Shown piece by piece: positions 1 through 64,000 of a stretch of 64,000 nt of DNA. How positions within the stretch are numbered: the first letter of the stretch is position 1; each line of letters starts with the position of its first letter. The DNA lies in assembly GCA_963663025.1 (NCBI GenBank), contig OY760073.1, forward strand, positions 1,897,354 through 1,961,353. The letters run 5' to 3'. The DNA is from Dehalococcoidia bacterium (lineage in GTDB: Bacteria; Chloroflexota; Dehalococcoidia; Lucifugimonadales; JAGWBF01). Under the pieces are notes generated by a model, which made no database searches, was not told the origin of the DNA, and saw nothing but the letters and a program-made list of their open reading frames with translations. Both the position numbers and the translations under genes were made by a program.

Positions 1-2
1 GC

Positions 3-149
3 AGCGTGCCCAAGACGGTGCTGGGCAACATCGGCCCCATGTCGGGCATTGCTCCGCCCATCCAGTTCGTGGGAGCGGTAACCGAGGCCCAGTTCGTCGA
101 GAAGGTGCTGGAAGAAGGGATGGAAGAACCCGAAGGCGGCACAAAATAG
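3..149 (+). CDS. 3' end of unidentified upstream CDS (partial at window edge)
   Basis: Frame open from base 3 to TAG 147-149 (...GPMSGIAPPIQFVGAVTEAQFVEKVLEEGMEEPEGGTK*), GC-rich third positions; no family recognised. Confidence 0.35.
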   Translation, partial: SVPKTVLGNIGPMSGIAPPIQFVGAVTEAQFVEKVLEEGMEEPEGGTK

Positions 150-173
150 CCTGATGGCAAGCGCGGGGTACAA

Positions 174-656
174 TTGGCACAGGAGATAACGGGAGACCTA
201 CAGGGCAAGGGACTGAAGGTAGCCATCGTGGTTGCCCGGTTCAACGATTACGTAACCACTACGATGCTGCGGGGGGCCGTGGACGGGTTATCCAGGCACG
301 GGGTGGGAGATGACGATATCCTGGTTGCCTGGGTACCCGGGGCCTTCGAGCTTCCATCCTGCGCCAAGACCCTGGCGGAGACGGGCCGTCACGATGCTGT
401 CATCTGCCTGGGGGCGGTGATACGGGGAGAGACGTCCCACCACGACCTGGTAGCCAGCCAGGCAGCCTCGGGCATTAACAGGGCTTCCCTGGACACCGGC
501 GTGCCGGTGATCTTCGGGGTGCTGTCGGCGGAGAATATCGACCAAGCCATCAACCGGGCGGGAGGCAAGCAGGGGAACGTGGGCTACAGCTCCGCCGCGG
601 CAGCCATAGAGATGGCCCGCCTCAACCAAGCCATCAAGGGCCTCGGCAGCGCCTAG
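174..656 (+). CDS. ribH: 6,7-dimethyl-8-ribityllumazine synthase
   Basis: 160 aa, TTG start; KVAIVVARFNDYVT, WVPGAFELP, GVPVIFGVL blocks typical of RibH. Confidence 0.9.
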   Translation: MAQEITGDLQGKGLKVAIVVARFNDYVTTTMLRGAVDGLSRHGVGDDDILVAWVPGAFELPSCAKTLAETGRHDAVICLGAVIRGETSHHDLVASQAASGINRASLDTGVPVIFGVLSAENIDQAINRAGGKQGNVGYSSAAAAIEMARLNQAIKGLGSA

Positions 657-739
657 CCCCGGGATGTACGGTTCCTCCCTTATGACCAGCCGGGCTCCCT
701 CTGCCCGGCCTTTCTTTACTTTGCTGAGCAGGAGGCATC

Positions 740-1582
740 ATGACCGCTGTCGATAGGCTGATGGAAGGGGCGGTGGATATCCACGTCCACTTTGCTCCCG
801 ACCCCAGGATGGAACGCCGGGCCGGCGCCCTTGAGATCGCCAAGAGCGCCCAGGCCGCAGGTATGCGGGGCATAGTCCTCAACAGCCACGAATACCCAGC
901 CCACCCCGTCGCCTACACCGTGGCCCAGATGGTACCCGGCCTCGCCGTCATCGGCGGTATCACGCTGAACCTGGAGGTCGGAGGCCTGAACCCCACGGCG
1001 GTGGAAGCGACCGCTGACATGGGAGGCCGGGTGGTGTCGATGCCCACCCATTCAGCCGAGGTTGACCGGAAGCGCCGGGGGCTGGAAGGGGGGATCAACC
1101 TGCTGGACTCATCGGGCCGGCTGCTGCCAGAGGTGTACTCCATCCTCGAGACCATCAAGCTCCACGACATGGTGCTGGCAACAGGACACCTCTCAACCAG
1201 GGAGAGCATGTCGCTGGTGGATGAGGCCCGGGACCTTGGCATAAATCGTATCGTCATCTCCAACGGCTCCACCATGTCATTCCTTACGGGAATGACCATA
1301 GAGGACATGAAGGCCCTGGCCGCCAAAGGGGCTTACGTCGAGCACAGCGTCCACGCCATGATGCCTCTGACTTACAGGCAGAACCCTGGACAGCTGCTGG
1401 AGAGTGTGCGAGCCATTGGGCCTGAGCATTGCATCATCAGCTCCGACTTCGGGCAGGACTTTCATCCCATGCCGGCCGAGGGCCTGCGGATGGGAGTCGC
1501 CACGCTGCTGAAGGTGGGCTTGGAAGAGGTGGAGGCGGGCATCATGGTGAGGGAGAACCCCTCCCGCCTGCTGGGGCTGTAA
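740..1582 (+). CDS. amidohydrolase-superfamily (TIM-barrel, metal-dependent) hydrolase
   Basis: 280 aa, ATG preceded by AGGAGG; N-terminal VDIHVHF (HxH metal motif) and overall amidohydrolase-like pattern. Confidence 0.6.
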   Translation: MTAVDRLMEGAVDIHVHFAPDPRMERRAGALEIAKSAQAAGMRGIVLNSHEYPAHPVAYTVAQMVPGLAVIGGITLNLEVGGLNPTAVEATADMGGRVVSMPTHSAEVDRKRRGLEGGINLLDSSGRLLPEVYSILETIKLHDMVLATGHLSTRESMSLVDEARDLGINRIVISNGSTMSFLTGMTIEDMKALAAKGAYVEHSVHAMMPLTYRQNPGQLLESVRAIGPEHCIISSDFGQDFHPMPAEGLRMGVATLLKVGLEEVEAGIMVRENPSRLLGL

Positions 1583-1641
1583 GAGAAGCGGCTCACCCAC
1601 CATATCCACTGGGGACCTTAACAGGTCCCACTACGGGCCTT

Positions 1642-1845
1642 TTAGGAACGCGCTCCCCAGGAAGAGTAACGCCGAATGGCAGGGTCCGGGCGCGATATCG
1701 CCAGCTTCAACCAACGAGCTATCACAGCCTTGGCCGCCCGCGCTGACAGCCTCCCCAGGACCTTAATCATGAGGGATATGCCGAAGAGAGCTGCCCAGCC
1801 GGCAATGGCTACCAGGGCGAAGAAACTCTCCGCTCCCTGGGTCAT
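1642..1845 (-). CDS. hypothetical small membrane protein
   Basis: ATG at 1845 (MTQGAESFFALVAIAGWAALFGISLMI...), one hydrophobic helix; frame stays open up to 1950, directly after an in-frame TGA. Confidence 0.3.
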   Translation of the reverse strand: MTQGAESFFALVAIAGWAALFGISLMIKVLGRLSARAAKAVIARWLKLAISRPDPAIRRYSSWGARS

Positions 1846-1950
1846 ATTTCCCGACTCCACCTGGGCAAGGGGGTGAAAGTTCAGGCTGGTGCGATGATCA
1901 CGATAGTTGGCGTCGGGGACCCATTGTCCAAACTCAGCAGTGGGCGCCAA

Positions 1951-2226
1951 TCAGGATCGGGTCTTCCAAGTCTGGGTATCCTCGGCCACTTCGATCTGCT
2001 GTATAACAGCATCCTGGGAGGCGGTCTGGGTCACCGCCCTCCTGAAAGTAAGCCTTCGGAATCCCCATCGCAGCAATCTGAAAGTCGCCACTCCAAGTAT
2101 CACGAAAATGGATAACAAGGCCGTGATTGGGTCCGACGTGGAACCCTGGCGGATCCTGTTGGCGCGGTATTCCCTTTCGTGCTTGTGAATCTCCGGCGGT
2201 AGAGGGGGCCCGGAAGGAATGTACAT
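1951..2226 (-). CDS. hypothetical small membrane protein
   Basis: 91 aa, GGAGG just upstream of ATG 2226, one hydrophobic helix (ITALLSIFVILGVATF). Confidence 0.35.
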   Translation of the reverse strand: MYIPSGPPLPPEIHKHEREYRANRIRQGSTSDPITALLSIFVILGVATFRLLRWGFRRLTFRRAVTQTASQDAVIQQIEVAEDTQTWKTRS

Positions 2227-2238
2227 GCTCCTCCTTTC

Positions 2239-3711
2239 TCAGGGAAGCGTGCGGTTTTGGCCCATTATATCAGAGCCGTCCGGCTCGAACCTGATGGCGC
2301 AAACGCGAGAGGAGTCCTGCCTCACCCTGGCCCACTGGGCGGGCCTGTAGCCCACAACCCACGCGATGTCCGACTCGCCTACGACGAGGGGAATCCTGTC
2401 TCGCCAATGCCGGGGCACCTTCTGGTCCACGAGGAAGTCCTGTAGCTTGCCTGTCCCGTCGCTACCCAGGGGCTGGAAGCGGTCCCCGGGCCTGCGGGCC
2501 CTTACCTTCAGATGTCCAGCTACAGCTTGGGCATCCAGGTGGGCCTCAAAAGGGTCGCTGGGAAGGGGTCTGCCCGCCGGCACTTCGGCAAGGATCACCC
2601 TCCAGCCCGGTATATGGGTGACAGACGGGCTTCCTGGTGTCGGCAGGGTCAGCGAGTGGCTCCCTGTCATTTCAGGAAAGGGGCAGAGAGCTTCCGGGTC
2701 CTTGCCGATAACCAGGCTGTCATAGCTCCTCACCAGTCGAAGGCCCTTGGGCAGGTTGGTCGTGGACACGGAAGAGCTGCCAAGCATTCGCACCATGGCC
2801 AGGATGTGGGCTTCTCCCAGACGTCGGCGGCTGCCTGAAGCTTCCTCATAGGCCTTGGCCAGAACCAGACGCTGCATGAAGGGATGCAACGTCCTTAGGG
2901 AAGGCACGTCCAGTACCACCCGGCCGTCCTGCACCTCTGCCAGGGACGCCCATGCCTCGGCCAGCTCCTGCTCCAGGTAATCGGCCTCCAGGGTAGCTAT
3001 GCGAGACAGCCGGACGAGGGCGCCCTTGATGTTGGGGTTGTACTCTTCCAGCGCGGGAAGGAGGTGGTGGCGCACCCGGTTCCGCGTAAAGCGCATCAGC
3101 ACGTTGCCGGTGTCCTTACGGCAGGTGATGTTCTTCTCGACGCAATACTGGAGGGCTTCCTCTTTGGAGATTCCCAGCATTGGGCGGAAGAGCGTGGCGC
3201 GCTTATCGCCCTCTCGGCTTCTCCAATCGGAGAGCTCCACCATGCCCCTTAGGCCCCGCGTCCCACTGCCCCTCATAATGCGCATAAGGACGGTTTCTGC
3301 AAGGTCGTCGAGGGTATGCCCCAGGGCGACTATGCCAAGGCCGGTGGCTTCCGCCACCTCGCCCAGGAAGGAGTAACGTACCTCCCTGGCAGCTTCTTCA
3401 AAGGAGGACACGCCAGCCTTCCTCTGATAGTCCGCCGGGTCAGCCTTGCCGATGGTGGAAGGCAAGCCGAGGCTGCTGGCAACCTGGGCGACGAACCTGG
3501 CATCCACCTTGGCTTCATCGCCCCTGAAATCATGGTCGAGATGAGCGACATGGAGGTCCAGGTTGGCCTGCTCCTTCAAGGCAACCAAGGCATGGAGGAG
3601 GGACATGGAGTCGGGACCGCCGGACACCGCCACCACCATGCCGGTGTTTCCCGATGGACACCCCAACCCGTGGAGGGAAGCCAGGACTTGGGCCTCGAGA
3701 TTGTACATCAC
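2239..3711 (-). CDS. tilS: tRNA(Ile)-lysidine synthase
   Basis: 490 aa; PP-loop VAVSGGPDSMSLL, HLDHDFRG block, C-terminal TilS substrate-binding region. Confidence 0.9.
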   Translation of the reverse strand: MMYNLEAQVLASLHGLGCPSGNTGMVVAVSGGPDSMSLLHALVALKEQANLDLHVAHLDHDFRGDEAKVDARFVAQVASSLGLPSTIGKADPADYQRKAGVSSFEEAAREVRYSFLGEVAEATGLGIVALGHTLDDLAETVLMRIMRGSGTRGLRGMVELSDWRSREGDKRATLFRPMLGISKEEALQYCVEKNITCRKDTGNVLMRFTRNRVRHHLLPALEEYNPNIKGALVRLSRIATLEADYLEQELAEAWASLAEVQDGRVVLDVPSLRTLHPFMQRLVLAKAYEEASGSRRRLGEAHILAMVRMLGSSSVSTTNLPKGLRLVRSYDSLVIGKDPEALCPFPEMTGSHSLTLPTPGSPSVTHIPGWRVILAEVPAGRPLPSDPFEAHLDAQAVAGHLKVRARRPGDRFQPLGSDGTGKLQDFLVDQKVPRHWRDRIPLVVGESDIAWVVGYRPAQWARVRQDSSRVCAIRFEPDGSDIMGQNRTLP

Positions 3712-3714
3712 AGC

Positions 3715-4332
3715 CTACTTAGGCCGGACGGAGTCCAGATGGCACCGCTCGTTGATGGTCAGGACCTGGGGTGACCCAGCAGAGAAGGAAACAACACTAA
3801 TGGAAGCAAGGTCCACCCTGAGCCGGTGGAACATGGACAAGGGCAAGCCGAGGCAAGCGCAGAGGATGGACCTGATGGCAAAGTTGTGAGATACGGCCAC
3901 CACCGTACCTTCAGCGTGGGCGTCCTCCATCTCTTCTATGGCACGCCAAGCCCTGGTCTGCAGTTGGCGTATGGATTCGCCCTGGGGGAATACGACGTCT
4001 GAGGGGTCCTCACGCCAGGATGCGTACAGCTCTGCATACTTGGAGCGCATCATCTTCCCGGTTATGCCTTCCAACGCGCCCAGGTTGACCTCTTTCAGCC
4101 CTTCCCTAGGCTCTACGGGGAGACCGATAGACTTGGAGACCATCGATGCTGTCATGAGGGTCCGGGGCAGGGGACTTGAGTACAGGGAGGTCGGTTTCCA
4201 GGAGACCAGGGCGCCAGCGACATGCCGGGCCTGTTCCATGCCCCTGTCGTTAAGTTCGACCTGGCTCTGGCCTTGAAACCGGCCTTCCCGGTTCCACTTG
4301 GTTTCCCCGTGCCTTACCAGTATCAAGCGCAC
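3715..4332 (-). CDS. histidine phosphatase family protein (phosphoglycerate mutase-like)
   Basis: RLILVRHGETKWN (RHG catalytic motif), SHNFAIR block. ORF is open to 4458 but that overlaps the upstream gene; GTG at 4332 gives the family-typical M-R-L-I-L-V-R-H-G start. Start uncertain. Confidence 0.8.
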   Translation of the reverse strand: MRLILVRHGETKWNREGRFQGQSQVELNDRGMEQARHVAGALVSWKPTSLYSSPLPRTLMTASMVSKSIGLPVEPREGLKEVNLGALEGITGKMMRSKYAELYASWREDPSDVVFPQGESIRQLQTRAWRAIEEMEDAHAEGTVVAVSHNFAIRSILCACLGLPLSMFHRLRVDLASISVVSFSAGSPQVLTINERCHLDSVRPK

Positions 4333-4367
4333 TGCTGCGGCATGCTCCTTCCGGGGAAGCCAGGGGA

Positions 4368-5033
4368 TCAGATGCCCCGTCTGCTCTTCACATACAACAG
4401 GATTCCAGCGCCGATAACGAGCAAGGCGCCACCCACGATGAGGGGTATGATCCACCACAAGGCCGATATGGCGCTGGCGGGCGTGTCTTCGATAGTGAAA
4501 GTGGACTCCGAGCTGCTGGTTTCCTGGGCTGTGCTGAAGTTCACCGTCGCCGTGTAATCTCCGCCGAGATCAGGAGGATAGTAGACAATGGAGTAACTTA
4601 TCTTGCCCCCGCTGTAGCTCATAGCCGAACCGCTGCCACCCGGAGAGACACCATCGTGGGTCACGGTCAGCCAGGCGCTTCCCACTGAGTAGGGGTCTAC
4701 ACCTTCGGGAGGTCCCCCCGTAATGTAGTCTCCCTTCCCCGTGGGCAAGTTGATGATGATACCCGTGAACCCGGACTCCCCTTCTGCCTGTCTTACCTCG
4801 AAGGTGGCAGATACGAACACTTCCTCTCTGCCTTCCAGGTCCACCTCTACATCGATAGTCACTTCATCTCCCTGGGCAAACATGGTCTGGCTGGCATCAC
4901 CACTCTTGGATGCCGTTACGTCCACCGACAGTCCCAGGGCTTGGTCGGGACGCAGCAGGAGGAGGGCTATAACGAAACAGGCAGCCAGCGATGCGTAAAT
5001 GGGAAGATATCTTGCCTGCTTCAGTTGAGTCAT
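4368..5033 (-). CDS. secreted surface protein with C-terminal transmembrane anchor
   Basis: ATG 5033 preceded by AAGGAG; N-terminal signal-like segment (YLPIYASLAACFVIALLLL...ALG); C-terminal helix WWIIPLIVGGALLVIGAGILLY followed by KSRRG. Confidence 0.6.
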   Translation of the reverse strand: MTQLKQARYLPIYASLAACFVIALLLLRPDQALGLSVDVTASKSGDASQTMFAQGDEVTIDVEVDLEGREEVFVSATFEVRQAEGESGFTGIIINLPTGKGDYITGGPPEGVDPYSVGSAWLTVTHDGVSPGGSGSAMSYSGGKISYSIVYYPPDLGGDYTATVNFSTAQETSSSESTFTIEDTPASAISALWWIIPLIVGGALLVIGAGILLYVKSRRGI

Positions 5034-5180
5034 CTGGTTTCTCCTTGGTTGAGGGAACGCTGGTAGGAGAGCCTCGGGGCAGACCGCCAAGGTGTAACTA
5101 ACTGCTGAACATATCATCTAGGCCAAAGCCAAGTCAATAAATGCCGCATCGATATTGTGAGACCTCAGTCTCTCTTTGTC

Positions 5181-5209
5181 TTGACAGTCAAAATGCCCTT
5201 TGCTAGCAT
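5181..5209 (+). promoter_or_regulatory. sigma70-like promoter of the hopanoid cluster
   Basis: TTGACA (5181-5186) - 17 nt - TAGCAT (5204-5209) in the AT-richer gap upstream of the polyprenyl synthase. Confidence 0.5.
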
Positions 5210-5263
5210 TTCGGAGCATCGGATTACGATGTACACCGCCTTTTCTGAATTAACGTTGTCGCA

Positions 5264-6370
5264 GTGGAACGGATAGCCAAGACTCAACCTACTGACCAGG
5301 GGGCCGGTCCGGCCCCCGTCCCACCTATGTTCTCTCGCTATCAAGCCCACATCCTTTCGGGCCTCAAGCATGCCGTTCCTGGCAATAGTCTTCCAACCGA
5401 TGAAGATGATGCATCCGTTGAGCTTTACCGGATGATGGCTTACCACATGGGCTGGATGGACGCCTCCGGTCAGGTTGCGGATAACTCCGCGACCCAGGGG
5501 AAGGCCCTCCGGCCCACGCTGTGCATGTTTGCCTGCGAGTCCCTGGGGGGCGACTGCTCCCGGGCTGTGCCGGTGGCATCGGCGCTGGAGCTCATTCACA
5601 ACTTCTCCCTGGTGCACGATGACATTCAGGACGGCGACGTGGAGCGTCGCCACCAGCCCACGGTGTGGTGCCTGTGGGGCCAGCCCAAGGCTCTCACAGC
5701 AGGCAATGCCCTTCGATCGGCAGCCGACATTTCCCCCCTGCGTTTGACGGCGCAGGGTGTGCCCCCAGCCAAGGCCCTGAAAGCATCCCGGATTCTCACC
5801 GAAGGCTGCCTGTCCATGATCCAGGGCCAGTGCATGGACCTCTCATTCGAAGGACGCCTTGACATTGGCTCGGGCGACTACCTGGACATGGTTTCGAAGA
5901 AGACCGGGGCGCTGATCCGATGCGGGACCGAGATGGGCGCCCTCATCGGCTGCGACGATGACTCCAGCACCGAGATCTACGCCAGCGCCGGGGCACACCT
6001 GGGAATAGCATTTCAGGTGCGGGATGACGTGCTCGGCATTTGGGGCGACTCTGAGGTTACCGGGAAGGCTTCCGGTAACGACATCCGTCGCCGAAAGAAG
6101 TCCTTCCCGATCGTCTACGCGCTGGAAACGGCAACCGGCGTTCCCCGCCAGCGCCTGCTGGAAGCCTACGGTAAAGACACCCCAGATGAAGGGGATGTGG
6201 AAGATGTGCTGACCGTCCTCGGCGATGTGGGCGCTGAGGCCCACGCCCACCGGATGGCGGTTGACCAGGGTGAGTTGGCGTCGGGAGAGCTGAAGAAGAT
6301 ACCAGTGGAGCCCTGGGCACAAGCCGAGTTTGATGATCTAGTGCATTTCTTGACCACCAGGCAGAGCTAG
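5264..6370 (+). CDS. polyprenyl diphosphate synthase (FPP/GGPP synthase family)
   Basis: First and second Asp-rich motifs LVHDDIQDGD and FQVRDDVLG; start may be ATG 5327 rather than GTG 5264. Confidence 0.85.
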   Translation: MERIAKTQPTDQGAGPAPVPPMFSRYQAHILSGLKHAVPGNSLPTDEDDASVELYRMMAYHMGWMDASGQVADNSATQGKALRPTLCMFACESLGGDCSRAVPVASALELIHNFSLVHDDIQDGDVERRHQPTVWCLWGQPKALTAGNALRSAADISPLRLTAQGVPPAKALKASRILTEGCLSMIQGQCMDLSFEGRLDIGSGDYLDMVSKKTGALIRCGTEMGALIGCDDDSSTEIYASAGAHLGIAFQVRDDVLGIWGDSEVTGKASGNDIRRRKKSFPIVYALETATGVPRQRLLEAYGKDTPDEGDVEDVLTVLGDVGAEAHAHRMAVDQGELASGELKKIPVEPWAQAEFDDLVHFLTTRQS

Positions 6371-6392
6371 ACGAGAAGCAAAGGGTGGTCAG

Positions 6393-7457
6393 ATGTTGAG
6401 GCAACGAAAGGCAGACATGAAAACTTCCAAGAGACCCATGGAACTATCCCTCCGGCTGGCTGCGTACATGTTGAAGAACAAATTGACGCGCAGGAAGCGT
6501 TATCCGCTGGTCACCATGCTGGAGCCGTTGGAGATGTGCAACCTGGCCTGCATCGGGTGTGGACGCATCCACGAGTACAAGCCAGTAATGGACAAGATGA
6601 TGCCCGTGGAGGAAGCGGTCGCAGCGGTGGAAGCATCGGGGGCGCCCATCGTCTCCATAGCCGGTGGGGAGCCCACCATTCATCCGAAGATAGACCAGAT
6701 CATAAACGAGCTGGTACGGCGCAAGTACTTCGTCTACTGCTGTACGAACGGAATACTCCTGGAGCGAGTCCTGAAGAAGGTCCCCCCATCCAAGTACCTG
6801 TCCTGGGTGGTCCACATGGACGGCATGGAGCAGCGCCACGATGAGGCTGTCGCAAGGGAGGGCGTGTACAAGAAGGCGAAGAAGGCCATAGAGACCGCCC
6901 TGGAAGGCGGATACAGGGTCTGCACCAACACAACCATCTTCCGGGGATGCGACGTCGAAGACCTTCACACCCTCTTCCGCACCATGACCGACATGGGGGT
7001 GGAGGGCTGCATGGTCTCCCCCGGATACGACTACATCGATGCTCCCGATCACGACCTGTTCCTAACCAGGGAGGAGTCCAAGCGGGAGTTCGGCAAGATC
7101 CTCGATGAGCGTTCCACGAAGGGGATGCGCCTGTACAACAACCCTTTGTACCTGGACTTCCTGCGGGGTCGCAGGGAGTACCAATGCACCGCCTACTCTA
7201 ATCCGACCTACACAGTAATGGGATGGCGCAAGCCCTGCTATCCCCTTGCTGACGAGCATGTAACCGACGTGAACGAGCTGTTCGAAGAGTCGCTGTGGGA
7301 TAACTACGGAGTCGGTAAAGACCCAAGGTGCTCGGGGTGCATGATGCACTGCGGCTTCGAGTCAGCCACTGTCTTTAATGCCATTTCCAGCCCCAGGGAC
7401 TGGGTGACCCTGGTGAAGTCAGGGGCCATAGGGAAGAGCGGTATCACCGCCAGCTAA
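6393..7457 (+). CDS. hpnH: adenosyl-hopene transferase (radical SAM)
   Basis: 354 aa; KRYPLVTMLEPLEMCNLACIGCG radical-SAM CxxxCxxC in the HpnH-typical N-terminal context; located in hpn cluster. Confidence 0.9.
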   Translation: MLRQRKADMKTSKRPMELSLRLAAYMLKNKLTRRKRYPLVTMLEPLEMCNLACIGCGRIHEYKPVMDKMMPVEEAVAAVEASGAPIVSIAGGEPTIHPKIDQIINELVRRKYFVYCCTNGILLERVLKKVPPSKYLSWVVHMDGMEQRHDEAVAREGVYKKAKKAIETALEGGYRVCTNTTIFRGCDVEDLHTLFRTMTDMGVEGCMVSPGYDYIDAPDHDLFLTREESKREFGKILDERSTKGMRLYNNPLYLDFLRGRREYQCTAYSNPTYTVMGWRKPCYPLADEHVTDVNELFEESLWDNYGVGKDPRCSGCMMHCGFESATVFNAISSPRDWVTLVKSGAIGKSGITAS

Positions 7458-7494
7458 GTCTATAGCAAGGCCCCAGAGAGGAAGGCTGAAGCTT

Positions 7495-8220
7495 TTGATA
7501 GCAGTCCTGGCATCCATGAAACGCGAGATTTCGGCGGTCGCCAAGCTCCGCTCGGTGGAGAACTATCCGGGAGGAGTCCGATTTGTGATCACCGGCGTCG
7601 GGCGGGAAAAGGTCGAAGCGTCCCTTGACGCCATGGATGAATGGGAGGAAAAGCCGTCCGGGATCCTATCCCTGGGCTATGCCGCTGCCCTGGAAGAAGG
7701 GCTCGAGCCGGGGGACCTGGTTATCGGCGACGCACTGTGGGCGACGGGAGAGGAGGCTTGCCTCCAGGCCGACCCGGACCTTCTGGCCCAGGTAAGGCGA
7801 GTGACGGAAGGGGTACAGCCCGGTCGCTGCCGCATCGCCAGCTCCGTAACCCTGCACGGCATCGCAACGAACCGCGCCGAAAAGCGCTTGATGGCGGCCA
7901 TGACATCTGCCTCCATCGCCAACATGGAGGACTACTGGGTAGCCAGGTGGGCATTCGATCGGGGCATACCCTACGTCAGCGTGCGCTCGGTGCTGGACAC
8001 CGTGTCCCAAGAGGTACCGGAGTTCATCTCCAAGCTGGCTGGGTTGAAGCTGCCCATCCAAATAATGGGCGTTGCCATACAGGGCATCGTGCGCCCCGAA
8101 AAGCTCGAGTCGCTGCTACGGCTGTTCAAGGAAGACCGGGTGGCCCGAAGGAGCCTGAAGGAGTTCGGCGCCATCTTCTTGTCGGGGAGCTTCGGCGCCC
8201 AGAGCTATGCTGCTACCTAG
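7495..8220 (+). CDS. hpnG: hopanoid-associated phosphorylase/nucleosidase
   Basis: 241 aa, TTG start; PNP/UDP-phosphorylase-like pattern, position between hpnH and hpnA. Confidence 0.65.
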   Translation: MIAVLASMKREISAVAKLRSVENYPGGVRFVITGVGREKVEASLDAMDEWEEKPSGILSLGYAAALEEGLEPGDLVIGDALWATGEEACLQADPDLLAQVRRVTEGVQPGRCRIASSVTLHGIATNRAEKRLMAAMTSASIANMEDYWVARWAFDRGIPYVSVRSVLDTVSQEVPEFISKLAGLKLPIQIMGVAIQGIVRPEKLESLLRLFKEDRVARRSLKEFGAIFLSGSFGAQSYAAT

Positions 8221-8258
8221 AATGACTGGTCCACTCGGACTTGGGAGGTGTTACGGGG

Positions 8259-9242
8259 ATGGTGGTCCTGGTAACGGGAGCTTCCGGATTCATCGGCGCA
8301 AATGTGGCACGCAGCTTCCTGGAACGTGGCTACCAGGTAAGGGCGCTGGTGAGGAAGGAGAGCAACACCCTTGCCCTCCAGGGAACGAGCATCGAGCTGG
8401 CATATGGTGACCTGCTCGACCGGGACTCGGTTGCTCGGGCTCTCCAGGGCTGTGAAGCCCTCATCCACTGTGCGGCGCTCTACACCTTCTGGGCCCGAGA
8501 CCCTGCTCCCATTTATGAGGCAAATGTCGGTGGGACGAGGTTGGTGTTGGAAGAAGGAATGAAGGCCGGAGTGGAAAAGTGCGTCTATACCAGCACCGTC
8601 TCCACGATTCACGCACCTGCGGACAGGCCCGGCGTCGAGGATGACTGGCCGGCGGAAGACGAGATGATAGGACACTACAAGAGGTCCAAGCACCGCGCGG
8701 AGGTGGTTGCGCGCAGGATCGGCGACGAGGGACTTCCCGTCGTGATTGTGAACCCCACGGCTCCCGTGGGTCCCTGGGATGTAAAACCCACGCCTACCGG
8801 GCGCATAGTGCTGGACTTCATTCGCCGGCGGGTGCCTGCCTGCATCGATACAGGAATGAACGTAGTCGATGTGGAAGATGTGGCCCTTGGCCATGTCCTT
8901 GCATTGGAGAAGGGGGCTCCGGGAGAAAGATACATCCTCGGGAATGCCAACCTGACCCTCAGGCAGATGTTCGGGATGTTGGAGGATGTATCGGGGGTCC
9001 CTGCCCCACGCTGGGATCTACCCATGTGGGTGGCTGTGGGCGCAGCGTACGTGGACAACTTCATCGAAGGCGGCCTGATGAGAAGGGAACCGGCTATTCC
9101 CCTGGAAGGGGTGAACGTGGCCCGTAAGCCGGTCTATGTGAAATGTGACAAGGCATCCCAGGAGCTGGGAATGCCGCAGAGGCCCGTAGGGGAAGCCTTG
9201 GAGAAAGCGGTGGGCTGGTTCAGGGCCCACAGTTACGCCTGA
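8259..9242 (+). CDS. hpnA: hopanoid-associated NAD-dependent sugar epimerase
   Basis: VLVTGASGFIGANVARSFLERGYQVRALVR Rossmann motif, YxxxK (YKRSK); GGAGG 10 nt upstream of ATG 8259; ORF open from TTG 8241. Confidence 0.75.
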   Translation: MVVLVTGASGFIGANVARSFLERGYQVRALVRKESNTLALQGTSIELAYGDLLDRDSVARALQGCEALIHCAALYTFWARDPAPIYEANVGGTRLVLEEGMKAGVEKCVYTSTVSTIHAPADRPGVEDDWPAEDEMIGHYKRSKHRAEVVARRIGDEGLPVVIVNPTAPVGPWDVKPTPTGRIVLDFIRRRVPACIDTGMNVVDVEDVALGHVLALEKGAPGERYILGNANLTLRQMFGMLEDVSGVPAPRWDLPMWVAVGAAYVDNFIEGGLMRREPAIPLEGVNVARKPVYVKCDKASQELGMPQRPVGEALEKAVGWFRAHSYA

Positions 9243-9279
9243 GGTCGAATTGGACCTTAGTTCCGGGGAAAGGACGAGT

Positions 9280-11364
9280 ATGCCTGTTGCTCCTGTGTTG
9301 ACAAGGAATATGGTGGATACGGAGCTAACCGAAGCCATCAAAAAGTCCCAGGACTACCTGCTTTCCATCCAACATCCCGAGGGGTACTGGTGGGGCGAGC
9401 TGGAATCCAATCCGACAATGGAAGCGGAGTACCTGCTCTTGACCTACTTCCTGGGTGCGGTTGACAAGGAGCGCTGGAGCAAGCTGGCAAACTACATCCT
9501 CCAGAGGCAACAGGACGACGGATCCTGGGGACAGTACTACGAAGCCCCGGGCGACGTGAGCACCTCGGTGGAGTGCTACTTCGCCCTCAAGCTGGCGGGA
9601 ATATCCCCGGAGCGCCCGGAGATGCGGAAAGCCCGCGAGTTTATCCTGTCAAAGGGCGGGGTGCCTGAGGTTAGAGTGTTTACCAAGATCTGGCTGGCCC
9701 TGTTCGGCCAGTGGGACTGGAAGGGCACTCCAACGATGCCCCCGGAGCTTATGTACCTACCAACCTGGGCCCCCTTCAACATCTACCAGTTCTCCAGCTG
9801 GGCGCGGGCCACAATCGTCCCAATGACCATCATCCTCACCAACAAGCCCTGCAAAGCTGTCCCTGAGTGGGCATCCATTCAAGACCTTTATCCCGCCGAT
9901 TGGACCGAAGACAACTATAAGCTCCCCAAACCCAAGGAGCTTTTTAGCTGGCGCCGTGCCTTCTATTACGTGGACATGGTAATCAAGGCCTACCAGGCTC
10001 TCCCCTTCAAGCCTGGTCGGAAGCGGGCACTGCGGAAGATCGAGGAATGGACCGTTGATCACCAGGAAGCGGATGGCTCCTGGGGGGGCATACAGCCCCC
10101 CTGGGTCTATTCCCTGATTGCCCTTCACCATCGGGGATACTCCCTGGACCACCCCGTAATCAAGAAGGGCCTGGAGGGGTTCGAGCGCTTTGCAATCGAG
10201 GACGAGACCACCTGGAGGGTCCAGGCCTGCGTCTCGCCTGTTTGGGATACATGCCTCGTTCAGATTGGCCTGCTGGACTCGGGCCTGGCTCCGAGCCACC
10301 CTGCGGTACAGGCATCCACAAAATGGCTGGTCGAGGAACAGGTGCACTCAGGTGGTGACTGGCAGGTAAACGTCAAGGACGTGGAGCCTGGGGGATGGGC
10401 CTTTGAGTTCGCCAACGACAACTACCCTGACGTGGACGATGCCGCCGAGGTCATCATTGCCCTGAACATGGCCCCCATGGAACGGGAAGATGACGAAACT
10501 CGGAAGCAGAAAGCTATCGAAAGAGGCGCCCGTTGGATGCTTGCGATGCAGTGCTCAAACGGAGGCTGGGCTGCATTCGACAAGGACAACGATAAGAGCC
10601 TTCTCTCAAAGATACCCTTCAGCGATTTCGGTGAGGCCCTGGACCCTCCCAGTGTCGATGTTGCTTCCCACGCAGTGGAAGCGCTGGCAAAGCTGGGCTA
10701 CACAAGGGACGATCCGGCCATTGATCGGGCCTACAAGTACATTCTGGCCGAGCAGGAGGAGGAAGGTCCCTGGTTCGGTAGGTGGGGCGTTAACTACATA
10801 TACGGAACAGGGGCGGTCCTTCCGGCCCTGGAGGCCATCGGGGAGGACATGCATCAGCCCTACGTTAGTCGAGCGGTTGAGTGGCTGATATCCCACCAGA
10901 ACGACGACGGCGGCTGGGGCGAGAGCTGTGACTCCTACGTCGATGAGGCCTCATGGGGAAAGGGACCCAGCACTCCCTCTCAGACTGCCTGGGCTCTTAT
11001 GGCCCTTATGGCAGCGGGAGAGACTGACCACATCGCAACCCAAAACGGGGTCCACTACCTGATAACCACGCAGAACGACGACGGTACCTGGGAAGAACCT
11101 TATTACACAGGCACGGGCTTCCCGGGCTACGGCGTGGGCCGGAGGCTCAAGGGACTTCCCAAGCCCGGTGAATCCGGGTACCAGGGCGCGGAAATGGGTG
11201 CAGGGTTCATGATCAAGTACCACAGCTATCGCAACTGCTGGCCTCTCATGGCGTTGGGGCGCTTCCGCAACATGACACACCTGCCCCCGGTAATCCTGGG
11301 GGCGAATGGCACGAATGGCTCCAGCCCTGCAGGCTTCGGGAAACCTGGTGAATCAAAGGGATAG
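9280..11364 (+). CDS. shc: squalene-hopene cyclase
   Basis: Multiple QW repeats (e.g. QQDDGSWG, HQNDDGGWG, TQNDDGTWEE), catalytic DVDDAAEV (DxDD); ATG 9280 with GAAAGGA upstream, ORF open from 9250. Confidence 0.95.
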   Translation: MPVAPVLTRNMVDTELTEAIKKSQDYLLSIQHPEGYWWGELESNPTMEAEYLLLTYFLGAVDKERWSKLANYILQRQQDDGSWGQYYEAPGDVSTSVECYFALKLAGISPERPEMRKAREFILSKGGVPEVRVFTKIWLALFGQWDWKGTPTMPPELMYLPTWAPFNIYQFSSWARATIVPMTIILTNKPCKAVPEWASIQDLYPADWTEDNYKLPKPKELFSWRRAFYYVDMVIKAYQALPFKPGRKRALRKIEEWTVDHQEADGSWGGIQPPWVYSLIALHHRGYSLDHPVIKKGLEGFERFAIEDETTWRVQACVSPVWDTCLVQIGLLDSGLAPSHPAVQASTKWLVEEQVHSGGDWQVNVKDVEPGGWAFEFANDNYPDVDDAAEVIIALNMAPMEREDDETRKQKAIERGARWMLAMQCSNGGWAAFDKDNDKSLLSKIPFSDFGEALDPPSVDVASHAVEALAKLGYTRDDPAIDRAYKYILAEQEEEGPWFGRWGVNYIYGTGAVLPALEAIGEDMHQPYVSRAVEWLISHQNDDGGWGESCDSYVDEASWGKGPSTPSQTAWALMALMAAGETDHIATQNGVHYLITTQNDDGTWEEPYYTGTGFPGYGVGRRLKGLPKPGESGYQGAEMGAGFMIKYHSYRNCWPLMALGRFRNMTHLPPVILGANGTNGSSPAGFGKPGESKG

Positions 11365-11365
11365 C

Positions 11366-11494
11366 ATGAGGACCCCGCTATACTGCTTGCAGGCGGAAGG
11401 GACTATACACGTCGGCACCCGTCAGAGTATCTTCCTGATAGAGCTGGACCATCCCCGATCCAGGGAAATACTGGCGCAAATAGTCGGGGAATAA
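11366..11494 (+). CDS. possible 42-aa small ORF between shc and hpnC
   Basis: ATG one base after shc stop; MRTPLYCLQAEGTIHVGTRQSIFLIELDHPRSREILAQIVGE*; no homology recognised. Confidence 0.2.
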   Translation: MRTPLYCLQAEGTIHVGTRQSIFLIELDHPRSREILAQIVGE

Positions 11495-11502
11495 GGACCG
11501 AC

Positions 11503-12471
11503 GTGGACGAGGCCCGCACAATCCCCGGTAATGCTGTCTCTCTAGAAGATGCCTTCCGGTACTGCGAGCGGTTGGCAAAGACCCACTACGAGAACTTTAC
11601 TGTGGGCTCTTTTCTCATACCCAAGGCCCTGCGCAGACATGTTCATGCCGTCTACGCTTACTGCCGCTGGGTCGATGACCTGGGTGACGAGCCCTACGAG
11701 CCTCTGGTGGAGTCCCTCGCCGGGGCAAACTGGATGCATGAACAGGCCCGGTCCGATAGCCAGCCCCTGGGACCCCCCCAGCGTATGGCACTCCTGGATA
11801 GATGGGAGGAGGAGCTGGAAGCATGCTTCACCGGCATTCCGACCCACCCGGCTATAATTGCTCTCCAGGACACCGTTCGAGCCTTTGACATCCCCAGGGA
11901 ACCCTTCCTTAAGCTGATAGAAGCCAATCGTATGGAGCAGCAGGTTTCCCGTTATTCCACCTACGAGGACCTCCTGTTCTACTGCGACCACTCCGCAAAC
12001 CCTGTGGGTCACCTGTTTCTATACCTGTTCGGTTACAGCGACAAAAGTATGCGAGAGCTCTCCGACCACACCTGCACAGCCCTCCAGCTCACCAACTTCT
12101 GGCAGGATGTGCACCGGGACTTCGAGATAGGTCGCATCTATCTGCCCCTGGAAGACTTGGAGAGGTTCGAATACACCGAAGCCGAGCTTTCCCAGCGCGT
12201 CGTCAATCAGAATTTTCGAGACCTTATGGCCTTCGAGGTGCAGCGGGCGGAAGACCTGTTCCAGCGCGGACTGCCGTTGGTGGATATGCTGGAGGGAAAG
12301 GCCAAGACCGATGTTGCCCTGTTCACCAAGGGCGGGATGGCTGTCCTAGATGCCATAAAGAACCAGGAGTACGACGTTCTGTCCCGCAGGCCCGCCCTGT
12401 CACGATGGAAAAAGGCGCGCCTGTTTCTGTCCACATGGGCAAAGATGACTTGGCGTGCATCCGCCGCCTGA
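11503..12471 (+). CDS. hpnC: squalene synthase-family enzyme HpnC (hydroxysqualene synthase-like)
   Basis: Squalene/phytoene synthase family, Asp-rich YCRWVDDLGDE; first of the hpnC-hpnD-hpnE triad by order. Confidence 0.8.
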   Translation: MDEARTIPGNAVSLEDAFRYCERLAKTHYENFTVGSFLIPKALRRHVHAVYAYCRWVDDLGDEPYEPLVESLAGANWMHEQARSDSQPLGPPQRMALLDRWEEELEACFTGIPTHPAIIALQDTVRAFDIPREPFLKLIEANRMEQQVSRYSTYEDLLFYCDHSANPVGHLFLYLFGYSDKSMRELSDHTCTALQLTNFWQDVHRDFEIGRIYLPLEDLERFEYTEAELSQRVVNQNFRDLMAFEVQRAEDLFQRGLPLVDMLEGKAKTDVALFTKGGMAVLDAIKNQEYDVLSRRPALSRWKKARLFLSTWAKMTWRASAA

Positions 12472-12516
12472 CTTTCGGACATCCGCCAGCATGCCACGCC
12501 CCGCGGGATATACACG

Positions 12517-13377
12517 ATGAGCGAGCTGACTGACGCCTACGAAGAATGCCGCCGGATCACCTTCCGCGAGGCCAAGAACTTCTACTACGCCTTCATCACC
12601 CTTCCTCGCCGGAAACGCTACGCAATCTACGCAGCCTATGCCTTCTGCCGAATCTGCGATGACATTGCCGACGGCGACCAGGACCCCGACGCCAGGCTGG
12701 AAAGCCTGCAAGATGTACGGGGAGACCTTGCTCATACCTACGCAGGACGGGCACAAAACCCTGTGTACCTCGCCCTCGCCGATGCTGCATCCACCTACGA
12801 CATCCCCGAGCAGCACTTCCAGGATGTCATCACCGGCGTGGAGATGGACCTCACCAAGACCGCTTACCAGGACTTCGATGAGCTGTACACCTACTGCTAC
12901 CACGTGGCATGCGTAGTGGGCCTGATCTGCCTTCAGGTCTTCGGGTACTCCAACGACAAGGCCAGGGACTACGCCGTGGACCTGGGCCTCGCTATGCAGC
13001 TGACCAACATTCTGAGGGATGTGAAGGAGGACCTGGAGCGTGGGCGGGTGTACATACCCCAGGACGAGTTGGAACGCTTTGGGTACACCCTCGAGGACCT
13101 GCAGGCCGGCACCATGAACGAACCATTCGCGGACCTGATGGCTTTCCAGGTAGAGCGGGCGCGCCGCCGATTCGACGAGGGCTTCAAGCTGCTCCCCCTT
13201 CTCTCCGCCAGATCCAGGGGATGTCCCGCAGTCCTCGGCGCCCTGTACCGTCGCATCCTCGATAAGATAGAGTCGAAGGGCTACGACGTCTTCCAAGAGC
13301 GGGTGAGCCTGGGCCGGGGCGAGAAGGGCTTGGTAACCCTCCGCACCTGGGTAAAGAGCCTGCTGCCCTCCTTATGA
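12517..13377 (+). CDS. hpnD: presqualene diphosphate synthase HpnD
   Basis: Squalene/phytoene synthase family, FCRICDDIADG and NILRDVKEDLERGRVY blocks; second of triad. Confidence 0.8.
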   Translation: MSELTDAYEECRRITFREAKNFYYAFITLPRRKRYAIYAAYAFCRICDDIADGDQDPDARLESLQDVRGDLAHTYAGRAQNPVYLALADAASTYDIPEQHFQDVITGVEMDLTKTAYQDFDELYTYCYHVACVVGLICLQVFGYSNDKARDYAVDLGLAMQLTNILRDVKEDLERGRVYIPQDELERFGYTLEDLQAGTMNEPFADLMAFQVERARRRFDEGFKLLPLLSARSRGCPAVLGALYRRILDKIESKGYDVFQERVSLGRGEKGLVTLRTWVKSLLPSL

Positions 13378-14804
13378 GCCTCCCCAACAGCCGCGTGCCC
13401 CACATCATCGTCCTGGGAGGAGGCTTGGCCGGTATTTCGGCAGCCTGCCATCTCCTGGAGCGAGGCTGCCGAGTTACCCTGGTGGAGAAGAGGCCCTACC
13501 TCGGCGGAAGGACCTTCTCCTTCGGACACCATCCCCATCAAGAGACAGAGCCTGCCTTCCGGGTGGACAACGGCCAGCACGTCTTCCTGGGCTGCTGCAC
13601 CAGCTACATCGACCTGCTCAAGAAGCTGGGCTCCCACGCCCAAGCCTATCTCCAGCCCAACCTCCACGTGGAGATTCGGCGGGTAGGGGAGCGGGGGAAG
13701 CCCACGAAGGCAAGCACACTTTCTTCTTTTCCCTTCCTCCCGGCGCCCTTCCACATCCTGCCTTCTTTCCTCCGCTACTCCCACCTGGGCATCGGGGACC
13801 GCCTCAGGGTGATCTACGGCCTGCTGTGCGTCAGGCTCACCCGCCGCAGTCGCCCCGCCCTTGAAGCCCAAAGCTTCCACCAGTGGCTCAAGGCCCACGG
13901 GCAGTCTGACAATGCGATATCCAGGTTCTGGGACATCATCATCGTTGCCACCCTGAACGACGATTCCAGGAACGTCAGCGCATCCATGGCTCTCATGGTG
14001 TACCAGGAAGGTGTGCTGAAGGGCCGGAACAGCCCCAACATAGGCTTCTCCCGAGTCGGACTCTCCGAGTTGATGGGGCACCCCGCCAAGGACCTTATCC
14101 TGGCGGCGGGAGGCAGCGTCCTCTCCGGCAGGAAGGTCTCCCGGCTCATCGTCGAAGACACGGCCGAGGGGTCCGAGAAGACGGTCGCCGGCATTGAACT
14201 GACCGACGGCGAGACCCTGCGCGGGGACATCTACGTTTCCGCCCTCCCCTTCGGCGACCTCGGCTCCATCCTGCCCCCGGACCTTACCGATTCCCCCTTC
14301 TTCAGCGGCGTCCGCGAGCTGGCCACCGCCCCCATCGTGAACGTGCACATCTGGTATGATCGACAGGTTATGGACACCACTGGCGAACCCTTTGTGGCCT
14401 TCCTGGACAGCCCCCTGCAGTGGGTATTCGACAAGAGCAGAATGCAGGGCGCGGACCCCTCCGGGCCGCTAGGGCAGTACCTCTGCGTGTCCATAAGCAG
14501 TGCCTGGGACTACATGGATATGCCCAAGGCGGACGTCAGGCGCATCGTGCTGGCGGAGATGGAATCTGCCTTCCCCCTGGCAGCCCAAGCCCAGGTCAGG
14601 GACGTTTTGGTTATCAAGTCCCCGGCGACCTTCCGCTGCACCCCCGGCTCAGCAGCCCTCAGGCCATCGACCATCACCCCCATCAAGAACCTTTTCCTGG
14701 CTGGGGACTGGACCGACACCGGCTGGCCCTCCACCATGGAGGGCGCGGTGCGCAGCGGTGCAGCCGCCGTCGACGCCATCGAATCAGCGGTGCCCCTTGG
14801 ATAG
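13374..14804 (+). CDS. hpnE: FAD-dependent hydroxysqualene dehydroxylase HpnE
   Basis: ATGA overlap with hpnD; dinucleotide-binding IIVLGGGLAGISAA; amine-oxidase-like C terminus (FLAGDWT). Confidence 0.8.
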   Translation: MSLPNSRVPHIIVLGGGLAGISAACHLLERGCRVTLVEKRPYLGGRTFSFGHHPHQETEPAFRVDNGQHVFLGCCTSYIDLLKKLGSHAQAYLQPNLHVEIRRVGERGKPTKASTLSSFPFLPAPFHILPSFLRYSHLGIGDRLRVIYGLLCVRLTRRSRPALEAQSFHQWLKAHGQSDNAISRFWDIIIVATLNDDSRNVSASMALMVYQEGVLKGRNSPNIGFSRVGLSELMGHPAKDLILAAGGSVLSGRKVSRLIVEDTAEGSEKTVAGIELTDGETLRGDIYVSALPFGDLGSILPPDLTDSPFFSGVRELATAPIVNVHIWYDRQVMDTTGEPFVAFLDSPLQWVFDKSRMQGADPSGPLGQYLCVSISSAWDYMDMPKADVRRIVLAEMESAFPLAAQAQVRDVLVIKSPATFRCTPGSAALRPSTITPIKNLFLAGDWTDTGWPSTMEGAVRSGAAAVDAIESAVPLG

Positions 14805-15798
14805 GGCAGCCCTCATCCTGGCGCCCTTCTCCGAGGATGCCCTCGACCGCCTGGGCAAGCACGTCCGCGTCTCCTACGAAAGCTGGCTGGACACGGGTGA
14901 GCTGCTCTCCCCCGACGACATGGCCCGGCGGATCAACGACGATGGCCTCAGCATCCTGGTGGTGGAAGCCGACTACGTGTTCGAAGAGGTGTTCGCCGAC
15001 ACCCCCGGCCTGGAGTTTCTCGGCGTGTGCCGGTCCAGCCTGGGACACATCGACGTCGATGCGGCCACCGCACACGGCGTGCTTGTGGTGAACACGCCGG
15101 GTCGCAACGCCAACGCTGTCGCCGAGCTTACCCTGGGCCTGATGCTCTCCCTCGCCAGGGGCATCCCCTCCTCGGACCGCTACGTGTCCGAAGGCCGGTG
15201 GGAGGACCCCGTCGGTCCCTACACCCACATGCGGGGCGACGAGCTTGGAGGCAAGACCCTGGGCCTTCTAGGTTTCGGCGCCATCGGCCGCGCTGTGAGC
15301 AAACGGGCCCGCAGCTTCGGCATGAAGGTCATCGCCTACGACCCCTACCTGGGCGCTCCCGGAACAAGGCTGGGAGGAGCTCGCCTGGAAAGCCTGGAGA
15401 CCCTCCTGGAGGCGTCCGACTACCTGTCCGTCCACACTCCAGACACCGGCGAAACCCGCGGCCTCGTAAACAAGGACAACGCAAGCCTCCTGAAGCGGGG
15501 GGTGTACATAATCAATACCGCTTCCTACTGGGCCATCGACGAAGACGCCCTGGTGGACGCCCTCCGCTCGGGCCAGGTGGGCGCCGTCGCCATGGATGTT
15601 CACCGCACCCACCCCATATCGCCCAACAGCCCCCTGCTCGCCATGGACAACGCCCTGCTGACACCCCACATCGGCGGGGCCACCGCCGAGACCATCCAGC
15701 GCCACTCCATGATGATGGTCGAGGATATTCGCAGGTACCTTCGCGGGCACAGGCCCCGACGCTTGGTCAACAACTCGGTCTGGGGGCAGGTTGGCTAA
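14797..15798 (+). CDS. D-isomer-specific 2-hydroxyacid dehydrogenase (PGDH-like)
   Basis: TTG 14797 overlaps hpnE stop by 8 nt; GLLGFGAIGRAV NAD motif, catalytic-domain blocks. The 14500 start in the ORF track is an off-frame overlap with hpnE. Confidence 0.8.
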   Translation: MDRAALILAPFSEDALDRLGKHVRVSYESWLDTGELLSPDDMARRINDDGLSILVVEADYVFEEVFADTPGLEFLGVCRSSLGHIDVDAATAHGVLVVNTPGRNANAVAELTLGLMLSLARGIPSSDRYVSEGRWEDPVGPYTHMRGDELGGKTLGLLGFGAIGRAVSKRARSFGMKVIAYDPYLGAPGTRLGGARLESLETLLEASDYLSVHTPDTGETRGLVNKDNASLLKRGVYIINTASYWAIDEDALVDALRSGQVGAVAMDVHRTHPISPNSPLLAMDNALLTPHIGGATAETIQRHSMMMVEDIRRYLRGHRPRRLVNNSVWGQVG

Positions 15799-17287
15799 CC
15801 CCATCCTGGCCCTGGATGTGGGCACCAGCTCCTGCCACGTCCTGTTGGCCGACAACGAAGGCTCCTGCCTGTCATCAGCCTCCTCCCCCATCGCCTACCA
15901 CACCCCCAGGGACGGCCCCGAGCTGGCCCGGGAGTTCGACCCCGCCCAGGCGCTGTCCACCCTCGGAAGCCTGGTCTCCCAAGCGCTGAGCGAGGCCGGA
16001 GTCTCCCCGGGGAGCATCGATTCGATAGCCATCACCAGCCAGCGCCAGGGACTTGTGCTCCTGGACTCCGCCGGCGTCGAGCTGGCCTGCACGCCCAACA
16101 TCGACCTCAGGGCCGTGTTCGAAGGGGCAGCCATCGACGAGCAGCGGGGCGAGCAGGTATACCGCACCACCGGGCACACCCCCTCCCTCATCCTGGCCCC
16201 GGCCCGCCTCGCCTGGTTCCAGAAACATGAGCCTGGCATCTTCCAGCGTATCGACGCCGTCCTGTCCGTCGCGGGCTGGCTCATGTACCATTTGACGGGA
16301 CGGAAGCTGGGCGAGCGGTGCATGGAGGGAGAGGCCGGCCTGCTGAACATCTCCTCCGGCGCCCGCTGCCACCGGTTGCTGGACAGCCTGGGCTTCCCCC
16401 GGGGCCTCCTGCCCTCAATGCCGGGCAGGGGGGCTCCTCACAGGACCGTCTTCGGCCCCCTGGCCCAGGAGTGGGGCCTGAAGAAAGGAGCCGAGGTCAT
16501 ACTGGCCGGCCCCGACACCCAGTGCGGCCTCCTGGGCATGGGCCTCACCCAGCCCGGCCAGGTCGGCGCCCTCCTCGGCTGGAGCGGCGCCGTCCAGGCC
16601 ATCACCTCCGATCCCTGCCTACATCCCGACCGAGCCACCTGGGCAGGGCGCTACCTGCTTGACGACCTCTGGGTGGCCGAAGCCAACCTTGGCGAGGTTG
16701 GCTCCTCCTACGCCTGGCTCAAGGACCTTCTGCTGGGCCCAGACGCCCCCATAAGCGAAGCCGACGACCTGGCGGCAGCAGCCCCCGAGGACGGTTCCGG
16801 CATCCTCGCCTGCCTGGGACCCAGCCCCGAAAGCGCCTTCACCGCCGGACTCCGCCGGGGAGGCCTCCTCTTTCCCACTCCTTTCGCATACCAACAGCCC
16901 ACAGCCGCCGGCCTTTTCAGGGCCTCCCTGGAAAACGTCGCCTTCAGCGCCAAGGCCAACCTGGCCTGCCTGGACCAGCTCACCGGCCGTACCACGGACC
17001 TCCTTCATATAGGAGGGGGGATGGCCCGCAGCGACGTCCTGGCCTCCATCCTGGCCGATGTCCTGGGCATCCCCGTCCGCCGCACCCGCACACCCCAGGC
17101 AACCGCCCGGGGCGCCGTCCTCCGCGCCATCCTTCAAACCCGCCCCGATATCACGCCCCATCAGTTGACAGAGATTGCGGGCGCAGACCATGATGATATC
17201 GTCCCCAGATCGCCTGCAGTCGTGGCCCGCTACGAGAGCGCCTACCGGGAATGGCTGGACGTGCAGCAGCGCCTCGACTGGGAGTAA
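15791..17287 (+). CDS. FGGY-family carbohydrate kinase
   Basis: TTG 15791 overlaps upstream stop by 8 nt; N-terminal LALDVGTSSCHVLL actin-like ATPase motif, C-terminal HIGGGMARSDV block. Confidence 0.8.
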   Translation: MANPILALDVGTSSCHVLLADNEGSCLSSASSPIAYHTPRDGPELAREFDPAQALSTLGSLVSQALSEAGVSPGSIDSIAITSQRQGLVLLDSAGVELACTPNIDLRAVFEGAAIDEQRGEQVYRTTGHTPSLILAPARLAWFQKHEPGIFQRIDAVLSVAGWLMYHLTGRKLGERCMEGEAGLLNISSGARCHRLLDSLGFPRGLLPSMPGRGAPHRTVFGPLAQEWGLKKGAEVILAGPDTQCGLLGMGLTQPGQVGALLGWSGAVQAITSDPCLHPDRATWAGRYLLDDLWVAEANLGEVGSSYAWLKDLLLGPDAPISEADDLAAAAPEDGSGILACLGPSPESAFTAGLRRGGLLFPTPFAYQQPTAAGLFRASLENVAFSAKANLACLDQLTGRTTDLLHIGGGMARSDVLASILADVLGIPVRRTRTPQATARGAVLRAILQTRPDITPHQLTEIAGADHDDIVPRSPAVVARYESAYREWLDVQQRLDWE

Positions 17288-17295
17288 GCCCAGAT

Positions 17296-17997
17296 ATGGA
17301 TAGAGGGAGGCCCTTGACCCTCAGGCCCGAAGAACGGAACCTCCTCTGGGATGTGGTCATGGAGCTGGCCAAGGAAGGCTTGGTCACCGGCTCCAACGGC
17401 AACGCCAGCATGCGCCTGGACGGCGACACCCTCCTCATTACGCCCACAGGTCGTTCCTACCGTGCCATGACCCCCGAAGACCTCCTCATAATCGACATGG
17501 AAGGCGGGCCCGTCGAGGGCGACAGCATCCCCTCCTCCGAGACCGCCCTCCACCTGGCCATCTACCAAGCCCGCCCCGACGCCGGAGCCGTCATCCACAC
17601 CCACTCCCCCTACGCCACCATCGCCGCCGTCGCCGCCCTCGAGATCCCTCCGCTGGTGGATGAGGTCGTATATAAGGTTGGGGGAAGCATCCCCGTCGCC
17701 GACTACGCCTTCCCCTCCACCGAAGAGCTGGCCTCCAACACCGTCGCCACTCTGGGCGAGGGCAACGCCGTCCTCTTACGCAATCACGGGCTGGTCGGCT
17801 TGGGCCGCAACCCCTGGGAAGCCTTCGACATGTGCCAGCTTGTGGAGAGGCTGGCCCACACCTTCATCTATGCAACCCTGCTTGGAAAGGCCATCCCCAT
17901 TCCCGACGAGTACGTCGAGCTGGAGCAGGAGCTGTTCCGCATGAAGCGCCGGGCCTCCGTCGCCTGGACCCCGGCCCGTAAAATAACGTTCTGGTGA
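17296..17997 (+). CDS. class II aldolase/adducin-family protein (fuculose-P aldolase / ribulose-5-P epimerase-like)
   Basis: GSNGNASMR, IHTHSPYAT, LLRNHGLV blocks; ATG 17296 nine nt after kinase stop. Confidence 0.8.
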   Translation: MDRGRPLTLRPEERNLLWDVVMELAKEGLVTGSNGNASMRLDGDTLLITPTGRSYRAMTPEDLLIIDMEGGPVEGDSIPSSETALHLAIYQARPDAGAVIHTHSPYATIAAVAALEIPPLVDEVVYKVGGSIPVADYAFPSTEELASNTVATLGEGNAVLLRNHGLVGLGRNPWEAFDMCQLVERLAHTFIYATLLGKAIPIPDEYVELEQELFRMKRRASVAWTPARKITFW

Positions 17998-18006
17998 AAA
18001 GGAAAC

Positions 18007-18375
18007 ATGGTTAAGATTCCCGCCTTCCTGCTGCGCAGGGTTTACGTTAAGGGGAGCCTCACCAACGTGGACGACGGCTTCCAGTTCCAGCTTCTCAACT
18101 CCCTGGGCTCGGGCTATGCCCGGCGCATGCTCCCCCTCACCCTCGACGGCCGGGAGATAGCCATGGAGCAGTGCACATTCCCGTTGAACGACGGCGCATG
18201 CTCCTTTGACCGGGTGTCCAACGACCTGCCCTTCACCCTGGATGTGAACAAGACCGTCACCATTACCGTCCACGGCGAGACCCTGGACGCCAACCCCCAC
18301 ACCATCGTCCTCAACTTCGAGGTTGCCGGACTGGGCGAGCTCACCCTGGACTTCACCGACACCCCCGCCTCCTGA
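18007..18375 (+). CDS. hypothetical 122-aa protein
   Basis: Tightly packed between aldolase and epimerase, GC3-rich; no family recognised. Confidence 0.5.
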   Translation: MVKIPAFLLRRVYVKGSLTNVDDGFQFQLLNSLGSGYARRMLPLTLDGREIAMEQCTFPLNDGACSFDRVSNDLPFTLDVNKTVTITVHGETLDANPHTIVLNFEVAGLGELTLDFTDTPAS

Positions 18376-18386
18376 AGCCGCCAGCC

Positions 18387-19331
18387 ATGAACGTAGCGGT
18401 TACCGGGGCATCGGGCTTCCTGGGGCGGAACCTCCTGCCCGTCCTCAGCGCCGACCCGTCCATCGAAAGCATCATAGCCCTGGACATGGCGCCCGCAGGC
18501 CCCGACCTACCCAAGGTCGATCACCGCCGGGTGGACCTTGCCTCCCTGCCCGCCGACGCCTTCGCCAAGGACCGGGTCGATGCCGTCCTCCACCTAGCCT
18601 TCCACCTGCGCACCGACCGCCGGGGCCGCCTGAGCCAAGACAACCTGGCCGGCACCCGGGCCCTCCTGGAAGCCTGCCATAGCGCCAGCGTGCCCAACAT
18701 CATCTTCCTCAGCAGCCACACCATCTACGGCGCCCATGCCCACAACCCTGTGCCCATAACTGAGGACACCCCAGCGGACCCACTGCCCGGCTTCGGCTAC
18801 GCCGAGGACAAGGCCGCCTGCGAGGAGCTTATGCTGGAGTACGCCGAAACCCACCCCGACGCCACCGTCGCCATCCTCCGCTCCTGCATGGTGCTCGGCC
18901 CGGGCAGCGCAGGCAGATACCCCGCCCGCACCCTCTTCAAGCCTGTCTTGCTGCGCCTCATGGGCTATGATCCCCTTCTACAATTCGTGCATGTGGAGGA
19001 CCTGACCCGCCTTCTCCACCGGCTTGTCACCCAGCCTGTGGCGGGCGCCTTCAACGTGGCAGGCGACGGCGCCATCCCCTACAGCCGGGCCGCCCGCATC
19101 GCCTCCAGCCGCTTGCTGCCCCTGCCCGTGGGCTTGGCGTATCCCCTGGTCGGCCTGACCTGGCGCCTGGGGCTCCAGGGCGACTCCCCTGCCATCGGCC
19201 TCGAGTACATCCGCCACCCCATCCTCCTGGACACCGCCAAGCTCACCCACGCCACCGGCTTCCGGTTCTCCCACTCCTCCGAGTCCGCCCTCCGCGCCGC
19301 CTTCCCCAGTTCGTCTTCCCCCCTCCCTTGA
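18387..19331 (+). CDS. NAD-dependent epimerase/dehydratase (SDR)
   Basis: VAVTGASGFLGRNLL Rossmann motif, YxxxK (YAEDK); last codons lie in repeat-like sequence. Confidence 0.8.
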   Translation: MNVAVTGASGFLGRNLLPVLSADPSIESIIALDMAPAGPDLPKVDHRRVDLASLPADAFAKDRVDAVLHLAFHLRTDRRGRLSQDNLAGTRALLEACHSASVPNIIFLSSHTIYGAHAHNPVPITEDTPADPLPGFGYAEDKAACEELMLEYAETHPDATVAILRSCMVLGPGSAGRYPARTLFKPVLLRLMGYDPLLQFVHVEDLTRLLHRLVTQPVAGAFNVAGDGAIPYSRAARIASSRLLPLPVGLAYPLVGLTWRLGLQGDSPAIGLEYIRHPILLDTAKLTHATGFRFSHSSESALRAAFPSSSSPLP

Positions 19332-19334
19332 TGC

Positions 19335-20040
19335 AACTGCCCGTTCGCCCTTCGAGAGCCTCAGCACGAACGGGGCCCGCCGTCATTGCGGCCCCCCACC
19401 GTCATTGCGGCGTAGGCCGCAATCCAGGAAACACAGGCTGGGGAGCAAGCCTCCCATACCGTCCCTCCTGCCCATTCGCCCTTCGAGAGCCTCAGGGCGA
19501 ACGGCAGTATAAGGCCCACGCCCCCCATTCGTGCTGAGGGGACTCGAAGCATGAACGGGGGCCGTCGTCATTGCGGCGTAGGCCGCAATCCAGGAAAGTC
19601 AGGCCGGAAACAGCTGGGTGTGACAAAGATGCCCCGCCGTCATTGCGGCGTAGGCCGCAATCCAGGAAAGTCAGGCCGGGGACAGGCCGCCCATACCGTC
19701 CCCCTGCCGTTCCCCCTTCGAGAGCCTCAGGGCGAACGGCTGTGCAGGCCCACGCCCCCCGTTCATGCTGAGCACCCCCTTCCGTTCGTGCTGAGGCTCT
19801 CGAAGCACGAAGGGAGGGTGAAGGACGAAGCCATCCGCCGTCATTGCGGCGTAGGCCGCAATCCAGGACGGAGCATTGCCGGGTCCCGGGATGGCTCCTT
19901 TATCCCCGTAAGTGCCATATTGAGGAACTTGGCCCAATTCCAGGTCTAGGGTTTCCTGGATTGCGGCCTCCGCCGCAATGACGACTAGCGTGGAGGACGT
20001 CCCTGCCGTTCACCCTTCGAGAGCCTCAGGGCGAACGGAC
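19335..20040. repeat. REP/BIME-like mosaic array 1
   Basis: Modules A (about 5 copies) and B in both orientations; track ORFs here (e.g. 19551..19949) are repeat translations. Confidence 0.9.
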
Positions 20041-20053
20041 AATCCCGCTGTCG

Positions 20054-20083
20054 TTGACGAAAGATTGCCTCGGCTACTATAGT
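20054..20083 (+). promoter_or_regulatory. sigma70-like promoter of the small-protein/protease pair
   Basis: TTGACG (20054-20059) - 18 nt - TATAGT (20078-20083). Confidence 0.45.
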
Positions 20084-20136
20084 GGACTTGAGGCGCCTTA
20101 ATGCCCTGAACCAGGGGAGAGCGCACTCCCACACAA

Positions 20137-20150
20137 GGTCCTCGAGGACC
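20137..20150. promoter_or_regulatory. perfect 14-bp palindrome, operator-like
   Basis: GGTCCTCGAGGACC between the promoter and ATG 20179. Confidence 0.35.
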
Positions 20151-20178
20151 GAAAAGAGTAGGCGATGAGAAGGGGAAA

Positions 20179-20466
20179 ATGGCTACAGGACCGAGTCCAC
20201 GCCAAGTCATAGAAGAGATGGGTGGGGCCAAAGCGGTCCTTGCGGGGTTTACTGAGTTCTATAACAGGATGAACGCCCTGGATGCCAAGCGATCCCAGCT
20301 TACCGAAGAGTACCCCGATAAGTGGATCGCCTTGCACAACGGAGAGGTAAGTGTCAGCTCCGATTCCCTGGAAGAACTCCTTGGAGAAATGGACCGCCTC
20401 GGCATACCAAGGAAAGAGTCCATCGTCGAATTTATGGAAACCGAGCGCAGAAACCTGGTTCTTTAG
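20179..20466 (+). CDS. small protein resembling DUF5678-type proteins
   Basis: 95 aa, good RBS (GAGAAGGGGAAA-ATG); C-terminal EYPDKWIALHNGEVSVSSDSLEELL pattern. Confidence 0.6.
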   Translation: MATGPSPRQVIEEMGGAKAVLAGFTEFYNRMNALDAKRSQLTEEYPDKWIALHNGEVSVSSDSLEELLGEMDRLGIPRKESIVEFMETERRNLVL

Positions 20467-20478
20467 CAGGCCTGCCTC

Positions 20479-20919
20479 TTGATTAGCGGAACCTTTGACC
20501 CAACGTACAGACGGCCCTACGTCCGGGGCCGTCTTGCTTTACCCGGCCTCCACCTCGATGACTACATCTACTTCCTCGTGGATACTGGGGCAGACACCAC
20601 CACGATCTATCCCCGCGACGCGCTGCGCATGGGCATCGACTACGACAAGCTCTCTCCCGTGGAGGTCCCCCAGTACGGGGTCGGAGGCATCGAATATGCC
20701 TCTGAGGAACACGCAAACATCTTTTTCCAAGATGGCCGCTCTATCCGCACTTACACCATCCTGGTATCCGTTCCTAGGCCAACGGAACACAATATTCGCC
20801 TCCCCTCTCTCTTGGGCCAGGACATCATCCAGTACTGGAGAATGGTCCACGACAAACGCCGGGACCGCTTGACCTTCACCGTTCGCCGGGCAGACCTGAC
20901 CCTGCGCAGCCACCAATGA
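20479..20919 (+). CDS. retropepsin-like (clan AA) aspartic protease, single domain
   Basis: 146 aa; FLVDTGADTTTI catalytic DTGA at residues 35-38 and SLLGQDIIQYW near the C terminus, parallel to retroviral LLDTGADDTV / IIGRNLL. Confidence 0.75.
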   Translation: MISGTFDPTYRRPYVRGRLALPGLHLDDYIYFLVDTGADTTTIYPRDALRMGIDYDKLSPVEVPQYGVGGIEYASEEHANIFFQDGRSIRTYTILVSVPRPTEHNIRLPSLLGQDIIQYWRMVHDKRRDRLTFTVRRADLTLRSHQ

Positions 20920-20930
20920 CCCCCTACTTC

Positions 20931-20987
20931 TCCGAGGCCGCCCTCCGCGCCGCCTTCCCCGACCCATCTTCCCCCCTCCCTTGATGC
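20931..20987 (+). repeat. 57-nt duplicate of the 3' end of the epimerase gene (partner 19278..19334)
   Basis: TCCGAG-N-CCGCCCTCCGCGCCGCCTTCCCC-N7-CTTCCCCCCTCCCTTGATGC present at both sites, including the TGA stop. Confidence 0.85.
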
Positions 20988-21522
20988 TCTTTTTTCGTCC
21001 CCCTCCCTTGATGGGAGGGGATTAAGGGGAGGGTGATACCCAGCCCCGAGCCTCCCCTAATTTTGCTCCCCCTCACCCCAACCCTCTCCCTCCAGGGGCG
21101 AGGGAGTATTGGGAGGGTGACCCGCCCGCTAGAGAAGGCCCCCCTGCCCGTTCGCCCTGAGGCTCTCGAAGGGTGAACGGCTGTACAGGCCGCCGCTGCC
21201 CCCCCGTTCGTGCTGAGACTGTCCTGAGGCTCTCGAAGGGGGGACTCGAAGCATGAACGGGGGGGGGCCGCAATCCAGGACGGAGCATTGCCGGATCCCG
21301 GGATGGCTCCTTTCCCTCAGTGACTACTACAGTGGAGACCTGACGCAGTCCCGGAGTTTCCTGGATTGCGGCCTACGCCGCAATGACGAATAGCGTGGAG
21401 GACGTCCCTGCCGTTCACCCTTCGAGAGCCTCAGGGCGAACGGCTGTACAGGCCGCCGCTGCCCCCCGTTCGTGCTGAGCCTGTCCTGAGGCCCTCGAAG
21501 GAGGAAATCGAAGGGGAACGGG
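20968..21522. repeat. REP/BIME-like mosaic array 2
   Basis: Modules D, C, B, A, B. Confidence 0.9.
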
Positions 21523-21572
21523 CGGAGCCATAACGCACGGCAGGTGTCAGGGTGTCCCTACATCCCAGCCGG

Positions 21573-21581
21573 TGCTATAAT
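21573..21581 (+). promoter_or_regulatory. extended -10 promoter (TGcTATAAT)
   Basis: TGCTATAAT 41 nt upstream of ATG 21622; no good -35. Confidence 0.4.
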
Positions 21582-21621
21582 CGGGCGCCAGACCCAATAC
21601 CCTTCCTTACAGGAGTACGCC

Positions 21622-22488
21622 ATGACCACCAACAAGAAAGCCACCACCGTCGTCCGCGAAGCCTTCTTCCGCAAGGGCAGGCCCATCTTCGGCATCAGCG
21701 CCCCCACTCCCTTCGGCGCCAAGCTCCTCGAGCGCGCCGGCTTCGAGTACCTATTTATCGGCGGCGATGCCACCATGGCCCCCATGCTGGACATCCAGGG
21801 CACCGGCGAGATCGACATGACCACCTCCGTCATGCTCGGCAGAACCTTCGCCAACGCCGTCTCCATTCCCATCGTCATGGACGTTGACGTGGGCTTCGGC
21901 GGCCCCACCCAGGTCGCCAAGATCGTCCGCGAGTACATCCGCAACGGCGTCGCAGGCATACGCATCGAGGACGGCATCGTCCGCTACCTCCGCGACAAGG
22001 TCCAGGGCAGCGTCCACGACGAGGTGACCTCCGCCGAGGAGATGGTGCTCAAGGTCGAGGCCGCCTCCGACGCCCGCAACGAGCTGGACCCCGACTTCCT
22101 CATCATCGCCCGCAGCGACTGCCACTTCGCCGAGGGCTACCGGGGCGTCGAGGAGGTCATCGAGCGGGCCAAGGCCTACAACAAGGCAGGCGCCGACGTG
22201 CTATTCACCACTAGCGCCGTCAAGGCCCAGGGCGACGTCAAGGACCACATCCGCACCGTCGTCCAGGGCGTCGCCCCCATGCCCGTCTCCATCCCCGGCA
22301 ACGGCCTGGATGTGGACGAGGGGGCCGAGCTGGGCGTGGCCGAGATACGCTACCCCTACGAGCTCCTCCGGGCCATGCACTCGGCCGGGTGGGACCACAT
22401 CGTGGACATCAAGAACCGGGGCGTCGCCGCCATCAACGACTGGCGGGAGCGCAACAAGGACAACCCCTACCGCGCCAACCAGGCCTGA
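21622..22488 (+). CDS. isocitrate lyase / PEP mutase family protein (methylisocitrate lyase-like)
   Basis: AGGAG 6 nt upstream of ATG 21622; FEYLFIGGD, VMDVDVGFGG, GIRIEDG blocks. Confidence 0.8.
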   Translation: MTTNKKATTVVREAFFRKGRPIFGISAPTPFGAKLLERAGFEYLFIGGDATMAPMLDIQGTGEIDMTTSVMLGRTFANAVSIPIVMDVDVGFGGPTQVAKIVREYIRNGVAGIRIEDGIVRYLRDKVQGSVHDEVTSAEEMVLKVEAASDARNELDPDFLIIARSDCHFAEGYRGVEEVIERAKAYNKAGADVLFTTSAVKAQGDVKDHIRTVVQGVAPMPVSIPGNGLDVDEGAELGVAEIRYPYELLRAMHSAGWDHIVDIKNRGVAAINDWRERNKDNPYRANQA

Positions 22489-22491
22489 TGT

Positions 22492-23220
22492 CTTTATCCC
22501 CCTCACTCCAACCCTCTCCCGCCAGAGGAGAGGGGGCCCCAATATCTCCCCCCTCCCTTGATGGGAGGGGACTAAGGGGAGGGTGAAACACTGAAGGGAG
22601 CCATCCTGCTAGCCGGCAGCGCTCCGTCCTGGATTGCGGCCTCCGCCGCAATGACGAACAAGGTGGAGGGCGCCCATACCGTCCCACCTGCCCGTTCACC
22701 CTTCGAGGGCCTCAGGGCGAACGGACAGTATAAGGCCCACGCCCCCCGTTCGTGCTGAGCACCCCCTTCCGTTCGTGCTGAGGCTCTCGAAGCACGAAGG
22801 GACAAGCCGCCCCTACATTAGAGCCATCCTGGAACCCGGCAGCGCTCCGTCCTGGATTGCGGCCTTCGCCGCAATGACGAATAGCGTGGAGGCCGCCCAT
22901 ACCGTCCCACCTGCCCGTTCACCCTTCGAGAGCCTCAGGACAGGCTCAGCAGGAACGGGCCCCACCGTCATTGCGGCGTAGGCCGCAATCCAGGAAAGTC
23001 AGACCGGGAACAGCTGGTTGTGACGACCCCCCCACCGTCATTGCGGCGTAGGCCGCAATCCAGGAAAGTCAGACCGGGAACAGCTGGTTGTGACGACCCC
23101 CCCACCGTCATTGCGGCGTAGGCCGCAATCCAGGAAAGTCAGACCGGGAACAGCTGGGTATGACGAAAACCCCCCACCGTCATTGCGGCGTAGGCCGCAA
23201 TCCAGGAAACCTAGGTCGGG
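22492..23220. repeat. REP/BIME-like mosaic array 3 (includes 70-bp tandem)
   Basis: Modules C-D-A-B-B-A-B then four tandem module-A units. Confidence 0.9.
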
Positions 23221-23251
23221 GCCAGGGGCGTGGGGATGACGGGGCAGGGAA

Positions 23252-23587
23252 TCAGGGCGGCCCAATAAGCCACGAACCGCCGTCAGCCTCAGTGATCCTC
23301 AGGCCGTGGGCCCTGGCGATGGCTTCGTGCACCGACGATAGCTCCGCAGGAGGATTGGCGAGTTCCAATAGCAGGTCGCGCCCGTGGCTTTGTGAAAGCT
23401 CGCCCATCGAGTGCAGCAGCTCATCGAAGAAGGATGGCGTAAATCCTTGGATTCCCGCAAAGTCCAGCGCCAAAGATTCCGCCGATTCATTCAACGCCTC
23501 CGCTATGCCCGCTCCCACATTCCTGGCCGTTGTCCTCGTGACAAGCAATTTGAATGCGACCATATCTGCGATGCCTATCATGCCCAC
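23252..23587 (-). CDS. STAS-like protein resembling DUF4325
   Basis: 111 aa; LALDFAGIQGFTPSFFDELL pattern; GGAGGTG RBS; 11 nt downstream of the ATPase gene. Confidence 0.65.
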   Translation of the reverse strand: MGMIGIADMVAFKLLVTRTTARNVGAGIAEALNESAESLALDFAGIQGFTPSFFDELLHSMGELSQSHGRDLLLELANPPAELSSVHEAIARAHGLRITEADGGSWLIGPP

Positions 23588-23598
23588 ACCTCCGCCCC

Positions 23599-24204
23599 TC
23601 AGCCCGGAATCGAAGCGTAAGCTAGCGTACCGGGAAACAACTTTGTACGCCGTGCCTGGCTCTGGAGTTCTTCCCCTATCTGAAGCACACCAATACCGGA
23701 CTGTATTAAGAGCTGCCTTTGCGCCTTTCGCACCTCTTCCACCACGCTGAATAGCCCCATACCCCTGGTGGGGTCCTGCGTTCCGCTTACCCGTTCCTGC
23801 ATAGCAACCTCAATCGCCACCCAGTCATAGGGCACCCGGGCCAACAGCGCAGGGTTCCGCTCCAGCGAGCGCCTGATCCCTATTCCTCCATCAGCTACGG
23901 CGCAGATGAACCGAGGCCCGTTGGCCGACTCCCGGTATTGGATATAACCGAAGGCGCCGACCTCGGATTCCGAGTGCTGGACTGCATTGAGCGCCAGCTC
24001 GGCGAAAGCGTCGGCCACCACTTGGTAAATGTTTGAAGCTCCAAGCCCGGAACCTGTCAGACCATCGATTACATCGTTGGCGACCTTCTCGACTTGGTAC
24101 TCGGATTCCAGATCGGTCAATGGCAAAATGAGCCTTTCAGTGCCTCCGCCTGGAACATCTCTATCGTCGATCGCCACTCCCTTTTCCTTCAGGATATCGA
24201 ACAT
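23599..24204 (-). pseudogene. 3' part of IS-disrupted STAS-GHKL ATPase gene (SpoIIAB/RsbW-like kinase domain)
   Basis: N-box ELALNAVQHS, G1 VADGGIGI, G2 TRGMGLF. The ATG at 24204 is internal to the reconstructed gene. Confidence 0.75.
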
Positions 24205-24374
24205 GCCAAGGGACTTCAGGTAGCTGGGTTCCGTTTGCTTCTAGTGTCTTGCCTATGGTAGCATTTCCGTATGGCTGAGTTTAACCACCGAGAAGGGATA
24301 TTGCGTTCAGTGTGAGATGAACAAACGGACGCCCTGGAGTATGCGGCTCCAGGGCGTCCAGACCAAGGGGGGCT

Positions 24375-24648
24375 ATGGAGATGCTGGTTAACGTCCTGTC
24401 GTTGGTACTTGGGTGTTCGGTTGTATTGGGGAGTTTCTTTGCTGGCTGGCTTCTAGGTGCGCTTCTGAATTCTGACTCTTGGGCGACGAGCATAGGTAGC
24501 ACGGCTCTACTCCTATGCGGATTTTTTGGCGTCGTCGCACTTGTACCTTTGCTACTATCCCAAGCATTATGAAGGTGAAACTCAACATGAAGGTTGAGAA
24601 GATTGCTAGGAGACTAGTAACATCCGTTACGCCGTGCTCAAACAGCAT
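24375..24648. other. small hydrophobic ORF(s) inside the IS, strand ambiguous
   Basis: Plus-strand 65-aa two-helix ORF (24375..24572). Overlapping minus-strand 86-aa ORF (24388..24648) has an AAGAGG RBS and a downstream hairpin at 24327-24359. I cannot decide between them. Confidence 0.3.
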
Positions 24649-24689
24649 AATTACCTCTTAGTGCAGAAGCTAGCTTACAACAAACACAA

Positions 24690-24977
24690 GTGTGGTTGTC
24701 AACTATGAGCAGGCGCAGGAAGAACGGAGACCTGACCGACTATGAGTTGGCTTGGGTTGTGCGGGAAGTTTCCAAGCTCACCAACAAGAGTTTCCGTGAG
24801 ATCGGAGAGAACCTTGCCAACGAAATGTCCGACAATGAGGATGTTCTCTCCGAGGATGACTTCGAGCTAGGGAACAACATCGCTGCCACGCTGGAAACGC
24901 TTTGGCCCAGAGAGGGATTATGGCAGCCTGGGCCGAATGCAGAGCGGGCATTGAAGCTAATCCAACGGGTGCTGTAG
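24690..24977 (+). CDS. IS accessory ORF (hypothetical)
   Basis: 95 aa (probably from ATG 24705), ends 9 nt before the transposase ATG; weak RBS. Confidence 0.4.
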   Translation: MWLSTMSRRRKNGDLTDYELAWVVREVSKLTNKSFREIGENLANEMSDNEDVLSEDDFELGNNIAATLETLWPREGLWQPGPNAERALKLIQRVL

Positions 24978-24985
24978 GAGCTCAC

Positions 24986-26146
24986 ATGACCGAGTTTACC
25001 GAGACCACAACCTACATCATCACCTGCCCCGACTGCCAGGGGAATAAGGTCAGGAAGCACGGCTTCCAGGCAGGGCAGCAACGCTATTTCTGCAAGGGCT
25101 GTAAAAAGGCGTTCCGTGCCAACGGCAAAGCCCAGGGCCGCAGAATGGACGCCGACATGGTGGGTTCCGCCATCAGGGACTACTACACTGGCAAAAGCTA
25201 CAAGCAGATTGCCGAAGGGCTGAAGAATGAGTACGACCTGGCGAAGGAGCCGAGCAAGGCCACCATCTATGAGAACGTGAGGGATTACACCACCAAGGCC
25301 GTTGGGGAGCTGAAAGACCACAAGGCCAAGACGGGCGGCCACTGGGTAGCCGATGAAATGCAGGTGGATGTGGGCGGGGAAAAGGTGTGGCTGTGGAACG
25401 TGATGGACTCCAAGACCCGCTACATTCTGGCATCCCATCTGACACCAAGACGGGATGCCCAAGCCGCCAGGGTGGTCTTGCGAAAGGCGGCGCTGGCGGC
25501 AGATAAGCCCCCCACAAGCATCACGACCGACAAGCTACGTTCCTACATTCCAGCCGTCAAGGATGTCATTCCCGAGTCCAAGCATATCCAGTCCGAGGGG
25601 ATGCGGGCCAAGGTCAACAACAACCTTTCGGAGCGTTTGCAAGGGACCTTCAGAGACCGCATAAAGACTTTGCGGGGCCTCGACAGCATCAAGACTGGTC
25701 AGCACTACCTCGACGGCTGGACGCTGACTTACAACCATTTCCGAGGCCATGAAAGCCTTGGGAATAAGACGCCAGGGGAGAAGGCGAAGATGAAGCCTCC
25801 GTTCAGGGAGTGGGCAGACGTGGTAAAAGCAGGGGCCGCAACCCTGCCGAAGGTAAAGGCGGGGAAGCGGCCATCGCTATCGTTACCGAAGTCGAGACAG
25901 CCAAAAGCCAGCCAGGATAAGGAAGCTGGCACGAAACGACGTGGACGCATCAAACCGCCCAAGCCTGTGTTGCCGAAGGTGGGACGGTCTCAAGCAGACC
26001 AGGGTAAGAAAGCTGGCAAGAGACCACGTGGTCTTATCGAACCGCCCAAGCCTGTGTTGCCGAAGGTGGGACGCCGTGCCAAGAAGCCTAAATCTCGAAC
26101 TCCCAGGTGGGCAAGAGTCATCCCACGTCTGCCACGACGGAATTAA
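24986..26146 (+). CDS. DDE transposase with N-terminal CxxC..CxxC zinc finger
   Basis: AGGAG 5 nt upstream of the ATG; CPDCQGNKVRKHGFQAGQQRYFCKGCKKAF. DDE-like blocks WVADEMQVDV, SITTDKLRSY, NNNLSERLQGTFRDR (IS6/IS240-type spacing). Basic C-terminal tail with a 29-aa tandem duplication. Confidence 0.85.
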   Translation: MTEFTETTTYIITCPDCQGNKVRKHGFQAGQQRYFCKGCKKAFRANGKAQGRRMDADMVGSAIRDYYTGKSYKQIAEGLKNEYDLAKEPSKATIYENVRDYTTKAVGELKDHKAKTGGHWVADEMQVDVGGEKVWLWNVMDSKTRYILASHLTPRRDAQAARVVLRKAALAADKPPTSITTDKLRSYIPAVKDVIPESKHIQSEGMRAKVNNNLSERLQGTFRDRIKTLRGLDSIKTGQHYLDGWTLTYNHFRGHESLGNKTPGEKAKMKPPFREWADVVKAGAATLPKVKAGKRPSLSLPKSRQPKASQDKEAGTKRRGRIKPPKPVLPKVGRSQADQGKKAGKRPRGLIEPPKPVLPKVGRRAKKPKSRTPRWARVIPRLPRRN

Positions 26147-26172
26147 CTGTCACTGGCCAGTGACAGTTAATT
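26141..26172. repeat. perfect 32-nt palindrome at the IS right end
   Basis: AATTAACTGTCACTGG|CCAGTGACAGTTAATT overlapping the transposase stop codon. Confidence 0.85.
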
Positions 26173-26209
26173 GGACGCAAAACGTCAAACACTACTAGCA
26201 AACGGAACC

Positions 26210-26450
26210 GGTAGCTGCACACCCCCATGTTTTCCGGCACGAGAAGGGTGCAGTCGCACCCCCTCCGTTTGGCCAGCAGGGAGTACACCAGGCACCACAT
26301 CACCGCCGAAGGTTCAATGAACTCGCAAGTCCGCAAATCAATCTCCACGCTGGATTCTCTGAACTCGGAAGCCCGGGGGTCTGGCACAGCGAACCCCTTC
26401 AAATTGCCTGGATGATTAAACCTGGGTAAGGGTACAAACCTCACAGGCAT
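26210..26450 (-). pseudogene. 5' part of IS-disrupted STAS-GHKL ATPase gene (STAS-like domain)
   Basis: MPVRF...IDLRTCEFIEPSAVMWCLVYSLLAKRRGCDCTLLVPENMGVCSY. Removing the IS plus one target-duplication copy joins it in frame to ...LKSLGMFDILKEKG of 23599..24204. Confidence 0.7.
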
Positions 26451-26536
26451 CGGCCCTCTGAAGGCTCCTCCGGGGCCAGCCCGCCCCCCATCTCCCAGTC
26501 CATCGGCACAGCACCCTCTATCTGATACATGGCTCA

Positions 26537-26545
26537 AGTATAACA
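26537..26545 (-). promoter_or_regulatory. extended -10 promoter (TGtTATACT) for the STAS-GHKL operon
   Basis: Reverse complement reads TGTTATACT about 85 nt upstream of ATG 26450. Confidence 0.3.
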
Positions 26546-26564
26546 GCACGCCGGGCAAGAAGGC

Positions 26565-27322
26565 CTTTATCCCCCTCACCCCAGCCCTCTCCCACCAGGG
26601 GAGAGGGAGCCCCAATATCTCCCCCCTCCCTTGATGGGAGGGGACTAAGGGGAGGGTGAAGCACTGAAGGGAGCCATCCTGCTAGCCGGCAGCGCTCCGT
26701 CCTGGATTGCGGCCTTCGCCGCAATGACGAACAAGGTGGAGGGCGCCCCAGCCGTTCGTGCTGAGGCTCTCGAAGCACGAAGGGAGGGTGAAGGACGAAC
26801 CCCACCGTCATTGCGGCGTAGGCCGCAATCCAGGAAACACAGGCCGGGAACAGGCCGCCCATACCGTCCCCCCTGTCCGTTCGCCCTTCGAGTCCCCTCA
26901 GGGTGAACGGCTGTACAGGCCCACGCCCCCCGATTCTCCCCTTCGAGTCCCCTCAGGGCGAACGGGCAATGCGGCTGACTCCCCCCGTTCGTGCTGAGCA
27001 CCCCCTGTCCGTTCGTGCTGAGGCTCTCGAAGCACGAAGGGGCAGACCGCCCCTGCACTAGAGCCATCCTGGAACCCGGCAGCGCTCCGTCCTGGATTGC
27101 GGCCTACGCCGCAATGACGAATATCCTTGCAATGATGAAAAGCCTGGGGGGCCCAGGGCCAGGAAGGCGTCGGGGGTGAAGACAACGCCCCCACCGTCAT
27201 TGCGGCGTAGGCCTCAATCCAGGAAACCTAGGCCGGAGGCAGGCCGCCCATACCGTCTCCCCTGCCCGTTCACCCTTCGAGAGCCTCAGGGCGAACGGAC
27301 GGCTTCCCTCAGGGTGAACGGA
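26565..27322. repeat. REP/BIME-like mosaic array 4
   Basis: Modules C-D-A-B-A-B-B-B-A-A-B; first 184 bp nearly identical to 22492..22675. Confidence 0.9.
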
Positions 27323-27395
27323 CATCCTGGCCCGGGCGGGAGGGGGTGAAATTGGAAAGGGAATCCACTTTGGGACAGAAAGACGCAAAAATACC

Positions 27396-27425
27396 TTGAC
27401 AATAAAAATGGGTTGGTGTTAGAAA
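27396..27425 (+). promoter_or_regulatory. sigma70-like promoter of the large surface-protein gene
   Basis: TTGACA (27396-27401), 17-18 nt spacer, TGTTAGAAA extended -10; implies a leader of about 155 nt. Confidence 0.5.
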
Positions 27426-27585
27426 TAGTACTGATCCTTCACTGGAAAGGGTTTCTTGTGTATTATTCTGCGTTGAACACTGGTCGCCGAACCCTGCCCA
27501 GTTCCGGAGTTGCGAACCGGAAGGATAGAAGTGGCAAAAATATTCCAGCTCTGGTGAACCAGGAAGCAAAAGGGGAGAGGAACTG

Positions 27586-30500
27586 ATGAAGATTCAAAGG
27601 TCCAGGTACTTTCTAGGCGGAATAGGCGTACTGCTCCTGCTCTTAGTGGGCGCATTGTGGGCAGTGGCTGCCGTTGCTTCTCCTTCCGGACAAACCCAGG
27701 GGACCATCGCGTTGGATGACACCTACGTGAGGTCCGACTGCGGCGCCGGCTCTGCCGACGACTGCACGCTCAAGGTCACGGTTAACGATGCCGACCTGAG
27801 CAAGCCCGTAGCGGTCGGCCACGGCAAAGACCGCAGCGTGAGCGTAACTATCACCAAAGAGGTCAGCGCGGCCAGGTTCAACACCCTGGTTGTCGATATT
27901 GACGGTGGCATGGCCTTCACGGCCCAGGACGCGGATGATAAGGGGACTGTCTCTCACACACCGGACCGGGACGGCGTGCTCCCCATAGTCGGCAGCGTCT
28001 CCATTGACTACGACAACAGCACTGGTATCGGCTCCTCTAAGAGCCCCGACGTCGAAGTGGCCCGTGATCGGGTGCAGGGCGGCAAGCAGCTGATCGATCT
28101 GAAGCTTAACAAAAACCTGGACGCTAACGACGTTATCGCCCTGTCCTACAACACCTCGGATGAAGAGGGAACCGTCGCCTCCGTCAGGGGCGACGAAGGC
28201 ACCATGTACCTGAACCTCCAGGAGCAGCTCGGCGGGACCGAGTCGGGCTTCGGCGGCCAGGGCAAGTACGCCGGGACCTTCGAAGTCGCCAAGAGCGTCA
28301 CCATAGATGTGAACGACATCAAGGGCGAGCAGCACATGGTCCCCGCCGGGCTACGGAGCGGAAGGCAGTTCACAGAGAACCTGGAAGTCGGAGATGCCGA
28401 CATTGCCGATAACGGGACCGTAGAGGTTACAGTCAGCAACCCCACCCTGCGGGACAACGACAAAGACGGCGACATTGCCGACGACATTAAGATCCTCAGG
28501 GGAGAGGTGGAAGACCCGGTTGTCGTCAATGCCGGGACGGGAACGATAACGTTCACCGCTACCGATGACATCAAGGCCAACTCCACCATCAGGATCAGCT
28601 ACTACGGCGACGATCACTTCAACATAGACCTGGACTACAGCCCCGCGCGGGATGACCTGACAGAGTCCGACATAGCGGTTCCCCAACCCGGCATGTTCAG
28701 CGACCTCTACAAGTGGCGCAAGGCCACCAGAAGCCGCATAACCCTCAGCGTGGAGGCGAACACGCCTTCCAACGGAGCGGTCCTGGCAGTCTCCTACAAG
28801 GGTACCCAAACGGTCGTTAACCAGGACGGAGACATAGCTGCCGGAGGTGAATTCGAAGTCGAGCTCATAGAGAGGGCGAATACCGTGCCCGTTAACATCA
28901 CCGTGCTTGGCGACAACGGAAGCACGACCGATGTGAACGCGGTCGCCACGGGAGATGGCAAGACCTGGGCGCGAGTCACCTTCACGGCAGGCGCCGACCC
29001 CGTTAAGGACGGCCAGTCCTTCTACATACACTACGACGACATGGAATTCCCCAAGGCCTTCAACCCCCAGAACGCCCTGGACGCCGAAGCTACCACCAGG
29101 CCCATCCTGAAGGTCGATCCCAGCCCGGCGGGCGAGGCCCGGGCCATCTATGATGATGTCACCGGAGGCGATGCCAGCATCGTGGCAACGGTGGAGAACT
29201 CGGGGCCGTCGGTGAGCGGCGCGTCCCCGGCCAACGGCAGCTCCTTTGCGCCGGCCAACGCCCCCACCCTGTCGGTCGTCATCACCGACATGCCTGCGCC
29301 ACCCCTGGGGTCCGGCGTGGACACAGATACGGTCGAGTTCTACGTCAGCACCGCCGGCGCCAAGACGATGACGGGAGGCCAGACCTTCACCGGTGACCTG
29401 AGCACCGACGACGCGGGCGTCGTAACGGCTTCCCTGCCTCTCATCAACGACCCCAACAAGCGGACTGACGAGTTGAACATCAAGGACGGGGATGCACCGA
29501 ACATCAGCTGGTGGGTGACAGTCGCGGACAAGGTCGGGAACGAGACCACCAGCGACGCCAAGCCCGACGACAAGGACGACAAGACCACCGACGATGTGGG
29601 CAACCAGCCCTACACCCTGAAGATAGACACCACCGCCCCCAAGTCGGTTGACGAAAACACGGTGACGGGTCAGTACTACGATGCGTCCGAGAAGGACTCC
29701 TCCAAGCGCATCAAGGACAACCGTCGCAACAGCATACGGCTGGCCTTTGACGACCCCATTAACGCCGACAGCGTGGACGCCGACGACTTCACGGTTACGT
29801 CCGGCGGCGCGACCATAGCGGTTGAATCCGCGGACGTACAGGGCAGCGACATCTACCTGACCCTGGCCGAAGACCTGTCTTCGGATGCGACCCCCACGGT
29901 GACCGTCCTGGCCACCGACGACCGGATCACAAACACGGCGGGCAACATGCTGGCCACGGGCGACATCAAGGTCAGCGACTATATCGACCCCGGCATCAGC
30001 GTGTCCCTGTCCAAGAGCCTGAGCACCGGCGACCTGAGCGTGACCGTCGCCACCGACGAGGACATAATCAGCGTTCCCTCGGTTGACCTGTACTTCGGCG
30101 ATACCAGGATACGCGCCGTGGGCAGCGCCAAGCGGACCTCGCCCACGGTCAACGAGTGGACCTTCGCGGTCACCATAACCGAGCGGGCCGACGGCTCCGA
30201 TGACGGAGACAACAACGACTCCGATGGCGTGTACAGCGTGATTTCAAGCGCCCTGGACAAGGCCAGGAACCGGGCCGAAGTGGGCAACAAGGACACCTCG
30301 AAGGACAACGCCATCAAGTTCGAGATAGACACCGACCTGGACAACCTAATGGTTGAGGACGACGGGGACTTCGACACCCTGTCCTCGGGCGACCTGGTGG
30401 GCGAGACGGACATCTACTATTTCGGCCTGAAGTGGAACGACGACAAGGAGTACGACGGGGACAGCCACAAGGGCGTTACCCTGACCACCGCCGTGCTGAA

Positions 30501-31281
30501 CTCGGGCGACAAGGACAACGAAGTGGACCTGACGGCGGGCATAGATCCTGCCGGCTCGGCGACCAGCTTCACCATAACGGCCGAGGGCCTGCCCAAGGGC
30601 AAACACACCCTGACGGTCAGAGGTGTGGACGATGCCGGGAACAAGTCGGAGAACGTCACGATAAACTTCACGATCACCGAGCTCTCCTTCGACTTCCAGC
30701 TACGGCGGGGCGTGAACCACATCTCCCTGCCCAGGAACCCGGCTAACATGGACATCAACGCGGTGTTCGGAGAGGTGTCCCAGGTAACCTCGGTGTTCAC
30801 CTACGTGGACGGCACACCCAAGGCAGCCTTCCGCGACCCGGCCACCAACGAGTTCGTGGGCGACCTGACGCAGATAGACGCCAGCCATGCCTACGGCGTG
30901 GAGTCCACGGGCAGCGTGAAGATAACCATAGCCATACCCAACGTGTCGGGCAGCGTGGCGCCCCCGACGGTGATGGTGAACCAGGGCTGGAACTTCGTGC
31001 CTGTGATCACCCTGGACGACATCAACGTGATCAACGACCAGCCCGTGATGGACGCCGACGCGTACCTGGGCTTCGGGTGGACCAGCGGTTGGACATTCTT
31101 CAACAGCAGGTGGACATCCATAGCGCCCGATCCCAAGAACGACAACCTCAACTGCGACAACGACGCCCAGGAGAGCGGTGAGGTGCACATAGGCAGAGGC
31201 TACTGGGTGTACTACGAGGGCGCATCGAGCCTGAACCCAGGCTCAGTACCCACCAAGGCAAGCTGCACGCCTAGCTCGTAG
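27586..31281 (+). CDS. large acidic secreted/cell-surface protein (S-layer- or adhesin-like)
   Basis: 1231 aa; GGGGAGAGG RBS; N-terminal signal/anchor GGIGVLLLLLVGALWAVAAVASP; D/T/V-rich beta-type sequence with Ig-like segments (e.g. DADDFTVTSGGATIAVESADVQGSDIYLTL). Confidence 0.8.
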   Translation: MKIQRSRYFLGGIGVLLLLLVGALWAVAAVASPSGQTQGTIALDDTYVRSDCGAGSADDCTLKVTVNDADLSKPVAVGHGKDRSVSVTITKEVSAARFNTLVVDIDGGMAFTAQDADDKGTVSHTPDRDGVLPIVGSVSIDYDNSTGIGSSKSPDVEVARDRVQGGKQLIDLKLNKNLDANDVIALSYNTSDEEGTVASVRGDEGTMYLNLQEQLGGTESGFGGQGKYAGTFEVAKSVTIDVNDIKGEQHMVPAGLRSGRQFTENLEVGDADIADNGTVEVTVSNPTLRDNDKDGDIADDIKILRGEVEDPVVVNAGTGTITFTATDDIKANSTIRISYYGDDHFNIDLDYSPARDDLTESDIAVPQPGMFSDLYKWRKATRSRITLSVEANTPSNGAVLAVSYKGTQTVVNQDGDIAAGGEFEVELIERANTVPVNITVLGDNGSTTDVNAVATGDGKTWARVTFTAGADPVKDGQSFYIHYDDMEFPKAFNPQNALDAEATTRPILKVDPSPAGEARAIYDDVTGGDASIVATVENSGPSVSGASPANGSSFAPANAPTLSVVITDMPAPPLGSGVDTDTVEFYVSTAGAKTMTGGQTFTGDLSTDDAGVVTASLPLINDPNKRTDELNIKDGDAPNISWWVTVADKVGNETTSDAKPDDKDDKTTDDVGNQPYTLKIDTTAPKSVDENTVTGQYYDASEKDSSKRIKDNRRNSIRLAFDDPINADSVDADDFTVTSGGATIAVESADVQGSDIYLTLAEDLSSDATPTVTVLATDDRITNTAGNMLATGDIKVSDYIDPGISVSLSKSLSTGDLSVTVATDEDIISVPSVDLYFGDTRIRAVGSAKRTSPTVNEWTFAVTITERADGSDDGDNNDSDGVYSVISSALDKARNRAEVGNKDTSKDNAIKFEIDTDLDNLMVEDDGDFDTLSSGDLVGETDIYYFGLKWNDDKEYDGDSHKGVTLTTAVLNSGDKDNEVDLTAGIDPAGSATSFTITAEGLPKGKHTLTVRGVDDAGNKSENVTINFTITELSFDFQLRRGVNHISLPRNPANMDINAVFGEVSQVTSVFTYVDGTPKAAFRDPATNEFVGDLTQIDASHAYGVESTGSVKITIAIPNVSGSVAPPTVMVNQGWNFVPVITLDDINVINDQPVMDADAYLGFGWTSGWTFFNSRWTSIAPDPKNDNLNCDNDAQESGEVHIGRGYWVYYEGASSLNPGSVPTKASCTPSS

Positions 31282-31307
31282 GCATCCCCCAAGACCCGGA
31301 CCCGGAA

Positions 31308-31345
31308 GAGGGGCCCCGCCAGTCGGCGGGGCCCCTCGCTTTTTC
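31308..31345 (+). terminator. intrinsic terminator
   Basis: Perfect 13-bp stem GAGGGGCCCCGCC-AGTC-GGCGGGGCCCCTC followed by GCTTTTT. Confidence 0.85.
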
Positions 31346-31362
31346 TGCGGGCCATACATCCT

Positions 31363-32380
31363 CGTCGTTCCCGCTTGCGCGGGAACCTGCGCTGGCTCGG
31401 CGCAGGGCGTCCGTTCGCCCTGAGGCTGTCCGTTCGCCCTTCGAGAGCCTCAGGGTGAACGGACAACACGGGCCAACCTGTCCCAGTCCCTGACTTTCCT
31501 GGATTGCGGCCTTCGCCGCAATGACGACACCCCCGTTGATGCTTCGAGTTCCCCCTTCGAGAGCCTCAGGACAGGCTCAGGGTGAACGGACAGCGGCGGG
31601 GCAGCCTGGCCCAGTCCCTGACTTTCCTGGATTGCGGCCTTCGCCGCAATGACGAAGGACGTGGATGATGTGAGAAAGGGCAGGGGACGCAAGGCCAGGT
31701 AGGGCGATGGTGTAACGAAAGGCCTCCCGTCATTGCGGCGGAGGCCGCAATCCAGGACGGAGCACTGCCCGGTACCAGGCTGGCTCCAACATTACGATGA
31801 ACGCGGCGAACGATGCGGAATCTCAGTTAGTGTTGCGTTGGGGCACCTGGATTCATTCCAAAGTTTCCTGGATTGCGGCCTTCGCCGCAATGACGAAGAG
31901 CGTGGCGGGTGAGAGCTGTCCGTTCGTCCTTCGAGAGCCTCAGGGTGAACGGACGCCCCGATCCACCCTAGTCCCGGTCTGACTTTCCTGGATTGCGGCC
32001 TCCGCCGCAATGACGGAGGACATGGATGGTGTGAGCAAGGGCAGGGGACGCAAGGCCAGGTAGGGCGATGGTGTAACGAAAGGCCTCCCGTCATTGCGGC
32101 GGAGGCCGCAATCCAGGACGGAGCACTGCCCGGTACCAGGCTGGCTCACACCCCCTACCGTCGTTCCCGCGAAACTTGTCCTCGTGAAAACGGGGAGGGG
32201 AAACCTATGCTGGAATGCAGCAGGGCTGTCCGTTCACCCTTCGAGAGCCTCAGGGTGAACGGGCAACACGGGCCAACCTGTCCCAGTCCCTGACTTTCCT
32301 GGATTGCGGCCTTCACCGCAATGACGGCGTCCCCCGTTCATGCTTCGAGTCCCCCCTTCGAGAGCCTCAGGGTGAACGGA
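31363..32380. repeat. REP/BIME-like mosaic array 5
   Basis: Modules E, B, A (about 7 copies) including a 168-bp segment duplicated at 31619..31786 and 31980..32147. Confidence 0.9.
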
Positions 32381-32419
32381 CAGCAGCGGGAGGGACGGGA
32401 AGTGGGGTGGGGTGAGGTC

Positions 32420-33310
32420 TTACCCGGAGCGGGGGAGGCCGCGGGGTTCGAGGAGGACGATGCGCAGCTCGGCGGGGAGGCTGGTGGCGGAGATGGTGAG
32501 CCTCGGCTGGGGGGCCACGTCCCGGATGCCCATCTCCCGCAGGAAGTCGTCCACGGCGCCCAGGTCAGCCGACCGGGCCGGGGGAGCATCCTGCCGGGGA
32601 GGCTCCTGCTCCTCGGGCGCAGCCGCGGCGGGCGCGGGCTGGTCCGGCGGAGGCGTGGTGGGGGCTGGCTGGGAAGAACCACCCATCAGCCCTTCGAGCC
32701 CAAGCTGCCGGATGCCCCCGGTCTCCCCAGACTCGGGCTCCTGCCCGTCGTCCGTGGGGGGTTCATCCTGGACGGCTGTGGCGGCCGGGGCGGATGGCGT
32801 TGAGGCGAAGCGCAGGCCGGGCAGTCGGTAGTGCATGGGCACCACAACCCTGGGTCCCAATGCCCGCACCATTTCGGCGGCGCCGGGAGCGTCGATGGTG
32901 CACCCTCCGCCCACGGGGATGAGGAGGATGTCCAGGGGGGACAACTCCTGCACCTGGCGGGGCGTGAGGCGGGCGCTGACATCCCCCAGGTGGCACACCC
33001 GCAGGCGCTCGATCTCGAACAGGTAGGCGGTGTTGCGCTTGGAAGGGGGGTCGCCCGCGCCCTTGGGGGTCATGACGCCGGTGACGTAGATGCCCGACAG
33101 CTCGTACTCGCCGGGCCCGTCCAGCACCCTGGGCGCGCCGGCCAGGGCTTCCCGGCAGCTATGGTTGGGGTGCCGGTGGCTGACGGTAGCCAGGGTGGGG
33201 GCCGGCTCCCGCAGCTCCAGGCCGATGGACGGCGGGAATGGGTCCGTGATGATGGATGTCTCATCGGACCGGATGCGAAAGCACGAATGTCCCAGCCATG
33301 TTAAGTCCAA
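32420..33310 (-). CDS. MBL-fold metallo-hydrolase with internal Pro-rich insertion
   Basis: MDLTWLGHSCFRI, VSHRHPNH, LIPVGGG, VVPMHY blocks; low-complexity P/A/E segment before the conserved C-terminal LGAVDDFLREMG...IVLLEP. Confidence 0.8.
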   Translation of the reverse strand: MDLTWLGHSCFRIRSDETSIITDPFPPSIGLELREPAPTLATVSHRHPNHSCREALAGAPRVLDGPGEYELSGIYVTGVMTPKGAGDPPSKRNTAYLFEIERLRVCHLGDVSARLTPRQVQELSPLDILLIPVGGGCTIDAPGAAEMVRALGPRVVVPMHYRLPGLRFASTPSAPAATAVQDEPPTDDGQEPESGETGGIRQLGLEGLMGGSSQPAPTTPPPDQPAPAAAAPEEQEPPRQDAPPARSADLGAVDDFLREMGIRDVAPQPRLTISATSLPAELRIVLLEPRGLPRSG

Positions 33311-33360
33311 GTTACGACCTGCCTCACTTTGTTTTCCTCATCACCTCTAGCGCCGGAGAT

Positions 33361-33907
33361 CCATTCTCCCCCCTCCCTTGATGGGAGGGGATTAAGGGGA
33401 GGGTGATACGCATCCCCAGGGGCAACATCCCCATGTTGATCCCCCTCACCCCAACCCTCTCCCACCAGGGGAGAGGGGGTAGGGAGCTTCTCCCGTTCGC
33501 CCTTCGATTTCCCCCTTCGAGAGCCTCAGGACAGGCTCAGGACGAACGGACAGCCTATGCTGCTTTCCAGCATAGGTTCCCGCTTTCGCGGGAACGACGA
33601 CTTGATGTTAACCGCCACTTCCGTCGGAGATCCATTCTCCCCCCTCCCTTGATGGGAGGGGATTAAGGGGAGGGTGATACGCATCCCCAGGGGCAGCATC
33701 CCCATGTTGATCCCCCTCACCCCAACCCTCTCCCACCAGGGGAGAGGGGGTAACCGGGGAGGGCGACACGCTCCCCAGACAGCCCGGCCGTTCGCCCTTC
33801 GATTTCCCCTTCGAGAGCCTCAGGACAGGCTCAGGACGAACGGACAGCACGGGGCGGCCTGATCTCGGCCTGACTCTCATGGATTGCGGCCTTCGCCGCA
33901 ATGACGA
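33361..33907. repeat. REP/BIME-like mosaic array 6
   Basis: Two D-C-B units (period about 275 bp), then modules E and A. Confidence 0.9.
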
Positions 33908-34017
33908 CGCAATGCCGGATCCCAGAGGGGCAACGGCTGAGGAAGTATAGCTGGCGGGGAAGGGGGGAGTCAACGTTTTCAGCTACGATTATCGATTCAA
34001 TATGTCAAGCCGATTCC

Positions 34018-34046
34018 TTGACAGTGGACAGGCGTCGTGTTAACTT
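34018..34046 (+). promoter_or_regulatory. sigma70-like promoter of hrcA
   Basis: TTGACA (34018-34023) - 17 nt - TAACTT (34041-34046). Confidence 0.5.
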
Positions 34047-34077
34047 CCGTTAACTAATCCGACACCCTGCCAGCACC

Positions 34078-35130
34078 ATGACCAACTACAGCTTCCCCAG
34101 CTACGGGGGCCTCAAGATGCGCACCGGGACGGTGCTCAACATCCTGGTGGATGAGTACATCAACACGGTGGCGCCGGTGGCCTCGGACGACATAGCCCAG
34201 CGCCTGCCCCGGAAGGTGAGCTCGGCGACCATCCGCAACGAGATGGCCGAGCTGGAGGAGGAGGGGTACATCACCCGCCCCCATATCTCCTCGGGCGGGG
34301 TGCCCTCGGACAAGGGGTACCGCTTCTACGTGGAGTCGCTGGTGGAGACGGCGGGGCCGTCGGCAGAGGCGCAGCAGGAGATACGACGGCGGTTCAACCA
34401 GGCGGCGTGGGCCCAGGATGTGTGGGTGCAGCTTGCAGCCTCGGCCCTGGCCCAGCTTACCAACAACCTGGCCATCGTGACCCTGCCGCGCACGCCCACA
34501 GCCAAGCTGAAGTACGTCGACCTGGTGTACCTGCAGGAGTTCCTGGCCCTGCTGGTGGTGGTGCTGGAGGAGACCCGGCTGAGGCACCAGCTTATCCCCC
34601 TGGACGACATCACCAACCAGAACCAGCTTTCGGAGATGTCCCTGCGCCTGAACGAGAGCCTTTCGGGGATGACCTGGGACAAGATCGGCGACGTCCAGAT
34701 GGAGCTTTCGCCCCTGGGCGAGATGGTGAAGGGGAACACGGCGGAGATGCTGCGGGAGGCCGACGCCGACGATGTGCTGGAGCACTACGTGGACGGGCTG
34801 CGCCTGCTTCTGGACCAGCCTGAGTTCTCGGAGAGCGGGCGGGCACAGGGGGTAGTGGAACTGCTGGAGGAGCGGACGTTGCTGCGGAGCCTCCTGTCCG
34901 AGGCGCCCGACGGGAGCGACGTCGGGGTGTACATCGGCGAAGAGAACCCGGCCGAGGCGCTGCAACCCTACGGGATCATCATCAGCAGCTACGGGGTGCC
35001 CCACAAGATGTCGGGCACCATCAGCGTCCTGGGGCCTACGCGCATGGAGTACGGCAGCGCCATCGGGAGCGTCCAGTTCCTGTCGTCCTTCATGAGCGAC
35101 CTGGTGGTCGGCATCCACGGCACCGGGTAG
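34078..35130 (+). CDS. hrcA: heat-inducible transcription repressor HrcA
   Basis: VLNILVDEYINTVAPVASDDIAQRL...SSATIRNEMAELEEEGYITRPHISSGGVPSDKGYRFYV is the HrcA winged-helix signature; true start may be ATG 34117. Confidence 0.9.
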   Translation: MTNYSFPSYGGLKMRTGTVLNILVDEYINTVAPVASDDIAQRLPRKVSSATIRNEMAELEEEGYITRPHISSGGVPSDKGYRFYVESLVETAGPSAEAQQEIRRRFNQAAWAQDVWVQLAASALAQLTNNLAIVTLPRTPTAKLKYVDLVYLQEFLALLVVVLEETRLRHQLIPLDDITNQNQLSEMSLRLNESLSGMTWDKIGDVQMELSPLGEMVKGNTAEMLREADADDVLEHYVDGLRLLLDQPEFSESGRAQGVVELLEERTLLRSLLSEAPDGSDVGVYIGEENPAEALQPYGIIISSYGVPHKMSGTISVLGPTRMEYGSAIGSVQFLSSFMSDLVVGIHGTG

Positions 35131-35155
35131 GGGGCCATCCCCCGGCCGCCAGCCT

Positions 35156-36607
35156 CCGTTCACCCTTCGAGAGCCTCAGGGCGAACGGAAGACGACGGGC
35201 CTTTCGTCATTGCGGCGTAGGCCGCAATCCAGAACGGAACGTTGCCGGGTTTCAGGCTGGCTCTCACCAGGGTAGGCCCCGTTCATGCTTCGAGTCCCCC
35301 CTTCGAGAGCCTCAGGACAGGCTCAGCACGAACGGGAGCGTCGGCCTTATACTGCCGTTCGCCCTTCGAGAGCCCCTTCGAGAGCCTCAGGACGAACGGA
35401 ATACGACGGGCCTGCCTGTCCCAGGCCCTGGGTTTCCTGGATTGCGGCCTTCGCCGCAATGACGGCGTCCCCAGTTCGTACTTCGAGTCCCCTCAGCACG
35501 AACGGGAGCGTCGGCCTTATACTGTCGTTCGCCCTGAGGCTCTCGAAGGGTGAACGGAGGACGACGGGTTTAGCAGCGGGGCGTAGACTCCCGCTTGCGC
35601 GGGAGTGACGGTGGGGGTAGCGGGAGTGACGGTGAGGGTGCCCTCACACCAGCCACGCTATTCGTCATTGCGGCGTAGGCCGCAATCCAAGACGGAGCGC
35701 TGCCGGGTTTCAGGCTGGCTCTCGCCAGGGTGGGCCCCGTTCATGCTTCGAGTTCCCTCAGCACGAACGGGGAGCGTCGGCCTTATACTGCCGTTCGTCC
35801 TGAGGCTCTCGAAGGGCGAACGGACGACGACAGGTTTAGCAGCAGGGAGTAGACTCCCGCTTGCGCGGGAGTGCCGGGCAACGTAGAGCATCCGCGCCGT
35901 TCGTCATTGAGGCCTTCGCCGCAATGACGGTGGGGGCCTTTCGTCACACCCGCGCCCTTCCGGACCTTGCGTCCCATACCCTTCCCCACACCAGCCACGC
36001 TATTCGTCATTGCGGCGTAGGCCGCAATCCAAGACGGAGCGCTGCCGGGTTTCAGGCTGGCTCTCGCCAGGGTGGGCCCCGTTCATGCTTCGAGTTCCCC
36101 CTTCGGGCGCCTCAGGACAGCCTCAGCACGAACGGGAGTGGGGATCAGGGCGAACGGAGATATATATTATCCCCCCTCCCTTGAGGGAGGGGATTAAGGG
36201 GAGGGTGATGCCCCCGCCGGGAGCGCATCCCCCATGGTGGTCCCCCTCACCCCAACCCTCTCCCACCAGGGGAGAGGGGGTAGGGGCTTCTCCCGTTCGT
36301 GCTTCGAGTTCGTACTTCGAGAGCCTCAGGACAGGCTCAGCACGAACGGGGGCGTCGGCCTTATACTGTCGTTCACCCTGAGGCTCTCGAAGGGCGAACG
36401 GCCTGTCAGGGGCCTGCCTGATTCCAGCCTGAGTTTCCTGGATTGCGGCCTTCGCCGCAATGACGGCAGGGGGGCCGTTACAGCCAGCCTTACTCGCACC
36501 AAGCCTCCTCGGATGTATTATGATGTAGGCGTCCCCCTCACCCCAACCTTCTCCCGCGGGGAGTCCTACTCCCCCCTCCCTTGAGGGAGGGGATAAAGGG
36601 GAGGGCG
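35156..36607. repeat. REP/BIME-like mosaic array 7 (longest non-tandem array)
   Basis: Modules B, A, E, D, C in repeated blocks. Confidence 0.9.
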
Positions 36608-36736
36608 AGACTATTTCAACGAAGGGGTCGTGCATTGAACACCAGATATGGCATGGAGCATGCGGCCGAGGCGTGCTGCCGCAGGGGGATCATATTCGCG
36701 GAGGAGTCGGCCTACGGCGCCACCAGCCAGGCTGGG

Positions 36737-39226
36737 ATGGCGGACAGCAAGGCCTTCCCCCTGCCCGGGGATGAGCCCCAGTGGCCCAGGGACCGGGTGT
36801 GCAACCTGCGCCACACCAGGCTGGAGATCGGCCTGGACGTGGAGGCGCGCCGCATCTCCGGCGTGGCCACTCACACCCTGTCGCCCATCAACGACGGGCT
36901 GGCGACGCTGGAGCTGGATGCCGTGGAGCTGGACGTCACTAGCGTCCGCCTGGACGGCGGGAGCGACCTTGCCTTCACTGCATCAGGGGGCAAGCTGAAC
37001 ATCGACCTGGGGCGGGCCTGGAGCGCTGGCGATGAGCTGACTCTGGCCATTTCCTACAGCGCCCAGCCCCGGCGGGGCCTGTACTTCAACGCGCCCGACG
37101 ATGCCTACCCCGGGCGGCCCCGGCAGGTGTGGACCCAAGGCCAGGACGAAGACTCCCGCTTCTGGTTCCCCTGCTTCGACTACCCCAACCAGCGGTTCAC
37201 CAGCGAGATCATCGCCAGGGCGCCCGCCTCCTGGACCGCCATCTCCAACGGCCGGCTGGTGTCGTCGGAGGCCGAGGGCGACGCGCGGACCTTCCACTGG
37301 CTCCAGGACAAGCCCCACTCCACCTACCTGATGTCCCTGGTGGCCGGGGAGTACACCGAGGTGCGGGACGATGTGGACGGCGTGGCCATCTCTTACTACT
37401 CGCCCCCAGGCCGGGAGGGGGACACCCGCCGGGCCTTCGGCAACACGCCCAAGATGGTGCAGTTCTTCGCCGACAAGATCGGCGTCCCCTACCCCTGGGA
37501 CAAATACTCCCAGGTTACGGTGGCCGACTTCATCTTCGGCGGAATGGAGAACACCTCTGCCACGACCATGACCGACGCCCTACTGCACAACGAGCGCGCC
37601 CACCTTGACTACTCGGCGGACAGCATCGTGGCCCATGAGCTGGCCCACCAGTGGTGGGGCGACCTGGTTACCTGCCGGGACTGGTCCCACGGCTGGCTCA
37701 ACGAGGGGTTCGCCACCTACTTCGACCTGTTGTTCAAGGAGCACGACCTGGGCCAGGACGAGTTCAGGTACGCAGTCTATCAGGACGCGTCCACCTACCT
37801 TCAGGAGGACTCCGGGCACTACCGGCGCCCCATCGTCAACAATGTGTACCGTCAGCCGGTGGACATCTTCGACCGCCACCTGTACGAGAAGGGGGCGCTG
37901 GCGCTCCACATGCTCCGGGCCTACCTGGGGGACGGCCTGTTCTGGAAGGCCCTGAACCACTACTGCACCAAGCACCGGGGCGGGAACGTGACCACCGACG
38001 ACCTGCAGAAGGCGGTGGAGGAGGCCACGGGCAGGAGCATGGACCGGTTCTTCCGCCAGTGGCTGTACAAGGGGGGCCACCCGGCCTTCAAGGTGACCTA
38101 CCAGTGGGATGAGGAGACGAAGACAGCCCGGGTGGGCGTGAGCCAGACCCAGGCCGCCGACGAGACGACCTCCGTGTTCGCGATGCCCATCATCCTGGCC
38201 TACCAGACATCCCAGGGGCGCCGGGAGGTGAAACTGGACATCTCCGAGGCCAACCAGACCTTCTACATCGCCGCCGATGAGAAACCCTTGATGGTGAGCT
38301 TCGACCCCGGCTACCGGTGCCTGAAGACCCTGGAGTTCGAGCTGCCCCGGGAGATGCTCACCTACCAGCTTGCCAACGACGAGGATGTCATCGGGCGCAT
38401 CACGGCAGCCCAGGGGCTGGCCAAGCTGGAGGACCCCAGGAGCGTGGAGGCGCTGGCCGAGGCGGTGAAGAGCGACGGGTTCTGGGGTGTGCAGGCCGAG
38501 GCCGCCAAGGCCCTGGGGGTGATCAAGTCCCAGGGCGCCCTGGAAGCCCTGGTGGGCTGCGTCGGCGTCGCCCACCCCAAGGCGCGGCGGGCGGTGGTGG
38601 CCGCTTTGGGCAACTTCAAGGAGAAGGCTGCCTTCGATGCCCTGCTGCCCATCATGGAGCGGGACGACAGCTACTTCGTGGAGGCTGAGGCGGTGCGGGC
38701 GGTGTGCAAGACCCGGGAAGCCGGGGCCTACGACGCCGTGACCGGGTCCCTGGGGAAGACCTCCTTCAACGACATCTTCACAGCCCAGGGCTTGGCGGGA
38801 CTGGGGGACCTGCAGGATGAGCGGGCCATCGAGGTCGCCAAGGAGTGGGCTGGCTACGGGAAGCCCTCCCGGGCCCGGGAGGCGGCCCTGGGCTGCCTGG
38901 GCAAGCTGGGAGAGCAGAAGAGGGAGATAGCCGAGTGGGTGGCCGACTACCTGGACGACCCGTGGCTGCGGGTGCGGGCCGGAGCGGCCCGGGCATTGCA
39001 GGACATCCGGGAGCCGGGGGCCATACCAGCCCTGGGGAGGCGCATCCCCAGGGAGCTGGACGGGCGGGTGGTGCGCCAGTGCCGGGAGGCCATCGCAGCC
39101 ATCTCCGCGGGCCGGGACCGGGGGGAGGATGTGAAGAAGCTGCGGGAGGGCTTGGAGTCCCTGGGCGAGGAGAACCGCAAGCTGAAGGACCGGCTGGAGA
39201 AGCTGGAGTCCCGCCTGGACCAGTAG
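36737..39226 (+). CDS. pepN: M1-family aminopeptidase N with C-terminal HEAT-like repeats and coiled-coil tail
   Basis: GGMENTS (GAMEN), HELAHQWWGD...WLNEGFATY zinc site. The ORF-track start at 36581 lies inside repeat module D; ATG 36737 preferred (36653 possible). Confidence 0.9.
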   Translation: MADSKAFPLPGDEPQWPRDRVCNLRHTRLEIGLDVEARRISGVATHTLSPINDGLATLELDAVELDVTSVRLDGGSDLAFTASGGKLNIDLGRAWSAGDELTLAISYSAQPRRGLYFNAPDDAYPGRPRQVWTQGQDEDSRFWFPCFDYPNQRFTSEIIARAPASWTAISNGRLVSSEAEGDARTFHWLQDKPHSTYLMSLVAGEYTEVRDDVDGVAISYYSPPGREGDTRRAFGNTPKMVQFFADKIGVPYPWDKYSQVTVADFIFGGMENTSATTMTDALLHNERAHLDYSADSIVAHELAHQWWGDLVTCRDWSHGWLNEGFATYFDLLFKEHDLGQDEFRYAVYQDASTYLQEDSGHYRRPIVNNVYRQPVDIFDRHLYEKGALALHMLRAYLGDGLFWKALNHYCTKHRGGNVTTDDLQKAVEEATGRSMDRFFRQWLYKGGHPAFKVTYQWDEETKTARVGVSQTQAADETTSVFAMPIILAYQTSQGRREVKLDISEANQTFYIAADEKPLMVSFDPGYRCLKTLEFELPREMLTYQLANDEDVIGRITAAQGLAKLEDPRSVEALAEAVKSDGFWGVQAEAAKALGVIKSQGALEALVGCVGVAHPKARRAVVAALGNFKEKAAFDALLPIMERDDSYFVEAEAVRAVCKTREAGAYDAVTGSLGKTSFNDIFTAQGLAGLGDLQDERAIEVAKEWAGYGKPSRAREAALGCLGKLGEQKREIAEWVADYLDDPWLRVRAGAARALQDIREPGAIPALGRRIPRELDGRVVRQCREAIAAISAGRDRGEDVKKLREGLESLGEENRKLKDRLEKLESRLDQ

Positions 39227-39232
39227 GGATCT

Positions 39233-40095
39233 ACCGTCGTTCCCAGGCCTCCCGCCCCTGTCCGCTCCCCCTTCGAGTTCCCTCAGGGTGAGCGGACAGG
39301 GGGAGAGCGCTCAGTCCCCCGTTCATGCTTCGAGAGCCCCATCGACAGGCTCAGCACGAACGGGAGTGGGGATCAGGACGAACGGGCGACGGCGGGTTTG
39401 GCGGCAGGACGTAGACTCCCACTTGCGCGGGAGTGACGGAAGCAGGGGCGGCCACGCTTTTCGTCATTGCGGCGAAGGCCGCAATCCAGGACGGAGCGCT
39501 GGCGGGTTCCAGGCTAGCTCCTAAGTTGGAGCCAGCAGACCCTTGGGGGAGGACAACACCTCTGCCAAGCAGCCCAGCCGTTCGTCCTTCGAGTCCCCTC
39601 AGGACGAACGGCCTGTCAGGGGCCTGCCTGTCCGAGGCCCTGGGTTTTCTGGATTGCGGCCTTCGCCGCAATGACGGATTGATGCTCCCCCTCACCCCAA
39701 CACTTTCCCACTAGGGGTCGTCCCCGCCGTCCCGCCCCTGTCCGCTCTCCCTTCGAGTTCCCTCAGGGTGAACGGACAGGGGGAGAGGGTCAGTCCCCCC
39801 GTTCGTCCTGAGCCTGTCCTGAGGCTCTCGAAGGGGAACTCGGAGGGCGAACGGCCTGTCAGGGGCCTGCCTGTCCCAGGCCCTGGGTTTCCTGGATTGC
39901 GGCTTACGCCGCAATGACGGATTGATGCTCCCCCTCACCCCAACCCTCTCCCACCAAGGGTCGTCCCCGCCGTCCCGCCCCTGTCCGCTCCCCCTTCGAG
40001 AACCTCAGTGTGAACGGACAGGAGGAGAGGGTCAGTCCTCCCGTTCATGCTTCGAGAGCCTCAGCACGAACGGGGGTGGGGCTCAGCACGAATGG
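39233..40095. repeat. REP/BIME-like mosaic array 8
   Basis: Modules E, B, A, C in three roughly colinear blocks. Confidence 0.9.
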
Positions 40096-40161
40096 GAGAG
40101 GGGGTAGGCGGCGGGTAAAGTGCTGGAAATAGATGCCTTCAGGGACTGGTGAATGGAAACG

Positions 40162-40190
40162 TTGTGTGTTACGCTCGCAAATTGTAAAAT
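40162..40190 (+). promoter_or_regulatory. sigma70-like promoter
   Basis: TTGTGT - 17 nt - TGTAAAAT (extended -10), followed by palindrome GTGCTATAGCAC at 40200-40211. Confidence 0.45.
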
Positions 40191-40227
40191 AAGGCATCTG
40201 TGCTATAGCACGTTCTAAGGGGGACCA

Positions 40228-41682
40228 ATGGGAGGGTTCGACAGGGCATACTCGACCCAAAGCGACTCAACTGATGTAGGGAAGCGGTGGTGGGCATCTC
40301 CCTTCCCGGCAGCTATAGCCCTTATGCTGTCTGTCCTGCTGGCCCTGACCTTGGCGCCAGCTATATTTGCTTCCGGCCATACCTTCACAGTCTCGTTGGG
40401 GAGTGGCGCGGTCACCCTCACTGGCGACGGCAACGACACCGCCGAGGTCATTCTAAGTGTGAATGTGACCTCTTCAACCAACGAGGTTCTGAGCACCGGC
40501 GATGAGATCACAGTCTCTATCGTTACGGGCGACCAAACTACAGCCAAGGCTGGCGACTACATGCTTGCGACAGCGGACATGGTGTTCACCAGCAATGATA
40601 TAACTGACCAGCAGACAGGTGCGATCGCCTCGGGCTCCAAGACTGCCAAGTTGTCCTTCGATATCAGCAAGGTTTCATCAAGCATCGAAGAGGAGGGCGA
40701 CAACCCCTGGCTGCTCACCCTTAAGGCCGAAATCGGCAGCGACGGCTGCCCGACGCGCAACAATGCCATCATCTGCAGCGCCTCTGACGGCCAGCAAACC
40801 GTCGCGGTCATCGCTGAGGACACGCCGGTGAAGGTCACGGTGCCCAACGGCGCTGCCCAGACCGGCGATGCGCCCAAGAACGGCAAGGCTGTATTCGACG
40901 GGACCACGATGACCTACACGCCGGCCAGGAACGTGCCCGCCGACCCGGACTCGGTGGCCCTGGACTCGGTAACGTGGACAGTGACCAGCGGAGGCAACCA
41001 CGGACGTGTGAACATCATCATCGTCCCCATAAACGACATACCTGAGCGCCGGGGGGCCATCCCTGCGATGACCCTGGTGGCCGGCGGTGAGTCGGCGACC
41101 CAACTTGTGGCAGGCCGCTTCGAGGACTACGACGGCGATGCCCTCTCCTACGGCGCCCGCAGCAGCAACCCCGACGTGGCAACGGCGGCGATAGTGGGCC
41201 GGCTGGTCAGCGTTACCCCCGTCAGCGAGGGTGATGCCATGATCACGGTGACCGCCAGGGACCCGGACGGGGTGGTGGCCCAGATCAACCAGATCAGGTT
41301 CGCCGTAACGGTAACGCCGGGCGAGGCTGAAGAGGACGAGGCTGTGGCCGCTCCGTACCCGACACCCAGGCCCACGGCAACACCCATGCCCACAGCCACG
41401 CCGGTGCTGCCGGAGCCTACTCCCACGCCGACGCCTACCCCAACGCCGACGCCCACTCCGACGCCGACGCCTACTCCCACGCCGACGGCGACGCCGGAGC
41501 CTACGGCAACGCCCACGCCCGTGCCTCCGACGCCCGTGCCTCCAACCCCGACACCCACGCCGGAGCCGGAGCCCCAGGATGAGGGTGGACTGGCAGTTAT
41601 CTGGTGGATACTGATTATCCTCGCCATAGTGGTGGTTATTGTTGCTGCGTCGGTAGGGTACGTCGTAATGCGACGGTCATAA
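40228..41682 (+). CDS. surface protein: signal peptide, beta-rich domains, (PT)n linker, C-terminal TM anchor
   Basis: 484 aa; signal AIALMLSVLLALTLAPAIFA; Calx-beta-like TAKAGDYMLATADMVF; Ig/cadherin-like ALSYGARSSNPDVATAAIVG...ITVTARDPDG; PTPTPTPT... linker; anchor VIWWILIILAIVVVIVAASVGYVVMRR. Confidence 0.75.
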   Translation: MGGFDRAYSTQSDSTDVGKRWWASPFPAAIALMLSVLLALTLAPAIFASGHTFTVSLGSGAVTLTGDGNDTAEVILSVNVTSSTNEVLSTGDEITVSIVTGDQTTAKAGDYMLATADMVFTSNDITDQQTGAIASGSKTAKLSFDISKVSSSIEEEGDNPWLLTLKAEIGSDGCPTRNNAIICSASDGQQTVAVIAEDTPVKVTVPNGAAQTGDAPKNGKAVFDGTTMTYTPARNVPADPDSVALDSVTWTVTSGGNHGRVNIIIVPINDIPERRGAIPAMTLVAGGESATQLVAGRFEDYDGDALSYGARSSNPDVATAAIVGRLVSVTPVSEGDAMITVTARDPDGVVAQINQIRFAVTVTPGEAEEDEAVAAPYPTPRPTATPMPTATPVLPEPTPTPTPTPTPTPTPTPTPTPTPTATPEPTATPTPVPPTPVPPTPTPTPEPEPQDEGGLAVIWWILIILAIVVVIVAASVGYVVMRRS

Positions 41683-41851
41683 GAGTCCAAGGAATAGAAT
41701 TGCAACACCCCCCTTCCTTCAAAGAAGGGGGACAGGAAATCGAGACACGATAGCAGGCTCCTCCCTTAAAGGGGAGGGGCTTGGGACCCCAGCTACAATC
41801 TTTGGAAACGTGGGCCAGGGGTGACGATGAGGTGAGGAGGTGTTTGCAGAG

Positions 41852-42682
41852 ATGCACCGGTCCATGTTGGCCCTTCCGCTAGTCCTCCTGCTGGTATTTG
41901 CCGCCCTGGGCGCCCAGATGGGCCAGGGCACCGCCCCTCCCGGACCGCCGGTGGGGTACTTCGGGACGATCACCATGAGCGACGGCTCCGACCCTACGGG
42001 CTATAGCTTGGTCGCATGCGTGAACGGGTGCGATACGACCGCCGGCGGATGGGAAAGCCAGCCGGTGGAGATCGGGGCCGGAGGGAGCTACAACGCCCTG
42101 ATCGTCGGGCCTCCCGACGGCAGCTTTAGCGGCAGGCCCATAACCTTCTGGATCGCGAACGAGGGCGGCAGGATCCAGGCCACGGAGAGCGTTAACCTCA
42201 ATTCGACACCTCCCCTGTACAGAGGGCAGAACCTGACCTTCGAGGGTGCGCTGCCTGTGGCGCCGGAGCCGACCCCGGCGCCTACGCAGGAACCTACGCT
42301 TGTACCGCCAACGCCGGCGCCCACACCTGAACCTACGCCCGTGCCTCCTACTCCCGTTCCGCCTACCCCCGCGCCTGAGCCGACGGCAACGCCTACTCCG
42401 ATACCGCCTACGCCCGTCCCACCGACTCCCACGCCCGAGCCGACAGCGACCCCGGAACCCACGGCTACTCCTGAGCCGACGGCAACGACGGCGCCGCCTA
42501 CGAACACTCCCATGCCGGAGCCTACTGCCGTGCCGGAGCCTACTCCAACGCCCGAGCCCGAGGAGGAAGAAGGGGGAGGCACAAACGTCTTCCTGTGGAT
42601 GTTCATCGGCCTTGTGGTCTTCCTGGTGGGGGGTGGGACACTGGTGTTCGTCTTCAGGAACAAGATACTGGGCTTGGACTAG
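41852..42682 (+). CDS. surface protein: signal peptide, small domain, P/T/E-rich linker, C-terminal TM anchor
   Basis: GAGGAGG upstream of ATG 41852 (ORF open from GTG 41840); [21 protein letters not shown] signal; long PTP/EPTAT linker; anchor [23 protein letters not shown]. Confidence 0.7.
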
Positions 42683-42727
42683 TCAAAATGGGCTAGCTGT
42701 CCCAAGAATAGTCTTAGCAGGTCATTC

Positions 42728-42772
42728 GAAGGCTTGGGTGGAGGAGGTCCACCCAAGCCTTCCTGTTTGTGT
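42728..42772 (+). terminator. intrinsic terminator-like hairpin
   Basis: Perfect 14-bp stem GAAGGCTTGGGTGG-AGGAGGT-CCACCCAAGCCTTC followed by CTGTTTGTGTG. Confidence 0.7.
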
Positions 42773-42786
42773 GCCGCCCCTATCTT

Positions 42787-44313
42787 CGTTCCCGCTTGCG
42801 CGGGAGTGACCGTAAGAGGCAGAGCTTCGGGAAGGCTGGGTGCGTCGAAAGGCTGCCTCGTCATTGCGGCGTAGGCCGCAATCCAGGACGGAGCACCGCC
42901 GGACTCCAGGATGATTCCAATGCCCCCTCACCGTCATTGCCGTGAAAGCGGGGACACTGCCTTAGTAAAGAGCACGGCGGCTGCGGGAGTGACGGTAATT
43001 TGAGGCAGCCTGTCCCAGGCTCGGAGTATCCTGGATTGCGGCCTACGCCGCAATGACGAAAGGCGTTGCCGGTGTGAGGAGAGGTGGGTATCGCAATGCT
43101 CGGAATGGGGCGGCCTGGTGTTTCCCATGTCCGTTCCCCCTTCGAGAGCCTCAGGACGAACGGACAAAGGGAACGCCAGAAGAGGGCAGGAATTCAAAAG
43201 AAGGCCGGTTGTGCCGAAAGGCTATGCCGTCATTGCGGCGTAGGCCGCAATCCAGCACGGACACTGCCGGACTCCAGGTGGACTACTTAATCACGGCAGT
43301 TACTGCTTGGGGGGCCTGTTCCCAGCTCGGAGTATCCTGGATTGCGGCCTTCGCCGCAATGACGAAAGGCGTTGCCGGTGTGAGGAGGGGTGGGAGTCGC
43401 AATGCCCGGAATGGGGCGGCCTGGTGTTTCCTCTGCCCGTTCCCCTTCGAGTTCGTACTTCGAGAACCCCTTCGACAGGCTCAGGGCGAACGGACAAAGG
43501 GAACGCCAGAAGAGGGCAGGAATTCAAAAGAAGGCCGGTTGTGCCGAAAGGCTATGCCGTCATTGCGGCGTAGGCCGCAATCCAGGACGGACACTGCCGG
43601 ACTCCAGGTGGACTACCTAATCACGGCAGTTACTGCTTGGGGGGCCTGTTCCCAGCTCGGAGTATCCTGGATTGCGGCCTACGCCGCAATGACGAAAGGC
43701 GTTGCCGGTGTGAGGAGAAGTGGGTATTGCAATGCCCGGAATGGGGCGGCCTGGTGTTTCCCATGTCCGTTCCCCCTTCGAGAGCCTCAGGACGAACGGA
43801 CAAAGGGAACGCCAGAAGAGGGCAGGAATTCAAAAGAAGGCCGGTTGTGCCGAAAGGCTATGCCGTCATTGCGGCGTAGGCCGCAATCCAGGACGGAGCA
43901 CCGCCGGACTCTAGGTGGACTACTTAATCGCGGCAGGTACTGCATCAGGGGGCCTGTTCCCAGCCCGCAGTATCCTGGATTGCGGCCTACGCCGCAATGA
44001 CGAAAGGCGTTGCCGGTGTGAGGAGAGGTGGGTATCGCAATGCCCGGAATGAGTCGGCCTGGTGTTTCCTCTGTCCGTTCGCCCTTCGAGTTCGTACTTC
44101 GAGAGCCCCTTCGACAGGCTCAGGACAGGCTCAGCACGAACGGGAGGAGAGAAGGCCTGTCCGCTCCCCCTTCGAGTCCCCTCAGGGTGAGCGGACAAGG
44201 GGGAGGGTGACGCCCCCGCCAGAAGCGCATCCTCCATGATGGTCCCCCTCACCCCAACCCTCTCCCACCAGGGGAGAGGGGTAGTAGATATGTGTCCGTG
44301 GCGGGAACGACGA
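42787..44313. repeat. REP/BIME-like mosaic array 9 with higher-order tandem repeat
   Basis: Composite unit of about 306-330 bp (modules A, B, A plus unit-specific sequence) starting at 43027, 43333, 43663, 43971. Confidence 0.9.
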
Positions 44314-44330
44314 TGAGTGGGCCCGCTGCC

Positions 44331-44359
44331 TTGACCATGTGGCTCTGAGCTTGTATATA
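44331..44359 (+). promoter_or_regulatory. sigma70-like promoter
   Basis: TTGACC (44331-44336) - 17 nt - TATATA (44354-44359). Confidence 0.45.
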
Positions 44360-44369
44360 GAGGACATTC

Positions 44370-45335
44370 TTGGGGAAGGAGCCTTTTTCTGCGTTGACCG
44401 GGCGTAAGCTGAGATTCGGGGCTGTCCTGAGCTTGGGTCTTGGCGAGACGGCGGCCGAGGCTCGATGGCTGGAGGAGCTGGGCTACGACTATTGCGGGTC
44501 GGGAGAGCACTTCATGCGCGGAGACCCGCCCAAGCCATCGTCGGCTGCTCTTTCCGCCCTGGCTGTGGCCGGGGGCGCCACCGAGACCCTCGGCTTGGTG
44601 TCCTCGGTGATCTTGCTGCCCTTCTACCATCCCACGGTCCTTGCCAAGCTGGCCACCACCATGGACATCGCCACCAACGGGCGCCTGGTGCTGGGAGTGG
44701 GCGTGGGAGGCGAGTTCCCCGTGGAGTTCCAGGCGGCCGGCCTCTCGGTGAAGCAGAGGGGGGGCAGGTCCGACGAGTGCCTGGAAGCCCTGCGCAACCT
44801 GTGGACCCGCCGCGAGGTGGACTACGAGGGGCGCCACTTCAATCTGAAGGGTGTGACCATCGAACCTCCGCCCCACCAGCAGCCCCACCCGCCGGTGTGG
44901 GTGGCCGGGCGACGGGATGCGGCCATGAAGCGGGCAGTGCGCCTGGGGGACGGCTGGCTCCCCTATTTGTACAGCCCCGAGCGGTACCGCGCCAGCGTCT
45001 CTCACATATCCTCCCTGGCGGCCGGGGAGGGCCGGGACCTGTCAGGGTTCACATGGGCCAACTTTCAGTTCATATCCATAGGCGAATCCAGGGAGCAGGC
45101 GGCCTCGGCGGCCGCCTCGGCCCTGGGCGGCCAGTACCTGTACCAGGGGAACTTCCTGGATATCGTCGGTAGCTACTGCGTGCTGGGCACCCCGGATGAG
45201 TGCGTCAGCCGTATCCAGGAGTACGTGGATGCCGGGGTTGAGCAGTTCCTGTTCAACTGGGCATGTCCGCCCGAGGATGTACCCCGGCACATCGAAACCG
45301 TCGCCAAGGAGATCATCCCGCACTTCCGGGACTAA
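44370..45335 (+). CDS. luciferase-like monooxygenase (LLM) family oxidoreductase, probably F420-dependent
   Basis: RFGAVLSLG...ARWLEELGYDY, LGVGVGGEFPVEF blocks; no ATG start, TTG 44370 or TTG 44394. Confidence 0.8.
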   Translation: MGKEPFSALTGRKLRFGAVLSLGLGETAAEARWLEELGYDYCGSGEHFMRGDPPKPSSAALSALAVAGGATETLGLVSSVILLPFYHPTVLAKLATTMDIATNGRLVLGVGVGGEFPVEFQAAGLSVKQRGGRSDECLEALRNLWTRREVDYEGRHFNLKGVTIEPPPHQQPHPPVWVAGRRDAAMKRAVRLGDGWLPYLYSPERYRASVSHISSLAAGEGRDLSGFTWANFQFISIGESREQAASAAASALGGQYLYQGNFLDIVGSYCVLGTPDECVSRIQEYVDAGVEQFLFNWACPPEDVPRHIETVAKEIIPHFRD

Positions 45336-45352
45336 CCAAGAGGAGGTGAACC

Positions 45353-46168
45353 ATGTCCGGAATCTGGCCCGGCGACATACAGTGTGTGGCTATGCTGTCC
45401 TTCGACGTGGATGGGGTGTCGTCCTGGCTCAGGCGCAACCCCGACTTCGCCAGGATGCCCAGCCTCATGTCCATGGCAGAGTACGGCCCCGGCGTGGCTG
45501 CGCCCCGCATCCTGGACATCCTGGACGCCCATGACATCAAGGCGACTTTCTTTGTGCCAGGCTACGTGGCCGAGACCCACCAGGACCTGGTTCGGGACAT
45601 CTGCGGGCGGGGGCACGAGGTGGCCCATCACGGATACATGCACGAAGCCCCCGCCTCCATGAACGCCGAGGAGGAAGAGGAGGTGATCCGAAAGGGCATC
45701 GACATTCTCCAGGGTCTGACCGGCCATCGGCCCGTCGGCTACCGATCCCCCAGCTGGGAGCTGAGCGAGGCGTCCCTGGACCTGCTGTCCCGCTACGAGT
45801 TCTCCTACGACTCCAGCCTGATGGGCGACGATGCCCCCTACATGGTGGACTCCGGAGAGGGACGGCTGGTAGAGATACCTGTGAGCTGGGTGCTGGATGA
45901 TGCTCCCCACTTCGTCCATGCCCCCTCGGCCCAGCGCACCAGCCCCATGAAGAGCCCCGACGAGGTGATGGAGATATGGCTGGCGGAGTTCGAGGGCCTG
46001 TATCGCTACGGAAGGGCCTTTCCCCTGACCATGCATCCCCAGTACATCGGGCGCCCGGGGAGGCTGCTAATGCTGGAGAAGCTCATCTCCCGGATATCAG
46101 CCTTCCCCAACGTGTCCTTCATGCGCATGATCGACGTCGCAGAGATGTGGGCGCCATCTGGCCCTTAA
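45353..46168 (+). CDS. polysaccharide deacetylase (NodB homology) family protein
   Basis: GAGGAGG RBS; SFDVDG, HDIKATFFVPG, HEVAHHGYMH metal/catalytic motifs. Confidence 0.85.
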   Translation: MSGIWPGDIQCVAMLSFDVDGVSSWLRRNPDFARMPSLMSMAEYGPGVAAPRILDILDAHDIKATFFVPGYVAETHQDLVRDICGRGHEVAHHGYMHEAPASMNAEEEEEVIRKGIDILQGLTGHRPVGYRSPSWELSEASLDLLSRYEFSYDSSLMGDDAPYMVDSGEGRLVEIPVSWVLDDAPHFVHAPSAQRTSPMKSPDEVMEIWLAEFEGLYRYGRAFPLTMHPQYIGRPGRLLMLEKLISRISAFPNVSFMRMIDVAEMWAPSGP

Positions 46169-46187
46169 GAGGGCCCTAGACTCCCGC

Positions 46188-46516
46188 GTGCGAAGACTAT
46201 AGCGCTACCCAGCCCGGTCCGTCCGTTCGCCCTTCGATTTCCCTCAGGACGAACGGACGGAGGATTTGGCAATAGGGGCGCAGACTCCAGCTTGCGCGGA
46301 AGAGACGGTATTTGGGGTATCCACGCTTTTTGTCATTGCGGCGTAGGCCGCAATCCAGGACGGAGCAATGCCGGGTTCAAGGTTGGAACCACCAACATTC
46401 CAAGCTTAGGGATAGGGCGCCTGTCCCCAGACCTAAGTTTCCTGGATTGCGGCCTACGCCGCAATGACGGGGCCAGTCCCCTTCACCCCAGCCCTCTCCC
46501 CCCAGGGGCGAGGGGG
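46188..46516. repeat. REP/BIME-like mosaic array 10
   Basis: Modules E, B, E, A, A, C. Confidence 0.85.
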
Positions 46517-46645
46517 AAAATATTCTTGCGAGGCGGCCCCGGTGCTCGTTGACACGTATGGAGGCGGAATGATACATTGATGGGTGAATTAGCAGCTTCA
46601 TAGGGAAGCTGCTAACCATGCTTCCATGATCCCAGGAGGACCGAT

Positions 46646-46975
46646 TTGCCGCGGTACGATTACGAATGCACGGAGTGTGGACACACCTTTGAGTTGAAGC
46701 AGAGCTTCGACTCGGCCCCCGAGGGCAGTTGTCCCATCTGCTCCGGCTTCTCCAAACGTAAGTTCCACGCAGTCCCCATCATATACAAAGGCTCCGGCTT
46801 CTATACCACCGACTACAAGGGCACCGGCTATAGTCCCGCCTCCAAGGATGTGGACGAGGGCGATTCGGCGGGGAAAGCCCAAGCTGACGCCGAGAAGGCC
46901 AAGACCGAGGACAAGCAAAAGGCAGAAAAGCTGATGGAAACGGCGGAAGCTGCCAAAAAGGGGACCGCTATTTGA
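46646..46975 (+). CDS. FmdB-family zinc-ribbon protein
   Basis: TTG start after AGGAGG; MPRYDYECTECGHTFE...CPICSG CxxC-CxxC ribbon. Confidence 0.8.
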   Translation: MPRYDYECTECGHTFELKQSFDSAPEGSCPICSGFSKRKFHAVPIIYKGSGFYTTDYKGTGYSPASKDVDEGDSAGKAQADAEKAKTEDKQKAEKLMETAEAAKKGTAI

Positions 46976-47472
46976 GACTCCTCCTCCAGCGGGTAGCGCA
47001 CGCTTCCGTAAGCGTGCAAGGGCTGGAGGTTGGCAGGATCGGCAAAGGGCTCCTGGTTCTGGTCGGAATAGCCAGGGAAGACTCTCAGGAAGACATCCGC
47101 TATCTCTCCGACAAGCTCCTGAATCTGCGAATATTCTTCGGAGACTCCGACAGGTTTGATCGCTCTGCCCTGGATATCGGGGCAGAGCTTCTTGTTATCA
47201 GCCAGTTCACCCTCTATGGCAGCACCCGCAAAGGCCGACGCCCCGATTTCACAGAGGCAGCCGTTCCCGGAGATGCTGAACGCCTCTACGGCCAGTTCGT
47301 GGAAGCTCTCCGCGCTTCAGGCCTCCGGGTGGAGACGGGACGCTTCGGGGAGTACATGCAGGTAGAGCTGCTGAACGATGGGCCGGTTACGCTGATGCTG
47401 GACAGCGCCGAGCGTTCCCAGCCCCGCCGTTCTAGGCAGACATCCAGCCACGACCCTGGAAATAGCCCCTGA
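46972..47472 (+). CDS. dtd: D-aminoacyl-tRNA deacylase
   Basis: MRLLLQRV...GLLVLVGI...SQFTLYG...RPDF blocks; 4-nt overlap with upstream gene. Confidence 0.9.
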   Translation: MRLLLQRVAHASVSVQGLEVGRIGKGLLVLVGIAREDSQEDIRYLSDKLLNLRIFFGDSDRFDRSALDIGAELLVISQFTLYGSTRKGRRPDFTEAAVPGDAERLYGQFVEALRASGLRVETGRFGEYMQVELLNDGPVTLMLDSAERSQPRRSRQTSSHDPGNSP

Positions 47473-47962
47473 GGTAGGCAATCTGCCCGCCGTGGGAAAT
47501 GTTGTCGAAGATCATGACCTCCATAGCAGCTCCCACGGAACGGGGTTCGGCTACGGGAGGTATGACCTTCACCACATCCAAATCGGCATCGCCAAGGAAT
47601 GACAGGTACTCCCGGGCGCTGGCCCGCACCGCTTCGGAGTAGGCTATCAGGTCATCCTTGGACGGGACAGCCCACTGGGAGACCTGCTCGGCGGTCCAGC
47701 CCACACCCCGGTTCTCGGGGTCGTCGCTCATGCCGAACCTGCTGTGCCAGCCGCCGTCTATCCACACCTGGGCCTTAGACTGGAAGCGGGTGTTGATGAA
47801 GGTGTCCAGCACCCGGTACATGTGCCACATCAGCCATGCTACGGAGTTGCACCCTTCGGCGGGAATGGCTCCAAAGTTGGACTCCTCCAGGTCTTTGATA
47901 GCGTTGTCCACCGTGTTCCAGTTCCGTTCCAGTACGCTCAGAGTTCTCTGCGGTGCTGCCAA
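47432..47962 (-). CDS. DinB-superfamily protein
   Basis: 176 aa; four-helix DinB pattern with WLMWHMYRVLD and HGGQIAYLRG His motifs. Confidence 0.75.
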   Translation of the reverse strand: MAAPQRTLSVLERNWNTVDNAIKDLEESNFGAIPAEGCNSVAWLMWHMYRVLDTFINTRFQSKAQVWIDGGWHSRFGMSDDPENRGVGWTAEQVSQWAVPSKDDLIAYSEAVRASAREYLSFLGDADLDVVKVIPPVAEPRSVGAAMEVMIFDNISHGGQIAYLRGYFQGRGWMSA

Positions 47963-47990
47963 GTTCCACCTCTTAGGCCAAGATTGCCGG

Positions 47991-48857
47991 CTACGCCGGC
48001 TGCTGTCCGAACACCAAATCCAAGCTGATGTCCAGGGCGTCGGGTGAGTGGGTCAGGCCTCCCACGGAGATGAGGTCCACCCCTGTTTCGGCCACCGTCC
48101 GCACGCTGTCCATGTTGATGCCCCCCGATGCTTCGATGACCGCCCGCCCATCCACGATCTCGACGCATCGGCGCATCTCCTCGGGGGTCATGTTGTCCAG
48201 CATTATAATGTGCGCTCCGCCTGCCAGGGCCTCCTCCAGCTCCTCCAGGTTGGTCACCTCCACCTCCACCTTGATGGTGTGGGAGGCCCGGCCGATTGCC
48301 AGCTCCACAGTCTCTTTCAGGGAGACACCCCGGGAGCGGAGGGCACGTATGTGGTTGTCCTTGATCAGTATGCCGTCGGCCAGGTTCTGCCTGTGGTTGA
48401 AGCCTCCGCCCGCCCGGACGGCGTACTTGTCCAGGTACCTCATGCCGGGGGCAGTCTTACGGGTGTCTATGATGCGCGGCCCAAGGCCCTGCACAGCCTC
48501 CACGTAATGGGCGGTGGCGGTTGCGATGCCGCTCATACGCTGGAGCAGGTTCAGGGCGGTGCGCTCGGCCTGCAATATGCTGCACGCCCTGCCGGACACC
48601 CGGGCTGCTATATCCCCCGGGCCCAGCCTATGGCTGTCAGGCAGAAGGGCTTCTGTCAGGAGGTCAGGGTCCACCCTTTGGAATACGGCCAGGGACACAT
48701 CCACCCCTGCCAGCACGCCCGATGCCTTGGCTTTCAGCACACCCACCCCACGCAGGTCCGGCGGTACGATATCCCTGGTCGTAGGATCGTTGAAGGCCTG
48801 GTCCTCGGACAAGGCGTTGTCTATCAGAGCCTGGACTTCAGGGATATGCTGAAGCAA
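47991..48857 (-). CDS. nadC: nicotinate-nucleotide pyrophosphorylase (carboxylating)
   Basis: 288 aa; ERTALNLLQRMSGIAT, IIDTRKTAPGMR, IMLDNM, ASGGI blocks. Confidence 0.9.
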   Translation of the reverse strand: MLQHIPEVQALIDNALSEDQAFNDPTTRDIVPPDLRGVGVLKAKASGVLAGVDVSLAVFQRVDPDLLTEALLPDSHRLGPGDIAARVSGRACSILQAERTALNLLQRMSGIATATAHYVEAVQGLGPRIIDTRKTAPGMRYLDKYAVRAGGGFNHRQNLADGILIKDNHIRALRSRGVSLKETVELAIGRASHTIKVEVEVTNLEELEEALAGGAHIIMLDNMTPEEMRRCVEIVDGRAVIEASGGINMDSVRTVAETGVDLISVGGLTHSPDALDISLDLVFGQQPA

Positions 48858-48905
48858 TGGTTCCTCGCTGGGTGTAATAACGGCGGCCCCTGCCGGAGGT
48901 AGGGG

Positions 48906-50126
48906 CTAGGCCAGCCGGAGCATGTTCTCCAGGGCTATCCGGGAGTAGTGACGGGTGTCTTCGTCGACTGTGATCCGGTTCACCACCCGCCCCTCCACCA
49001 GCTCTTCCAGCACCCACAGCAGGTAGGCCGGATGGATGCGGTACATGGTGGAGCAGGGGCACACCACCGGGTCCAGGCAGAAGATCGTCTTATCGGGATT
49101 GGCTTGGGCCAGCCGGTTGACTAGATTGATCTCGGTGCCCACTCCCCAGATGGTGCCCGGCGGGGCTTCATTGATAACCTGGCAGATAAGCTCCGTCGAT
49201 CCGTTCAGGTCCGCCGCGTTGATAACCTCGGTTGTGCACTCGGGGTGGACCAGGATGTTGATGTCCGGGAAACGGCTCCGGGCCGCCTCTATTTGCCGAA
49301 TGGTGAAGCGGGTGTGCACCGAGCAGTGGCCCTGCCACAGCACCAGCTTGGCGCGGCGCAGCGCTTCAGGAGTGTGGCCTCCCAGGGGCTTGAATGGGTT
49401 CCACACAATCATTTCCTCAGGAGCCACACCCAGGTTCAACGCTGTGTTGCGCCCCAGGTGCTGGTCGGGCAGGAAGAACACCCGGTCGGCCCGGTCATAG
49501 GCCCATCGCAGCGCTTCATGGGCGTTGGAGGAGGTGCAGACGATCCCGCCTTGGCGCCCGCACAAGCTCTTCAGGGCCGCGGCTGTGTTCATATAGGCCA
49601 CCGGCAGGATGGCGCCGTGGCCATCCAGCACATCGGATAGGTCATCCCATGCGTCCATGACATCATCCATGGGCGCCATGTCGGCCATGGAGCATCCGGC
49701 CGCCATGTTGGGCAGGACCACCTGCTGGTGGGGGGCGCATAATATGCAGGCTGTTTCGGCCATGAAATGCACACCGCAGAACACGATGAAGTCGGCCTCG
49801 GGACGGGAAGCGGCGTTCTGGGACAGCTTGAAGGAGTCCCCCCGGTAGTCCACATGCTTGATGATCTCTTCTCGCTGGTAGTGGTGTCCCAGAATAGTGA
49901 CTGTGCGACCCAGCGCCCTCTTGGCATCGGTGATGCGCCGGTCCAGGGTCTCCGGGTCCAATGCCTGGTACTCGGGGGGTATCTGCTGCCACCGCACGTT
50001 GACCTTCAGCTCATCCAGCAGGGGCTGGGGCCTCAGGCTATCTTCGCTGCGGCAGAAAGCAGTCTGTTCCACCTCGCTAAGGGGAACGGAGAGCTTTCTG
50101 GTCGGCTGTCTGGCGATTGTGCTCAC
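48906..50126 (-). CDS. nadA: quinolinate synthase
   Basis: 406 aa, GTG start; FCGVHFMAETA, HPEC, CPCSTMYRI blocks; about 70-aa N-terminal extension. Confidence 0.9.
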   Translation of the reverse strand: MSTIARQPTRKLSVPLSEVEQTAFCRSEDSLRPQPLLDELKVNVRWQQIPPEYQALDPETLDRRITDAKRALGRTVTILGHHYQREEIIKHVDYRGDSFKLSQNAASRPEADFIVFCGVHFMAETACILCAPHQQVVLPNMAAGCSMADMAPMDDVMDAWDDLSDVLDGHGAILPVAYMNTAAALKSLCGRQGGIVCTSSNAHEALRWAYDRADRVFFLPDQHLGRNTALNLGVAPEEMIVWNPFKPLGGHTPEALRRAKLVLWQGHCSVHTRFTIRQIEAARSRFPDINILVHPECTTEVINAADLNGSTELICQVINEAPPGTIWGVGTEINLVNRLAQANPDKTIFCLDPVVCPCSTMYRIHPAYLLWVLEELVEGRVVNRITVDEDTRHYSRIALENMLRLA

Positions 50127-50160
50127 CTTTAGAGCTTCTCCCCGCTGGCAATCTGGGCCA

Positions 50161-51435
50161 TCAGGCTACCGCTCCCTGCAGCGACCAAGGACTTGTGCGG
50201 GTGATACGGACATCCAGAATATGGCCCAGGAGGTCGCCTTCATCTTCGATGAACACCAGCTTGTCCGAGCGGGTGCGGCCCTGCCACTTGCCCTTGTGGT
50301 GGCCGTCCACCAGCACCTCTACCTGCTGGTCCAGGAAGGATGCGTTGGTCCTGGTGAGTATGCCCTCCTGGAGCAGGTCCAGGTTCTTGAGCCGGTAATC
50401 CTTGTCTTCGGCGGATACATCGTCGGGCATGGAGCGGTGAGCGATGGTGCCCGGCCTGGTCGAATAGGCAGCGGCGTGCACCTTGCTGAACTCCAGGTCC
50501 TTAACCATCTGCACCGTCGAGTCGTACTGCTCCCGGGTCTCGCCGGGAAAGCCTACGATGATATCCGTGCTGATGGATGCATCGGGCATAGAGGCTCGGA
50601 TGTCGGCGACAAGCCGGCGGTACTCAGCCGCAGTGTAGCGGCGGCGCATCCTCTCCAGCACCTGGTCGTCCCCGGCCTGCACGGGCAGGTTGATGTGCTC
50701 GCACACCTTGTCCAGGCTGGCGACGGCATCGATGATGTCCCTGGTCATGAAGCTGGGGTGGGACGTAAGGAAGCGGATCCTGAGCAGGCCGTCGATGGCG
50801 TTAAGGGCCGTGAGCAGGTGGGCCAAGCTGGGCTGGTCGGGCAGGTCATACCCGTAGGCATCGACCGTCTGGCCCAGGAGAGTGACCTCTTTCACGCCTC
50901 GCTGGACCAGAGCGCGCACCTCTTCCACAACCTCGGTTACCGGCCTGCTGACCTGGCGCCCCCGGCGGTAGGGAATGATGCAGAAGGTGCACATAAGGTC
51001 GCAGCCATGAATTATTGGAACGTAGCTGCGAACTGACGGCTGGGGAGGCAGCAGGGGACCCACGCAGCCCTCCCAGTCCAAGCCCAGGCGGTCTCCCACC
51101 AATTCCAGGAGGGGTCCGAACTTCTGGGGCTGCATGAATGTGTCCACGTAGGGAAAGCGGGTTTCCAGGTCGGCGGTCTTGGGCCCCACCATGCATCCCA
51201 TCAGCGCCAGGATGCTCCCGGGCCTGCGCTGCTTGAGGGACTTCATGGAGCCCAGGTTCCCCACCACCTTGTCCTCTGCGCCCTGGCGCACCACGCACGA
51301 GTTTAGAACGATCACGTCGGCATCCCCGGGGCTGGAAGCGGCTTCCAGGCCCATCTGCTCCAGGGCTCCTGCCAGGCGCTCGGAGTCGGCGGTGTTCATC
51401 TGGCATCCGATTGTCCAAATATGGTAGTTCTTCAT
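50161..51435 (-). CDS. miaB: tRNA-2-methylthio-N6-dimethylallyladenosine synthase
   Basis: MKNYHIWTIGCQMN UPF0004 N-domain, radical SAM CDLMCTFC, C-terminal TRAM domain. Confidence 0.9.
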   Translation of the reverse strand: MKNYHIWTIGCQMNTADSERLAGALEQMGLEAASSPGDADVIVLNSCVVRQGAEDKVVGNLGSMKSLKQRRPGSILALMGCMVGPKTADLETRFPYVDTFMQPQKFGPLLELVGDRLGLDWEGCVGPLLPPQPSVRSYVPIIHGCDLMCTFCIIPYRRGRQVSRPVTEVVEEVRALVQRGVKEVTLLGQTVDAYGYDLPDQPSLAHLLTALNAIDGLLRIRFLTSHPSFMTRDIIDAVASLDKVCEHINLPVQAGDDQVLERMRRRYTAAEYRRLVADIRASMPDASISTDIIVGFPGETREQYDSTVQMVKDLEFSKVHAAAYSTRPGTIAHRSMPDDVSAEDKDYRLKNLDLLQEGILTRTNASFLDQQVEVLVDGHHKGKWQGRTRSDKLVFIEDEGDLLGHILDVRITRTSPWSLQGAVA

Positions 51436-51462
51436 GTGTTTTTCAGAGGGAATGCCGGAAGT

Positions 51463-51554
51463 TGGCGGAGGGAATGGGATTCGAACCCATGAGCCCGATT
51501 TCTCGGGCTAAGCGCTTAGCAGGCGCCCGCACTAGGCCACTATGCGATCCCTCC
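51463..51554 (-). tRNA. tRNA-Ser (anticodon GCU), CCA encoded
   Basis: Hand-folded cloverleaf. Acceptor GGAGGGA/TCCCTCC, D stem GCA/TGC, anticodon stem GGCGC/GCGCT with loop CTGCTAA, 7-bp long variable arm AGCCCGA-GAAA-TCGGGCT, T arm ATGGG-TTCGAAT-CCCAT, then G-CCA. Confidence 0.85.
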
Positions 51555-51564
51555 CGTGTGGGCC

Positions 51565-51594
51565 AATATAGCAGAGCGGCGTTTGGCTAATCAA
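51565..51594 (-). promoter_or_regulatory. sigma70-like promoter of tRNA-Ser (and possibly miaB)
   Basis: Reverse complement: TTGATT - 18 nt - TATATT, ending about 10 nt upstream of the tRNA 5' end. Confidence 0.4.
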
Positions 51595-51651
51595 CCGACG
51601 CATGTGAAATAAATCACAGCTTGGGCATCCATGGACAGTCCATCGAGAACC

Positions 51652-52905
51652 CTAGCTCTGCTGGGTCGCTTCCACAGGTTCGTAGAGCACCCGGAACCCT
51701 ATTGAAACCGCCACAGTGGCGAGGCACACCCAAAAGCCGGCCAACATTACCGCCATCTCGATGCCCAGCGCATTGGCGGCGACCCCTCCCAGCAGCCCGG
51801 CTATGGGCATCAGGCCGACGAACATGGTGAAAACGGACGTAACTCTACCCCGGACCTTGTCGTCCACATACAACTGCACCATGGTGAGGGACATGATGTT
51901 GGACAGCTCATCCACACCCCTAAGCAGGGCAAACACAACCAGGCTCAGGAGCAGCCAGGGCACCTGGGAGAAACCCACAAGCAACAGCCCAGCCAGTCCC
52001 GCCGTAACAAACATGATCCTGCCCTTATCGGGGGTGTTTGCCAGGTGGACCGAGAGCAGGGTTGCCAGGAAACCCCCGATGGCGGCGGCTGTGTGCAGGA
52101 ACCCGTATCCCTCAGCACCAGCGCCCAGCACCTCCTCGGAAAAAACGGGGAGCAGGGTGAAGACTGCAACCCCTCCGAAGAAGCACAGCAGCAGCTCCAG
52201 CATCGTAAGCCCCAGGATTCGTCTCTCGGAGCGGATGTAAGAGAGCCCTTCCACCAGGTTGGCTAGGGGAGTAGACCTTCTCACCGCTTCGGTGTCGTGG
52301 GGAACGGGCTTTAACACGAAGAAGGGGAACATGCAGCCCCCGTACACCACCGCCTGGGCATACAGGGTCGCCTCTACCCCGAACAGCCCGATCATTATCC
52401 CGATGAAGGCCGGGGAGACGATGCGGAACCCCTCGAATCCCGTCCTGTACAGGGCAAGGGCCGTCGGGAGCATCTCCTTTGGGCATGAACGGGCCAGGTA
52501 GGTCCTCCTGACAGGGCTGCCTATGGCGTACCCTATTCCGGTGAAGAACATGAAGGTGTAGATCTGCCAGTCCTGCACTTCGCTGTAGCGCACGAACAGG
52601 GCGAAGGCTGAGGTCAGGGAGGCCATGTAAACGGATGTGGCGATAAGGAGCACCCTTCCCTCGATGCGGTCGGCCAGCACCCCAAAGAATGGGCTGAACA
52701 GCAGGGGCATGTACCTGATCCCGATGGCGAGGGCGACGACGGTGGCAGAGCCTGTAACCTCGTATGCCAGCCAGCCCACCGAGACGAAGACGAAAGAGTT
52801 TCCCCAAGAGATTAGGATGGTGCCGGCGATGATCAGGCTGACGTTGCGGATGCGCAGGGCAGCCAGGGAACTGGAAAGCCTCTCCTTTAAGGCAGGCATT
52901 TTCAT
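51652..52905 (-). CDS. MFS transporter
   Basis: 417 aa, about 12 hydrophobic helices, MFS-like loop motifs. Confidence 0.85.
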   Translation of the reverse strand: MKMPALKERLSSSLAALRIRNVSLIIAGTILISWGNSFVFVSVGWLAYEVTGSATVVALAIGIRYMPLLFSPFFGVLADRIEGRVLLIATSVYMASLTSAFALFVRYSEVQDWQIYTFMFFTGIGYAIGSPVRRTYLARSCPKEMLPTALALYRTGFEGFRIVSPAFIGIMIGLFGVEATLYAQAVVYGGCMFPFFVLKPVPHDTEAVRRSTPLANLVEGLSYIRSERRILGLTMLELLLCFFGGVAVFTLLPVFSEEVLGAGAEGYGFLHTAAAIGGFLATLLSVHLANTPDKGRIMFVTAGLAGLLLVGFSQVPWLLLSLVVFALLRGVDELSNIMSLTMVQLYVDDKVRGRVTSVFTMFVGLMPIAGLLGGVAANALGIEMAVMLAGFWVCLATVAVSIGFRVLYEPVEATQQS

Positions 52906-52966
52906 GGCTCATTCCAATGTAGTACCACTAGAAGCAGGCGGTCAATGGCAGGCCGATTAGCTTTCG

Positions 52967-52995
52967 TTGACAGGTAAAGTACCCTAACCTAATAT
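52967..52995 (+). promoter_or_regulatory. sigma70-like promoter of lrp
   Basis: TTGACA (52967-52972) - 17 nt - TAATAT (52990-52995). Confidence 0.45.
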
Positions 52996-53068
52996 GAACA
53001 CCGAAGCAGACCCCATTGGTATCACCTACACCCTCTTCCCTTGATGGGAAAAGGCTACTCAGAGAAGG

Positions 53069-53509
53069 ATGGACGAGCTAGACGCCAGGATCATAAAGGT
53101 GCTCCAGACCGACGGGCGGGCCTCCAACTCCCACATTTCCCGGGAGGTTGGCGTGAGTGAAGGGACGGTCCGTCGCAGGCTGCATCACCTGGTCAAAGAC
53201 GATATGATCAAGGTCGTCGCCATTCCCAACCTGGACCAGATGGGGAACGGCACCGCCGCTCTCATCGGCATCCGCACCCATCCTGCAAGCGTGGAAGCCA
53301 TTGCCGACACGTTGAGCGATCTCGAGGAGGTCCACTACGTCTCCATCACCACCGGGGCGTGGGACATCTTCATCTGGATGAGGGCCCAGTCAACGGAGGA
53401 GCTGGGGGCGTTCCTGCGCAACCAGATAGCCGTCATTCCCGGGGTCATGCAGACCGAGACATTCATAAATCTGTCTATAAAGAAGCGCACCTACGGGATG
53501 GCCATGTAA
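53069..53509 (+). CDS. lrp: Lrp/AsnC-family transcriptional regulator
   Basis: LDARIIKVLQTDGRASNSHISREVGVSEGTVRRRL HTH plus C-terminal RAM domain. Confidence 0.9.
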   Translation: MDELDARIIKVLQTDGRASNSHISREVGVSEGTVRRRLHHLVKDDMIKVVAIPNLDQMGNGTAALIGIRTHPASVEAIADTLSDLEEVHYVSITTGAWDIFIWMRAQSTEELGAFLRNQIAVIPGVMQTETFINLSIKKRTYGMAM

Positions 53510-53590
53510 CGGGCCAATAGCGCCCCCTGAGCCGGGACGGTGCCATCCCACGCTAACCTTAGATTCCCGCCATTCGAGAGGAGTCGCAAG

Positions 53591-55870
53591 ATGGCCAACA
53601 GCATCGAGTCCAGCCCGGAGTTCGTAGCCAACACCTACCGGACCATGGAGGCCAACCTGGAGGTGGTCCGCAGGCGTTTGGGCCGCCCGATGACCCTGAC
53701 GGAAAAGGTGCTCCTGTCCCACCTGGAGGACCCAGAGTCCCAGGAGCTGGAGCCTGGGGAGAGCTACCTGCTGCTGAACCCGGACCGGGTGATACTCCAG
53801 GATGTGCTGGGCCAGACAGCCATGCTCCAGTTCATGCAGACCGAGCGTCAGCGCACCGCCGTTCCCTCCACCATTCACTGCGACCACCTGATACAGGCCC
53901 GCCAGGAGGGTGTGTCGGACCTGAGGGAGTCCCTGTCCGAGAACAACGAGGTGTACAACTTCCTGCGTTCTGCGGCCGCCAAGTACGGCCTGGGCTTCTG
54001 GGGACCAGGAGCGGGCATCATCCACCAGGTCAACCTGGAGAACTACGCCTTCCCGGGCGCGGTGATAATCGGCACCGACTCCCATACCCCCAACGCCGGA
54101 GGACTGGGGGCCTGCGCCGTGGGCGTTGGTGGGGCCGACGCGGTGGAGGTGATGGCCGGGCTTCCCTGGGAGCTGTTGTTCCCCAGGCGCATCGGGGTGC
54201 ACCTGACGGGCAGGCTGGGAGGCTGGACCGCCCCCAAAGACGTCATCCTGTACCTGGCCGGGGTGCTGACCGTGTCCGGCGGCACCAACTCCATAATCGA
54301 GTACTTCGGCCCCGGCATCGACTCCATAAGCTGCACTGGCCGGGCCACCATCACCAACATGGGGGCCGAATTGGGCGCCACCACCTCCATATTCCCCTAT
54401 GACGGGCGCATGGCCACCTACTTGAGGGCTACCGCAAGGGGAGACCTGGTACCCCTGGCCGAAGCGGCCGTCAACCTGCTACGTCCTGACGATGAAGTGC
54501 TGTCCGACCCGGCGCGCTACTTCGACCGGATAGTGGAGATCGACCTCTCCGCCCTGGAACCCCACGTGGTAGGGCCACACTCTCCCGACCGCGCCCGGCC
54601 CATATCCCAGCTTGCAGAAGAAGTGCGGGATTCAGGCAACAGTTTCGTGGATGAAGTGTCGGCTGCCCTCATCGGAAGCTGCACCAACTCATCCTACGAA
54701 GATATGGGGCGGGCAGCCGACGTGGCGGAGCAGGCCCGGGCCCACGGACTTCAGGCCGACGCTTCCCTCATGGTAACCCCCGGCTCCGAGCAGATACGGG
54801 CCACCATAGAAAGGGACGGCCAGATGGAGTCCCTGCGGGCCATAGGCGGGACGGTGTTGGCCAACGCCTGTGGTCCCTGCATAGGCCAGTGGCGCCGTTC
54901 CCAGGAAGCGGGTGGCGCGCCCAACTCCATCGTCACATCCTACAACCGCAACTTCCCCCGGCGGAACGACGGTCAGCCAGGCACCATGAACTTTATCGCA
55001 AGCCCCGAAGTCACCGTGGCCTTCGCCCTGGCAGGCAAACTCTCTTTCAACCCCCTGACCGATGCCCTCACGGGGGCCAACGGCGAGGCATTCATACTGG
55101 AACCCCCAGGCGATGCCCCCGAGGTGCCAGCGAACGGCTTCAGCCGGGGCGACACCACTTTCGTGCCCCCGCCCGACGACGGCTCCCACGTAGAGGTTGC
55201 GGTGGACCCCCAGAGCCAGCGCCTGCAGAGGATGGAACCCTGGCCCGCCTGGGACGGCCAGGACTACCTGGACATGCCGGTGCTGGCCAAGGTCAAAGGC
55301 AAATGCACCACCGACCACATCTCCCCCGCTGGGCCCTGGCTTAGCCTGCGGGGGCACCTGGACAAGTTCAGCGACAACATGTTCATGGGGGCCATCAACG
55401 CCTATACCGGGAACGCCGGCAAAGGACTAAACCTGCTGACCCAGGAACCGGACCAGTCCTTCTCCGACGTTGCTCGCAGCTACAAGAGAGAGGGCTTGCC
55501 CTGGGTGGTTATCGGCGACGATAACTACGGCGAAGGGAGCAGCAGGGAGCACGCAGCCCTCTCTCCCAGGCTTCTGGGAGGCGTGGCGGTCATCGCCAGG
55601 AGCTTTGCCCGCATCCACGAGACCAACCTCAAGAAGCAGGGCCTTCTGGCGCTGACATTCCAGGACCCTGCCGACTACGACAGGATACGGGAGAACGACC
55701 GCCTGAGCTTGGTGGGCCTGGACTTCCTCGCCCCCGGCAGGCCGGTCACGTGCCGAATCCGCCACGACGATGGGACGGAAGAGGAGATCGGGCTGGGCCA
55801 CTCTTTCAGCGAACCCCAGCTCGAATGGTTCAAGCTGGGCGCTGCGCTGAACCTGATGCGCGGGAAGTAG
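53591..55870 (+). CDS. acn: aconitate hydratase, mitochondrial-type (about 760 aa)
   Basis: GAGAGGAG RBS before ATG 53591; TIHCDHLIQA, IGTDSHTPNAGGLG, GSCTNSSYEDM, ANACGPCIGQW, SSREHAAL blocks. Confidence 0.9.
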   Translation: MANSIESSPEFVANTYRTMEANLEVVRRRLGRPMTLTEKVLLSHLEDPESQELEPGESYLLLNPDRVILQDVLGQTAMLQFMQTERQRTAVPSTIHCDHLIQARQEGVSDLRESLSENNEVYNFLRSAAAKYGLGFWGPGAGIIHQVNLENYAFPGAVIIGTDSHTPNAGGLGACAVGVGGADAVEVMAGLPWELLFPRRIGVHLTGRLGGWTAPKDVILYLAGVLTVSGGTNSIIEYFGPGIDSISCTGRATITNMGAELGATTSIFPYDGRMATYLRATARGDLVPLAEAAVNLLRPDDEVLSDPARYFDRIVEIDLSALEPHVVGPHSPDRARPISQLAEEVRDSGNSFVDEVSAALIGSCTNSSYEDMGRAADVAEQARAHGLQADASLMVTPGSEQIRATIERDGQMESLRAIGGTVLANACGPCIGQWRRSQEAGGAPNSIVTSYNRNFPRRNDGQPGTMNFIASPEVTVAFALAGKLSFNPLTDALTGANGEAFILEPPGDAPEVPANGFSRGDTTFVPPPDDGSHVEVAVDPQSQRLQRMEPWPAWDGQDYLDMPVLAKVKGKCTTDHISPAGPWLSLRGHLDKFSDNMFMGAINAYTGNAGKGLNLLTQEPDQSFSDVARSYKREGLPWVVIGDDNYGEGSSREHAALSPRLLGGVAVIARSFARIHETNLKKQGLLALTFQDPADYDRIRENDRLSLVGLDFLAPGRPVTCRIRHDDGTEEEIGLGHSFSEPQLEWFKLGAALNLMRGK

Positions 55871-55873
55871 GGG

Positions 55874-56587
55874 CTACCCCAGCCCGTCCAGGCACTCCCC
55901 CAAGGGCTTATGGATGCAGGTGAATATGGGGGTGTCCCGCAGGGTGTAGGGCCGGGCCTGGGACTCCCTGAGGGCCATAACAAGGTCGAGGAAGTCGCCG
56001 GGACTCTCGGTCTCGAACCCCAGCATGAACTCTTGGTCGTCCAGCCCGAAAGAGTAGCTGGTGCTGATCTTCACCGAGGGGTACTTGTGGCCTATCCGGA
56101 AGTGTTCGGACATGATGGACTGGCGCTCTTCCTGGGAGAGTTGGTACCAGTCGTGGGTCTTCACAAAAGGATAGACGAACAGGTAGGGCCGCCCCACGGT
56201 CCGCACTACATCCCCCGTGCCGTCTTGGCCGGGATGGGTGTGCTCATCGACGTAGGGTGAGCGCCGGGTCATAGCCAGATACGAGTACGGGGTCTCCAGG
56301 TACTTGCCCAGCTCGGTGCGGTTGGTCTGGGCAGCAAGCTGGTCCAGCAGCTCGACAGTCGGGCTGATTGCCCACAGCATGTAGTCCACGTCGCCTCTGG
56401 TCCCCAGGAGGGAGTAGCTGGCTATGCTCATCCTTTGGGACAGCTCATCGAGGACAGCCACGTATTCGGCTTTGCTTCGCTCCTTGTCCCCATGGTCCAG
56501 CCTCTTCCATTCGGGGGACACCTTGTAGAAGCAGTACCTCACGAAGTACCTGTCGCCGTCGGGACTCATGTACACTCCCCAACTCAT
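55874..56587 (-). CDS. hemQ: chlorite dismutase-family protein, coproheme decarboxylase-like
   Basis: 237 aa; YFVRYCFYKV...WKRL, YLFVYPFVKTHDWYQL, ISTSYSFGLDDQEFMLGFE pattern. Confidence 0.8.
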   Translation of the reverse strand: MSWGVYMSPDGDRYFVRYCFYKVSPEWKRLDHGDKERSKAEYVAVLDELSQRMSIASYSLLGTRGDVDYMLWAISPTVELLDQLAAQTNRTELGKYLETPYSYLAMTRRSPYVDEHTHPGQDGTGDVVRTVGRPYLFVYPFVKTHDWYQLSQEERQSIMSEHFRIGHKYPSVKISTSYSFGLDDQEFMLGFETESPGDFLDLVMALRESQARPYTLRDTPIFTCIHKPLGECLDGLG

Positions 56588-56653
56588 GCTGTAAAGTCAA
56601 TTATAGCATCGCCCGGTACCGGCCCAAGTTGGCCAAAGCGGTACCATTTGCGT

Positions 56654-56682
56654 TTGACAAAAGTCGAGTGTGAAAGTAGACT
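56654..56682 (+). promoter_or_regulatory. sigma70-like promoter of the sulfite/nitrite reductase gene
   Basis: TTGACA (56654-56659) - 17 nt - TAGACT (56677-56682). Confidence 0.45.
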
Positions 56683-56770
56683 ATTCCCAACATGCGATTT
56701 GAGGACGACCTTTTCCACCTGTGTACCCGGCTCCTGATGTAGGAGCCAGGTTAAACCCCTCTAGCGCCTA

Positions 56771-56819
56771 AACCTGCGCCCTATGCCCGGACTACTTGAT
56801 GAGCGCAGGTTATTTTTTG
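56771..56819 (+). terminator. terminator-like stem-loop plus T-run inside the reductase leader (possible attenuator)
   Basis: AACCTGCGC (56771-56779) pairs with GCGCAGGTT (56803-56811), followed by ATTTTTTG; lies 10 nt upstream of AGGAGG 56829-56834. Confidence 0.4.
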
Positions 56820-56840
56820 TCTAACTTCAGGAGGCCCCAA

Positions 56841-58685
56841 TTGAGCACGGTAACCCAGCCCGACGCCCGCCCCTCCCAGGGCGATATCCACCAGAGCAGC
56901 TTGGCCCAAGCCCCGTCCGCCAAGGGCGTGATCCCCTACATGGAGGGTGAGGTAGTTGCCCTGGAGGAAGAGATCCGGGCTTTTCGAGCGGGCGAGCGCG
57001 AGGACTCCCAGTTCCTTCCCTTCCGCCTGCGCCAGGGTGTGTACGGGCAGAGGCAGGCCGACTCCCAGATGGTTCGAGTGAAGATACCCGGCGGCGTTCT
57101 CACCGAGCAGGCCTTGAGGGCGCTGGGCATCATCGCCGACAGGTACGCTCCCTTGAGGAAGGGACACGTCACCACCAGGGAGAACGTCCAGTTCCACCAC
57201 CTGAAGCTGGAGGAGTGCCCGGAGGTGCTCCGTATCCTGGGAGAAGCGGGGTTGACTACCAGGGAAGCCTGTGGCAACACGGTGCGGAACGTAGTCGGCT
57301 CCCCCACTGAGGGCGTATCCCCCGATGAAGTGTTCGACACCACCCCCTACTTGGCCGCATATGTGCGCTTTGCCGTGCGCCATCCCCTGACTCAAAACTT
57401 CCCCAGGAAGTTCAAGACCTCCTTCTCCGGCTGCCCTGACCGCGATACCGTGGCATCGGCCATCCACGACCTGTCCTACATCGCCCAGGTACGCCACGTG
57501 GACGGAGTCGAGGTACGGGGATTCAAGGTCATCGTGGGCGGCGCAACGTCCATCATGCCCCGCCTGGGCAAGCCCCTCTTCGACTTCGTAGGGGTGGAAG
57601 ACTACCTGCGGGTGGCCCAAGCTATCTGGCAGGTGTTCGACAAGGCGGAAATGCTCCGCAAGAACCGGATGATGGCCCGCATCAAGGTCCTGATAGATCG
57701 CATCGGCTTCGAGCCATTCAAGGAGATGGTTGAGGAAGAGTTGGCAGGCATAGGCCCCATCGACCCTGTGCCTTTGATGGATCTGGATGATGAGTTCATC
57801 GAGCATCCCCCGGCGCTCCCTACCGGCGGCGCCAACGGCCACCAGCCGCCCGCAGAATTCCTGGAGTGGAAGTCTAGCAACACTTTTGCCCAGAAACAGC
57901 CGGGTTATCATGTAGCCTACGTCACCATTCCCCAGGGCGACATCGATCCGGAGCAGTTTGCAGCGCTGGCCGACCTGGTAGCCAAGTACACTGGCGGGTC
58001 TGCCAGGGCAACCCAGAACCAGAACCTCGCCTTCCGCTGGGTGCCGGAAGCCCATCTTGTGGATGTATGGAAGGGCCTAAAGGAGATTGGCCTTGCAGGG
58101 ACGGGCGTTGACTCCATAGTAGATGTCACATCCTGCCCCGGGACCGATAGCTGCAAGCTGGGCATCACCTCTTCCATGGGCTTGGGAAGGGCCATAATGG
58201 ATGAGCTGGGCTCCTGGAACGGGCTGCTGGAAGACCCGGAGATCAGCAAGCTTCACATCAAGATGAGCGGATGCCCCAACGGCTGCGGCCTGCACCACAT
58301 AGCCAACATCGGCTTCCATGGCGCAGCAATGAAGGGCCCCAACGGCGTCCAGGTGCCGGCCTACGAGGTCTTCCTGGGCGGTGCTTACGGCATCGGTCGC
58401 CCCGAAGACACCCGCATCGGGGAGCGTCTCCCACGGGTAAAGGTGCCCGCCAAGCGGGTCCCCCAGATGGTCCGTAGGCTGGCTGTGTATTACAAGGAGA
58501 ACCGCCTCGACGGGGAGGGCTTCAACGACTTCCTCCAGCGGGTCGGCCTGGAATCCGTGGCTTCCATAGCCCAGGAATTCTCAGAGGTCGCCCCCGTGGG
58601 TCCCGAATCCATAGACTTGTACATGGACTGGAGCCACACATTCATGTACAAGCTGGAACGGGGAGAAGGGGAATGCTCCGCCTAG
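56841..58685 (+). CDS. ferredoxin-type sulfite/nitrite reductase (siroheme, 4Fe-4S)
   Basis: TTRENVQFHH, TSCPGTDSCKLG, SGCPNGCGLHH cluster/siroheme motifs. TTG 56841 sits 6 nt after AGGAGG; ORF is open from ATG 56796, which lies inside the leader hairpin. Confidence 0.85.
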   Translation: MSTVTQPDARPSQGDIHQSSLAQAPSAKGVIPYMEGEVVALEEEIRAFRAGEREDSQFLPFRLRQGVYGQRQADSQMVRVKIPGGVLTEQALRALGIIADRYAPLRKGHVTTRENVQFHHLKLEECPEVLRILGEAGLTTREACGNTVRNVVGSPTEGVSPDEVFDTTPYLAAYVRFAVRHPLTQNFPRKFKTSFSGCPDRDTVASAIHDLSYIAQVRHVDGVEVRGFKVIVGGATSIMPRLGKPLFDFVGVEDYLRVAQAIWQVFDKAEMLRKNRMMARIKVLIDRIGFEPFKEMVEEELAGIGPIDPVPLMDLDDEFIEHPPALPTGGANGHQPPAEFLEWKSSNTFAQKQPGYHVAYVTIPQGDIDPEQFAALADLVAKYTGGSARATQNQNLAFRWVPEAHLVDVWKGLKEIGLAGTGVDSIVDVTSCPGTDSCKLGITSSMGLGRAIMDELGSWNGLLEDPEISKLHIKMSGCPNGCGLHHIANIGFHGAAMKGPNGVQVPAYEVFLGGAYGIGRPEDTRIGERLPRVKVPAKRVPQMVRRLAVYYKENRLDGEGFNDFLQRVGLESVASIAQEFSEVAPVGPESIDLYMDWSHTFMYKLERGEGECSA

Positions 58686-58718
58686 GAGATCGTCGTAGCC
58701 GTTAGCAGAAGACGGGCA

Positions 58719-59060
58719 TTGGAGCATGCCGATAGCGTGCTGGCCTCCCCTAAGGCCCACGTGGCCGTGGTCCTGCGCCACACCAAGGGCGGTGTCACCC
58801 TGCTACACCAGGGCAGGGCGTTGACCCGGTGCTACATCACGAGGACAGGGATGCGCGCCGCCCGCTTCACCGCCCACGCCCTTGGTGTCGATGTCCCCGC
58901 CTTGGGAGAGCAGGTGCAGGCCCGAGTGCCCACCGGAGTGCTCTGGCGGGCCATATCCATCTCGTGCCTGGACATGAGGAAGCCCGAAGTCTTGCCCCTG
59001 CTGGAGCGCCTGCTGGCTGAAGCTGAGATGCAGCGGACAGCGTCATCTACGGAGCTGTAA
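58719..59060 (+). CDS. hypothetical protein
   Basis: 113 aa, GC3-rich, immediately downstream of the reductase; no family recognised. Confidence 0.4.
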   Translation: MEHADSVLASPKAHVAVVLRHTKGGVTLLHQGRALTRCYITRTGMRAARFTAHALGVDVPALGEQVQARVPTGVLWRAISISCLDMRKPEVLPLLERLLAEAEMQRTASSTEL

Positions 59061-59099
59061 GGGGCAATACCAGAAATTGAGGGACCTTAGCCGCGGAAG

Positions 59100-59498
59100 C
59101 TAGCCCCGTAGCCACCTCTTGAAGCGCTCCCACGCCGACGGGTTCTCTTCGATCAGGCGGCCCCGCCACCGCTTCTCGTAGCCCGACGATATCCCTGAGG
59201 AGCCTACGAAGAGCAGGAAGTAGGCGACAACGAACAACACCAGACCTGCTATCAGGAAGATGGTGAGGTTGCCCACACCCAGTGTCCCCACCGTCAACGC
59301 GATGAGGAGCAGGGCAAAGCTCGCCAGCATGAGCTTCCCGAGGTTGAGCTTGAAGCCTCTGACAGAGCGTCCCATGGAACCCAGCGGCCCACCGCCGGAG
59401 CCGCCCGAAGAGGAGCTCGACCTGCGTGAGTCCTTTGGCAGCACTTCTTCCACTTGCTTGAGGATCTCCTCAATCTCCTGTTTGTACTTGTCAGACAT
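59100..59498 (-). CDS. hypothetical membrane protein
   Basis: 132 aa; charged N-terminal helix, S/G-rich spacer, two hydrophobic helices. Confidence 0.6.
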   Translation of the reverse strand: MSDKYKQEIEEILKQVEEVLPKDSRRSSSSSGGSGGGPLGSMGRSVRGFKLNLGKLMLASFALLLIALTVGTLGVGNLTIFLIAGLVLFVVAYFLLFVGSSGISSGYEKRWRGRLIEENPSAWERFKRWLRG

Positions 59499-59685
59499 TT
59501 CCTGCCCCCAGGAGCGATTCTATCCTATCGAGCTAAATGGGACCTTCAGTGCCCCGGACTCAGCCAAGTCTCCGGGACGCATTGGGGGTGATGCGGGCAC
59601 CCTATCACCCTGTTCATCAATACAATATATCAAACTGCTGATGAGTGAGTCCAGCACCCATCCATAGGGGGATGGGGCGCAGGTC

Positions 59686-60231
59686 TTAGCTGCGCGTGCC
59701 GGCGTATTGCCAGCTTGGGTTGGCGTGCTCCGCCTCCACCCAGCCCGGCTTCTGGCGCCAGCGCAAGCCCTCGGGATCGTCAGGCACCTCTATGCCCTCG
59801 CCTTCCGAGGTCTCCAGGCCGTTAGGATGGTATACCAGCTCGATCATGTTGCCGTCGGGGTCGTGGATGTAGGTGTAGTGCTCGCCGTTGTCCTCCCTGC
59901 GCCCCTGGTAGGGGTCATCGCCTCCAATGTTCCTGCCCAGGCTGCTGTTGGTGGTGCGGCTGTAGGGTATCTTCTCCTCATCTAGGTGGGCCAACATGGC
60001 ATCCCAGTCATCCACTTCCAAGGCAAAGTGGACTGCGGGGACGAATATCGGCTTGTCCACCTCGCTGAAGTGCATCTCAGCCGTGCCAATACGGAGCTGT
60101 AGCTGGCGCTTGTTCAACGCCGGGCCCCGGTCCAGGAACCGGGCACCCAGCACTCTCTCGTACCATTCGCGAGTGCGGTCCCGGTCGGTGATCTGGATGT
60201 TCACATGATGTACCAGCTTGACTCTGGGCAT
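59686..60231 (-). CDS. VOC (glyoxalase/bleomycin resistance/dioxygenase) family protein
   Basis: LVHHVNIQITDRDRTREWYERVLG and HFALEVDD...DPDGNMIEL pattern. Confidence 0.8.
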   Translation of the reverse strand: MPRVKLVHHVNIQITDRDRTREWYERVLGARFLDRGPALNKRQLQLRIGTAEMHFSEVDKPIFVPAVHFALEVDDWDAMLAHLDEEKIPYSRTTNSSLGRNIGGDDPYQGRREDNGEHYTYIHDPDGNMIELVYHPNGLETSEGEGIEVPDDPEGLRWRQKPGWVEAEHANPSWQYAGTRS

Positions 60232-60338
60232 CTCTACCTCCTCTCAGGGAGTTTGCCGATCTTGGCTACATTATGTTTCAGGTCCGGCGGCGAGAGCAAC
60301 CCTCGGCCATATGCCGACCTCCGGCTTCCTGTGGACCA

Positions 60339-61946
60339 TCAGTTAATCGACTTCTCGTAGCCCCGCCATTCCGCCTCGCGGAGGACGTACTTCTGCACCT
60401 TGCCGGTAGCGGTCTTGGGCAGGTCGCCGAACTCTACGTACTTCGGGGCCTTGAACCGGGCGATGCGCTCCTTGCAGAACTCGATAATCTCCTCCCCGTC
60501 CACCTTTTCGCCGGGCTTCCTCGTTACGAAGGCCTTGGGCACCTCTCCCCAGCGCTCGTCTGGCACCGCCACAACGCACACCTCGAGGACGCCTGGGTGC
60601 TCCATGATGACCTTCTCCACCTCCTGGCTGGAGATGTTCTCGCCCCCGGAAATGATGATGTCCTTGGCCCGGTCCTGGAGCTCGATGTAGCCGTCGGGAT
60701 GGCGGACCGCCAAGTCGCCCGAGTGGAACCATCCTCCCCGAAAAGCCTCCTGGGTGGACTCGGCATCATCCAGGTAGCCCGACATGACGTTGTTGCCCCT
60801 CATTACCACCTCGCCGATGGCCACCCCGTCGTCGGCAACATCCTGCATATTCCCATCCACCACCCTGAGATAATCGCCGGCAACCACGTAGGGCACCCCC
60901 TGTCTGGCTTTCAAGCGCGCCCGCTCCTCGGTGGTCAGGTCCTGCCAACCGGGCTGGACGGCGCAGATGGTGTGGGGGCCGTAGGTCTCGGTCAAGCCGT
61001 AGAGGTGGTGGATCGATGCCCCCATGCCCTCCATGGTGCGGATGACCTGTGGGGAAGGAGGAGCGCCGGCGGTGGCGATGGTCAGTCCTGACAAGTCCTG
61101 GCCTTCGGCGTCTGGGGACGAGTACATGGATATCAGCACAGTGGGTGCTCCGCACATGTGGGTCACCCTCTCCTCCCGGATCAACCTGTAGATATCCACC
61201 GGGTCCGGCCTCCGGAGGCAGACGTGGGTACCACCAGCGGCCGTGACCGCCCATGTGTAGCACCAGCCGTTGCAGTGGAACATGGGCAGGGTCCAGAGGT
61301 AGCTGCTTCGGGAGGACAGACCCATCTCGATTATCTCGCCCAGCGCGTTGAGATAAACGCCCCTGGCGGTGTACTGGACCCCCTTGGGCATGCCGGTGGT
61401 ACCCGAGGTGTAGTTGATGGCGATGGTGTCCAGCTCCGATGACAGGCCGGCATGGTGGCCGCCGAGAGGCGCCGACTCAAGAAACGACTCGTAGTCGGGG
61501 CCGGGAATGTCGTCAGCTTTGGGTGCGGTGTCCACCACCTGCACGCAGGCCAAGTCCCTGTCCGACCCAGCCCGCACCTCCCGGACGACGGGAGCGAACT
61601 CCGAATCGAAAACCAACGCCTTGGCCCCCGAGTGGTTGATGATGTGGGTGACCTCCCGGGCAGAGAGCCTGTAGTTGATGGCCACCAGCACCGCCCCGAT
61701 GCTCATCGGGCCGTAGTGGGCTTCCAGCATGGCGGGAATATTGGGCAGGAGAAAGGCTACCCGGTCACCGCGCCCCACGCCCAAGGACTTGAGGGCGCCG
61801 GCCAAGCGGTCCACCCTCTCGCAAAACTGGCGGTACGAGTAGCGCAGATCGTTGTAGATGACCGCAGTCTTGTCCGGGTACACCCGGAGACTACGGGCTA
61901 GAAAGCCGGTAGGATCCAAATCTTGATACCAGGCAGCATCCATCAT
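60339..61946 (-). CDS. AMP-dependent acyl-CoA synthetase/ligase
   Basis: 535 aa; AMP-binding INYTSGTTGMPKGV, YGLTET, SGDLAVRHPDGY, GKVQKYVLR motifs. Confidence 0.9.
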   Translation of the reverse strand: MMDAAWYQDLDPTGFLARSLRVYPDKTAVIYNDLRYSYRQFCERVDRLAGALKSLGVGRGDRVAFLLPNIPAMLEAHYGPMSIGAVLVAINYRLSAREVTHIINHSGAKALVFDSEFAPVVREVRAGSDRDLACVQVVDTAPKADDIPGPDYESFLESAPLGGHHAGLSSELDTIAINYTSGTTGMPKGVQYTARGVYLNALGEIIEMGLSSRSSYLWTLPMFHCNGWCYTWAVTAAGGTHVCLRRPDPVDIYRLIREERVTHMCGAPTVLISMYSSPDAEGQDLSGLTIATAGAPPSPQVIRTMEGMGASIHHLYGLTETYGPHTICAVQPGWQDLTTEERARLKARQGVPYVVAGDYLRVVDGNMQDVADDGVAIGEVVMRGNNVMSGYLDDAESTQEAFRGGWFHSGDLAVRHPDGYIELQDRAKDIIISGGENISSQEVEKVIMEHPGVLEVCVVAVPDERWGEVPKAFVTRKPGEKVDGEEIIEFCKERIARFKAPKYVEFGDLPKTATGKVQKYVLREAEWRGYEKSIN

Positions 61947-62114
61947 CTTCTCCTGGTCATCGAAGACTCCAAGGGGCGGTCACTTGTGCAGCTCGCCCAC
62001 GGGACAACCCAAATGATATTAGCCGACTTCCCGTGGGTCAACGATAAAGTAGACGGTGGTCATGAAGCCCAATCGTGGCCGACGGACAAGGCCTCTGGGC
62101 GGTCACTCAGCCTT

Positions 62115-62275
62115 GTCCGTTCGCCCTGAGGGAAATCGAAGGGGAACGGACCTGGGAGGCTTTGTTACACCCTGCCTGTTTTACGACCAGGGCTTCCTGG
62201 ATTGCGGCCTCCGCCGCAATGACGGCGAGACCAATCCCCCTCACCCCAACCCTCTCCCTCCAGGGGCGAGGGGGC
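62115..62275. repeat. REP/BIME-like mosaic array 11 (short)
   Basis: Modules B, A, C downstream of rarA. Confidence 0.85.
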
Positions 62276-62279
62276 AATT

Positions 62280-63626
62280 TTACTCTCTCTCACTCGGGCT
62301 CTCTCCTTCTGTGCGGTCCTTCCACCAGGCTCGAAGGCGGGCGGCGGCTTCCTTCTCCTGCCCTTCCTGGGACGGCTCGTAGTACGTCTTGTCTTTCAGA
62401 GCAGGGGGCAGATAGTCCTGGGGGACGAAGTGGTCTTCATAGTCGTGCCCGTACTTGTAACCCTTGCCATAACCCATGCTTTTCATCATGCCCGTTACAG
62501 CGTTGCGCAGGTGCATAGGCACAGGCTCGGTGGGCGAGCTCCTCACCTCGTCCCTCACCCTGTTCAAGGCTGCGTAGGCGGAGTTGCTCTTGGGTGCGCT
62601 GGCCAGGTATATGGTTGCCTCAGCTAGGGGGATGGCCCCCTCGGGCATGCCCATGAAGTGGACGGCCTGCTGGGCGGACACGGCAAGGGTCAGGGCGGCC
62701 GGGTCGGCAAGGCCGATGTCCTCGGCCGCCAGGATGATCAGCCGGCGGGCTATGAACATTGGGTCCTCCCCCGACTCGATCATCCGCACCAGCCAGTACA
62801 TGGCCCCATCGGGTGAAGATCCCCGGACGGACTTGATGAACGCCGAAATGGTGTCGTAGTGCAGGTCCCCGGCCTTGTCGTACTGCAGGGAGCGTCGTTG
62901 GAGGGCATCCTCCATCAGGGCAAGGTCTACGGTCGACCTTCCGTCGGCGCCGGAGGCGCGCGCAGAGGCTTCCAGGCCGTTCAGGGCTGTCCTGGCATCC
63001 CCGTTGGAGATGCTCACAAGGTGCTCAAGGGCTTCATCATCGAGGCTGACTCCCAGGGCGCCCAGACCGTTCTCCTCGTCGGCCAATGCCCGGCGCACGA
63101 TGGTCGCTATTTCCCCCTCGCCGAGGGGCTGCAGTGTGAACACGCGGCACCGGGACAGGAGGGGCGGGATGACCTCGAAGGACGGGTTTTCGGTGGTCGC
63201 CCCGATCAGGGTGAAGGTGCCATCCTCCACATAGGGTAGGACCACATCCTGCTGGGCTTTGTTGAAGCGATGAATCTCGTCGATGAACAGGATGGTCTTC
63301 TGCCCATACATGCCCAGCCTCTCGTGGGCCTTGTCCACGATGCGCCGAAGGTCGGCCACGCCCGAGGCTACGGCGCTGATGGGTTCGAAGTGGGCGCTTG
63401 TAGCCCCGGCGATGATGTGGGCCAGGGTCGTCTTGCCGCTACCGGGAGGCCCCCAAAGTACCAGGGACGGCACCTGGTCGGACTCGATAGCCCGGCGGAG
63501 CACCTTGCCCTCCCCCACGATGAGGTCCTGTCCGACCAGGTCCGAAAGCACCTTGGGCCTCATCCGCCCGGCCAGGGGCGCCCCCCGCCGCTGCTTCTCT
63601 ATGCGGTCATGCTCGAAAAGCTCCAT
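62280..63626 (-). CDS. rarA: replication-associated recombination protein A (AAA+ ATPase)
   Basis: 448 aa; Walker A LWGPPGSGKTTLA, ILFIDEIHRFNK, MgsA C-terminal domain (YDTISAFIKSVRGSSPD). Confidence 0.9.
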   Translation of the reverse strand: MELFEHDRIEKQRRGAPLAGRMRPKVLSDLVGQDLIVGEGKVLRRAIESDQVPSLVLWGPPGSGKTTLAHIIAGATSAHFEPISAVASGVADLRRIVDKAHERLGMYGQKTILFIDEIHRFNKAQQDVVLPYVEDGTFTLIGATTENPSFEVIPPLLSRCRVFTLQPLGEGEIATIVRRALADEENGLGALGVSLDDEALEHLVSISNGDARTALNGLEASARASGADGRSTVDLALMEDALQRRSLQYDKAGDLHYDTISAFIKSVRGSSPDGAMYWLVRMIESGEDPMFIARRLIILAAEDIGLADPAALTLAVSAQQAVHFMGMPEGAIPLAEATIYLASAPKSNSAYAALNRVRDEVRSSPTEPVPMHLRNAVTGMMKSMGYGKGYKYGHDYEDHFVPQDYLPPALKDKTYYEPSQEGQEKEAAARLRAWWKDRTEGESPSERE

Positions 63627-63756
63627 GGCATGCCCCCCAAGTAGGCCCAGTCTATTACACCCCCGTTTTGTTTACCAGTCAGCCGGATGGGTAGTAAGAT
63701 TCCGGCGTGCCAACGCCTGTAACGAACTGCCACATTGCCGGACAACTGCGACAAAC

Positions 63757-64000
63757 ATGACTGAAGACTACCTGACTTTGGACACCAGCCCCCCGGGGGT
63801 GCCTTGGGGGGCGAGGCACGTCGTCCTGGGTGTTCTGCTCTTCATAGGCTGCCTCCTGGTTGCCATCACCCTGTACGAGGCGGCCAAGTGGGCCCTGGGC
63901 GTGGACCCCGGCCTGGAGTACGACCTGGTTATCCTGGGGATAATCATCTCCGTACTCATGCTCGTTGCAGCGTGGGACATGGGCCCGCGCGCCCACAAGA
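63757..64000 (+). CDS. membrane protein, 5' partial (runs off window)
   Basis: ATG 63757; MTEDYLTLDTSPPGVPWGARHVVLGVLLFIGCLLVAITLY...; open to the window end, GC3-rich, two hydrophobic helices. The minus-strand track ORFs here look like shadows. Confidence 0.45.
   Translation, partial: MTEDYLTLDTSPPGVPWGARHVVLGVLLFIGCLLVAITLYEAAKWALGVDPGLEYDLVILGIIISVLMLVAAWDMGPRAHK

Follow-up and report, generated by a model that had tools for sequence, protein, structure and literature searches.

An IS6-family element has inactivated a two-gene kinase/substrate module related to CapK/CapS and VapK/VapS in a Dehalococcoidia bacterium

The interrupted kinase gene and its intact partner

The locus described here lies in a 64,000-nucleotide stretch of contig OY760073.1 from a Dehalococcoidia bacterium, which is called the window. 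It holds two minus-strand genes, designated K and S, the first of which is interrupted by a 1983-bp IS6-family element at 24227-26209. Re-inspection of the sequence found all features of a first-pass annotation of this DNA in their places on the minus strand. The 5' fragment of K (26218..26450, minus strand), delimited from the open reading frame and the sequence itself, reads from 26450 to 26218, encodes residues 1-77 and part of codon 78, and includes ...IDLRTCEFIEPSAVMWCLVYSLLAKRRGCDCTLLVPENMGVCSY. It covers most of a STAS-like domain together with an N-terminal segment that is specific to the clade and bears a conserved DPR motif, and is matched by the K-family HMM at positions 1-90 (E 2e-24). 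The 3' fragment (23599..24226, minus strand) continues from the rest of codon 78 to residue 286 and the stop, and carries the end of the STAS-like domain and a GHKL (Bergerat-fold) kinase domain (HMM positions 78-285, E 2e-83). When the element and one copy of its target-site duplication are taken out, the two halves join in frame (...VCSY-LKSLGMFDIL...) to give a protein of 286 amino acids. Intact Dehalococcoidia homologues of 284-285 amino acids match the restored protein over 99% of its length, the best with 77% identity (E 8e-138), so the restored frame is not due to chance, and the interruption and reconstruction first proposed proved exact.

The smaller gene, S (23252..23587, minus strand), is intact and was recognized as a DUF4325 STAS-like gene from its open reading frame, Pfam and profile comparison. 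Its reading frame begins 11 nt past the TGA stop codon of K (23599-23601), and the two genes are probably translationally coupled. A GTG start at 23587 would yield the 111 amino acids first reported and an ATG at 23581 would yield 109; the ATG is preceded at a distance of 8 nt by a GGAGG box (23590-23594), which suggests that the 109-residue form is the likelier true product. On the 3' side of S there are REP-like repeats, followed by a divergent PEP-mutase-family gene.

The insertion element, delimited by its transposase and inverted repeats, is oriented on the plus strand. It is flanked by two identical 8-bp copies of the target site, GGTAGCTG, of which the left one (24219..24226) is part of the restored reading frame and the right one lies at 26210..26217, and it ends in 21-bp terminal inverted repeats (24227-24247 and 26189-26209). 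The transposase ORF (24902-26146, plus strand, with a likely ATG start near 24986) fell narrowly short of the equivalog cut-off of the NCBIfam IS6 model (NF033587; 123.8 bits, cut-off 125) and scored 79.9 bits with Pfam DDE_Tnp_IS240 (PF13610). The DDE_Tnp_IS240/IS6 type of the transposase with its N-terminal zinc ribbon, the short inverted repeats and the 8-bp target duplication, an IS6 feature, all agree with the IS6 (IS26) family. At 1983 bp, however, the element is around twice the usual IS6 length, its transposase has a repeat-rich C-terminal extension, and there are two extra small ORFs (24388-24648, minus strand, and 24690-24977, plus strand). It also contains a tandem repeat of 2x87 nt (25882-26055) and a perfect 32-nt palindrome (26141-26172). 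GC content departs from the level of the window solely within the element, where the bin at 24-25 kb drops to 0.515. That the insertion in codon 78 was a recent event is indicated by the perfect target duplication and by the lack of other lesions in either half of K. With the element sitting inside it, K is dead and S is orphaned, and it can be said with high confidence that the pair in this genome is an inactivated copy.

Domains and relatives of K and S

The first-pass annotation had described K as a fused STAS-GHKL protein, and this was borne out at the level of the family. The window K alone reached 18.8 bits against Pfam HATPase_c_2, below the cut-off of 27.4, and its N-terminal domain gave no Pfam STAS match. 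Among 69 relatives, HATPase_c was matched in 28, STAS_2 in seven and STAS in two, and the K-family profile matched the STAS proteins TM1442 (E 0.0095) and MlaB, so that, at family level, the kinase carries a fused STAS-like domain at its N-terminus. Neither Pfam nor the AF2 model showed a helix-turn-helix (HTH) at the N-terminus of K, which begins about 30 residues ahead of the STAS-like domain. The reconstructed protein has an N box (E154-N158-H162), a G1 box (D190-G192-G194) and a G2 box (R232-G233-x-G235-L236). In the numbering of the relative P0001, to which 2 is added to obtain that of the window K (N156 = N158), residues N156, H160, G190, G192, G233 and L234 are invariant in 69/69 relatives, and E152 and D188 are kept in 68/69. 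The window K holds all of the invariant GHKL residues, including the Asn equivalent to the catalytic N218 of CapK.

The AF2 model of K (pLDDT 95.3) adopts a GHKL fold, for which the best target-normalised Foldseek match was SpoIIAB (TM 0.69-0.71); the ATPase domains of Hsp90/TRAP1 and GyrB also matched, at TM about 0.2. In hhalign the 69-member K profile aligned with E. coli VapK over 240 columns and both domains (probability 99.0%, E 5.6e-18), and with E. roggenkampii CapK over 222 columns that take in the GHKL domain and the C-terminal portion of the STAS-like one (probability 98.8%, E 1e-16), whereas the matches to SpoIIAB and RsbW were weak (E 0.03-0.24). F44 of the window K aligns with F54 of VapK by hhalign and with W68 of CapK, and this position is F in 44 of the 69 relatives and F or Y in 46. 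Motif alignment found no exact counterparts in K of the DNA-contacting lysines of the CapK model (K237 and K239).

The small protein S scored 23.2 bits against Pfam DUF4325 (PF14213; cut-off 23), the family of all VapS homologues, in agreement with the earlier assignment. In profile-profile comparison it matched VapS (E 8.1e-6, probability 84%), which places S with VapS; the S profile also matched the PDB sequence 9Z7O, 'Escherichia VapS' (E 0.021), and the match to CapS alone was weak (E 0.01). The elements of its AF2 model (pLDDT 85) follow each other as beta-alpha-beta-alpha-beta-alpha-beta, an order that would suit STAS. Of the profile and Foldseek checks proposed at the outset, those on K recovered VapK, CapK and the SpoIIAB fold and the profile of S recovered VapS, but Foldseek with the S model returned nothing at E <= 0.001, its best STAS-containing matches being SLC26-type transporters only (TM about 0.5, E about 0.05). 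The candidate phospho-acceptor is S52, in T50-P51-S52-F-F, which aligns with the CapS phospho-serine S54 through an x-P-S-F-F motif, lies at the start of helix alpha-2 as do CapS S54 and VapS S48, and is invariant in close homologues. In the wider set of 58 partners, where the motif regex was mis-anchored on four, Ser was found at this position in 50 of 55 correctly read sequences; the motif was [TSAG]-P-S in 49, S-P-A in two and S-Y-S in one, and a further two read A-P-A or A-P-G, with no Ser/Thr there or two residues earlier. S also has a conserved C-terminal motif, HEAIARAHG...W (R-x-H-G ... W). The small partners of the Chloroflexota clade have no extra domains. S itself, at 109-111 amino acids, consists of the STAS-like domain alone, and a C-terminal winged HTH (wHTH) was absent from it by Pfam and in the AF2 model.

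Genomic setting of the pair

S lies directly downstream of K in 60/60 Chloroflexota-type loci, so the description of a self-contained two-gene cassette holds. The synteny of the pair is stable inside lineages: in other genomes it follows gyrA or purS or is placed between icd and mdh, with K 12-50 nt behind purS or gyrA and S overlapping the start of mdh in four loci (L003-L006). No third gene is conserved, the commonest neighbour family occurring in at most 9 of 70 loci. Matches to a VapC HMM beside S were confined, among all loci, to the enterobacterial loci L011-L013 and one Spirochaetia locus, L083. The lack of a sigma factor or PP2C phosphatase nearby, claimed originally for the window, extended to its relatives. 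A jackhmmer search of the 60 Chloroflexota-type loci seeded with RpoD, which may miss ECF sigmas, found no sigma-70-family gene up to 6 kb on either side; neither a sigma factor nor a PP2C was among the Pfam-annotated neighbours of homologous loci, and the window ORFs scanned (about 13-39 kb) contained no sigma factor. No phosphatase able to reset the switch was identified.

The first-pass annotation had also placed the pair in a repeat-bounded island and took this context as typical of defence systems, and here the result was different. The flanking repeats are copies of a 20-nt REP-like hairpin that occurs 44 times over the window and is present in the majority of intergenic gaps from 19 to 47 kb. 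The sole tRNA gene of the window, at 51.5 kb, is not close to the cassette, no integrase was found among the window ORFs scanned, and the neighbours of the pair are metabolic and housekeeping genes. Neither K nor S matched PADLOC-DB v2 at E <= 1. In 2.9 million viral contigs there were two relatives only, at 26-27% identity, and the clade is essentially absent from them. Housekeeping neighbours, window-wide repeats, the missing PADLOC match and the lack of close viral relatives thus leave the defence-island reading without support, which the scatter of neighbour families does not favour either.

Proposed mechanism and comparison with known systems

A mechanistic precedent for such pairs was published in 2026, and the module is therefore no longer one of unknown kind. 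CapK/CapS and VapK/VapS/VapC are immune-associated, DNA-damage-sensing kinase/STAS pairs that resemble partner-switching modules, and the mechanism of CapK/CapS and VapK/VapS has an experimental basis (Chambers et al., EMBO J 2026, PMC13373217). CapS is phosphorylated experimentally on S54, and VapKSC gives protection against a phage (PMC13373217). CapK and CapS regulate the transcription of operons for CBASS, Bub, Bil and Thoeris (PMC13373217; PDB 9Z71-9Z73).

The locus is read here, with high confidence, as an inactivated two-gene kinase/substrate module of the CapK/CapS-VapK/VapS family. The Chloroflexota clade is a 'KS-only' variant, having no wHTH on S, no VapC/PIN toxin and no conserved third gene. 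The full reading, in which an effector-less variant of the kinase/STAS-substrate module would work by the mechanism proposed below, is given a probability of roughly 0.6. By homology, the conserved N, G1 and G2 boxes would let K bind ATP, and K would be switched on by a ligand in the groove between the STAS-like and GHKL domains. If W68 of CapK and F54 of VapK are a guide, that ligand may be single-stranded DNA, stacked on F44, although about one third of the wider family has a residue other than F or Y at the equivalent position, which counts against the proposed contact. Activated K would phosphorylate S52, at the start of helix alpha-2 of S and equivalent to CapS S54, and phosphorylation would alter the binding partner of S. 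As S has no wHTH and the pair has neither a VapC/PIN gene nor a third gene, the target of S would have to come from a gene elsewhere or be some general component of the cell, and the likeliest output surface is the C-terminal R-x-H-G ... W motif. Given that no wHTH or toxin is present, the output step of the KS-only pair is conjecture.

The immune association of the nearest characterised relatives, with VapKSC being phage-protective (PMC13373217), is the part of the suggested defence link that stood, while the argument from context did not, in view of the housekeeping neighbours and the missing PADLOC match. It bears on the reading of K and S as a VapKSC-like toxin-antitoxin or abortive-infection anti-phage system, with an effector acting in trans or with K or S itself as effector, and with the IS insertion freeing the host of a costly defence gene through loss of function. 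Coupling to PIN.4 nucleases is a property of DUF4325 genes (PMC5499597), a 293-aa plus 112-aa DUF4325 pair adjoins repressor genes in a Francisella prophage, K was separately struck by an IS256-like element in a second MAG, and 2.3 kb from the cassette there is a pair of DUF5678 and retropepsin-like genes that matches PADLOC weakly. K is split in about 10/60 loci and S is intact in 60/60, as expected if S were a protective inhibitor, but once gene lengths are allowed for this asymmetry is marginal (P about 0.03), and the frameshifts may stem from faulty MAG assembly. Neither a PIN nor any other toxin adjoins the Chloroflexota-type pairs, the synteny is stable within lineages, viral relatives are few and distant, and the hallmarks of an island (GC, repeats, integrase/tRNA) are absent, all of which makes an anti-phage role of this kind unlikely.

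Classical partner switching, with K as an RsbW/SpoIIAB-type anti-sigma factor kinase, S as an RsbV/SpoIIAA-type antagonist and the sigma factor encoded elsewhere, draws on the SpoIIAB-like fold, on the weak profile matches to SpoIIAB and RsbW, and on the name 'anti-sigma regulatory factor' given to some K homologues by JGI annotators. In four Rubrobacteraceae loci a sigma-70-family gene is found about 1.8 kb downstream of a distant relative of K (27-29% identity), but the partner there is CapS-like, a DUF4325 domain with a MarR-like wHTH, so the sigma gene may be a coincidental synteny of one family. The much closer kinship of K to VapK and CapK (E 1e-16 to 6e-18, against 0.03 for SpoIIAB), its fused STAS-like domain and neighbourhoods with neither PP2C nor any sigma factor (ECF sigmas could escape detection) render this a distinctly unlikely explanation. 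It is very improbable that K is a GHKL ATPase rather than a protein kinase, with its STAS-like domain and the small STAS partner serving nucleotide or anion binding or assembly, the whole being a regulator of chaperone-like or metabolic type linked to the housekeeping operons next to it. Such a role would fit the resemblance to Hsp90/TRAP1 and GyrB ATPase domains and the apparent co-transcription with mdh, purS or gyrA; the STAS domains of SLC26 and MlaB are not known as phospho-switches. However, the homology of K is specific to the kinase clade (VapK, CapK, SpoIIAB and histidine kinases), S has a near-invariant Ser at a known phospho-acceptor position, and the housekeeping neighbours vary by lineage, which argues against a single metabolic partner.

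The effector-less kinase/substrate module preferred here can be set beside three known systems. With SpoIIAB/SpoIIAA and RsbW/RsbV it shares a GHKL serine kinase predicted to act on a single-domain STAS protein, and SpoIIAB is the best structural match of K (TM 0.71). The sequence similarity is marginal, however, the operon has no sigma factor or PP2C phosphatase, and K, with its fused STAS-like domain, is twice the size of the classical anti-sigma kinases of about 145 amino acids. With CapK/CapS it shares the order of kinase before STAS substrate and homology that extends over the GHKL domain into the STAS domain, of which it covers a part. The N-terminal HTH of CapK is missing from K, housekeeping genes rather than an immune operon follow, and S, having no C-terminal wHTH, cannot repress by binding DNA in the way of CapS. 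VapKSC differs in host phylum, the window-type pair being from Chloroflexota, in the VapC/PIN gene that is missing after S, and in a setting that is housekeeping rather than defence-island or prophage-adjacent. The tail of S, with its HEAIARAHG...W motif, bears no relation to the helix with which VapS plugs VapC, and the local motif is P-S-F-F instead of S-P-F-F. Nevertheless, K has the same STAS-like plus GHKL architecture as VapK (286 versus 297 amino acids), is homologous to it by profile from end to end and has an aromatic residue at the position of F54, and S, like VapS, is a DUF4325 STAS protein of about 110-116 amino acids directly downstream of the kinase, with a conserved Ser at the N-terminus of STAS helix alpha-2.

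The interrupted kinase gene and its partner

The gene for the STAS-GHKL kinase (K) lies on the minus strand in two pieces. Its 5' fragment opens with an ATG at 26450 and reads MPVRF...IDLRTCEFIEPSAVMWCLVYSLLAKRRGCDCTLLVPENMGVCSY before passing into foreign sequence, and its 3' fragment (24226-23599, minus strand) carries ...LKSLGMFDILKEKGV... as well as ELALNAVQHS, VADGGIGI and TRGMGLF. Between them sits an IS6-family element of 1983 bp (24227-26209) with 21-bp terminal inverted repeats, around which the target GGTAGCTG forms a perfect 8-bp direct duplication. Deletion of the element and one copy of the duplication restored a single 286-aa reading frame, which matched intact 284-285-aa proteins of Dehalococcoidia and other Chloroflexota over 99% of its length (at most 77% identity, E 8e-138), among 525 database matches in total. 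With the frame restored and homologues aligning end to end, the joining of the two fragments in the first-pass annotation was therefore exact, and a chance ORF is impossible. K in the window is a recent IS-generated pseudogene, and the kinase side of the system is dead in this genome. The gene for the small DUF4325 STAS-like partner (S; 23252-23587, minus strand) is a 111-aa ORF that starts 11 nt past the K stop codon; the ATG at 23581, which has a GGAGG box, is the likelier start and gives 109 aa.

The transposase of the element is a DDE enzyme whose N-terminus bears a zinc ribbon (Pfam DDE_Tnp_IS240, 79.9 bits; NCBIfam IS6, 123.8 bits), and GC falls to 0.515 inside it. It is unusually long for an IS6-family element. 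A tandem repeat of 2x87 nt (25882-26055) encodes a K/P-rich repeat in the C-terminal extension of the transposase, and the last bases of the transposase ORF (stop codon at 26144-26146) fall in a perfect 32-nt palindrome (26141-26172). Two extra small ORFs were seen, one TM-like on the minus strand (24388-24648) and one on the plus strand (24690-24977) that matches no family. No further copy of the element was found in the window and none was matched in plasmids.

A second, independent interruption of K was found in another Dehalococcoidia MAG (locus L047, 6001-8609), where the frame breaks after residue ~222 at a gene for a 414-aa IS256-like transposase (6765-8009) and the downstream S is intact. 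Across the 60 Chloroflexota-type loci, the K frame is truncated or split in about 10 (those named are L046, L049, L061, L063, L067, L068, L069, L071 and L072) and S is uninterrupted in all 60, the pattern expected if loss of S is harmful, with the excess of K over S lesions only marginal once gene lengths are weighed (P ~0.03). Such K-only lesions may be genuine decay of K, or else erroneous indels of long-read MAGs. One database protein, P0131 (128 aa), has a K-like N-terminus (…FAHAGVLPP…DPRDPDFEED) followed by the S partner, and appears to be a fusion of the two genes through deletion or mis-assembly.

Kinship with the CapK and VapK kinases

Taken alone, the window proteins gave marginal Pfam scores (HATPase_c_2 at 18.8 bits with a cut-off of 27.4; DUF4325 at 23.2 bits with a cut-off of 23), the N-terminal domain of K had no Pfam STAS match, and reconstructed K as a single sequence matched nothing among PDB sequences, so that a profile search was needed. 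At the level of the family the domain assignments hold. Among 69 full-length K relatives, with identity down to ~25%, Pfam recognised HATPase_c in 28, HATPase_c_2 in 24, STAS_2 in seven and STAS in two, and the Bergerat-fold motif residues N156, H160, G190, G192, G233 and L234 are invariant. The C-terminal part of the family profile matches histidine kinases, SpoIIAB and RsbW, and residues 18-90 match the STAS proteins TM1442 (E 0.0095) and MlaB. An AlphaFold2 model of the intact homologue P0001, 77% identical to reconstructed K (pLDDT 95.3, pTM 0.93), retrieved only GHKL domains from the PDB with Foldseek, SpoIIAB being the best target-normalised fit (TM 0.69-0.71, rmsd 3.8 Å); against viral structures, K gave generic GHKL matches only. 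The AF2 model of S (pLDDT 85), built on 10 sequences, has a STAS-compatible beta-alpha-beta-alpha-beta-alpha-beta order. Foldseek returned nothing significant for this model, the only STAS-containing matches being SLC26-type transporters (TM ~0.5). The methyltransferases and ClpP that headed its PDB matches were set aside as generic alpha/beta matches, and ribokinase, the best PDB-sequence match of the S profile (E 2e-4), was judged spurious, resting on a Rossmann-like beta-alpha-beta segment.

Two characterised pairs form the closest point of reference (Chambers et al., EMBO J 2026, PMC13373217). CapK is an HTH-STAS-GHKL kinase and CapS a STAS-wHTH repressor, placed upstream of CBASS, Bub, Bil and Thoeris operons; VapK is a STAS-GHKL protein, VapS a STAS domain with a short tail, and VapC a PIN toxin. 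Both are DNA-damage-sensing pairs that turn on immune operons or a toxin (PMC13373217). Sensing of ssDNA was demonstrated in vitro for CapK and inferred for VapK from an AlphaFold 3 model and an F54A mutant, the DNA-binding groove lying between the STAS and GHKL domains at CapK W68 and VapK F54. Phosphorylation falls on a conserved serine of helix alpha-2 of the STAS partner (CapS S54, VapS S48) and frees that partner from DNA or from VapC (PMC13373217).

The sequence of VapS was taken from PDB entry 9Z7O, and those of VapK, CapK and CapS from the supplements of PMC13373217. With hhalign, the K family profile matched VapK with a probability of 99.0% (E 5.6e-18, 240 columns across both domains) and CapK with 98.8% (E 1e-16), and an S profile of 35 members matched the VapS family at E 8.1e-6 (probability 84%). 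In enterobacterial loci the S HMM matched VapS and nothing else. All VapS homologues are annotated PF14213/DUF4325; three VapKSC loci were recovered, encoding proteins of 297-298, 116 and 203 aa, and a tblastn search of plasmids with a VapS fragment gave no match. F44 of window K aligns with VapK F54 and CapK W68, and the residue is F in 44 of the 69 relatives. The S motif T50-P51-S52-F-F aligns with ...D-S-S54-F-P... of CapS; S52 is invariant in close homologues, and of 58 partners, 55 had their motif read correctly and 50 of these have a serine here. A joint MAFFT alignment of VapS and the window S family misaligned the C-terminal halves and was left out. The profile matches of both proteins and the aligned F44 and S52 therefore place the pair, as judged by sequence comparison, in the kinase-substrate family of CapK/VapK and CapS/VapS, and its architecture is that of VapK/VapS. 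Outside its STAS core, S is best conserved in a C-terminal block, LS-x-[KV]-[HF]-x-A-I-x-R-x-H-G ... E ... W. In a Francisella prophage, FhaGI-1, genes for a hypothetical protein of 293 aa and, after it, a DUF4325 protein of 112 aa (Fhv_0046/0047) lie beside the CI and Cro repressor genes, a pair that resembles K and S in sizes and order (PMC7924643).

A two-gene unit among housekeeping genes

A contig scan with an alignment of 16 closer sequences, using one genome per species, returned 70 loci, mostly from Dehalococcoidia MAGs, with scattered members in Binatia, "Deltaproteobacteria", Gemmatimonadales, Acidobacteriota, Planctomycetota and one archaeal MAG, and more distant relatives in Rubrobacteraceae, Acidimicrobiia and one spirochaete. 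The clade exceeds 500 proteins, chiefly from Dehalococcoidia. The proposal in the first-pass annotation that K and S make up an orphan two-gene module is supported by the 60 Chloroflexota-type loci: S directly follows K in every one, and none has a sigma-70-family gene within 6 kb, a VapC/PIN gene by the VapC HMM, a wHTH on the S partner, or PP2C among its Pfam-annotated neighbours. When 503 flanking ORFs were clustered, no family occurred in more than 9 of the 70 loci. This form, lacking toxin, wHTH and a constant third gene, is here called KS-only. Matches to the VapC HMM were confined to the enterobacterial loci and to the locus of the spirochaete, a true VapKSC. Four Rubrobacteraceae loci (L074, L077, L078 and L079, about 6000-9500) hold distant K relatives (27-29% identity) with a partner of ~200 aa in which a MarR-like wHTH accompanies a weak match to DUF4325, a CapS-like architecture; a sigma-70-family gene (regions 1.2 to 4) lies ~1.1 kb past this partner in all four.

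The recurrent neighbours of K and S are housekeeping genes, in an arrangement that is constant inside lineages and different between them. In eight Dehalococcoidia species (L043, L050, L053, L054, L057, L059, L060 and L068, about 3350-5970), gyrA lies directly upstream of K and shares its strand, with a Peptidase_C26/GATase gene ahead of it; the adjacency of gyrA and K is notable since relatives of K sense ssDNA, yet it may be plain lineage synteny. Elsewhere there is a purine operon with purS at its end, icd upstream together with an mdh downstream that overlaps the end of S, methylmalonyl-CoA mutase, or an enolase-superfamily gene.

The cassette had been thought to sit in a repeat-bounded island typical of defence systems, a suggestion that is not supported. 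The supposed bounding repeats are copies of a perfect hairpin of 20 nt, ATTGCGGC-N4-GCCGCAAT, of which the window has 44 where 0 are expected (19404-46465 and 62201), and which occupy most gaps between genes from 19.4 to 46.5 kb. Its copies are clustered, intergenic, in both loop orientations and irregularly spaced at 70-230 nt, with clusters on the cassette flanks at 22633-23201 and 26706-27218, and the hairpin is apparently a dispersed, REP/BIME-like element of this genome. Rfam gave no match in 18-33 kb, no tRNA gene lies near the cassette (the window's sole tRNA gene is at 51.5 kb), and no integrase was found among the window ORFs scanned. The island is an artefact of these genome-wide REP-like repeats. 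The neighbours in the window are an epimerase, a PEP-mutase-family enzyme, a sugar kinase, an aldolase, a large Ig-like surface protein, HrcA and an M1 peptidase; PADLOC gave no match for K or S, and 2.9 million viral contigs yielded only two relatives, at 26-27% identity. This secreted or surface protein (27586-31281, plus strand, 1231 aa) is rich in D, T and V, has one Big_5 Ig-like domain, and is divergent from K across a REP-like repeat cluster. Also in the window, a 95-aa DUF5678 protein (20179-20466, plus strand) pairs with an adjacent 146-aa retropepsin-like aspartyl protease with a DTGA motif (20479-20919, plus strand), which weakly matches the PADLOC candidate system PDC-M08B (E 7.7e-5). 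Small gag-asp-protease-like genes adjoin the K-S pair in L002/L014, L052 and L055, and blastp found no link between these and the window copy.

Possible functions and relation to known systems

Conserved features are the ATP-binding motifs of K, its aromatic residue in the place that meets ssDNA in the relatives, and the serine of S in the place of the phospho-acceptor; K and S are strictly paired. By analogy with the characterised relatives, K would be a ligand-activated serine kinase, with ssDNA as its most plausible ligand, that would phosphorylate S52 and so release S from its binding partner, the C-terminal block of S being the proposed output surface. By the same family logic, the loss of K would leave S permanently unphosphorylated in the window genome. 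A more far-reaching and unlikely reading, at a probability of roughly 15%, is that the KS-only clade is a vertically inherited chromosomal stress switch, by analogy responsive to ssDNA or DNA damage, whose S would work in trans upon some core component of the cell instead of an adjacent toxin or promoter. The recurrent position of the pair directly after gyrA, seen in eight species, and the S-specific C-terminal motif are compatible with it.

It is possible that the pair works by classical partner switching on a sigma factor encoded far away, given the SpoIIAB-like fold of K and the sigma gene ~1.8 kb away in the four Rubrobacteraceae loci, although the homology of K to VapK and CapK is much stronger, K has a fused STAS-like domain, and the clade has neither a sigma-70-family gene within 6 kb nor PP2C among its Pfam-annotated neighbours. 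A toxin-antitoxin or defence role exerted in trans is likewise possible, though lacking any contextual support. That K is a non-kinase ATPase is unlikely because of its clade-specific homology and the conserved acceptor serine in S.

If the chromosomal stress switch proves correct, the clade would be a housekeeping offshoot of a family of immune regulators, possibly giving Chloroflexota an SOS-like input. The clade poses a clear and testable question, namely what a DNA-damage-type kinase/STAS switch controls if both repressor domain and toxin are missing; finding the target of S would show how far this signalling logic reaches beyond phage defence, and might also reveal DNA-damage sensing in Dehalococcoidia. 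The window locus itself is a pseudogene, and the mechanism is largely borrowed from relatives.

Systems of this kind have been known since 2026 (PMC13373217). Neither that paper nor the other literature searched mentions Chloroflexota, DUF4325 or effector-less pairs; what is added here is this conserved clade amid housekeeping genes, with a window copy recently inactivated by an IS. Like VapK and VapS, the window pair joins a STAS-GHKL kinase to a small STAS partner, whereas its S differs from VapS in the conserved C-terminal block, which has no VapS counterpart. This locus shows the same sensor-substrate core to exist, as a conserved pair of genes with no effector, in a phylum that is little studied and mostly uncultured.

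Follow-up and report, generated by a model that had tools for sequence, protein, structure and literature searches.

A putative cargo-carrying insertion sequence of the IS6 family, zinc-finger branch, interrupts a GHKL ATPase-like gene in a Dehalococcoidia bacterium

In the window, by which we mean the whole 64-kb stretch of DNA that was analysed, a 1,983-bp element lies within a minus-strand gene and separates it into two fragments. The element carries a transposase gene and a smaller gene in front of it, both on the plus strand, and the 3′ fragment of the interrupted gene is followed by a small partner gene. The features of the locus are as follows.

23252..23587, minus strand: DUF4325 (STAS-like) partner gene, 111 aa (PF14213, 23.2 bits, cutoff 23)
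23599..24226, minus strand: target gene, 3′ fragment, with the GHKL ATPase domain
24219..24226, no strand: left copy of the 8-bp target-site duplication GGTAGCTG, abutting IRL
24227..26209, plus strand: whole element, putative IS6-family cargo-carrying IS, 1,983 bp, present once in this genome
24227..24247, plus strand: left inverted repeat (IRL), GGTTCCGTTTGCTTCTAGTGT, 21 nt
24256..24264, plus strand: subterminal motif TGGTAGCAT, recurring in relatives
24326..24360, no strand: hairpin with a 13–14-bp G+C-rich stem in the unique left segment
24375..24572, plus strand: 65-aa hydrophobic ORF, unsupported as a gene
24594..24623, plus strand: promoter-like site TTGAGA-18-TAACAT upstream of the 90-aa gene, a consensus match only
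24705..24977, plus strand: 90-aa accessory gene ('orf95') with a predicted four-helix product, indicated by homologues, dN/dS and conserved adjacency
24986..26146, plus strand: transposase, 386 aa, with a C4 zinc ribbon, an IS6/IS240 DDE core and a basic tail
25882..26055, plus strand: in-frame tandem duplication in the transposase tail, 2 × 87 nt, 77% identical
26141..26172, no strand: perfect 32-nt palindrome overlapping the transposase stop codon
26189..26209, minus strand: right inverted repeat (IRR), 21 nt, reverse complement GGTTCCGTTTGCTAGTAGTGT
26210..26217, no strand: right copy of the 8-bp target-site duplication GGTAGCTG, abutting IRR
26210..26450, minus strand: target gene, 5′ fragment, codons 1 to about 81

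The inverted repeats match at 19 of 21 positions (90% complementary) and start with GGTTCCGTTTGC, the outer end being GG as in IS6; the first 12 nt of IRL are common to the related elements described below. A preliminary description of this DNA had placed the repeats at 24227–24246 and 26190–26209, and they were found there, extended to 21 nt. The 8-bp direct repeat that it reported is identical at the two sites and directly flanks both ends of the element. Only three occurrences of GGTAGCTG are present within the window, and the chance of an identical 8-mer at two pre-specified positions is approximately 1/65,536. The G+C content of the element is also lower than that of its surroundings, as had been stated (55.0% against 62.3% for the window), with 51% in the left 759 bp and 58% in the transposase gene.

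Joining the flanks with one copy of the duplication gives an open minus-strand ORF of 286 aa (...ENMGVCSY followed by LKSLGMFDILKEKG...), in agreement with the restored protein of about 286 aa that had been predicted. The element is inserted antisense at codons 78–81 of this 286-codon gene and splits it into pieces of 80 and 206 codons; the gene is therefore inactivated. The "frame-preserving position" emphasised in the preliminary description is not a property of the site, since the frame is restored whenever a clean insertion is taken out together with one copy of the duplication. Uninterrupted homologues of the fused protein, whose existence had been named beforehand as a test, are present. 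Altogether 525 homologues were found, and the best 120 of these are mostly 283–290 aa long with a coverage of 92–100%, the few shorter entries among them including the window's own 201-aa fragment. The genome G003, from the same genus, has a collinear, uninterrupted homologue with 77% protein identity and no indel at the site. A near-identical genome with an empty site was not found, the closest homologue of the target being this 77% identical. The fused protein retains all 42 invariant and 50 of the 51 near-invariant residues of the family. In the gene calls, the 3′ fragment appears as a 201-aa ORF starting from Met86; this "hypothetical protein", the 80-codon stub and the IS should accordingly be annotated together as one disrupted 286-aa ATPase gene.

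The GHKL label given to the target agrees with the fold of its C-terminal domain. The 77%-identical homologue was modelled with AlphaFold2 (pLDDT 89, pTM 0.90), and Foldseek matches this domain of the model to SpoIIAB (1l0o_A; target-normalised TM-score 0.70, rmsd 3.8 Å, probability 1.00) and to CheA P4 (probability 0.99). HATPase_c_2 was detected in 26 of 35 target homologues, and the Pfam GHKL score in the target protein itself is 18.8 bits, below the gathering threshold of 27.4. The modelled fold supports the assignment of the C-terminal domain as a GHKL ATPase (Bergerat fold), and the predicted product is an anti-sigma-factor-like GHKL ATPase. Like the SpoIIAB/RsbW-type anti-sigma factor kinases, the target combines a C-terminal GHKL fold with a STAS-like DUF4325 gene downstream; different from them, it has an extra conserved N-terminal domain of ~100 aa, for which no family was detected. 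This domain is alpha/beta in the model, whose fold search mostly reflected the GHKL domain. Its profile gave no PDB sequence match, Pfam STAS, at which the STAS-GHKL label of the preliminary description points, was found in 0 of the 35 target homologues, and hhalign against the DUF4325 neighbour returned a probability of 0.06%. The ATPase gene and the downstream DUF4325 gene form a two-gene cassette that is collinear with the cassette of G003, and through polarity of the insertion the DUF4325 partner is probably under-expressed. PADLOC gave no match for the target, the partner or the element proteins.

In the transposase, the DDE residues D123, D182 and E216 are spaced by 59 and 34 residues, i.e. 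DD(34)E. Aligned with relatives, ISCpe7 among them, these three residues, K227 and the NNNLSE motif do not vary, and neither do the zinc-ribbon cysteines C14, C17, C36 and C39. An N-terminal CxxC..CxxC finger, which the preliminary description named as known in IS1 and some IS6 members, is recovered above cutoff by two NCBIfam models (NF050000, an IS1/IS1595 zinc-domain model, 36.8 bits, cutoff 28; NF048018, 34.5 bits, cutoff 27). The core is matched by Pfam DDE_Tnp_IS240 (PF13610) with 80.1 bits (cutoff 27, E 2e-22), and the best NCBIfam match is transpos_IS6 (NF033587), which spans profile positions 2–202 of 202 with 124 bits, one bit below its cutoff of 125. Together with the spacing, the NNNLSE motif and the 8-bp duplication, these matches support the earlier call of an IS6-type DDE transposase. 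The C-terminal tail of ~100 aa is basic and rich in Pro and Lys, and its 29-aa tandem duplication is missing from the aligned relatives.

Does the element belong to the IS6 family at all? It could instead stand in a family of its own, or in an IS1-like or ISNCY-type lineage, with no more than the RNase-H-fold DDE core and the 8-bp duplications in common with IS6. The transpos_IS6 score just short of its cutoff, a match of the IS1 model at 67.6 bits and a zinc ribbon of IS1/IS1595 type would all suit such a placement, as would an identity of about 30% at most to named IS6 members and the presence of two genes plus cargo, unlike the one-gene classical IS6. Harmer and Hall have moreover doubted that the zinc-finger branch (their clades VII and VIII) shares a family with IS26 (PMC6807381); in Varani et al. 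2021 this branch is clade h/i (PMC7986276). However, no other model comes near IS6 as a match over the full length, and IS1, the next best family, stays well under its cutoff of 100. All annotated database relatives of the transposase are called IS6 or ISCpe7, the best of them at 25–30% identity, and the combination of NNNLSE...K, DD(34)E, GG-initiated repeats of ~20 nt and an 8-bp duplication fits IS6. A position outside the family is therefore regarded as improbable, and the element is, as judged from its sequence, a new cargo-carrying IS of the zinc-finger branch of IS6.

Within the family, the closest named relative is ISCpe7, with about 30% identity over residues 14–267 (E 4e-21). The ISCpe7/zinc-finger clades share with the present element an N-terminal CxxC...CxxC domain before the HTH and the DDE core, an 8-bp target duplication and short inverted repeats, whose length in the IS6 family table is about 14–36 bp (PMC6807381). 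Those clades are clostridial, 1.2–1.8 kb long and single-gene (PMC6807381), whereas the present element comes from the Dehalococcoidia and has, in addition, a cargo slot and a second conserved gene; its transposase ends in the basic tail of ~100 aa and has one zinc ribbon, while ISCpe7 in the alignment shows a further insert rich in cysteine. Classical IS6 elements are 789–880 bp long with one ORF of 213–254 aa and carry neither a zinc finger nor internal cargo. IS26 and IS257 share with the present element the DDE fold, the NNxxE...K/R motif and the 8-bp duplications, and presumably the copy-in cointegrate route as well (PMC6807381, PMC7986276); plasmid transposases annotated as IS6 are about 25–30% identical to the present one. 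ISDsp3 of Dehalococcoides sp. BAV1, likened here by description only, is from the same bacterial class, has a passenger gene and an 8-bp duplication, and lies outside the main IS6 clades (PMC6807381). It differs in its length of 1,456 bp and in its 319-aa transposase, which is said to be without an intact zinc finger (PMC6807381). Small, complete genomes from this class also encode transposases at about 31–38% identity, which may be of the ISDsp3 type.

No second full copy of the element and no further transposase homologue were found in the same 2.35-Mb genome. The genome does contain a miniature element, 422 bp long, which shares the ends and has an 8-bp duplication, TGGTGGGG, as well as two back-to-back end pairs of ~70 bp without duplications, and solo ends. 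In other Dehalococcoidia, at least eight complete relatives of 2.5–4.1 kb share the ends. Those of 2,530, 2,716 (two copies), 3,193, 3,372, 3,555 and 4,106 bp each have their own perfect 8-bp duplication, and counting related elements and the miniature element there are eight further 8-bp duplications. Thus the inverted repeats and 8-bp repeats do recur at other copies, as the preliminary description had demanded of them. The element, which it put at about twice the usual IS6 size, is not oversized within its own clade, where its 1,983 bp make it the smallest one found. The larger relatives carry methylase-HNH or methylase-Mrr fusions or an HNH-helicase as cargo, and some members small membrane proteins and lipoproteins.

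Of the passenger ORFs that had been proposed, the one upstream of the transposase is supported and the hydrophobic one is not. The former, described as a 95-aa ORF, most likely starts at the ATG at 24705 and then encodes 90 aa. Its stop codon, which is separated from the transposase ATG by 8 nt, overlaps the AGGAG ribosome-binding site of the transposase gene. The same gene is found upstream of the transposase in the G005, CRJ_37, CRJ_40 and G142 elements, and the adjoining transposases are 45–78% identical to the present one; homologues of the 90-aa protein are 57–79% identical to it. Pairwise dN/dS between distinct elements is 0.15–0.26, and 0.29 between the two near-identical CRJ copies. 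The conservation of its sequence and position indicates that the 90-aa ORF is a real gene, under purifying selection and conserved beside the transposase. Its homologues are rare: there were 10 among 5.8 billion proteins, and 20 cluster representatives when 1.84 billion were searched in full with an HMM. The structure is modelled as a four-helix bundle (pLDDT 76), for which no significant match was found in the PDB, and the protein has no Pfam, NCBIfam or PADLOC family. It may act as a non-essential accessory or regulator of transposition. An IS6 element normally has a single ORF in ~0.8 kb, or in as much as 1.8 kb within the zinc-finger clades; the present one has 1,983 bp and two supported genes, and by its 90-aa gene it counts as a cargo-carrying IS ('tIS'), whether that gene is true cargo or a transposition accessory.

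The insertion would have followed the IS6/IS26 route, in which replicative 'copy-in' forms a cointegrate and subsequent homologous recombination would leave one copy flanked by 8-bp repeats (for mechanism and family traits of IS6, see PMC6807381 and PMC7986276). The identical duplications and the full set of 42 invariant residues kept in the target are consistent with a recent, undated event. A different history would be that of a dead relic, which arrived once, is immobile and persists as a fixed pseudogenising scar. The element is single-copy in its genome, where there is no other transposase homologue; its inverted repeats have two mismatches; and the solo ends and the back-to-back end pairs without duplications resemble the debris of older activity. 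The private 29-aa duplication in the transposase tail is likewise not new, because its two copies are only 77% identical in nucleotides. Set against this, the transposase is encoded by a full-length ORF that keeps every catalytic and zinc-binding residue, the 90-aa gene is likewise intact, and the target duplication is perfect with no decay in the target halves. We think a relic rather unlikely.

It might also be asked whether the insertion arose in the assembly, or whether the consensus picked up a minority variant of the population, given that the genome is metagenome-assembled and that the G+C content of the element is 7 points under that of its surroundings. A chimeric join, however, would not yield a perfect 8-bp duplication together with family-typical ends, and both gene halves exactly restore a conserved ORF; a lower G+C content than the host flanks is, moreover, also typical of most relatives. 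We give this explanation hardly any credence. The reading in which we place high confidence is that of an intact-looking, single-copy cargo IS of the zinc-finger branch of IS6, which inserted with an 8-bp duplication and inactivated the ATPase gene.

The insertion itself is ordinary, while the group of 2–4 kb IS6-like cargo transposons to which the element belongs is barely described. In the IS6 reviews there is one cargo-carrying member, ISDsp3, the sole one recorded with a passenger gene, for a hypothetical protein, according to Varani et al. (PMC7986276); here there are at least nine related 2–4 kb elements, all with 8-bp duplications, in which a conserved extra gene is accompanied by varied cargo, much of it of restriction-modification or nuclease type. 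As a wider conjecture, which we find attractive and yet lean slightly against, these elements would form an undescribed IS6-like transposon lineage of which the present element is the minimal member. Its members, seen so far only in Dehalococcoidia/Chloroflexota, may be marked by a modular slot for cargo, placed between left end and transposase, by a lineage-specific two-gene core made up of the 90-aa four-helix protein and the zinc-finger DDE transposase with its basic tail, and, ahead of the right end, by a perfect palindrome conserved in structure. If this is true, the lineage would be a vehicle that spreads restriction/defence-type genes among these uncultured bacteria, and the 90-aa protein would be a new regulator of transposition. 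No genetic tools are known for Dehalococcoidia. The set of elements offers material for testing how internal cargo is compatible with a "copy-in" transposase of IS6 type, what role the 90-aa partner has, and how defence-like genes move in Dehalococcoidia.

Some minor features of the element deserve mention. The unique left-hand sequence comprises about 440 bp (24265–24704), in which neither nucleotide or translated similarity to related elements or the rest of the window, nor any remnant of a methylase cargo, was found. The 65-aa hydrophobic ORF in this segment belongs to no Pfam or NCBIfam family, and blastn, tblastx and blastp gave no homologue of it in the related elements. Kinship with the small membrane proteins encoded upstream of the transposase in the G021/G001 elements was considered and rejected, as they are not homologous. 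The hairpin at 24326..24360 looks like a terminator for minus-strand transcription, and the single promoter-like site upstream of the 90-aa gene compares with 0.8 such sites in shuffled sequence. The ends of IS26 and IS257 have an outward-facing −35 hexamer, which can contribute to a hybrid promoter; by eye, none that was convincing could be seen at either end of the present element. At the right end, the palindrome past the transposase stop codon keeps its position in relatives and not its sequence; it may have a terminator-like role. Beside IRL, TGGTAGCAT occurs in the same or near-identical form at the same offset in the G020, G001b, CRJ and G142 elements, and it is possibly an inward-facing extended −10 element of an inward promoter.

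The element is bounded by inverted-repeat arms of 21 nt, 19 positions of which match, as determined by sequence reading over 23400–26700 together with a repeat finder. GGTAGCTG abuts both ends and occurs three times in the 64-kb window, two of these being the flanking copies. When the flanks are joined with a single copy of GGTAGCTG, an open minus-strand frame of 286 aa is recovered (...ENMGVCSY|LKSLGMFDILKEKG...), and therefore the insertion lies at codons 78–81 of the target gene. The ends, the 8-bp direct repeat, the 1,983-bp length and the in-frame fusion of about 286 aa described previously are all borne out, as is the lower G+C content of the element (55.0% vs 62.3% for the window), which reaches its minimum of 51% in the left 759 bp. 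Eight base pairs of coding sequence were duplicated by a DDE element with defined ends, and the insertion event itself is ordinary.

Features of the element and its borders (coordinates, strand where assigned, description)
24219–24226 and 26210–26217, flanking copies of GGTAGCTG
24227–24247, left inverted repeat (IRL)
24326–24360, strong hairpin in the left segment
24594–24623, promoter-like site in the left segment
24705–24977, 90-aa gene with conserved homologues and dN/dS support
24986–26146, plus strand, transposase of 386 aa, AGGAG ahead of the ATG
25882–26055, 87-nt in-frame tandem duplication in the transposase tail
26141–26172, perfect palindrome
26189–26209, right inverted repeat (IRR)

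A search with the restored 286-aa protein finds 525 homologues at E ≤ 0.001. Of the top 120, most are 283–290 aa long and cover 92–100% of the protein, the exceptions being a few shorter entries that include the window's own 201-aa fragment. Uninterrupted homologues of the target gene, where the preliminary description had proposed to look for uninterrupted alleles, were found, one of them in G003, a genome of the same genus, at 77% identity; G003 is collinear at the nucleotide level over the insertion point and the downstream DUF4325 gene. The restored protein retains 42 of 42 invariant and 50 of 51 near-invariant family residues; no decay is detectable. When modelled, the G003-type protein (pLDDT 89) shows a GHKL fold at its C-terminus, and this fold matches CheA P4 (probability 0.99) and SpoIIAB (target-normalised TM-score 0.70). 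Pfam HATPase_c_2 was detected in 26 of 35 target homologues. Together these results uphold the GHKL ATPase part of the "STAS-GHKL" label given to the gene. The STAS-like call is based on the neighbouring DUF4325 gene; for the conserved α/β N-terminal domain of ~100 aa, Pfam searches of the homologues, a PDB profile search and hhalign against the DUF4325 neighbour gave no tie to STAS. Given that the element lies antisense to the target gene and that the DUF4325 partner starts 11 nt past the target stop codon, the insertion is likely polar on the partner gene. The two-gene cassette of target and DUF4325 occurs in two of the six genomes of the genus, and the G003 flanks are not shared. Cassette and IS together are flanked by 191-nt direct repeats, 95% identical (22492–22682 and 26565–26755), composed of REP-like hairpin modules scattered through this region of the window.

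The transposase scores 80 bits against Pfam DDE_Tnp_IS240 (cutoff 27) and 124 bits over the full length of the NCBIfam IS6 model, one bit short of the cutoff of 125. Its annotated relatives in the plasmid collection are all IS6-family transposases, the best named ones being of the clostridial ISCpe7 type at ~30% identity. When this protein was aligned with ISCpe7 and five metagenomic relatives, C14, C17, C36, C39, D123, D182, N212-N213-L214, E216 and K227 were invariant, giving a DD(34)E catalytic triad. The assignment to IS6-type DDE transposases is supported on these grounds, and so is the N-terminal CxxC..CxxC finger, since the N-terminus also passes the cutoffs of IS1/IS1595 and IS256-type zinc-binding domain models. 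The family comprises 1,114 proteins at E ≤ 0.001, the closest match being 73% identical; because these relatives are typically 350–390 aa long, the C-terminal tail, basic and rich in Pro and Lys, characterises the clade as a whole. The tandem duplication in the tail, with copies 77% identical and a PPKPVLPKVGR motif in each, is private to the window's copy.

Related elements were found in Dehalococcoidia metagenome-assembled genomes, and a transposase of this type (E ≤ 1e-40) is present in 33 of 401 sampled class genomes and 23 of 223 genera. The GGTT(C/T)CGTTTGC ends of the window's element recur in elements whose transposases are 60–78% identical to this one, every one of these elements having a perfect 8-bp duplication of its own.

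Related elements with GGTT(C/T)CGTTTGC ends, by genome or record (length, 8-bp duplication)
G021 copy 1, 2,716 bp, CCCCGCTT
G021 copy 2, 2,716 bp, GCTCGTGG
G020, 3,193 bp, CGCCGGAA
G016, 3,372 bp, AAGATGAC
G005, 3,555 bp, TTCCTGGG
OZ247426, 4,106 bp, CATAGCGG

More distantly related is a 2,530-bp element whose transposase is 45% identical; its ends are perfect over 35 nt and its duplication is ATTTTTAG. The earlier reading had been made to depend on the ends and the 8-bp repeat recurring at other copies; since both recur at the relatives, it is not refuted. The preliminary observation is confirmed and its interpretation supported with corrections, one of which concerns size: the element had been called oversized, about twice the usual IS6 length, and is in fact the smallest of its clade. 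Classical IS6 elements measure 789–880 bp (PMC6807381), zinc-finger IS6 clades of 1.2–1.8 kb occur in Clostridia (PMC6807381, PMC7986276), and the sole IS6 member on record with a passenger gene is ISDsp3 of Dehalococcoides (PMC7986276). At <80% identity to anything found, the element is a new IS; within the zinc-finger branch of IS6 it belongs to a two-gene variant with cargo, of which the literature searched has essentially no description. Its present mobility is putative.

The passenger ORFs proposed upstream of the transposase fared differently. The 90-aa ORF is a real gene, with homologues of ~91 aa at 57–79% identity and pairwise dN/dS of 0.15–0.29, whereas no support was found for the 65-aa hydrophobic ORF in the left segment as a gene. 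The stop codon of the 90-aa gene lies 8 nt ahead of the transposase ATG and overlaps the transposase ribosome-binding site; the gene is also directly upstream of the transposase in the elements of G005, CRJ_37 and CRJ_40, and ~735 bp upstream of it in that of G142. The family is small: 5.8 billion proteins yielded 10 homologues, a full HMM search of 1.84 billion proteins gave 20 representatives, and 2 of 401 class genomes have the gene. The protein is modelled as a four-helix bundle (pLDDT 76) and matched no known family in Pfam, NCBIfam or PADLOC and no PDB fold. It is not essential for mobility, as the G021 and G001a elements lack the gene and have a small membrane protein in the same position.

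The left 440 bp are unique to the window's copy among the related elements, and TGGTAGCAT, ~30 nt inside IRL, is kept across relatives and may be an inward −10 element. Between the transposase stop codon and IRR, 9 of 11 aligned elements (the window's and eight relatives at the equivalent position) have a perfect palindrome of 28–32 nt without a T-run 3′ of it. Position and perfection are conserved while the sequences are unrelated from member to member, which points to a structural role, e.g. in termination or as a hairpin bound by a protein. Among the cargo of the larger relatives are fusions of a DNA methylase with an HNH or Mrr-type nuclease, an HNH-ResIII helicase, small membrane proteins and a TPR lipoprotein. 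Several of the larger relatives have the end sequence a third time, internally, between cargo and transposase (L022 4464–4475, L026 7573–7584, L024 6798–6809), which suggests that cargo was captured by fusing two end-bounded units. In G001b, G020 and CRJ_37 (loci L034, L025 and L037), three independent elements, the methylase-Mrr gene is split by a frameshift at a run of G (...GGGGG...), which could be a long-read homopolymer error or a phase-variable tract.

By analogy with the IS26 paradigm (PMC6807381, PMC7986276), the element would move by forming a copy-in cointegrate between donor replicon and target, and homologous recombination would then resolve the cointegrate, leaving a single copy. 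It is single-copy in its own 2.35-Mb, one-contig genome (G000), where an end-sequence search also returned a 422-bp miniature, two ~70-bp end pairs and solo ends. The MITE-like miniature (G000:C1:738060–738481; locus L055 561–982) shares the ends (GGTTCCGTTTGCTTTTAG) and is flanked by the perfect 8-bp duplication TGGTGGGG; presumably transposases of this type mobilise it in trans. The ~70-bp pairs consist of left and right ends back-to-back without flanking duplication (G000:C1:1309782–1309851 and 2137893–2137961), the solo ends lie at 295849 and 2136676 of G000:C1, and a similar 70-bp pair is present in G001 (locus L021 8222–8291); these could be deletion derivatives or products of excision or recombination. 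G001 also contains an inverted pair of related elements 40 kb apart with right ends outward (L021/L022; G001:C1, ~1,491,400 and ~1,531,400), and the same 8-mer, CGAAATTG, on the outer flank of both copies, as would fit a 41-kb composite unit or an IS-mediated rearrangement.
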